The position numbers were made by a program, and so were the translations under genes. A DNA stretch of 36,740 bases from Macrostomum lignano (lineage: Eukaryota), in contig NIVC01003633.1 in assembly GCA_002269645.1 (NCBI GenBank), positions 1-36,740 of the forward strand. The letters are read 5' to 3'. A model generated the notes under the pieces. That model searched no databases. It had not been told where the DNA came from and saw only the letters and a list, made by a program, of their open reading frames with translations. Of the stretch, positions 1 to 36,740 are shown one piece after another (position 1 is the stretch's first letter; each line of letters opens with the position of its first letter).

Positions 1-3000
1 GCCTGCGGTGCTAAAATGAGTGGCCTGCGTGCCTAAAATGAGTGCTGCGGCGCTAAAATGAGTGCTGCGGCGCTAAAATGAGTGCGCCTGCGGCGCTAAA
101 ATGAGTGCCTGTGGCGCTAAATGAGTGCCTGTGGCGCTAAAATGAGTGCTGTGGCGCTGAAAATGAGTGCCTGCGGCGCTAAAATGAGTGCATGTGGCGG
201 CTAAAATGAGTGCCTGTGGCGCTAAAATGAGTGCCTGCGGTGCTAAAATGAGTGCCTGCGGCGCTAAAATGAGTGCCTTGTAAAATGAGTGCCTCGCTAA
301 AATGAGCCTGCGCGCTAAAATGAGTGCCTGCGGTGCTAAAATGAGTGCCTGCGGTGCTAAAATGAGTGGCCTGTGGCGCGCAAAATGAGTGCCTGCGGCG
401 CTAAAATGAGTGCCTGTGGCGCTAAATGAGTGCCTGTGGCGCTAAATGAGTGCCTGTGGCGCTAAAATGAGTGCTGTGGCGCTAAAATGAGTGCCTGCGG
501 CGCTAAAATGAGTGCATGTGGCGCTAAAATGAGTGCCTGCGGCGCTAAAATGAGTGCCTGCGGCGCTAAAATGAGTGCCTGCAGCGCCAAAATGAGTGCC
601 TCCGACGCTAAAATGAGTGCCTCCGACGCTAAAATGAGTGCCTGCGTCGCTAAAATGAGTGCCTGCGGTGCTAAAATGAGTGCCTACGGCGCTAAAATAA
701 GTGCCTGTGGCGCTAAAATGAGTGCCTGTGGTGCTAAAATGAGTGCCTGTGGCGCTAAAATGAGTGCCTGCGGCGCTAAAATGAGTGCCTGCGACGCTAA
801 AATGAGTGCCTGCCCGCGCTAAAATGAGTGCCTCCGCGCTAAAATGAGTGCCTGCGGTGCTAAAATGAGTGCCTGCGGCGCTAAAATGAGTGCCTGCGGC
901 GCTAAAATGAGTGCCTGCGGCGCTAAAATGAGTGCCTGGGCGGCTAAAATGAGTGCTGCGGTCGCTAAAATGAGTGCCTGTGCGCTAAATGAGTGCCTGC
1001 GGTGCTAAAATGAGTGCCTGTGCGCTAAAATGAGTTCCTGCGGCGCTAAAATGAGTGCCTCCGACGCGAAAATGAGTGCCTGCGGTGCTAAAATGAGTGC
1101 CTGCGGCGCTAAAATGAGTGCCTGTGGCGCTAAAATGAGTGCCTGTGGCGCTAAAAATGAGTGCCTGCGGTGCTAAAATGAGTGCCTGCGGCGCTAAAAT
1201 GAGTGCTGCGCTAAAATGAGTGCCTGCGCGCTAAAATGAGTGCCTGCGGCGCTAAAATGAGTGCCTGTGGCGCTAAAATGAGTGCCTGCGGCGCTGAAAA
1301 TGAGTGCCTGCGGCGCTAAAATGAGTGCCTGTGGCGCTAAAATGAGTGCCTGTGGCGCTAAAATGAGTGCCTGCGGTGCTAAAATGAGTGCCTGCGGTGC
1401 TAAAATGAGTGCCTGCGGTGCTAAAATGAGTGCCTGTGGGCTAAAATGAGTGCCTGCGCGCTAAAATGAGTGCCTCGACGCTAAAATGAGTGCCTCCGAC
1501 GCTAAAATGAGTGCCTGCGGCGCTAAAATGAGTGCCTCCGACGCTAAAATGAGTGCCTGCAGCGCTAAAATGAGTGCCTGTGGCGCTAAAATGAGTGCCT
1601 GCGGCGCTAAAATGAGTGCCTCCGACGCTAAAATGAGTGCCTGCGGCGCTAAAATGAGTGCCTGCGGCGCTAAAATGAGTGCCTGCCGCTAAAATGAGTG
1701 CCTGCGGCGCTAAAATGAGTGCCTGCGGCGCTAAAAGAGTGCCTCCGACGCTAAAATGAGTGCCTTTGGCGCTAAAATGAGTGCCTGCGGCGCTAAAATG
1801 AGTGCCTTTGGCGCTAAAATGAGTGCCTGCGGTGCTAAAATGAGTGCCTCGACGCTAAAATGAGTGCCTTTGGCGCTAAAATGAGTGCCTGCGGCGCTAA
1901 AATGAGTGCCTGTGGCGCTAAAATGAGTGCCTCTGGCGCTAAAATAAGTGCCTGCGGCGCTAAAATGAGTGCCTCTGGCGCTAAAATAAGTGCCTGCGAT
2001 GCTCAAATGAGTGCCAGTGGCGCTAAAATGAGTGCCTGCGGTGCTAAAATGAGTGCCTGTGGCGCTAAAATGAGTTCCTGCGGCGCTAAAATGAGTGCCT
2101 GCGGCGCTAAAATGAGTGCCTGCGGCGCTAAAATGAGTGCCTCCGACGCTAAAATGAGTGCCTTTGGCGCTAAAATGAGTGCCTGCGGCGCTAAAATGAG
2201 TGCCTTGGCGCTAAAATGAGTGCCTTGGCGCTAAAATGAGTGCCTGCCGACGCTAAAATGAGTGCCTGTGGCGCTAAAATGAGTGCCTGTGGCTGAAATG
2301 AGTGCCTGCGGCGCTAAAATGAGTGCATGTGGCGCTAAAATGAGTGCCTGTGCGCTAAAATGAGTGCCTGCGTGCTAAAATGAGTGCCTGCGTGCTAAAA
2401 TGAGTGCCTGCGTGCTAAAATGAGTGCCTGTGGCGCTAAAATGAGTGCCTGCGCGCTAAAATGAGTGCCTGACGCTAAATGAGTGCCTCCGACGCTAAAA
2501 TGAGTGCCTGCGGCGCTAAAATGAGTGCCTCCGACGCTAAAATGAGTGCCTGCAGCGCTAAAATGAGTGCCTGTGGCGCTAAAATGAGTGCCTGCGGCGC
2601 TAAAATGAGTGCCTCCGACGCCAAAATGAGTGCCTGCGGCGCTAAAATGAGTGCCTGCGGCGCTAAAATGAGTGCCTCCGACGCTAAAATGAGTGCCTGC
2701 GCGCTAAAATGAGTGCCTGCGGCGCTAAAATGAGTGCCTCCGCTAAAATGAGTGCCTTTGGCGCTAAAATGAGTGCCTGCGGCGCTAAAATGAGTGCCTT
2801 TGGCGCTAAAATGAGTGCCTGCGGTGCTAAAATGAGTGCCTCCGACGCTAAAATGAGTGCCTTTGGCGCTAAAATGAGTGCCTGCGGCGCTAAAATGAGT
2901 GCCTGTGCGCTAAAATGAGTGCCTCTGGCGCTAAAATAGTGCCTGTGGCGCTAAAATGAGTGCCTCTGGCGCTAAAATAAGTGCCTGCGATGCTCAAATG

Positions 3001-6000
3001 AGTGCCAGTGGCGCTAAAATGAGTGCCTGCGGTGCTAAAATGAGTGCCTGTGGCGCTAAAATGAGTTCCTGCGGCGCTAAAATGAGTGCCTGCGGCGCTA
3101 AAATGAGTGCCTGCGGCGCTAAAATGAGTGCCTCCGACGCTAAAATGAGTGCCTTTGGCGCTAAAATGAGTGCCTGCGGCGCTAAAATGAGTGCCTTTGG
3201 CGCTAAAATGAGTGCCTGGCGCTAAAATGAGTGCCTCCGCGCTAAAATGAGTGCCTGTGGCGCTAAAATGAGTGCCTGCGGCGCTAAAATGAGTGCCTGT
3301 GGCGCTAAAATGAGTGCCTCGGCGCTAAAATAGTGCCTGCGATGCTCAAATGAGTGCCTGTGGCGCTGAAATGAGTGCCTGCGGTGCTAAAATGAGTGCC
3401 TGTGGCGCTAAAATGAGTGCCTGCGGCGCTAAAATGAGTGCCTGCGGCGCTAAAATGAGTGCCTGCGGTGCTAAAATGAGTGCTTGCGGTGCTAAAATGA
3501 GTGCCTGCGTCGCTAAAATGAGTGCCTGCGGTGCTAAAATGAGTGCCTACGGCGCTAAAATGAGTGCCTGTGGCGCTAAAATGAGTGCCTCTGGCGCTAA
3601 AATGAGTGCCTGTGGCGCAAAATGAGTGCCTGCGGCGCTAAAATGAGTGCCTCGACGCTAAAATGAGTGCCTCCGACGCTAAAATGAGTGCCTGCGTCGC
3701 TAAAATGAGTGCCTGCGGTGCTAAAATGAGTGCCTACGGCGCTAAAATGAGTGCCTGTGGCGCTAAAATGAGTGCCTGTGGTGCTAAAATGAGTGCCTGT
3801 GGCGCTAAAATGAGTGCCTGCGGCGCTAAAATGAGTGCCTGCGCTAAAATGAGTGCCCCCGCGCTAAAATGAGTGCCTCGCGCTAAAATGAGTGCCTGCG
3901 TCGCTAAAATGAGTGCCTGCGGCGCTAAAATGAGTGCCTGTGCGCTAAAATGAGTGTGCGTCGCTAAATGAGTGCCTGTGGCGCTAAATGAGTGCCTGCG
4001 GTGCTAAAATGAGTGCATGTGGCGCTAAAATGAGTGCCTGCGGCGCTAAAATGAGTGCCTGCCGAAAATGAGTGCCTGCGGTGCTAAAATGAGTGCCTGC
4101 GGCGCTAAAATGAGTGCCTGTGGCGCTAAAATGAGTGCCTGCGGCGCTAAAATGAGTGCCTGCGGTGCTAAAATGAGTGCCTGCGGCGCTAAAATGAGTG
4201 CTTGCGGCTTTAAAATGAGTGCCTGCGGCGCTAAAATGAGTGCCTGCGGCGCTAAAATGAGTGCCTGTGGCGCTAAAATGAGTGCCTGTGGCGCTAAATG
4301 AGTGCCTGCGGCGCTAAAATGATGCATGTGGCGCTAAAATGAGTGCCTGTGGCGCTAAAATGAGTGCCTGCGGTGCTAAAATGAGTGCCTGTGGTGCTAA
4401 AATGAGTGCCTGCGGTGCTAAAATGAGTGCCTGTGGCGCTAAAATGAGTGCCTGCGGCGCTAAAATGAGTGCCCGCGCTAAAATGAGTGCCTGCGCGCTA
4501 AAATGAGTGCCTGCGGCGCTAAAATGAGTGCCTGCGCTAAAATGAGTGCCTGCGCGCTAAAATGAGTGCCTGTGGCGCTAAAATGAGTGCCTGTGGCGCT
4601 AAAATGAGTGCCTGCGCGCTAAAATGAATGCCTGCGCGCTAAAATGAGTGCTGCGGCGCTAAAATGAGTGCCTGCGGCGCTAAAATGAGTGCCTGCGGCG
4701 CTAAAATGAGTGCCTGTGGCGCTAAAATGAGTGCCTGTGGCGCTAAAATGAGTGCCTGTGGCGCTGAAATGAGTGCCTGCGGCGCTAAAATGAGTGCATG
4801 TGGCGCTAAAATGAGTGCCTGTGGCGCTAAAATGAGTGCCTGCGGTGCTAAAATGAGTGCCTGCGGTGCTAAAATGAGTGCCTGCGGCGCTAAAATGAGT
4901 GCCTGCGGTGCTAAAATGAGTGCCTGTGGCGCCAAAATGAGTGCCTGCGGCGCTAAAATGAGTGCCTGTGGCGCTAAAATGAGTGCCTGTGGCGCTAAAA
5001 TGAGTGCCTGTGGCGCTAAAATGAGTGCCTGTGGCGCTAAATGAGTGCCTGCGGCGCTAAAATGAGTGCCTGTGGCGCTAAAATGAGTGCCTGCGGCGCT
5101 AAAATGAGTGCCTGCGGCGCTAAAATGAGTGCCTGCGCGCTAAAATGAGTGCCTGCGGTGCTAAAATGAGTGCCTGCGGTGCTAAAATGAGTGCCTGCGG
5201 CGCTAAAATGAGTGCCTGCGGTGCTAAAATGAGTGCCTGCGGCGCTAAAATGAGTGCCTGTGGCGCTAAATGAGTGCCTGCGGCGCTAAAATGAGTGCCT
5301 GTGGCGCTAAAATGAGTGCCTGCGGCGCTAAAATGAGTGCTGCGTCGCTAAAATGAGTGCCTGCGGCTAAAATGAGTGCCTCGGCGCTAAAATGAGTGCC
5401 TGCGGCGCTAAAATGAGTGCCTGCGGCGCTAAAATGAGTGCCTGCGGCGCTAAAATGAGTGCCTGTTGCGCTAAAATGAGTGTCTGCGTCGCTAAAATGA
5501 GTGCCTGTGGCGCTGAAATGAGTGCCTGCGGTGCTAAAATGAGTGCCTGTGGCGCTAAAATGAGTTCCTGCGGCGCTAAAATGAGTGCCTCCGACGCTAA
5601 AATGAGTGCCTGCGGTGCTAAAATGAGTGCCTGCGGCGCTAAAATGAGTGCCTGTGGCGCTAAAATGAGTGCCTGTGGCGCTAAAATGAGTGCCTGCGGT
5701 GCTAAAATGAGTGCCTGCGGCGCTAAAATGAGTGCTTGCGGCTTTAAAATGAGTGCCTGCGGCGCTAAAATGAGTGCCTGCGGCGCTAAAATGAGTGCCT
5801 GTGGCGCTAAAATGAGTGCCTGTGGCGCTAAAATGAGTGCCTGCGGCGCTAAAATGAGTGCCTGTGGCGCTAAAATGAGTGCCTGTGGCGCTAAAATGAG
5901 TGCCTGCGGTGCTAAAATGAGTGCCTGCGGTGCTAAAATGAGTGCCTGCGGTGCTAAAATGAGTGCCTGTGGCGCTAAAATGAGTGCCTGCGGCGCTAAA

Positions 6001-9000
6001 ATGAGTGCCTCCGACGCTAAAATGAGTGCCTCCGACGCTAAAATGAGTGCCTGCGGCGCTAAAATGAGTGCCTCCGCGCTAAAATGAGTGCCTGCGCGCT
6101 AAAATGAGTGCCTGTGGCGCTAAAATGAGTGCCTGCGGCGCTAAAATGAGTGCCTGACGCCAAAATGAGTGCCTGCGGCGCTAAAATGAGTGCCTGCGGC
6201 GCTAAAATGAGTGCCTCCGACGCTAAAATGAGTGCCTGCGGCGCTAAAATGAGTGCCTGCGGCGCTAAAATGAGTGCCTCCGACGCTAAAATGAGTGCCT
6301 TTGGCGCTAAAATGAGTGCCTGCGGCGCTAAAATGAGTGCCTTTGGCGCTAAAATGAGTGCCTGCGGTGCTAAAATGAGTGCCTCCGACGCTAAAATGAG
6401 TGCCTTTGGCGCTAAAATGAGTGCCTGCGGCGCTAAAATGAGTGCCTGTGGCGCTAAAATGAGTGCCTCTGGCGCTAAAATAAGTGCCTGTGGCGCTAAA
6501 ATGAGTGCCTCTGGCGCTAAAATAAGTGCCTGCGATGCTCAAATGAGTGCCAGTGGCGCTAAAATGAGTGCCTGCGGTGCTAAAATGAGTGCCTGTGGCG
6601 CTAAAATTAGTTCCTGCTGCGCTAAAATGAGTGCCTGCGGCGCTAAAATGAGTGCCTGCGGCGCTAAAATGAGTGCCTCCGACGCTAAAATGAGTGCCTT
6701 TGGCGCTAAAATGAGTGCCTGCGGCGCTAAAATGAGTGCCTTTGGCGCTAAAATGAGTGCCTTTGGCGCTAAAATGAGTGCCTCCGACGCTAAAATGAGT
6801 GCCTGTGGCGCTAAAATGAGTGCCTGCGGCGCTAAAATGAGTGCCTGTGGCGCTAAAATGAGTGCCTGTGGCGCTAAAATAAGTGCCTGCGATGCTCAAA
6901 TGAGTGCCTGTGGCGCTGAAATGAGTGCCTGCGGTGCTAAAATGAGTGCCTGTGGCGCTAAAATGAGTTCCTGCGGCGCTAAAATGAGTGCCTGCGGCGC
7001 TAAAATGAGTGCCTGCGGTGCTAAAATGAGTGCTTGCGGTGCTAAAATGAGTGCCTGCGTCGCTAAAATGAGTGCCTGCGGTGCTAAAATGAGTGCCTAC
7101 GGCGCTAAAATGAGTGCCTGTGGCGCTAAAATGAGTGCCTCTGGCGCTAAAATGAGTGCCTGTGGCGCCAAAATGAGTGCCTGCGGCGCTAAAATGAGTG
7201 CCTCCGACGCTAAAATGAGTGCCTCGACGCTAAAATGAGTGCCTGCGGTGCTAAAATGAGTGCCTACGGCGCTAAAATGAGTGCCTGTGGCGCTAAAATG
7301 AGTGCCTGTGGTGCTAAAATGAGTGCCTGTGGCGCTAAAATGAGTGCCTGTGGCGCTAAAATGAGTGCCTCCGACGCTAAAATGAGTGCCCCCGACGCTA
7401 AAATGAGTGCCTCCGACGCTAAAATTAGTGCCTTTGGCGCTAAAATGAGTGCCTGCGGCGCTAAAATGAGTGCCTGTTGCGCTAAAATGAGTGTCTGCGT
7501 CGCTAAAATGAGTGCCTGTGGCGCTGAAATGAGTGCCTGCGGTGCTAAAATGAGTGCATGTGGCGCTAAAATGAGTTCCTGCGGCGCTAAAATGAGTGCC
7601 TCCGACGCTAAAATGAGTGCCTGCGGTGCTAAAATGAGTGCCTGCGGCGCTAAAATGAGTGCCTGCGATGCTCAAATGAGTGCCTGCGGCGCTAAAATGA
7701 GTGCTTGCGGCTTAAAAATGAGTGCCTGCGGCGCTAAAATGAGTTCCTGCGGCGCTAAAATGAGTGCCTGCGGCGCTAAAATGAGTGCCTGCGGCGCTAA
7801 AATGAGTGCCTCCGACGCTAAAATGAGTGCCTTTGGCGCTAAAATGAGTGCCTGCGGCGCTAAAATGAGTGCCTTTGGCGCTAAAATGAGTGCCTTTGGC
7901 GCTAAAATGAGTGCCTCCGACGCTAAAATGAGTGCCTGTGGCGCTAAAATGAGTGCCTGCGGCGCTAAAATGAGTGCCTGTGGCGCTAAAATGAGTGCCT
8001 CTGGCTCTAAAATAAGTGCCTGCGATGCTCAAATGAGTGCCTGTGGCGCTGAAATGAGTGCCTGCGGTGCTAAAATGAGTGCCTGTGGCGCTAAAATGAG
8101 TTCCTGCGGCGCTAAAATGAGTGCCTGCGGCGCTAAAATGAGTGCCTGCGGTGCTAAAATGAGTGCTTGCGGTGCTAAAATGAGTGCCTGCGTCGCTAAA
8201 ATGAGTGCCTGCGGTGCTAAAATGAGTGCCTACGGCGCTAAAATGAGTGCCTGTGGCGCTAAAATGAGTGCCTCTGGCGCTAAAATGAGTGCCTGTGGCG
8301 CCAAAATGAGTGCCTGCGGCGCTAAAATGAGTGCCTCCGACGCTAAAATGAGTGCCTCCGACGCTAAAATGAGTGCCTGCGGTGCTAAAATGAGTGCCTA
8401 CGGCGCTAAAATGAGTGCCTGTGGCGCTAAAATGAGTGCCTGTGGTGCTAAAATGAGTGCCTGTGGCGCTAAAATGAGTGCCTGCGGCGCTAAAATGAGT
8501 GCCTCCGACGCTAAAATGAGTGCCCCCGACGCTAAAATGAGTGCCTCCGACGCTAAAATTAGTGCCTTTGGCGCTAAAATGAGTGCCTGCGGCGCTAAAA
8601 TGAGTGCCTGTTGCGCTAAAATGAGTGTCTGCGTCGCTAAAATGAGTGCCTGTGGCGCTGAAATGAGTGCCTGCGGTGCTAAAATGAGTGCATGTGGCGC
8701 TAAAATGAGTTCCTGCGGCGCTAAAATGAGTGCCTCCGACGCTAAAATGAGTGCCTGCGGTGCTAAAATGAGTGCCTGCGGCGCTAAAATGAGTGCCTGC
8801 GATGCTCAAATGAGTGCCTGCGGCGCTAAAATGAGTGCTTGCGGCTTTAAAATGAGTGCCTGCGGCGCTAAAATGAGTGCCTGCGGCGCTAAAATGAGTG
8901 CCTGTGGCGCTAAAATGAGTGCCTGTGGCGCTGAAATGAGTGCCTGCGGCGCTAAAATGAGTGCATGTGGCGCTAAAATGAGTGCCTGTGGCGCTAAAAT

Positions 9001-9713
9001 GAGTGCCTGCGGTGCTAAAATGAGTGCCTGCGGTGCTAAAATGAGTGCCTGCGGTGCTAAAATGAGTGCCTGTGGCGCTAAAATGAGTGCCTGCGGCGCT
9101 AAAATGAGTGCCTCCGACGCTAAAATGAGTGCCTCCGACGCTAAAATGAGTGCCTGCGGCGCTAAAATGAGTGCCTCCGACGCTAAAATGAGTGCCTGCA
9201 GCGCTAAAATGAGTGCCTGTGGCGCTAAAATGAGTGCCTGCGGCGCTAAAATGAGTGCCTCCGACGCCAAAATGAGTGCCTGCGGCGCTAAAATGAGTGC
9301 CTGCGGCGCTAAAATGAGTGCCTCCGACGCTAAAATGAGTGCCTGCGGCGCTAAAATGAGTGCCTGCGGCGCTAAAATGAGTGCCTCCGACGCTAAAATG
9401 AGTGCCTTTGGCGCTAAAATGAGTGCCTGCGGCGCTAAAATGAGTGCCTTTGGCGCTAAAATGAGTGCCTGCGGTGCTAAAATGAGTGCATGTGGCGCTA
9501 AAATGAGTGCCTTTGGCGCTAAAATGAGTGCCTGCGGCGCTAAAATGAGTGCCTGTGGCGCTAAAATGAGTGCCTGCGGCGCTAAAATAAGTGCCTGCGA
9601 TGCTCAAATGAGTGCCAGTGGCGCTAAAATGAGTGCCTGCGGCGCCAAAATGAGTGCCTGCGGTGCCAAAATGAGTGCCTGCGGAGCTAAAATGAGTGCC
9701 TGCAGCGCTAAAA
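1..9713. repeat. 21-bp satellite array, consensus GCCTGCGGCGCTAAAATGAGT, about 460 units, running off the left edge
   Basis: Unit read directly throughout. Variation is concentrated in the central 6 nt (tgcggc/tgtggc/tgcggt/tccgac/tttggc). The MSACGAK, GTHFSAA and ALILAPQ ORFs are translations of this 7-codon unit. Confidence 0.99.
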
Positions 9714-9807
9714 GTAAGCGCTGACAACACCGATCTCAAAATAATGTACCTGCCACCAAATCCATGGCGAGCTGTGTAAATAGCATACAACGTATACATG
9801 CCGAACT

Positions 9808-9904
9808 GCAGCGCTAAAAGTAAGCGCTGACAACACCGATTCTCAAAATAATGTACACGTAGAATTATATTGGCCCCACCATTCAATCCATGGCGACGCC
9901 CCTG
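9808..9904 (-). mobile_element. Putative terminus of a non-autonomous DNA transposon (hAT-like) bounding the 21-bp satellite
   Basis: Minus strand from 9904 reads CAGGGGCGTCGCCATGGATTGAATGGTGGGGCCA, a CAGGGG-type TIR-like start. Inward sequence CTGCAGCGCTAAAA matches the satellite unit. The partner TIR is not in the window. Confidence 0.4.
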
Positions 9905-11296
9905 TGTAAATAGCATACATGTACGTATACATGGTAACTTGAATTTTAGACGAACACATGCAGAAATGTTCATACGTGGGTATACTGCGCAGTATAATCC
10001 TCGAGTTTAGTTTGTACCTAACATGTAGTTTCGGTTTTTTGTTAGCTAGTAGGTACTAAAACAAGGATGTACGAAGGACGACTCAGGGGTACTTGGTAGT
10101 CGTTGTGTGAAGTATTGGGAATAATTGAACCGTTCGAAATTATACGACTAGCGCAATAAATAAATCATTTGTAATCAACATCGTGTAACTTAACTTATAA
10201 CTACCACTTTTGGGTGCTTAATTTTTAATGAAGTTCCACGAAATATCCGGTTCCAAATCCACTAAATAAAACATAGGATTGCTATAAAGCAGGAACTTAA
10301 ATATTACCTGATAAAAATGCTTTTGAAAAGTTTAACTTTAAAGAAATATAACTTTTTTATAAATATTTTTTGTAAGATAATGTTATAACGTGTTGATGAG
10401 TCGGGCTAATTATTTAAAATAGCATTCTCATGCATTTTTTATTTTTTGTTTCACACGAAAACTATAAAAATTTAAATGGTATCGTATAATTGATGAATAG
10501 GCTACGCTTTCCTTTTCTTAACTTTTATGAATTTGCAACTAACGTGACGTAAAAGTCAGGTATAATTCTGTGATCATTGTTCGAAGCTTTGATATATTAT
10601 ATAGTTTAACAGAATCGACTATTTGTTGAGATCGTCATTCAGAACTATTTTTTAAATTTTTGTCGTGTATAGACAAGAGGCCATTATCCGAATGATAATG
10701 CTTCCTCGGCCAAAACGTTCATTATAGAATGCTGACAGCGCTCGTAGTTTTTGACTTGTTTGCCCAGTCACTGTCACTGTGTCAGTGCTGTAGAATATTG
10801 ATAATTAGCATTTCTAGTCTAGCTGCATCCCTGCATTGGGTATAAAAAGTGTTGAATAGGCCCTTCAATATTTTAGGTAATTAAGCGACGTATAGAATAT
10901 AGATGGATGGGTAAATGAATGATTCACATAGCCCTACACTAACTAGCTAGGCCCTATACATGCATTGAGAGCAAAGTTTTGCAATTAGCATGGAACTAGG
11001 CCCTATTGACAACAGTTTTATTATTTCGACCCCCCACTGGAGCAGGTTTATCTGGCACTGACTCTACTCACACGAGAGTTGTGCTTTGGAAATTTTCTAT
11101 TTTGTTTGTAAATAGCCTAGACTAGCCCTATAGGTACGGTAGTCATATAGCTAAATAAGGTATGAAATAATTTCATATACTGCCTTTTTGTAAGTAAGCT
11201 TTTTTGTTTAAAATCAGATAGTGACAAACATAAAATTTGTAATTAGGAATAAATAATAAAAGATGTCTTCTTTGTGCAATTATATATTAATATATG

Positions 11297-11511
11297 TGTT
11301 ACAGGGGGTTTGCTTCCCTCTTTAGTTATCCCACTGCTGGTACCAAAGTTGTTACAGTGGTGATTCCTATACACTGAGAATCCCACCGCTGAGACACTAA
11401 GTTGTAACAGGCCTTTTGGCTCTAAGAATTTCACCGTTATGCCACCAAAGTTGTTACAGTGCTAATTTACTATTCTCTTAAGTGTTCTTCTTAGGTTGGT
11501 AGCTGCCACCA
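11297..11511 (-). repeat. Array of LTR-end/primer-binding-site-like units (TGTWACA + ACTT + tRNA-Leu-complementary PBS + variable spacer)
   Basis: TGTWACA at 11297, 11350, 11403 and 11452 (spacing 53/53/49). The last three are each preceded on + by AAGT and a tRNA-Leu-3'-end-like sequence: ATCCCACTGCTGGTACCA 11328-11345, GAATCCCACCGCTGAGACACT 11378-11398, GAATTTCACCGTTATGCCACCA 11426-11447. A further GCTGCCACCA lies at 11502-11511. Confidence 0.6.
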
Positions 11512-11580
11512 AGATTATCCTATTAATAAATTATGAGGTTATCAATCTTAGAATAATCCGAGAATGTTTCTTAGAATAGG

Positions 11581-11630
11581 TCTGAGTATTTAGTCTGAGT
11601 ATTTAGTCTGAGTATTTAGTCTGAGTATTA
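11581..11630. repeat. 13-bp tandem repeat TCTGAGTATTTAG x ~4
   Basis: Units start at 11581, 11594, 11607 and 11620. Confidence 0.9.
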
Positions 11631-13571
11631 TTCTTAGAAAAACTGTTAGCCCTGAAAGATTTTACTCTTCTGATTATTTTGGTAGCGTTCTATTATTCTG
11701 GTAGCGTTCTACTTATCTAATGGCCTGAGCGGTATTTTGGCTTACTGGTATATGTATTTCATGTACTTTGCAAGTCCTTGGGCATTACCGAGATCAGACG
11801 GTCACAGCCTCCATTATTCTTACACGTCTTACTTCAGATCTACTTCGCAACTTCTTACTACTCAACACTTTCCTTCTTAGTAGTAGGCCTATATACGGTA
11901 CACACCTTCGTCTACTTCAATCTTACTTCTTAAAGGAATGAATACAAAAAAACACTTCTTCAATTCTTATTTTCTCGGAACTCTTCTATTTGCTATCAAT
12001 TGCTTATTGCGAACCGCGATGCGCGAGGTTTGTTCTTCCTCTGCCAAATTTGCTTGTATTTATACTAATTTTACTTGTAGATTAAAACAAAAATTATATT
12101 TGTAAAATATTATGAGAAAATCATACAGTATAACAAACTATTTACTTAGCGTTTAGGCACGAATTTAAAAACATTATTACTTGTACAATTATAGATTGCC
12201 CTGCACATATGAAATTTCAAAAATGAGGGCAAAAGCCCTCATTTGCATATAATAAAAATATAAATATAAAAATATAAATAATGCATAATTCATAATATTT
12301 TAACAAAATATTATAAACTATTATATAATGATACTTTTTAATACCTGGCATGTTTTCTAATTTATTTAGCTCTTTTTTCATCATTTTTTGTATTTTCTCT
12401 ATTTAGTAGGCTATTTTTAGCTTATTTAGATTAGATAAAAGTTCCTTTTAATGACTATATAAGTATATAACACAATAATATATTGAGGTAGAGCCTAGGG
12501 GCAGTTTGCAAAGTTAAAATTTGAGGCAGTTTAGAAAACTTTGAATTGCCATTGGTATTTATGTTGGAGTTTGCATTTTGCATATTTAAAGCCAAAAAAT
12601 TGTGTAGTCAAATCTTATGAATTTGTTTGCTGGGTTACTATCTACTAGGGTCCTCAATTCCAAAGGGATGGTAATTAAAGTTGTAGTCAAGCAGTCTTAA
12701 TTAGGCACAAACATTTAGGTCCTATATGCTAAATCTTAATGTATGTTAGTTTGCAAAAAAGCTTAGGCCCTACTAATAGTAGCATTGTGCTAATACTACC
12801 TAGTTGATATAATAGACCATTAAGTTCTCAAAGCTTGCTTGGAGTTGATAATAAGTTATTTTATGTCCCATGAGCAAAGCTAGGTTTTTTGTGTCATAGG
12901 CATGCTATTGCTATGACATGTTGAAATTAAAAATGGTATAATGATTTTGATACTGTTATGACAAAATGACAACATTTTTTGCCATTATGCTATTGCCAAA
13001 TTGTCAATGCTGAATCCCCAATTCCAAATTTCAGTTTTGCTTTTAAATTTGTTCAAATATTTGCTAAATCCTTGTCATGTTGTATATTATATATACTTGC
13101 TAGTTTTCAAACTGGAAAGCTATTATCACTCCCATCTGAATCTGTAAGGAAACAGTAATATGGGCTCACAAAGTGCTATTTTACATTTTATGCCAATGGC
13201 ATGTTGAAATTGAAAAAAAACCCAAGGGCAAAATATTTAATAAAAATAATACTGTATAGCTTATTGATCAAAGAAAAAAAGGTTTACATTTATTGATATT
13301 AGGTTTAGGCAAGTTCAGCAAATTGTGGTTAACAATCTAGTTTAGTAGCATCATGGTGCACAAGGCTTACTATAAGTAGCTAGTTATTAGCACTATGTTT
13401 GTCAAGATAAATATTAGTGGTAGTTGCAATAAGAGTGCAATAAAATAGTTAGAGTAGGAGTTTAAAGCAAGCAAGAGAATGGGATTTTCAATGCTATGTC
13501 CATATTATGTGGTTGGGATGATAGAGGCTGTAAAGTTGAGATAAATGCAGTTGGCTCTTTACTTCTTCAAT

Positions 13572-13866
13572 ATAATAATAATTAATTACACTATTCATTG
13601 ATTACACCTGCCCTAATGGGCACATGTGCAACTGACAGCTCAGCCATAGCAATTGTGTGGCGCATCTGAAGGCTGCATATGGCTGTTCAGTCCAAGGACT
13701 GGGGGGTCGCCACACAGCCTCAATTACCCCAGCCCATGCTGGCACCCATCTTACAGCTGGGTGAACTGAAACAATGCAGAGTTAAGAGTCTTGCTCAAGG
13801 AGACAGATTGTTCCAATGGGATCAGGAATCAAAGTCATGAGTTCGACCCTCTATCCACTTGGCTAC
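13572..13866 (-). mobile_element. tRNA-derived CORE-like SINE, copy 1 (degenerate, B box deleted)
   Basis: Clearly homologous to 29085-29350 (shared GGCGCATCTGAAGGCTG, CAGTCCAAGGACTGGGGG, TTACAGCTGGGTGAACTGAA, GTCTTGCTCAAGGA). Minus-strand A-box GTAGCCAAGTGG and (ATT)n tail present. The segment holding the B box is missing. Confidence 0.8.
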
Positions 13867-14132
13867 AACTCTATCCTTAATATATTCCCCAATATGTTAT
13901 AATGAATCATGGAGGGACTGCTTGTCATTGGATTTAACATCATTTAAATTTATAGGAAATGAATTAGCTATAGATATGGATATTGGATATGGAAATGCTA
14001 TGGGAAAAATTAGGTACAACTACTACATATATAAATATAGTAAAAATTATTTTATGGTGTAAACTCTACCAATGATTATGAAATCGCTATAATAATTGCC
14101 CTTGCTTTATGCTGCAATCTTAAAAAGAAACA

Positions 14133-15185
14133 ATGAGCGATCTGAAGCAGCTCAATAGCTTAGTTAGCAATCTTGAATCGGCTCTGGGTGTCTCCGGAGG
14201 CAGCGGAGGTGGCGGTGGCGCCTCCGTAGCAGCCTTCGATTCGAGTGTTGGCGCTCGCCTTACCGAGTTCGACAATGCGTCTCGTCAAGTCGGCGGCGAC
14301 GTTGCCGAACTCTCGCCAATCGTACTCGACGCCTTTGCCGCCCTCCGATCTGTTCTGGTCGAAGCCTCCAACCGGCCGTCGCGTCCGAACGACGCAGAAC
14401 TGCAGCGCCTGCTCGAGCCGTTGAGCAGACGCTTGCAAAAAGTTGACGAATTTCGCAATTCGAAACGAGCCAGCGCTCAATTCAATCACCTGAGCGCCGT
14501 GGCGGAATCCATTGGCGCCCTTGGCTGGGTGGCGCAGCCGGAGAAACCGGCGCCGTTTGTTGAGAGCCTACGGGACGCCGGCGTGTTCTATTCGAATCGC
14601 GTGCTTAAAGAGGCTAAAGATGGCAAAGCTGGTGGCGAGGCTGGTGCCGCCTGGGCGAAGGCTTGGACAGCCGTCATCAACTCGATGATTGCCTATGTGA
14701 AGGAGAATCACCTCACTGGCCTGGTCTGGGGCGGCTCCGGCGGCTCCTCCGGCGGTACAGCGGCCGCCAGCGCCGAGGCCACTATGGAAAGCGTTCTGCA
14801 CCGTCTGGAATCTCTGACGGCCAAGGTGAAATCTGGCGGCGCCGGTGTCAAAGCTGGCTCGGGCGATGACGCTTCTAGCAACGGTTTTGGCTCCGTTGTC
14901 GACCGGATGTCGGCTTTCACGGCCGCCACGGTGGCTCTTGACTCCGCCGATACCGCGGATGTTCGTAAAATCGTTGATATGGCCAATATGGCTTTCCAGC
15001 TGTTGCGCAATCTGCTGGGCCAGCCCAGACCCGCTAGCGGCGGCGTTCAAAGCCTGCCAACTTTTCAACAGCTGAGCCAGAGTATCAATCAGGCTGTTGA
15101 GTTTCGCGAGGCTAACAGGACTAGCCGGTATTTTAATCACCTGTCCGCTGTCAGCGCCTCGCTGCCCGCCTTCGGCTGGGTTCAG
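14133..15185 (+). CDS. CAP: Adenylyl cyclase-associated protein (CAP/Srv2), exon 1 of 4 (351 codons): module 1 OD-HFD plus start of a second OD-HFD
   Basis: CAP HFD signature FNHLSAVAESIGALGWV...FY.NRVLKE, then a second FNHLSAVSASLPAFGWVQ. Donor CAG|GTTTGA at 15185/15186, phase 0. Confidence 0.95.
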
Positions 15186-15236
15186 GTTTGAGCTGTTTGG
15201 CTTAGTTAGTGGCTTCTGTTCTTTATTGATAATTGA

Positions 15237-15450
15237 TGTCTGTCTGTCCGTCTGTCTGTGTCTATCTGTCTGTACGTGTCTGTCTGTCTGTGTCTGTCTG
15301 TCTGTCTGTACGTGTCTGTCTGTCTATCTGTCTGTCTGTCTGTACGTGTCTATCCGTCTGTCTGTCTGTGTCTGTCTGTCTGTGTCTGTCTGTCTGTCTG
15401 TACGTGTCTGTCCGTCTGTCTGTCTGTACGTCTGTCTGTACGTGTCTGCC

Positions 15451-15489
<39 letters not shown>

Positions 15490-15496
15490 GTGTCCG

Positions 15497-15535
<39 letters not shown>
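15237..15535. repeat. (TGTC)n microsatellite with TGTACG interruptions, CAP intron 1
   Basis: Read directly. Source of the VCLS-repeat ORFs. Confidence 0.97.
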
Positions 15536-15663
15536 GTGTTTTTCTATCTAACTAACTTTTCTATTCTATCTACCTCTGTCAGTAAAAACTGAATATATCA
15601 TATTTTTCCTATCGAGAATGAGTATTCTTGTCTAGCTCTCCCCTTTCCATAACCTGTCCCCAG

Positions 15664-16014
15664 ATGTCGCCAGCCCCGGCCAAGTTCGTGCAGGACATGC
15701 GAGAGTCGGGCCAGTTCTACACGGATAAAATTCTCACCGAGTACAAGCGCTCAGACACTCGTCACGTGACCTGGGCCGCCGCCTGGATTGACCTGTTGAA
15801 GGAGATGCAGGCCTACGTCAAGGCTAAGCACACCACCGGATTCGTGTTTGCTGCCGGTGGCGCCGCCGCTGCGCTCGCTGCTGCTCCCCCGGCGCCGAGG
15901 GCTGGCGGACCCCCTCCGCCCCCGCCGCCGCCCCCGCCGCCCCCGCCTCCGCCAGCTGGTGGCGCCGACGATGGAGCCGCCAAAGCGGCCGCCCTGTTTG
16001 CGGAGATTAACCAG
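15664..16014 (+). CDS. CAP: CAP exon 2 (117 codons): end of HFD2, 15-proline P1 tract, start of WH2
   Basis: Acceptor CCTGTCCCCAG|ATG. MSPAPAKFVQDMRESGQFY continues the HFD motif; P15; ALFAEINQ. Donor CAG|GTAAGT, phase 0. Confidence 0.95.
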
Positions 16015-16085
16015 GTAAGTCTCCGTCTCTATTTGCGCTGCTGAGCTGGTGTTGTAAATCCCCTCTGATCCCATTAAGTGTCTAA

Positions 16086-17110
16086 ATATCCCATCTGATC
16101 CTATTTGGGTCTAAAAATCTGATGTAATCCCATATAGTGTCTGAAAATCCCATCTGATCCCATAGTGTCTGAAAATCCCATATAGTGTCTGAAAATCCCA
16201 TATAGTGTCTGAAAATCCCATCTGATCCCATATAGTGTCTGAAAATCCCATCTGATCCCATAGTGTCTGAAAATCCCATCTGATCCCATATAGTCCCTGA
16301 AAATCCTCTGATGATCCCATATAGTGCATGAAAATCCCATCTGATCCCATATAGTGTCTGAAAATCCCATCTGATCTCATATAGTGTCTGAAAATCCCAT
16401 CTGATCCCATATACTCGTAGTGCATGAAAATTCCATCTGATCCAATATAGGATCCGAAATTCCCATCTTATCCTATATACTACCTGAAAGTCCCATCTGA
16501 TCCCAAATAGTGCATGAAAATCCCATCTGATCCCATATAGTGCATGAAAATCCCATCTGATCCCATATAGTGCATGAAAGTCCCATCTGATCCCATATAG
16601 TGCATGAAAATCCCATCTGATCCCATATAGTGCATGAAAATCCCATCTGATCCCATATAGTGTCTGAAAATCCCATCTGATCTCATATAGTGTCTGAAAA
16701 TCCCATCTGATCCCATATAGTGTCTGAAAATCCCATCTGATTCCATATAGTGTCTGAAAATCCCATCTGATCCCATATAGGATCTGAAAATCCCATCTGA
16801 TCCCATATAGTGTCTGAAAATCCCATCTGATCCCATATAGGATCTGAAAATCCCATCTGATCCCATATAGGATCTGAAAGTCCCATCTGATCCCATATAG
16901 TGCATGAAAATCCCATCTGATCCCATATAGTGCATGAAAATCCCATCTGATCCCATATAGTCCCTGAAAATCCTCTGATGATCCCATATAGTGTCTAGAA
17001 ATCCCATCTGATCCAATATAGGATCCGAAAATCCCATCTAATCCCATATAGGATCCGAAAATCCCATCTAATCCCAATTAGGATCCGAAAATCCCACCTG
17101 ATTCCATTTA
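16086..17110. repeat. 30-bp minisatellite AAAATCCCATCTGATCCCATATAGTG(C/T)(A/C)TG, CAP intron 2
   Basis: 30-bp periodicity is obvious at 16500-16980, with a 10-bp internal sub-period. Explains the YGIRWDF and MGSDGIF ORFs. Confidence 0.95.
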
Positions 17111-17162
17111 GGAATAAGCGATCCAAAAAATCAATTAATCTTTAACTTTTCCCCGTTTCCAG

Positions 17163-17456
17163 GGCGAAGGCATCACCGGCCGACTCCGCAAGGTGCCCGA
17201 TTCGGCTAAGACGCATAAAAATCCCGAACTGCGCTCCGCTAAAAAGGCGCCGCCACCTGTGGCGCCAAAACCTGGTGCCGCGAATTCGTCCGCCTCGGTT
17301 AAGAAGCCGGCCGCGCCGGCCAAGCAGCCCGTGACGGAGCTGACGGGCCAGAAGTGGACTGTCGAATACCATAAGAACAATAGGAGTATTGTGCTGGATA
17401 ATACCAGTATTAAGCAGGCTGTGTACATCTTTAAATGCGAAGGTTGCACTATTCAG
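17163..17456 (+). CDS. CAP: CAP exon 3 (98 codons): WH2 end, P2 region, start of CARP beta-helix
   Basis: Acceptor TTTTCCCCGTTTCCAG|GGC. GEGITGRLRKV completes WH2; KW.VEY..N and VYIFKCEGCTIQ match the CARP domain. Donor CAG|GTGAGT. Confidence 0.95.
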
Positions 17457-17533
17457 GTGAGTTTACAAGAATCCGAAACCATATCGTGTACAAATATTTC
17501 TTGTTCAAACTGAGTAGTTAATATTGATGTAAT

Positions 17534-17945
17534 AAATCCCAAAATTCCCCAAAAAAGAGAATTCCCCATAGCAAAATAATCCCCAAAAATTCCCCATAGC
17601 CCAGAATCCCAAAATACCCCATAGCAAAGAATCCCCAAAAATCCCCTTTAGCAAAGAATCCCAAAATTATCCATAGCAAAGAACCCCGAAATCCCTCATC
17701 GCAAATAATCCCCAAATTACCCATAGCGAAAAATCCCCAAATCCCCCATAGCGAAAAATCCCCAAATTCTCCAAAATTCCCCATAGTGAAAAATCCCAAA
17801 ATTCCCCATAGCGAAAAATCCCAAAATTCCCCAAAATTCCCCATAGCGAAAAATCCCCAAATTCCCCATAGCGAAAAATCCCAAAAATTCCCCATAGCGA
17901 AAAATCCCCAAAAATTCCCCATAACAAAAAGCCAAAAACCCCCAC
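17534..17945. repeat. Irregular 25-35-bp A/C-rich minisatellite (AAAAATCCCCAAATTCCCCATAGCG), CAP intron 3
   Basis: Read directly. Built from 10-bp AAAATTCCCC sub-units and runs right up to the acceptor. Confidence 0.93.
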
Positions 17946-17947
17946 AG

Positions 17948-18289
17948 GTGAAAGGCAAGGTGAACGGCATCACCCTGGACAGCTGCCGCAAATGCGCTCT
18001 GGTATTCGACGATCTGATCAGCGCAGTGGACATTGTGAACTGTCAATCAGTCCAAACCCAATGCCTTGGCACAGTGCCAACTGTCAATATTGACAAAACT
18101 GACGGTGTGCAAGTCTATCTAACCGAAAATTGTCGATCAACTTGTTCGATTGTGGCCGCTAAATCTTCCGAGATGAACATCTGCATCGCTCTGGAGAATG
18201 GCGATGTCAAGGAGTACCCTCTGCCGGAGCAGTTCCGCAACGTATGGAATGGTAAAGGATTCACCACTGAGCCCACTGATCTGATTTGA
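17948..18289 (+). CDS. CAP: CAP exon 4 (113 codons + stop): CARP domain and C-terminal dimerisation motif
   Basis: Acceptor CCCCCACAG|GTG. VKGKVNGITLDSCRK, QCLGTVPTVNIDKTDGVQVYL, AKSSEMN and EYPLPEQF are typical CAP C-terminal motifs. TGA ends at 18289. Confidence 0.96.
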   Translation: MKGKVNGITLDSCRKCALVFDDLISAVDIVNCQSVQTQCLGTVPTVNIDKTDGVQVYLTENCRSTCSIVAAKSSEMNICIALENGDVKEYPLPEQFRNVWNGKGFTTEPTDLI

Positions 18290-18469
18290 CTTGATGAAGC
18301 ACTGCTGCCGAGTAACTAAGTTTTTATATTCAACTATAATATTTATTGCTCCGCGTATCAATATGAGTATTTATTTATTTTGATCAATTTAAATCAATCA
18401 TTCAATCATCTTTCATAGCAAGTTTTTTAAATGTATATTGTAGACTGTGTCAACATCGCTAAGTGGCTT

Positions 18470-18479
18470 AATAAATAAA
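18470..18479 (+). promoter_or_regulatory. Overlapping AATAAA polyadenylation signals, probably for CAP
   Basis: AATAAATAAA about 180 nt after the CAP stop. Confidence 0.5.
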
Positions 18480-18756
18480 AGTATAGGCTGTTCGATGTTT
18501 TAGAAGTACACACGGAACTTTCTGTGCTTGGTTTCTGATCGAATATTCGTATATCAAATCAATATTCCGTTTCTAATTCTTATTCAGAGGGCAACATGAA
18601 TTCTTTTATTTGATGCTTAGACAGGTTTGTTACTATTTATTTCAATTTTCTTTTTGTATTACCTTAGCTCGTATAACAATAAATCTGTTGCAATGCATGC
18701 CATTTATACAACACAATGACTATTGCTAGTTGGAAAAGTTACGGTTTTGTTAACAA

Positions 18757-19710
18757 CAGATCCTCAGTTGCTGGGCCAGCCTCTCAGATCCTCAGTTGCT
18801 GGGCCAGCCTCTCAGATCCTCAGTTGCTGGGCCAGCCTCTCAGATCCTCAGTTGCTGGGCCAGCCTACCAGATCCTCAGTTGCTGGGCCAGCCTCTCAGA
18901 TCCTCAGTTGCTGGGCCAGCCTCTCAGATCCTCAGTTGCTGGGCCAACCTCCCAGATCCTCAGTTGCTGGGCCAGCCTCTCAGATCCTCAGTTGCTGGGC
19001 CAACCTCCCAGATCCTCAGTTGCTGGGCCAGCCTCTCAGATCCTCAGTTGCTGGGCCAACCTCCCAGATCCTCAGTTGCTGGGCCAGCCTCTCAGATCCT
19101 CAGTTGCTGGGCCAACCTCCCAGATCCTCAGTTGCTGGGCCAGCCTCTCAGATCCTCAGTTGCTGGGCCAGCCTCCCAGATCATCAGTTGCTGGGCCAGC
19201 CTCTCAGAGTGTCAGTTGCTAGGCCAGCCTCTCAGATCCTCAGTTGCTGGGCCAGCCTCTCAGATCCTCAGTTGCTGGGCCAGCCTCTCAGATCCTCAGT
19301 TGCTGGGCCAGCCTTCCAGTGTCAGTTGCTGGGCCAGCCTCCCAGATCCTCAGTTGCTGGGCCAGCCTCCCAGATCCTCAGTTGCTAGGCCAGCCTCTCG
19401 GATCCTCAGTTGCTGGGCCAGCCTCCCAGATCCTCAGTTGCTGGGCCAGCCTCCCAGTGTCAGTTGCTGGGCCAGCCTCCCAGAATGTCAGTTGCTGGGC
19501 CAGCCTCCCAGAACGTCAGTTGCTGGGCCAGCCTCCCAGTGTCAGTTGCTGGGCCAGCCGCCCAGATCTTCAGTTGCTGGGCCAGCCTCCCAGAATGTCA
19601 GTTGCTGGGTCAGCCTCCCAGATCCTCAGTTGCTAGGCCAGCCTCCCAGATCCTCAGTTGCTGGGCCAGCCTCTCAGACTTTCAGTTGCTGGGCCAGCCT
19701 TCCAGATCCT
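18757..19710. repeat. 28-bp minisatellite GATCCTCAGTTGCTGGGCCAGCCTC(T/C)CA, array 1 (~34 units)
   Basis: Read directly. Same family as 30134-30567. Confidence 0.97.
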
Positions 19711-20250
19711 TCAAGTAAATTTTCTAGTTTAGTGCCGTGAGCTTTTCCAATTAATATTTATTATAAACCGGTTTTAACAAACTTTATGTTGCACTTTATA
19801 ATTTAATTTGTTAGCATTATATACATTCTTGATTATATTTATTCGTGAAATAAGTCTACAAAATCTTCCAAAATTACTTTTTCAACATCCGGTTTCGTCT
19901 ACCACAAATTTTGTGTATGTGAAAATATTAATGAATGCTTATAAAAGCATTGTTTATTTTACAACTAAACTGCTTGTGTTCAACCTGACCTTTTTTCAAA
20001 GTTTTTTAACTAGGCTTTTCATAATTGACTGTTTCAAATTTCAACACTACGCGATGTTAGTCAGGCGGTTTTTCCGACCGGAAACGAAATCCTTTCGCTG
20101 ATAATGGCCTAATTTTGCCCTTTATTGTAACACTGATTGACTCGCGTTCTTGCTAACGGAATCCACAATATTGCTTATTGATTATTAATTAAAATGGTAA
20201 ACAATAGTGGCATCACTTTCATTTTCAATCGGCTGTTTCTCGTGTTGTTT

Positions 20251-20896
20251 CTTTGGGATCACGGGTTCCTTTAGGATCACGGGTTCCTTTGGGATCACGG
20301 GTTCCTTTAGGATCACGGGTTCCTTTGGGATCACGGGTTCCTTTGGGATCACGGGTTCCTTTGGGATCACGGGTTCCTTTAGGATCACGGGTTCCTTTGG
20401 GATCACGGGTTCCTTTGGGATCACGGGTTCCTTTGGGATCACGGGTTCCTTTGGGATCACGGGTTCCTTTGGGATCACGGGTTCCTTTGGGATCACGGGT
20501 TCCTTTGGGATCACGGGTTCCTTTGGGATCACAGATTCCTTTGGGATCACAGATTCCTTTGGGATCACAGATTCCTTTGGGATCACAGATTCCTTTGGGA
20601 TCACAGATTCCTTTGGGATCACAGATTCCTTTGGGATCACAGATTCCTTTGGGATCACAGATTCCTTTGGGATCACAGATTCCTTTGGGTTCACAGATTC
20701 CTTTGGGATCACTGATTCCTTTGGGATCGCAGATTCCTTTGGGATCACAGATTCCTTTGGGATCACAGATTCCTTTGGGATCACAGATTCCTTTGGGATC
20801 ACAGATTCCTTTGGGATCACAGATTCCTTTGGGATCACAGGTTCCTTTGGGATCACAGATTCCTTTGGGATCACAGATTCCTTTGGGATCACAGAT
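20251..20896. repeat. 18-bp minisatellite in two homogenised blocks: CTTTGGGATCACGGGTTC x15, then CTTTGGGATCACAGATTC x~21
   Basis: Block switch at 20521. Ends about 96 nt before the DGCR6 ATG. Confidence 0.97.
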
Positions 20897-20992
20897 CATA
20901 TTATATTGATTATGTCATTATGACTGTTGTCTTGCTAATATCAACCTTAATGAAATTGTAATGCATGCTAATTAATAAGCACTGGACGCGGT

Positions 20993-21106
20993 ATGACGCA
21001 ATACATACCAAATTTGGATCCGGAACTTCTGCAAACTGTTGCGGAAGAATTACAGTCTAAAGAGGCGCTGCAAAGAAAGCACTACTTTCTGTTGGAGCAG
21101 CTGCAG
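20993..21106 (+). CDS. DGCR6: DGCR6/gonadal family protein, exon 1 (38 codons)
   Basis: MTQYIPNLDPELLQTVAEELQSKEALQRKHYFLLEQLQ resembles the DGCR6 N-terminus (QERHYQLLSALQ type). Donor CAG|GTAAAA, phase 0. Not in the ORF track because it is under 60 aa. Confidence 0.85.
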
Positions 21107-21169
21107 GTAAAAATCCAAAAATTGATAGGGAAGAAAGAGATCAGTTAGAATTCGATGAGCAAGAGAGTG

Positions 21170-22800
21170 AGAGAATCGATGGGGAAGAGTGATTAATGGG
21201 AGAAATCAATGGGGAGGAGAGATTGATGGGAGAAATCGATGGGGAGGAAAGATTGATGGGAGAAATCGATGGGGAGGAAAGATTGATGGGAGAAATCGAT
21301 GGGGAGGAAAGATTGATGGGAGAAATCGATGGGGAAGAAAGATTGTTGGGAGAAATCGATGGTGAAGAGATTGGGGAGAAATCGATGGTGAAGAGATTGG
21401 GGAGAAATCGATGGTGAAGAGATTGGGGAGAAATCGATGGTGAAGAGATTGGGGAGAAATCGATGGGAAGAGATTGGGGAGAAATCGATGGGAAGAGATT
21501 GGGGGGAAATCGATGGGGAAGAGAGATTGATGGGAGAAATCGATGGTGAAGAGATTGGGGAGAAATCGATGGTGAAGAGATTGGGGAGAAATCGATGGTG
21601 AAGAGATTGGGGAGAAATCGATGGTGAAGAGATTGGGGAGAAATCGATGGTGAAGAGATTGGGGAGAAATCGATGGTGAAGAGATTGGGGAGAAATCGAT
21701 GGTGAAGAGATTGATGGGAGAAATCGATGGTGAAGAGATTGATGGGAGAAATCGATGGTGAAGAGAGTAGGGAGAAATCGATGGTGAAGAGATTGGGGAG
21801 AAATCGATGGGGAAGAGATTGGGGAGAAATCGATGGTGAAGAGATTGGGGGGAAATCGATGGTGAAGAGATTGGGGGGAAATCGATGGTGAAGAGAGTAG
21901 GGAGAAATCGATGATGAAGAGATTGGGGGGAAATCGATGGGAAGAGATTGGGGGGAAATCGATGGGGAAGAGAGATTGATGGGAGAAATCGATGGTGAAG
22001 AGATTGGGGAGAAATCGATGGTGAAGAGATTGGGGAGAAATCGATGGTGAAGAGATTGGGGAGAAATCGATGGTGAAGAGATTGGGGAGAAATCGATGGG
22101 AAGAGATTGGGGGGAAATCGATGGGGAAGAGAGATTGATGGGAGAAATCGATGGTGAAGAGATTGGGGAGAAATCGATGGTGAAGAGATTGGGGAGAAAT
22201 CGATGGTGAAGAGATTGGGGAGAAATCGATGGTGAAGAGATTGGGGGGAAATCGATGGTGAAGAGATTGGGGGGAAATTGATGGTGAAGAGATTGGGGGG
22301 AAATCGATGGTGAAGAGATTGGGGAGAAATCGATGGTGAAGAGATTGGGGAGAAATCGATGGTGAAGAGATTGATGGGAGAAATCGATGGTGAAGAGATT
22401 GGGGAGAAATCGATGGTGAAGAGATTGGGGAGAAATCGATGGGAAGAGATTGGGGAGAAATCGATGGGAAGAGATTGGGGAGAAATCGACGGGAAGTGAT
22501 TGGGGAGAAATCGATGGGGAAGAGATTGGGGAGAAATCGATGGGAAGAGATTGGGGAGAAATCGATGGTGAAGAGATTGGGGAGAAATCGATGGTGAAGA
22601 GATTGGGGAGAAATCGATGGTGAAGAGATTGATGGGAGAAATCGATGGGAAGAGATTGGGGAGAAATCGATGGGAAGAGATTGGGGAGAAATCGACGGGA
22701 AGTGATTGGGGAGAAATCGATGGGGAAGAGATTGGGGAGAAATCGATGGGAAGAGAGATTAGAGAGAAATCGATGGGGAAAAATTGGGGAGAAATCGATA
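21170..22800. repeat. 26-bp (with 25/30-bp variants) purine-rich minisatellite GGGAGAAATCGATGGTGAAGAGATTG filling the DGCR6 intron
   Basis: Read directly. An ATCGAT palindrome occurs in nearly every unit. Confidence 0.96.
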
Positions 22801-22870
22801 AAGAAGTTTAAAAAAATCGGTGCTAATTAGGAGTGCACAATACCCCCCCCCCCCCCCCCATCACCCCCAG

Positions 22871-23386
22871 CAAATGCACTTGGCCCTGCCAGCCGTACAT
22901 CGCTCTCGGGTATCCCACGACCAAATCTGCCGCTTAGCTAACTCTCTCTTGGACGGCACCGTATTCGACATCGTTCGCGACCTGCGCGAGGTTCAGCATT
23001 TAGAAGAGAAATCCCTGTCGGAACGAAGACGCCAACTAGAGTCGGAACTGAAACTTGAACGGTCGGATCTAAGTGCCAGACAGGCGGAAGAGTTGGCCTC
23101 CATAGTTGCCGTCGGTCGGCAACGAACTGCCGAGGAGCGCCGAGTTCGACAAATTCACGAGCGTCAAACCATCGAGTTGGAGCGAACTCAAGCTGATCGG
23201 TTGAAAAAATTCGACATGAAAATTATTATGGAATTGGACCAGAAAGTGCTCACTCAGCAGAGTACGTTAGAGAAGTCCGGCGTCCCCGGATTCTTTGTCA
23301 CGAATAGTCCCAACGATATTCGAACTCAAATGATTCTGATGGATTTTATTATGCGTTTGAGTCAGAAGAAACCGCCTCAAACGTAG
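22871..23386 (+). CDS. DGCR6: DGCR6 exon 2 (171 codons + stop)
   Basis: Acceptor poly-C...CATCACCCCCAG|CAA. LLDGTVFDIV, EVQHLEEKSL, DMKIIMELDQKV..QQSTLEKSGVPGFFVTNSP match the DGCR6 family signature. Confidence 0.95.
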   Translation, partial: QMHLALPAVHRSRVSHDQICRLANSLLDGTVFDIVRDLREVQHLEEKSLSERRRQLESELKLERSDLSARQAEELASIVAVGRQRTAEERRVRQIHERQTIELERTQADRLKKFDMKIIMELDQKVLTQQSTLEKSGVPGFFVTNSPNDIRTQMILMDFIMRLSQKKPPQT

Positions 23387-23539
23387 CTAAGTTTGATCGC
23401 TGACTCAGCATTGCACTATTAGGGCCTTGGTGTGCAATATGATCTTTGTGTGTACTACCGAGTCTGAACTCATTTTTGAGTCATAGCTTCGGTTATAACA
23501 CGGATATAGCTTTCATTTTATGACCCTTTGACTTCACCT

Positions 23540-24561
23540 CCTTGGTCATTGATTCGGTCATGGCGCAGTAGCTTCACTCCTTTGGTCATTGATTCGGTTA
23601 TGACGCAGTAACTTCACTCTCTTGGTCATTGATTCGGTTATGACGCAGTAACTTCACTCTCTTGGTCATTGATTCGGTTATGACGCAGTAACTTCACTTT
23701 CTTGGTCATTGATTCGGTTATGACGCAGTAACTTCACTCCCTTGGTCATTGATTTGGTCATGGCGCAGTAACTTCACTCTCTTGGTCATTGATTCGGTCA
23801 TGGCGCAGTAACTTCACTCCCTAGGTCATTGATTCGGTCATGGCACAGTAACTTCACTCCCTTGGTCATTGATTCGGTCATGGCGCAGTAACTTCACTCC
23901 CTTGGTCATTGATTCGGTCATGGCGCAGTAACTTCACTCCCTTGGTCATTGATTCGGTCATGGCGCAGTAACTTCACTCCCTTGGTCATTGATTTGGTCA
24001 TGGCGCAGTAACTTCACTCCTTGGTCATTGATTCGGTCATGGCGCAGTAACTTCACTCCCTAGGTCATTGATTCGGTCATGGCGCAGTAACTTCACTCCC
24101 TTGGTCATTGATTCGGTCATGGCGCAGTAACTTCACTCCCTTGGTCATTGATTTGGTCATGGCGCAGTAACTTCACTCCCTTGGTCATTGATTCGGTCAT
24201 GGCGCAGTAACTCTACTCCTTTGGTCATTTATTCGGTTATGACGCAGTAACTTCACTCCCTTGGTCATTGATTCGGTCATGGCGCAGTAACTTCACTCCC
24301 TAGGTCATTGATTCGGTCATGGCGCAGTAACTTCACTCCCTTGGTCATTGATTCGGTCATGGCGCAGTAACTTCACTCCCTTGGTCATTGATTTGGTCAT
24401 GGCGCAGTAACTTCACTCCCTTGGTCATTGATTCGGTCATGGCGCAGTAACTCTACTCCTTTGGTCATTTATTCGGTTATGACGCAGTAACTTCACTCCC
24501 TTGGTCATTGATTCGGTCATGGCGCAGTCAGACCCTCCATATGGTCATTGATTTGGTCATG
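23540..24561. repeat. 40-bp minisatellite CTTGGTCATTGATTCGGTCATGGCGCAGTAACTTCACTCC (~25 units)
   Basis: 40-bp period read directly. A 240-bp (6-unit) block is repeated (24181 vs 24421). Confidence 0.97.
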
Positions 24562-24804
24562 TTTTTGTTGTTCTTTTATTTTGTTGCTGATATGTAACAC
24601 TGCTTAATATTATTACTGCACCTACATGTACTCGGCTTGTACTTGACTAATGTACTATTGCTAAATTCTACTATGTTAGCACATTTAATTGCTTTAATAA
24701 ACTCGCATTTTAGATATGTTTCTAAGAAGTGTTTCTTTGCTTCATTTTTTTAATTTTCGTTATCTCTTTAACAAGTAACTTAGGACAAACTCCGGCCCGC
24801 TGTT

Positions 24805-24970
24805 GCTCTGGCGCGGCGCTCTGATGTGCCAGAGGCCCAGGCTCGATTCCCAGTGCAGTCACATTAATTCGGGGCTGAATTGGAATCTCGACTTGGTTCT
24901 TTTGGTGTAATAATGCCCTTAAGGGCCAGCCCCCAAAGCGCAGTGAAGTGTACATGCCTAACGATAAATA
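24805..24970 (+). mobile_element. Possible second tRNA-derived SINE-like fragment
   Basis: GC-rich head ending in GGCCCAGGCTCGATTCCCAG (B-box-like, GGTTCGATTCC with one change). A box is degenerate. Single copy in the window. Confidence 0.35.
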
Positions 24971-25224
24971 AAGTTAGGACCGCGCGCTGTACACTCCTGT
25001 GTGAGTGTGTGCCTGTGCGTATGACTGCGTACGTTTCCGCGCGCTTGTGTGCCTGCTCAGGGGAGTCGGCGGAATGGGCAGCAATGCCTCTCACCGGTTG
25101 TGTGACAATGTCGCTTAAAGTGCGCCAGGGTGCACATCCCCCCCCCCTGCCTGTAACCCTAAATGACACGTCTTATCTTCTCTCATCTATTCTTTCCTGT
25201 TCTCTTTCCTCTCTCCCATGTGTC

Positions 25225-25268
25225 CCGCAGCCATGAGCCCTTGAGCTAAAAAAGTTTTCCAACCCCTG
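25225..25268 (-). mobile_element. hAT-Charlie/Buster-like transposon terminus
   Basis: Minus strand reads CAGGGGTTGGAAAACTTTTTTAGCTCAAGGGC, similar to Charlie-type TIRs (CAGGGGTCGGCAAACTTTTT). Flanked by GTTTAGAG (25269-25276), resembling the Buster-type 8-bp target. Partner end not found. Confidence 0.5.
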
Positions 25269-25668
25269 GTTTAGAGTTGTCAGACGTCGTTGGTTCGAAT
25301 TTTCCAATCGGTCCTTATAAACAAAGTTTGTGTCCAATGTGCAAGCTATTCAACTTTTCTTTGTGTGTAAAAAAGGACATTTTTAACGATACATATCGGA
25401 GTTCTACTCGGGAAGCTGGATCTAGCACTAGTCTTATTAAAGCACAGTTGTTTTTTAGTTGCACTGCATCCTAAATGTGTGCCTTTTTTGATTGTGTATC
25501 AATTCCCAAATTACAATAGTCTAGGAATAATAAACAGTTAATTAATTTAATTTAAAAACATTCACGCAATTGTCCTTGCAGAATCGGATTAATTGGGGTG
25601 AAAAATCAATCGATCAAACTATTTGACGCAAAGATCTCTAGAAATTTGTATAAGTAAACGCCTGACAG

Positions 25669-27651
25669 ATGCCGCAGGACAAGCGCAGCAGTAGCGGCAG
25701 TCGGCGCGGCCGCCTCGAGGCCACGGCCAAGCCGGGTGCTATGCGCAAAATTCTCGACGAAATGGACACCGAAGCGAAGCAGGCTAGGCGTAGCAAAAGC
25801 AAAGGAGGCGGAGATAAGGAGGATAAAGATAGGGATAGAGAGGATCGAGATCGGGATAAGGACAGGCGCGATAGTCGGCACAAAGGCAATGATAGGGAAA
25901 GAAGACACAAGGATGACAAAGAGCGGGATAGTAAGCACAGAGATGACAAAGACCGAGAAAGAAGACAACGAGACGACAAAGATCGAGACAGGAGACATAA
26001 AGACGATAAAGACCGAGACAGACGCCGTGAGGACAAAGACCGAGACAGACAAAAGGATGACAAAGATCGGGAAAAGCGGCATAAAGATGATAAAGATCGT
26101 GACAGACATCGAGATGACAAAGATAGAGAGCGGAACCGAGACGACAAAGACCGAGAGAGGCGGCATAGAGACGATAAAGACCGAGACAGGCACCGGGATG
26201 ACAAAAACCGAGACAGGCACCGGGATGACAAAGATCGAGACAGGCACCGGGATGACAAAGACCGAGACAGGCACCGGGATGACAAAGACCGAGACAGGCA
26301 TCGTGATGACAAAGACCGAGACAGGCACCGGGATGACAAAGAGCGAGATAGGCACCGCGATGAAAGAGATCGCGACAGGCGCAAGGACAAAGACGGTGAT
26401 CGGAAATCGTCTGAGCAGACAACCAAGTCCAACGGTCAAGCGGAAACAGCCGTAGCGGCGGAGGACGACTACAACTATGAAGACGATGAGTTCGAAAATT
26501 ATGACGAAGATTTCGACGACTTCAAAGACGATGATAATGAAGACGACGACGATTCAGACAAAGACCGCAAGCCGCCCGCTGCTGCAAAGACGGATAGCAA
26601 AGACCAGCAGAGAAATGTACCCGCTAGACAGCAATACGAAGATGATAGTGAAGATGATTACGATGGGCACAAAACGTCTAGTCAGCAGCAGCAACAGACG
26701 CCCAGACCCAAGGCGTTGATTGATTTCTTCGGCGCTAAGCGTCGTCAAGCCAATACGGCGGCGGCTAGTCGAACACAGCGCCGCTGGGACGAACTGTCCC
26801 GACTAATCGATCTGGACAAAGTTTCCTACGATCTGTTCCAACTGGCTCCGCTAGAGGAATACGCGCTTTATATGCGCCAATACGGTAGAAGCAACGCTCA
26901 CCAAGCCGCTGTACAGACTAACGAAGACGCTGTCGATCGCGAAGCGATGACTGACGATATTGAATTTTCCACCCGTTGGACTCAGAATCCGCCTGGCGAT
27001 CTTGTTGAATGCGCCGGAGTTGCGGCAGCCAACGATGAGGATTCTGCAGATGAAGATTATGATAGCAAAGATAAAAAGAAGCATAAAAAGAAGCAGACGG
27101 CTCAGCTGCCGTCCAAACCGATTCAACCGTCGGCCAAGTCGCTGCAGCGCACTCTGGACTTAGTTCGACGCGTCCTTGAAGAGCAGAGCCGGCCCCGGGT
27201 GCCGAATGGCAGGCGCGAAGCCGCCGGTCATTTAAGCAGCGGCTTCACACCGTTGACAGCTTCATCAACTTACGGTCCAGCGTCTCGAGCTCTGTTCGAT
27301 CCTAAACGATCGGCTAAGCTGCTCACTATGCATCCGAACTCGTCGACTCTGTTGCTATGGAATGCTCACGAGCCTGAGCTGCCACTGTGCGTCCTATCCG
27401 CTCCCGGCGGCGTAGCCTGCGCTTGCTGGACACCCGACGAGTTCGTCTGCGCCGGATTAGACGACGGCGCGCTGTGCCTTTGGGATCCAACTGAGCCGGC
27501 CGAATCGCACGGACGCTACGACGCAGACGGGGTGTCGATTCGCGGACCGACTTATAGTACGGCCTGGTCGCCAGTTGGCAATCATCTGGGTGGCGGAGTT
27601 GTCGGATTGGCCGCTGTTGGTCGAGCGCTGCATTCCGGCGGCGCTTACCAG
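25669..27651 (+). CDS. WDR60: WDR60/DYNC2I1 dynein-2 intermediate chain, exon 1 (661 codons)
   Basis: Charged R/D/K N-terminus, acidic YNYEDDEFENYDEDFDD, LIDLD...L.PLEEY.LYMRQYG..N..QA.VQTNED...WTQNP, WD40 segments and PTYST motif. Donor CAG|GTGAGG, phase 0. Confidence 0.93.
25830..26400 (+). repeat. Coding 27-bp degenerate repeat (GACCGAGACAGGCACCGGGATGACAAA = DRDRHRDDK) in the WDR60 N-terminus
   Basis: Nine-residue period in the translation, most homogeneous at about 26170-26360. Explains the overlapping antisense ORFs. Confidence 0.9.
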
Positions 27652-27802
27652 GTGAGGTCGAAATATTGCATTGTCTTGCTAGTCTTTGTTGTTAAAACAA
27701 AGTGCCGTCGAAACCGGCCCGGATCAGTTCCGAAGAACTCTGCCGCAGTTATATTTTGTGTTTGATCGAAAGAATTTAAAATATTTACAGATTTCGATTT
27801 TA

Positions 27803-27981
27803 AATTTGCCTCATAGCATCCCAGAGGACATTGAGGACGGGGGTTCGGCCCGGAGCCCGAGGGGCTTCCGGCTCAATGTGGAAGCTGTGGAGCTTGGCTG
27901 CCCTCATCTTGAGCAGCCAAGCCACCCCCAGCTGCTTGACTCTGTCTGCGAGCATCGGCATACCTGCCAAAGTCTTTGAAA
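27803..27981 (-). mobile_element. 179-bp GC-rich insertion flanked by 8-bp direct repeat CGATTTTA; possible truncated retroelement fragment
   Basis: CGATTTTA at 27795-27802 and 27982-27989. The minus frame is open across the insert (...TLAGMPMLADRVKQLGVAWLLKMRAAK...MRQI*). Confidence 0.45.
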
Positions 27982-28073
27982 CGATTTTACTAGGCTAATT
28001 AGCTGGCGAGGTTATTCATTCGTATACTCCAGCCGTTTACCCGAAATTGTATCACCCTACTTCACTTTCACAG

Positions 28074-28850
28074 TTGGTCTCCATGGACTCAAGCGGCCGA
28101 CTTCAAGCCTGGGTGGCGTCGACTCACGTCGGCCCGGCCGATCCGGCCGGCTCAGCCTCTGACTTGGGTCTTCGTCCTGGCGGCCGGGTCAGCCTGATGC
28201 GCAGCTCCCGTCTGGAACTGCCGTCAGCTTCGGCTCCTCTGCCGCCGCTCTGCATGTCCGCTGGCGCCAATGGCGACGGCGCTATCGTTGGCGGAGCCGA
28301 CGGCTGCCTGATTCGCGTCAACGTTGGCGCCGGCGGAAGCTCCGGCAGTCGGCGTTGTCATTCAATCTGCGGCGACTTCGAGCATCGCCTACCGGCTAGC
28401 GTCACGGCTATTGACGCCTCGCCGCACGGCAACGGCCTCCTGCTGATTGGCTACGCCGATGGTCACGTGCGCCTGATGACGTCATCATCGACTAGTCCGC
28501 TGCTGACTGTGCAGCCGAAGTCAGACTCGATAGTTCGCCTGCTCTGGTCGAGAAGCCGGCCGGCTGTGTTCTACTCGCTGGATTCCAGCGGTCGCCTGCT
28601 GGTGTACGACCTCACGCAGAAGAGCTCCGGTCCTGTCAGCGTTTTCGCAGAGTCTGGCGTATCGGATTTCGCACTTGGCGAAGACTACCATTCAACTGGT
28701 CGGGGCTCGAAAAGCGACCGCGCTGTGTGCGTTCTGGTCCGAGCTAATAGCGGCGAGGCGGAGGTGCACACCCTGGCTGAGACTCTGTCAGCTGCCGAGC
28801 TGGACGAAGGCTACCGATTGAGTCAGCTGATTGATCAGCTGTGCGTCTGA
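28074..28850 (+). CDS. WDR60: WDR60/DYNC2I1 exon 2 (258 codons + stop)
   Basis: Acceptor TTCACTTTCACAG|TTG. LVSMDSSGRLQAW...AGSASDLGLRPGGRVSL matches the WDR60 signature; LWSRSRPAVFYSLDSSGRLLVYDL is a WD40 repeat. Confidence 0.94.
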   Translation: MVSMDSSGRLQAWVASTHVGPADPAGSASDLGLRPGGRVSLMRSSRLELPSASAPLPPLCMSAGANGDGAIVGGADGCLIRVNVGAGGSSGSRRCHSICGDFEHRLPASVTAIDASPHGNGLLLIGYADGHVRLMTSSSTSPLLTVQPKSDSIVRLLWSRSRPAVFYSLDSSGRLLVYDLTQKSSGPVSVFAESGVSDFALGEDYHSTGRGSKSDRAVCVLVRANSGEAEVHTLAETLSAAELDEGYRLSQLIDQLCV

Positions 28851-29084
28851 CTTGTTGTTTAAATATAAATTCAAAATGACTTGAATTTGACATTTATTTT
28901 ACTCTCCTACTTAGTAGTAGCAGTAGTATATAGAGTGCAAGTATACAAGAGGAGGTCGCGTGATTTTTATTTCTTATTTCTTATAACATAGACGCTCGCT
29001 TGGGAAAATATCGATCATCTTTTATTGATTTTTCTATGCTCTTAAGGGTAATTAAGGAGGGAAATGTCTTTAGACTCAGTTGTT

Positions 29085-29350
29085 TAATAATAATAATTGA
29101 TTACACCTGCCCCGATCGAAGCTATAGCGCGGCGCATCTGAAGGCTGTCCAGTCCAAGGACTGGGGGTCACCACACACAGCCTCAATTACCCCAGCTAAT
29201 GCTGGCACCCATTTTACAGCTGGGTGAACTGAAGCAATGCAGAGTTAAGTGTCTTGCTCAAGGACACAAATTGTTCCGAGTGGGTAGAGAATCGAACCCC
29301 CGACCTTTCAGTCATGAGTCCGACGCTCTGACCACTAGGCTACGACCCCC
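29085..29350 (-). mobile_element. tRNA-derived CORE-like SINE, copy 2 (near intact)
   Basis: Minus strand: A box TAGCCTAGTGG (29332-29342), B box GGTTCGATTCT (29288-29298), core GTGTCCTTGAGCAAGACACTTAAC...CAGTTCACCCAGCTGTAAAATGGG (29208-29267) resembling the MIR CORE domain, and an (ATT)n tail. Confidence 0.85.
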
Positions 29351-30133
29351 TCAAGACTCAATTCCCTCAATCAAAAAGACATTCCAAACAATACAAATAA
29401 CTCCCCTGTTAAAAACCTGAGATTCTCTATTTATTAGTGTAGATTTTTCGTATTGAAATCTAACTACACTACTTGTTAGTAGAAAAAATAGCGTGTTTTT
29501 CGGTTTGTTAGTTAATCGAAATTTTGGTAAACCATTTCAATACTCTCTTATCTATGCTTCAGTGGCCACACAATTTGATTTTTATCAACAAGTCCACGTC
29601 TGCTCTTTCACATGCCCGGGTGTCCGAGTTTGTCCGAGTTTGTCCTGCACTGCGCTTGCTTGCAGTAAAATTCTATTTTCAAGAGTCTCCGTTATTCCGT
29701 CCAAAACCTATACTATGCTGAGGCTTTTATTGTTTTGTATTTTTCTATCATGGTTATTGTTGCACCAAAAATAAGAATCGATTCAAATATTTTTACTCAT
29801 ACTTGATTTATTGGACTAGAAAAATGGCTGTGAAAAATTTTGAGGCACACGCATACTTTGTTGAATTTTCAATAAAATATTTTTATTATGCAATTTAAAC
29901 TTCAGAGTTTCAGCACTCGATGTGCCAGGAAATACCAATGGACTTTTTTCGTGCCGGTTTTATTACTGCCCTAAAAATCCTGGTTTCATGATACAAATAC
30001 AAATTAATGTGTTCTTTTTCTCAAAATTTTCCATATCAGATTATGACTAAGTCGTGTGCACTTTTGAAGTATTGCACGTATTACTTGTAGTAAAGTGTTT
30101 CAACTTTTCCTTGTTGGTTTTTTAATCCTTGGA

Positions 30134-30567
30134 TGCTGAGCCAGCCGCCCAGAGTGTCAGTTGCTAGGCCAGCCTCCCAGATCCTCAGTTGCTGGGCTAG
30201 CCTCCCAGATACTCAGTTGCTAGGCCAGCCTCCCAGATCCTCAGTTGCTGGGCTAGCCTCCCAGATCCTCAGTTGCTGGTCCTCAGCCTCCCAGATCCTT
30301 AGTTGCTGGTCCTCAGCCTCCCAGATCCTCAGTTGCTGGTCCTCAGCCTCCCAGATCCTCAGTTGCTGGTCCTGAGCCTCCCAGATCCTCAGTTGCTGGT
30401 CCTCAGCCTCCCAGATCCTCAGTTGCTGGGCTACCATCTTCCCAGAGTGTCAGTTGCTAGGCCAGCCGCCCAGATCCCCAGTTGCTGGGCCAGCCTCACA
30501 GAGTGTCAGTTGCTGGGCCAGCCTCCCAGATCCCCAGTTGCTGGGCCAGTTTCCCAGATCCTCAGTT
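30134..30567. repeat. 28-bp minisatellite family, array 2, with an internal run of a 30-bp variant (…GCTGGTCCTCAGCC…)
   Basis: Same unit and orientation as 18757-19710. 30-bp period visible at 30301-30420. Confidence 0.95.
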
Positions 30568-31117
30568 TAAGCTGCAATTCATATGGAAAGCCAGCTGCTT
30601 TATGCTGTGAAATTTTTGTCACTCTACCTATCTTCATTCACTCGGTAATCGCATTGATATCTTGAATGGGCCGTAGAGTTCCGGTTGTATATTTCTGTTT
30701 CCTGTCAGTCGAACAGATGCTTTTGCCATCAAATACCAGAAATTGAAGTCATCAAAAACAGGCTCGGCTCAGCAGAGGATGAATATTAGAATACGAAAGA
30801 GACGGACAGCTCACTAAAAAAGCTAGTTTCTTTCAGTCTGTTCAATTGAACTGGAACACACTCAGTGGTTAGGGCGGCCTATTCATAGTCCATCTTTGGT
30901 ATTCACCCTGCACTTTGCAGTTGATTGCGTGCCTGATTACAGCATCGCTTTCTGATGAGATCAAATCAATCAAATTATCAAGATTGTTTTGAGTTTGTTT
31001 TATTGATTGAAGATTACTGATTTGTCTTCATTTATCTGCCGTGGTATGAATGTCAAATATCAATAAATCGTCTGTATCTACCTAAAAAATCCGTATTTTT
31101 TTGTCCATATGTATCTC

Positions 31118-34100
31118 CATAATCAATATCTATCTCAATAGTCTATATATACCTCAACAGTCTATATCTACCTCAACAGTCTATATCTACCTCAATAGTC
31201 TATATCTACTTCAATAATCCATATCTAATTCAATAATCAATATCTACCTCAATAATCAATATCTACCTCAATAATCCATATCTACCTCAATAATCCATAT
31301 CTACCTCAATAATCCATATCCACCTCAATAATCCATATCTACCTTAATAATCCATATCTACCTCAATAATCCATATCTACCTCAATAATCCATATCTACC
31401 TCAATAATCCATATCTACCTTAATAATCCATATCTACCTTAATAATCCATATCTACCTCAATAATCCATATCTACCTCAATAATCCATATCTACCTCAAT
31501 AATCCATATCTACCTCAATAATCCATATCTACCTCAATAATCCATATCTACCTCAATAATCCATATCTACCTCAATAATCCATATCTACCTCAATAATCC
31601 ATATCTACCTCAATAATCCATATCTACCTCAATAATCCATATCTACCTCAATAATCCATATCTACCTCAATAATCAATATCTACCTCAATAATCCATATC
31701 TACCTCAATAATCTATATCTACCTCAATAATCCATATCTACCTCAATAATCCATATCTACCTCAATAATCCATATCTACCTCAATAATCCATATCTACCT
31801 CAATAATCCATATCTACCTCAATAATCCATATCTACCTCAATAATCCATATCTACCTCAATAATCCATATCTACCTCAATAATCCATATCTACCTCAATA
31901 ATCCATATCTACCTCAATAATCCATATCTACCTCAATAATCCATATCTACCTCAATAATCTATATCTACCTCAATAATCCATATCTACCTCAATAATCCA
32001 TATCTACCTCAATAATCCATATCTACCTCAATAATCCATATCTACCTCAATAATCCATATCTACCTCAATAATCCATATCTACCTCAATAATCCATATCT
32101 ACCTCAATAATCCATATCTACCTCAATAATCCATATCTACCTCAATAATCCATATCTACCTCAATAATCCATATCTACCTCAATAATCTATATCTACCTC
32201 AATAATCCATATCTACCTCAATAATCCATATCTACCTCAATAATCCATATCTACCTCAATAATCCATATCTACCTCAATAATCCATATCTACCTCAATAA
32301 TCCATATCTACCTCAATAATCCATATCTACCTCAATAATCTATATCTACCTCAATAATCCATATCTACCTCAATAATCCATATCTACCTCAATAATCCAT
32401 ATCTACCTCAATAATCCATATCTACCTCAATAATCCATATCCACCTCAATAATCAATATCTACCTCAATAATCTATATCTGTCTCCATTATCCATATCTA
32501 CCTCAATAACTGTTATCTACATGTACCTCTATTATCCATATCTACCTCAATAATCTATATCTACCTCAATAATCCATATCTACCTCAATAATCTATATCT
32601 ACCTCAATAATCCATATCTACCTCAATAATCCATATCTACCTCAATAATCCATATCTACCTCAATAATCCATATCTACCTCAATAATCCATATCTACCTC
32701 AATAATCCATATCTACCTCAATAATCCATATCTACCTCAATAATCCATATCTACCTCAATAATCTTTATCTACCTTAATAATCCATATCTACCTCAATAA
32801 TCCATATCTACCTCAATAATCCATATCTAACCTAATAATCTTTATCTACCTTAATAATCCATATCTACCTCAATAATCCATATCTACCTCAATAATCCAT
32901 ATCTACCTCAATAATCCATATCTACCTCAATAATCCATATCTACCTCAATAATCCATATCTACCTCAATAATCCATATCTACCTCAATAATCTTTATCTA
33001 CCTTAATAATCCATATCTACCTCAATAATCCATATCTACCTCAATAATCCATATCTACCTCAATAATCGATATCTACCTCAATAATCCATATCTACCTCA
33101 ATAATCCATATCTATCTCAATAATCGATATCTACCTCAATAATCCATATCTACCTCAATAATCGATATCTACCTCAATAATCCATATCTACCTCAATAAT
33201 CCATATCTACCTCAATAATCCATATCTACCTTAATAATCCATATCTACCTCAATAATCCATATCTACCTCAATAATCCATATCTACCTCAATAATCCATA
33301 TCTACCTCAATAATCCATATCTACCTCAATAATCCATATCTACCTCAATAATCCATATCTACCTCAATAATCTTTATCTACCTTAATAATCCATATCTAC
33401 CTCAATAATCCATATCTACCTCAATAATCCATATCTACCTCAATAATCGATATCTACCTCAATAATCCATATCTACCTCAATAATCCATATCTATCTCAA
33501 TAATCGATATCTACCTCAATAATCCATATCTACCTCAATAATCCATATCTACCTCAATAATCCATATCTACCTCAATAATCTATATCTACCTCAATAATC
33601 GATATCTACCTCAATAATCCATATCTACCTCAATAATCCATATCTACCTCAATAATCCATATCTACCTTAATAATCCATATCTACCTCAATAATCCATAT
33701 CTACCTCAATAATCCATATCTACCTCAATAATCCATATCTACCTCAATAATCCATATCTACCTCAATAATCCATATCTACCTCAATAATCCATATCTACC
33801 TCAATAATCCATATCTACCTCAATAATCCATATCTACCTCAATAATCCATATCTACCTCAATAATCTATATCTACCTCAATAATCCATATCTACCTCAAT
33901 AATCCATATCTACCTCAATAATCCATATCTACCTCAATAATCCATATCTACCTCAATAATCCATATCTACCTCAATAATCCATATCTACCTCAATAATCT
34001 ATATCTACCTCAATAATCCATATCTACCTCAATAATCCATATCTACCTCAATAATCCATATCTACCTCAATAATCCATATCTACCTCAATAATCCATATC

Positions 34101-35098
34101 TACCTCAATAATCTATATCTACCTCAATAATCCATATCTACCTCAATAATCCATATCTACCTCAATAATCCATATCTACCTCAATAATCCATATCTACCT
34201 CAATAATCCATATCTACCTCAATAATCCATATCTACCTCAATAATCCATATCTACCTCAATAATCCATATCTACCTCAATAATCCATATCTACCTCAATA
34301 ATCCATATCTACCTCAATAATCTATATCTACCTCAATAATCCATATCTACCTCAATAATCCATATCTACCTCAATAATCCATATCTACCTCAATAATCCA
34401 TATCTACCTCAATAATCCATATCTACCTCAATAATCCATATCTACCTCAATAATCCATATCTACCTCAATAATCCATATCTACCTCAATAATCCATATCT
34501 ACCTCAATAATCTATATCTACCTCAATAATCCATATCTACCTCAATAATCCATATCTACCTCAATAATCCATATCTACCTCAATAATCCATATCTACCTC
34601 AATAATCTATATCTACCTCAATAATCCATATCTACCTCAATAATCCATATCTACCTCAATAATCCATATCTACCTCAATAATCCATATCTACCTCAATAA
34701 TCCATATCTACCTCAATAATCTATATCTACCTCAATAATCCATATCTACCTCAATAATCCATATCTACCTCAATAATCCATATCTACCTCAATAATCCAT
34801 ATCTACCTCAATAATCCATATCTACCTCAATAATCCATATCTACCTCAATAATCCATATCTACCTCAATAATCCATATCTACCTCAATAATCCATATCTA
34901 ACTCAATAATCTTTATCTAACTCAATAATCCATATCTACCTCAATAATCCATATCTAACTCAATAATCTTTATCTAACTCAATAATCCATATCTACCTCA
35001 ATAATCCATATCTACCTCAATAATCCATATCTACCTCAATAACTGTTATCTACATGTACCTCTATTATCCATATCTACCTAAACAGTCTATATCTATA
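31118..35098. repeat. 19-bp satellite ATCTACCTCAATAATCCAT, about 205-210 units
   Basis: Read directly. The consensus has no G on the + strand; degenerate at both ends. Confidence 0.99.
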
Positions 35099-35859
35099 TC
35101 AATAGTTCATGTCTATTTTGTAAAATAAAGCAATTCACTGTGCAAAACTGCATACTGAAATCGAGTTTCCCATGCACTTCTGAGCATTCTTAAACTCGTG
35201 GACTAAATATAGGGATAGAACTGCAGTAACTCTATTTTCGCGCAAACGTTTGGCTCTTTTGGTTCACACATTAGATTTATAACTTTTTGCGTTGAGAAAT
35301 TGTATATATCCTAAGATATTAGATATCCTAGAGGTCAGTCTTACAATTTCTCAGTCGAAATACGATTTTTATCATAAGTGGTCTGCTACACCTTGCTCCT
35401 CTCTTCCCCCTCCTTTCTTTCCTTTTTTGAGCACCTATACTTCATTTCATAAGTTATTAACCTTTCATTTTTTCTGTGATCTTCACCGACCGTAGCCTCA
35501 CTGCAGTGGGTCACTCCTTTGATAATATTTATAATGTCATAATGATTAAGTTTATCCTGAAGCGCTCTCGCAAAGTATAAAATCTGAATTGCTATGCCTT
35601 GCGCCCTTACTGTAGTTGCATATATTCATATAAGATTTGTATCTTTCTTAACCAAGGCCAAGCCTACATCCGTCCCGGATCTTTTCTCTCTTTCCCTTTA
35701 TCCCCGTTGCCCATCATTTCTCTTACAGGTTCATTCGCAAAATTAGCTCTTATGCAAAGAAGCTTTCCTATGCATTCCATAAATTGGTATAGTGTGCATT
35801 TTGTTTACGTAAGACTCATTGCAAGTGTCAACAGGTGACAAATGAATAATTATCATAGA

Positions 35860-36453
35860 CTGATGCTTATCAGACCAAACTGATGCTTATCAGACCAAAC
35901 TGATGCTTATCAGATCAAACTGATGCTTATCAGACCAAACTGATGCTTATCAGACCAAACTGATGCTTATCAGATCAAACTGATGCTTATCAGATCAAAC
36001 TGATGCTTATCGGACCAAACTGATGCTTATCAGACCAAACTGATGCTTATCGGACCAAACTGATGCTTATCAGACCAAACTGATGCTTATCAGATCAAAC
36101 TGATGCTTATCAGACCAAACTGATGCTTATCAGATCAAACTGATGCTTATCAGATCAAACTGATGCTTATCGGACCAAACTGATGCTTATCAGACCAAAT
36201 TGATGCTTATCAGATCAAACTGATGCTTATCAGATCAAACTGATGCTTATCAGATCAAACTGATGCTTATCAGATCAAACTGATGCTTATCAGACCAAAC
36301 TGATGCTTATCAGACCAAACTGATGCTTATCAGATCAAAGTGATGCTTATCAGACCAAACTGATGCTTATCAGACCAAATTGATGCTTATCAGATCAAAC
36401 TGATGCTTATCAGACCAAACTGATGCTTATCAGATCAAACTGATGCTTATCAG
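35860..36453. repeat. 20-bp tandem array CTGATGCTTATCAGA(C/T)CAAA, 30 units, each with a hairpin-capable core
   Basis: Units start every 20 nt from 35860 to 36440. CTGAT/ATCAG inverted arms flank a GCTT loop. Confidence 0.98.
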
Positions 36454-36740
36454 CTTTCGTAGCAACATGTTTAAAACAAAAACGGTCACCTTGAATACCT
36501 GTGATATTTTTGTCAGACTATTTTATCTGACTGCCTCGATCGCACTAACAAGTTCGCGACACAATGTCCTTTCTATTCATTTTTTTATCCGAGACAGAGC
36601 TTATCGAGGGCCAAGCCTGCGTGTTCATTAAAAATAAAGGAAAATGATGTTGAAAGTAGTGGTCTCTGCCTGCCTGCTGTTTATCTAATGACCATTCCTC
36701 ACATCACACGTGTTGCAATGCAATGCTAAATTGGCCAATT

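What the first reader, a model, noticed from the sequence alone, without database searches (positions are those of the whole stretch)
14133..15849. CAP/Srv2 with a tandem duplicated N-terminal oligomerisation + HFD module
Seen: the 679-aa product has two complete modules. Module 1 (aa 1-200) is MSDLKQLNSLVSNLES...FNHLSAVAESIGALGWV...FYSNRVLKE...YVKENHLTGLVW. Module 2 (from M218, nt 14784) is MESVLHRLESLTAKV...FNHLSAVSASLPAFGWV...FYTDKILTEY...YVKAKHTTGFVF. They are followed by a single P1-WH2-P2-CARP half. Starting at M218 gives 462 aa, close to canonical CAP length (~475 aa). Established: CAPs normally have one HFD, oligomerise via the N-terminal RLE-motif helix, and use paired HFDs on the terminal subunits to depolymerise cofilin-decorated actin pointed ends. 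Inference: a covalently linked, diverged HFD pair could change oligomer state or supply an asymmetric two-site pointed-end binder. I do not recall this architecture but cannot exclude that it is known.
Basis: partly seen in the sequence, partly recalled or inferred. Interest (0 to 1): 0.8.

Follow-up and report, generated by a model that had tools for sequence, protein, structure and literature searches.

The report
Flatworm CAP with two actin-binding heads
This is a real gene of the flatworm Macrostomum lignano for the actin-recycling protein CAP, in which the N-terminal helix plus actin/cofilin-binding domain has been duplicated in tandem; this is an undescribed but not unique variant, because similar multi-domain CAPs are present, unremarked, in many public protein sets.

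Summary
Four GT-AG exons (14133-15185, 15664-16014, 17163-17456, 17948-18289) give a 679-aa protein. It has two modules, each a short helix followed by an HFD. They are 37% identical (BLASTP E 2e-31), and both are full CAP_N hits (E 5e-44 and 3e-39). One polyPro-WH2-P2-CARP half follows.

The organism is Macrostomum lignano. A second, collinear genomic copy (exons 99% identical) has the same uninterrupted junction. So do an RNA-seq-guided gene model and two UniProt entries, so this is not a mis-join.

AlphaFold2 gives two confident six-helix bundles. One of them superposes on mouse and human CAP1 HFD (TM 0.91-0.94). The model does not fix how the two bundles sit relative to each other.

The upstream HFD is the more canonical one. 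The downstream HFD is more diverged but keeps an intron position shared, within one codon, with Opisthorchis. Both leading helices are weaker than the usual double-RLE motif.

The architecture is not unique. Of the 150 best representative hits, 35 have 2-5 HFDs and 8 of these also have CARP (Pygsuia, a diplonemid, Lithocolla, Caenorhabditis auriculariae). I found no paper describing it.

The most likely function is higher HFD valency at cofilin-decorated pointed ends. This is inferred, not shown.

Verdict: a new variant of a known kind, of moderate interest.

The parts
14133..18289 (+). Whole CAP gene, start codon to stop codon. Four exons: 14133-15185, 15664-16014, 17163-17456 and 17948-18289. 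Product 679 aa.
   Evidence: Exons joined by hand at GT-AG sites give one frame of 2040 nt. The same splice sites are present in the second genomic copy L001. Residues 323-677 align end to end with human CAP1, PDB 9q7o.
14136..14183 (+). Leading helix 1 (aa 2-17), in the position of the CAP oligomerisation helix, but with no [RK][LIVM]E motif.
   Evidence: AlphaFold2 helix 2-17, pLDDT about 60-68. Motif count 0, whereas 62 of 78 single-HFD CAPs have 2 or more.
14220..14732 (+). HFD1 (aa 30-200): a six-helix bundle, the more canonical copy, encoded without an intron.
   Evidence: Pfam CAP_N E 5.1e-44, full profile length. PDB 6rsq E 5e-35. AlphaFold2 helices 31-192, mostly pLDDT above 90. Keeps 15 of 15 columns that are at least 90% conserved.
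14733..14783 (+). Gly/Ser/Ala-rich linker (aa 201-217) between the modules. There is no stop codon and no intron.
   Evidence: Continuous ORF. pLDDT below 50 at residues 202-215.
14784..14834 (+). Leading helix 2 (aa 218-234, starting at M218), with a single RLE motif.
   Evidence: AlphaFold2 helix 218-234, pLDDT 52-72. One motif. It aligns with inter-HFD helices of other two-module proteins.
14871..15852 (+). HFD2 (aa 247-414), split by intron 1 (15186-15663). This is the more diverged copy.
   Evidence: Pfam CAP_N E 3e-39. AlphaFold2 helices 252-406. Keeps 12 of 15 columns that are at least 90% conserved and 24 of 34 that are at least 80% conserved. The intron is phase 0 and lies one codon from the Opisthorchis felineus CAP intron.
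15910..15954 (+). P1 polyproline tract (aa 434-448).
   Evidence: Read directly from the sequence. It aligns to the CAP1 proline-rich region.
15994..17195 (+). WH2 motif (aa 462-479), split by intron 2 (16015-17162).
   Evidence: Aligned to the WH2 region of human CAP1 in the PDB 9q7o alignment. Coordinates.
17241..17276 (+). P2 proline-rich stretch (aa 495-506).
   Evidence: Read directly from the sequence and from the alignment to CAP1.
17322..18280 (+). CARP / CAP_C domain (aa 522-677), split by intron 3 (17457-17947).
   Evidence: Pfam CAP_C E 8.3e-60, profile 1-156 of 157. PDB 6fm2 and 1k8f at E about 1e-49.

Best explanation
What is shown. This is a genuine, expressed cyclase-associated protein (CAP) gene of Macrostomum lignano. 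Its 5' coding region, which encodes the short N-terminal helix and the helical folded domain (HFD), was duplicated in tandem. One polypeptide therefore carries helix1-HFD1, a flexible linker, helix2-HFD2, and then the normal polyPro-WH2-polyPro-CARP half. Both HFDs are intact six-helix bundles. Both keep the Phe-Tyr pair and the Arg that contact actin in mouse CAP1.

What is inferred. In canonical CAP, two HFDs from one oligomer must sit on the two terminal subunits of a cofilin-decorated pointed end to displace the last subunit, and activity rises with the number of HFDs held together. Here each chain supplies two HFDs, joined by a tether of about 50 residues. That tether is long enough to span the roughly 5 nm between two bound HFDs. 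A CARP-mediated dimer would therefore already present four HFDs. This should raise avidity for pointed ends and make the protein less dependent on the N-terminal coiled coil. That fits both leading helices being shortened or degenerate. The two HFDs have diverged unequally, so some division of labour between them is possible.
For: Gene and architecture:
- One 679-aa frame runs across three GT-AG introns.
- CAP_N matches twice and CAP_C once.
- The protein matches human CAP1 (9q7o) at E 5.7e-137, with two matched stretches.
- AlphaFold2 on a 15-sequence two-module alignment gives mean pLDDT 84.9 and two six-helix bundles.
- Foldseek: the model's best matches are single CAP HFD chains, mouse CAP1 HFD 6rsq/6rsw at TM 0.91-0.94 and human CAP-1 on the pointed end (9q7o_W, 9y9j_W).

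Not an artefact:
- A collinear second genomic copy (NIVC01000119.1) has the same exons at 99% identity, against 88-96% for introns and the upstream flank, and the same splice sites.
- Module 1 differs from that copy by 4 synonymous and 0 non-synonymous changes.
- The gene model there (PAA90257.1) comes from an RNA-seq-guided assembly that cuts transcripts at trans-splice sites (PMC5730564). It still joins both modules.
- UniProt A0A1I8GT03 (660 aa) and A0A1I8F693 show the same junction.

Functional residues:
- F152/Y153 and F369/Y370 align to mouse F162/Y163. R108 and R325 align to mouse R118 (alignment; residues named in PMC6876575).
- M1 keeps 15 of 15 and M2 12 of 15 of the columns that are at least 90% conserved among 126 single-HFD sequences.

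Mechanistic background:
- GST-dimerised HFD regains activity, and two HFDs dock on the two terminal actins (PMC6876575).
- Only the second HFD displaces the first subunit, and activity rises from monomer to tetramer (PMC13048244; PMC6888645).

Degenerate leading helices: 0 and 1 RLE-type motifs, against 2 or more in 62 of 78 canonical CAPs.
Against: - I could inspect no transcript reads or peptides. The single-ORF product rests on public gene models and on sequence conservation.
- The synonymous/non-synonymous counts are tiny (4:0 in module 1, 2:3 in the exon-1 part of module 2).
- AlphaFold2 pTM is 0.49 and the linkers are below pLDDT 50, so nothing is known about how the two HFDs are arranged.
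- Each HFD departs from the family at some interface positions. M1 has Asn where mouse CAP1 has E119. M2 has A342, D372 and F413 at columns that are 94-97% conserved. Equal actin binding by both is therefore not assured.
- The oligomeric state is unknown, so the idea that covalent tandem HFDs replace the coiled coil is pure inference.
- Whether M. lignano also has a canonical single-HFD CAP could not be determined.
Confidence: 0.7

Rival explanations
1. There are two products from one locus. An internal transcript start or spliced-leader trans-splice site just upstream of M218, or internal initiation, yields a canonical-length 462-aa CAP as the main working protein. The 679-aa form is then a minor or tissue-specific isoform.
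For: M218 sits in a strong start context, A at -3 and G at +4. Residues 218-679 match normal CAP length. Trans-splicing is very common in M. lignano (38.8% of genes; PMC5730564). Toxoplasma CAP has two isoforms from alternative start sites (abstract of PMC6785269).
Against: The first ATG also has A at -3, and four further ATGs (three of them out of frame) lie before M218, so leaky scanning is unlikely. The AG dinucleotides upstream of M218 have no pyrimidine tract, with 40-55% pyrimidines. The boundary-cutting annotation pipeline left both modules in one gene. Module 1 is conserved as coding sequence between the two genomic copies, 4 synonymous to 0 non-synonymous changes. It also keeps every highly conserved HFD column, which would not be expected of a 5' leader.
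Confidence: 0.15
2. The protein is a single polypeptide, but only one HFD still works on actin. The other, most likely the more diverged HFD2, has been re-used as a spacer or as a platform for another partner. The protein would then behave as an ordinary one-headed CAP with an extension.
For: Divergence is unequal. M2 keeps 24 of 34 columns that are at least 80% conserved, against 30 of 34 for M1. M2's changes include A342, D372 and F413 at columns that are 94-97% conserved. M2 is 40-42% identical to the best single-HFD CAPs, against 44-47% for M1.
Against: M2 still scores E 3e-39 on CAP_N. It keeps the Phe-Tyr pair and the Arg-Glu pair that contact actin. It folds confidently. Multi-HFD arrays recur in many lineages and keep HFD motifs in every copy, which suggests that copy number itself is useful.
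Confidence: 0.12
3. The architecture is an assembly or gene-model artefact: two adjacent CAP genes, or a collapsed duplication, wrongly fused into one ORF.
For: The M. lignano genome is repeat-rich and partly duplicated (PMC5730564). This window is full of minisatellites. Public models of the other copy are disturbed after the polyproline tract.
Against: The junction lies inside a single exon with no repeat, stop or intron. The modules are only 37% identical in protein, so they cannot have been collapsed by an assembler. The same junction occurs in this window, in NIVC01000119.1 and in two UniProt entries.
Confidence: 0.03

Closest known systems
Canonical metazoan CAP1/CAP2 (mouse and human CAP1; PDB 6rsq, 6rsw, 6fm2, 9q7o, 9xye, 9y9j)
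   Same: The domain order from HFD onward is the same: HFD, polyPro, WH2, P2, CARP. Residues 323-677 align to human CAP1 117-472. The predicted HFD fold superposes on solved HFDs at TM 0.91-0.94. The actin-contact residues Phe-Tyr and Arg are kept in both HFDs.
   Different: There are two helix+HFD modules instead of one, adding 217 residues. Both leading helices lack the usual double RLE motif. The gene has only three introns.
Other flatworm CAPs, e.g. Opisthorchis felineus CRM22_004937 (P0010, 465 aa)
   Same: Same family. The HFD is 38% identical to module 1. An intron lies in the GWV..PAP loop of the HFD, one codon from intron 1 of this gene and in the same phase.
   Different: It has a single HFD. 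The Opisthorchis locus carries exons of a second CAP paralogue rather than an internal duplication. Neither paralogue pairs specifically with M1 or M2.
Unnamed multi-HFD CAP-family proteins in public sets: Pygsuia biforma EP00033_P000629 (two helix+HFD modules), Namystynia karyoxenos (4 HFD + CARP), Lithocolla globosa (3 HFD), Apiculatamorpha spiralis (2 HFD + CARP), Caenorhabditis auriculariae CAD6197962.1 (2 HFD + CARP), and many metagenomic or transcriptomic proteins with 2-5 HFDs
   Same: They have tandem CAP_N domains in one chain. Several of them, like this one, repeat the short RLE-type helix in front of each HFD.
   Different: They are not orthologous. The best outside matches of M1 and M2 are single-HFD CAPs. 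Within-protein HFD identity in the others ranges from 34% to 97%, which points to separate duplications of different ages. Many lack the CARP half. None appears to have been studied, and the C. auriculariae model is an unverified automatic prediction.
Engineered HFD oligomers (GST-dimerised HFD; dimer, trimer and tetramer replacements of the coiled coil)
   Same: Several HFDs are held together by something other than the native coiled coil. In the experiments, this restores or scales pointed-end depolymerisation (PMC6876575; PMC6888645; PMC13048244).
   Different: Those are artificial constructs with identical HFDs. Here the link is a natural peptide tether between two diverged HFDs, and its effect has not been measured.

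Membership tests
Cyclase-associated protein (CAP/Srv2) | N-terminal helical folded domain (Pfam CAP_N, six-helix bundle) | tested here: met
   There are two copies, at E 5.1e-44 and 3e-39. AlphaFold2 gives two six-helix bundles. The model's best Foldseek matches are solved CAP HFD chains, TM 0.91-0.94.
Cyclase-associated protein (CAP/Srv2) | C-terminal CARP / CAP_C beta-helix domain, including the C-terminal dimerisation strand | tested here: met
   Pfam CAP_C E 8.3e-60, profile 1-156 of 157, aa 522-677. PDB 6fm2 and 1k8f at E about 1e-49. Dimerisation itself was not tested.
Cyclase-associated protein (CAP/Srv2) | Central polyproline (P1), WH2 and P2 segment | tested here: met
   A run of 15 prolines (aa 434-448), WH2 at aa 462-479 and P2 at aa 495-506, all aligned to human CAP1.
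Cyclase-associated protein (CAP/Srv2) | N-terminal coiled-coil oligomerisation helix with repeated RLE motifs | tested here: inconclusive
   Short helices are predicted at aa 2-17 and 218-234. They carry 0 and 1 [RK][LIVM]E motifs, against 2 or more in 62 of 78 single-HFD CAPs. Oligomerisation cannot be tested with these tools.
Cyclase-associated protein (CAP/Srv2) | Actin-contact residues of the HFD (mouse F162/Y163, R118/E119) | tested here: met
   The Phe-Tyr pair and the Arg are kept in both HFDs. The Glu is kept in HFD2 and is Asn in HFD1 (alignment; residues named in PMC6876575).
Cyclase-associated protein (CAP/Srv2) | Acceleration of cofilin-dependent pointed-end depolymerisation and nucleotide exchange on actin | not testable with these tools
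   This is a biochemical property. Only sequence and predicted structure were available.
Tandem multi-HFD CAP-family proteins (no published name) | Two or more CAP_N domains in one polypeptide | tested here: met
   Two CAP_N stretches here. The same feature occurs in 35 of the 150 best representative hits, and 8 of these also have CARP.
Tandem multi-HFD CAP-family proteins (no published name) | Common descent with the other multi-HFD proteins | tested here: not met
   The nearest relatives of M1 and M2 are single-HFD CAPs. The neighbour-joining tree does not group them with any multi-HFD protein. This is a convergent architecture, not one clade.

The most novel reading that the evidence does not exclude
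In Macrostomum the covalent HFD pair has taken over the job of the N-terminal coiled coil. The protein would work as a CARP-mediated dimer presenting four HFDs, instead of as a tetramer or hexamer. The two HFDs would have specialised: the canonical HFD1 for the terminal actin subunit, and the diverged HFD2 for the penultimate subunit, where a second interface is used. This would be a natural one-chain asymmetric pointed-end clamp. The recurrent multi-HFD CAPs of protists would then be independent solutions to the same valency problem.
Probability: 0.2. Interest if true: 0.65.

Novelty: new variant of a known kind. Interest (0 to 1): 0.45.

Why it matters
CAP is a central, universally conserved recycler of actin. 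A current open question is how many HFDs must be held together, and how, for processive pointed-end depolymerisation. The tetramer versus hexamer debate is discussed in PMC13048244 and PMC6888645. A natural CAP that links two diverged HFDs in one chain and has weakened coiled-coil motifs bears directly on that question. So do the unnoticed proteins with 2-5 HFDs in other eukaryotes. Together they form a ready-made comparative series in which HFD valency varies. It also matters for annotation: standard alignments place all homologues on HFD1 and treat HFD2 as an insertion, so the duplication is easy to miss. The finding does not reveal a new fold, a new activity or a new pathway.

Tried and rejected
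1. Word-index protein searches with aa 1-296 and with the two-module alignment A1 returned almost only M. lignano entries. I could therefore not find orthologues in other Macrostomum species or date the duplication.
2. A neighbour-joining tree of 214 HFDs placed M1 next to choanoflagellate sequences and M2 next to unnamed transcriptome proteins. I treat this as long-branch noise, not as evidence on origin.
3. I tested the hypothesis that two old flatworm paralogues fused. The two Opisthorchis felineus CAP paralogues in L002 are both closer to M1 than to M2, and closest to each other, so there is no support.
4. Leaky scanning to M218 is unlikely, because four ATGs intervene.
6. The Lingula locus was listed, but its DNA was not delivered, so it could not serve as a second outgroup for intron positions.
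7. A MAFFT alignment of full-length homologues to the N-half misaligned their C-terminal halves onto HFD2. I rejected it as input for structure prediction and used the two-module alignment A1 instead.
8. Literature searches for tandem or duplicated HFDs, for CAP in Macrostomum and for the gene identifier found nothing relevant. Only open-access papers are covered.
Full report
OBSERVATION

The window holds an ORF at 14133-15191 on the + strand. It ends only because it runs into an intron. Reading the sequence and joining exons at GT-AG sites gives four exons: 14133-15185, 15664-16014, 17163-17456 and 17948-18289. Together they make 2040 nt, or 679 aa, ending in a TGA at 18287-18289.

Residues 1-217 and 218-434 align over 205 positions with 37% identity and BLASTP E 2e-31. 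Pfam finds CAP_N (PF21938) twice. Module 1 scores E 5.1e-44 and covers the whole profile. Module 2 scores E 3e-39 and covers profile positions 21-158. Pfam finds CAP_C once, at aa 522-677, with E 8e-60.

Against solved structures the best match is human CAP1 (9q7o, E 5.7e-137), with two matched stretches. HFD1 aligns to CAP1 residues 36-174. Residues 323-677 align to CAP1 117-472, through the polyproline, WH2, P2 and CARP segments.

The finding's interval covers only the duplicated part; the gene extends to 18289.

ORGANISM AND REALITY OF THE GENE

The closest database proteins are from the free-living flatworm Macrostomum lignano:
- PAA90257.1, BOX15_Mlig023315g1, partial, 470 aa, 95-99% identical.
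- UniProt A0A1I8F693, 460 aa.
- UniProt A0A1I8GT03, 660 aa, named 'Adenylyl cyclase-associated protein'.
All three contain both modules in one open frame.

The NCBI model lies on NIVC01000119.1 of assembly GCA_002269645.1, fetched as L001. That locus is collinear with the window, and a DGCR6 gene lies downstream in both. Exons 1, 3 and 4 are 99% identical and exon 2 is 96.6% identical. Introns are about 88% identical and the upstream flank is 96% identical. All splice sites are the same. The locus is therefore a second copy (a homeologue or divergent haplotype) in a genome known to be partly duplicated (PMC5730564).

In the ungapped exons the two copies differ by 11 synonymous and 4 non-synonymous changes. 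Module 1 has 4 synonymous and 0 non-synonymous changes. These numbers are small, but they go in the direction expected for a translated, constrained sequence.

The annotation of that assembly is RNA-seq-guided and cuts transcription units at mapped trans-splice and poly(A) sites (PMC5730564). It still keeps both modules in one gene.

The junction between the modules lies inside exon 1. It has no repeat, stop or intron. The modules are far too diverged to be an assembly collapse. I regard an artefact as very unlikely.

In the other copy, exon 2 differs from the window by six gapped alignment columns. The public models of that copy read out of frame in and just after the proline-rich tract. The window copy reads through cleanly.

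ANATOMY

AlphaFold2, run on an alignment of 15 two-module proteins (A1), gives mean pLDDT 84.9. The model contains:
- a short helix at aa 2-17;
- a six-helix bundle at aa 31-192;
- a disordered Gly/Ser/Ala linker, with pLDDT below 50 at aa 202-215;
- a second short helix at aa 218-234;
- another disordered stretch at aa 234-245;
- a second six-helix bundle at aa 252-406.
pTM is 0.49, so the relative position of the two bundles is not predicted.

Foldseek returns solved CAP HFD chains as the best matches of the two-bundle model. Mouse CAP1 HFD (6rsq, 6rsw) scores TM 0.91-0.94 with rmsd 1.1-1.3 A for the best chains. Human CAP-1 bound to filament pointed ends (9q7o_W, 9y9j_W) also matches. Each target aligns over about 170-180 columns, that is to one bundle; the search does not say which.

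The two HFDs are not equally conserved. I compared each against 126 single-HFD sequences:

| Columns | Number | HFD1 keeps | HFD2 keeps |
|---|---|---|---|
| at least 90% conserved | 15 | 15 | 12 |
| at least 80% conserved | 34 | 30 | 24 |

HFD2 departs at A342, D372 and F413.

HFD1 is 44-47% identical to the best single-HFD CAPs. HFD2 is 40-42% identical to them. The two are 38% identical to each other. MAFFT places every homologue's HFD on HFD1 and treats HFD2 as an insertion.

Both HFDs keep the Phe-Tyr pair (F152/Y153 and F369/Y370, aligned to mouse F162/Y163). Mutation of that pair abolishes actin binding. Both also keep the Arg equivalent to mouse R118. The neighbouring Glu (mouse E119) is kept in HFD2 and is Asn in HFD1 (alignment; PMC6876575).

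The leading helices are weaker than usual. Of 78 single-HFD CAPs with complete N-termini, 62 have two or more [RK][LIVM]E motifs before the HFD. Helix 1 has none and helix 2 has one.

ORIGIN

Intron 1 interrupts HFD2 in phase 0 after GWVQ. In the liver fluke Opisthorchis felineus the CAP gene has a phase-0 intron after GWVSV. That is one codon away in the alignment. The downstream module therefore carries what looks like an inherited intron position. The same loop of HFD1 is uninterrupted.

This fits two scenarios: a genomic tandem duplication followed by intron loss in the upstream copy, or insertion of an intron-less copy. I cannot tell which.

A neighbour-joining tree does not join M1 and M2 and places both on long branches. 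I do not draw conclusions from it. A fusion of two old flatworm paralogues is not supported, because both Opisthorchis paralogues resemble M1 more than M2 and resemble each other most. No orthologue from another Macrostomum species could be retrieved, so the age of the duplication is open. At 38% identity it is not recent.

IS THE ARCHITECTURE KNOWN?

An exhaustive HMMER search with aa 1-417 against 1.84 billion representative proteins gave 1144 hits at E of 0.001 or better. Among the 150 best, 35 have two to five HFDs, and eight of these also have a CARP domain. Pfam confirms 2, 4 and 5 CAP_N stretches in examples.

Named sources include:
- Pygsuia biforma, with two helix+HFD modules that are 63% identical to each other;
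- the diplonemid Namystynia karyoxenos, with four HFDs plus CARP;
- Lithocolla globosa, with three HFDs;
- Apiculatamorpha spiralis;
- one animal, Caenorhabditis auriculariae, with two HFDs plus CARP, from an automatic and unverified model.

Several of these repeat a short RLE-type helix before each HFD, as here. Within-protein HFD identity ranges from 34% to 97%. The closest outside relatives of M1 and M2 are single-HFD CAPs. These are therefore independent duplications, not one family.

The ranking favours multi-HFD proteins because the query has two HFDs. The fraction 35 of 150 is not a frequency in nature.

I found no paper that mentions tandem HFDs, CAP in Macrostomum, or this gene. A 2020 review describes invertebrate CAPs only in terms of gene number (PMC7543520). 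Subscription-only literature was not searchable.

HOW IT MOST LIKELY WORKS

What is established elsewhere:
- The HFD binds the pointed face of cofilin-bound ADP-actin.
- Two HFDs dock on the two terminal subunits of a cofilin-decorated filament, with their N-termini within 5 nm.
- An isolated HFD is weak, and dimerising it with GST restores activity (PMC6876575).
- In cryo-EM, one HFD does not move the end subunit, but the second HFD displaces it by up to 7.6 A.
- Activity rises from monomer to tetramer, and whether native CAP is a tetramer or a hexamer is unsettled (PMC13048244; PMC6888645).

What is inferred here:
- Each Macrostomum chain offers two HFDs on a tether of about 50 residues, which is ample to span about 5 nm.
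- With CARP dimerisation, one dimer would carry four HFDs, the same number as a canonical tetramer.
- This should raise avidity for pointed ends and may relax the need for a strong N-terminal coiled coil, in line with the degenerate helices.
- The unequal divergence allows, but does not show, division of labour between the heads.

None of this has been measured.

RIVALS

An internal start at M218 giving a normal-length CAP cannot be excluded without reads. The context of M218 is strong. However, the first ATG is also in good context, four other ATGs intervene, and no acceptor-like pyrimidine tract precedes M218. Module 1 also behaves as constrained coding sequence.

A one-working-head protein, with HFD2 re-used for another purpose, is possible given its substitutions. 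But HFD2 keeps the known contact residues.

An artefact is very unlikely, for the reasons given above.

VERDICT

The observation and the structural interpretation are correct. This is a real CAP with a tandem helix+HFD duplication. It is a new variant of a known kind. It is undescribed in the literature I could search. It is already present in public protein databases, and it is paralleled by many unstudied multi-HFD CAP-family proteins. Interest is moderate (0.45). There is no new fold or activity, but it is a natural experiment on HFD valency that bears on a live question in actin disassembly.

Noticed in passing
window 1-9713: A single 21-bp tandem repeat array of about 467 copies at 90% match fills the first 9.7 kb. 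It creates long spurious ORFs on both strands, for example 7235-9724 (829 aa) and 7712-9973 on the minus strand, which give only sub-threshold Pfam hits.
   Followed up: partly
window 15237-15535, 16049-17111, 17560-17944: All three introns of the CAP gene consist largely of micro- or minisatellites: (TGTC)n in intron 1, a 30-bp unit repeated 36 times in intron 2, and 60/85-bp units in intron 3. The arrays differ in length between the two genomic copies, while the exons stay 99% identical.
   Followed up: partly
window 18757-19710 and 30134-30567: The same 28-bp minisatellite unit occurs in two arrays 11 kb apart, the first directly downstream of the CAP 3' end.
   Followed up: no
window 31104-35042: A 19-bp satellite of about 207 copies at 96% match has no G on the + strand (GC skew -0.87 to -1.0). 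Further arrays lie at 20251-20896 (18 bp), 21198-22799 (26 bp, strongly G-skewed), 23531-24561 (40 bp) and 35859-36453 (20 bp).
   Followed up: no
window 22820-23386 (+): This ORF encodes a DGCR6-family protein (Pfam E 1.9e-40). The same neighbour lies downstream of CAP in the second genomic copy L001, confirming collinearity.
   Followed up: partly
window 25669-27765 and 28047-28850 (+): Two ORFs give weak WD40/beta-propeller matches and are probably exons of one gene. The first contains an in-frame 27/54/84-bp coding repeat at about 25911-26380.
   Followed up: no
L001 12037-12391 (second genomic copy, exon 2): Relative to the window, exon 2 of the other copy shows six gapped alignment columns. 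The public protein models of that copy (PAA90257.1, A0A1I8GT03) read out of frame in and just after the proline-rich tract. I did not determine whether this is a sequencing error or a real difference.
   Followed up: partly
L002 (Opisthorchis felineus SJOL01006425.1) about 7200-24600: The 24-kb CAP gene model is interleaved with exons of a second, diverged CAP paralogue. The paralogue's HFD exons appear twice, about 7.2 kb apart (for example 12857 and 20056, or 13323 and 20530). This could be a nested or tandem paralogue, or an assembly duplication.
   Followed up: partly
proteins P0039, P0043, P0047, P0048, P0051, P0037: These are proteins of 800-1100 aa made of three to five tandem HFDs, with no CARP half and often a degenerate extra N-terminal HFD-like region. 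They come from unnamed transcriptomes or metagenomes. They look like a distinct HFD-array family that seems never to have been described.
   Followed up: partly
proteins P0170, P0110 and cluster members: Some coral (Porites harrisoni) and snail (Bulinus truncatus) database entries that are CAP N-terminal-domain proteins are named 'F-actin-capping protein subunit alpha/beta'. This is probably confusion of the abbreviation CAP with capping protein.
   Followed up: no
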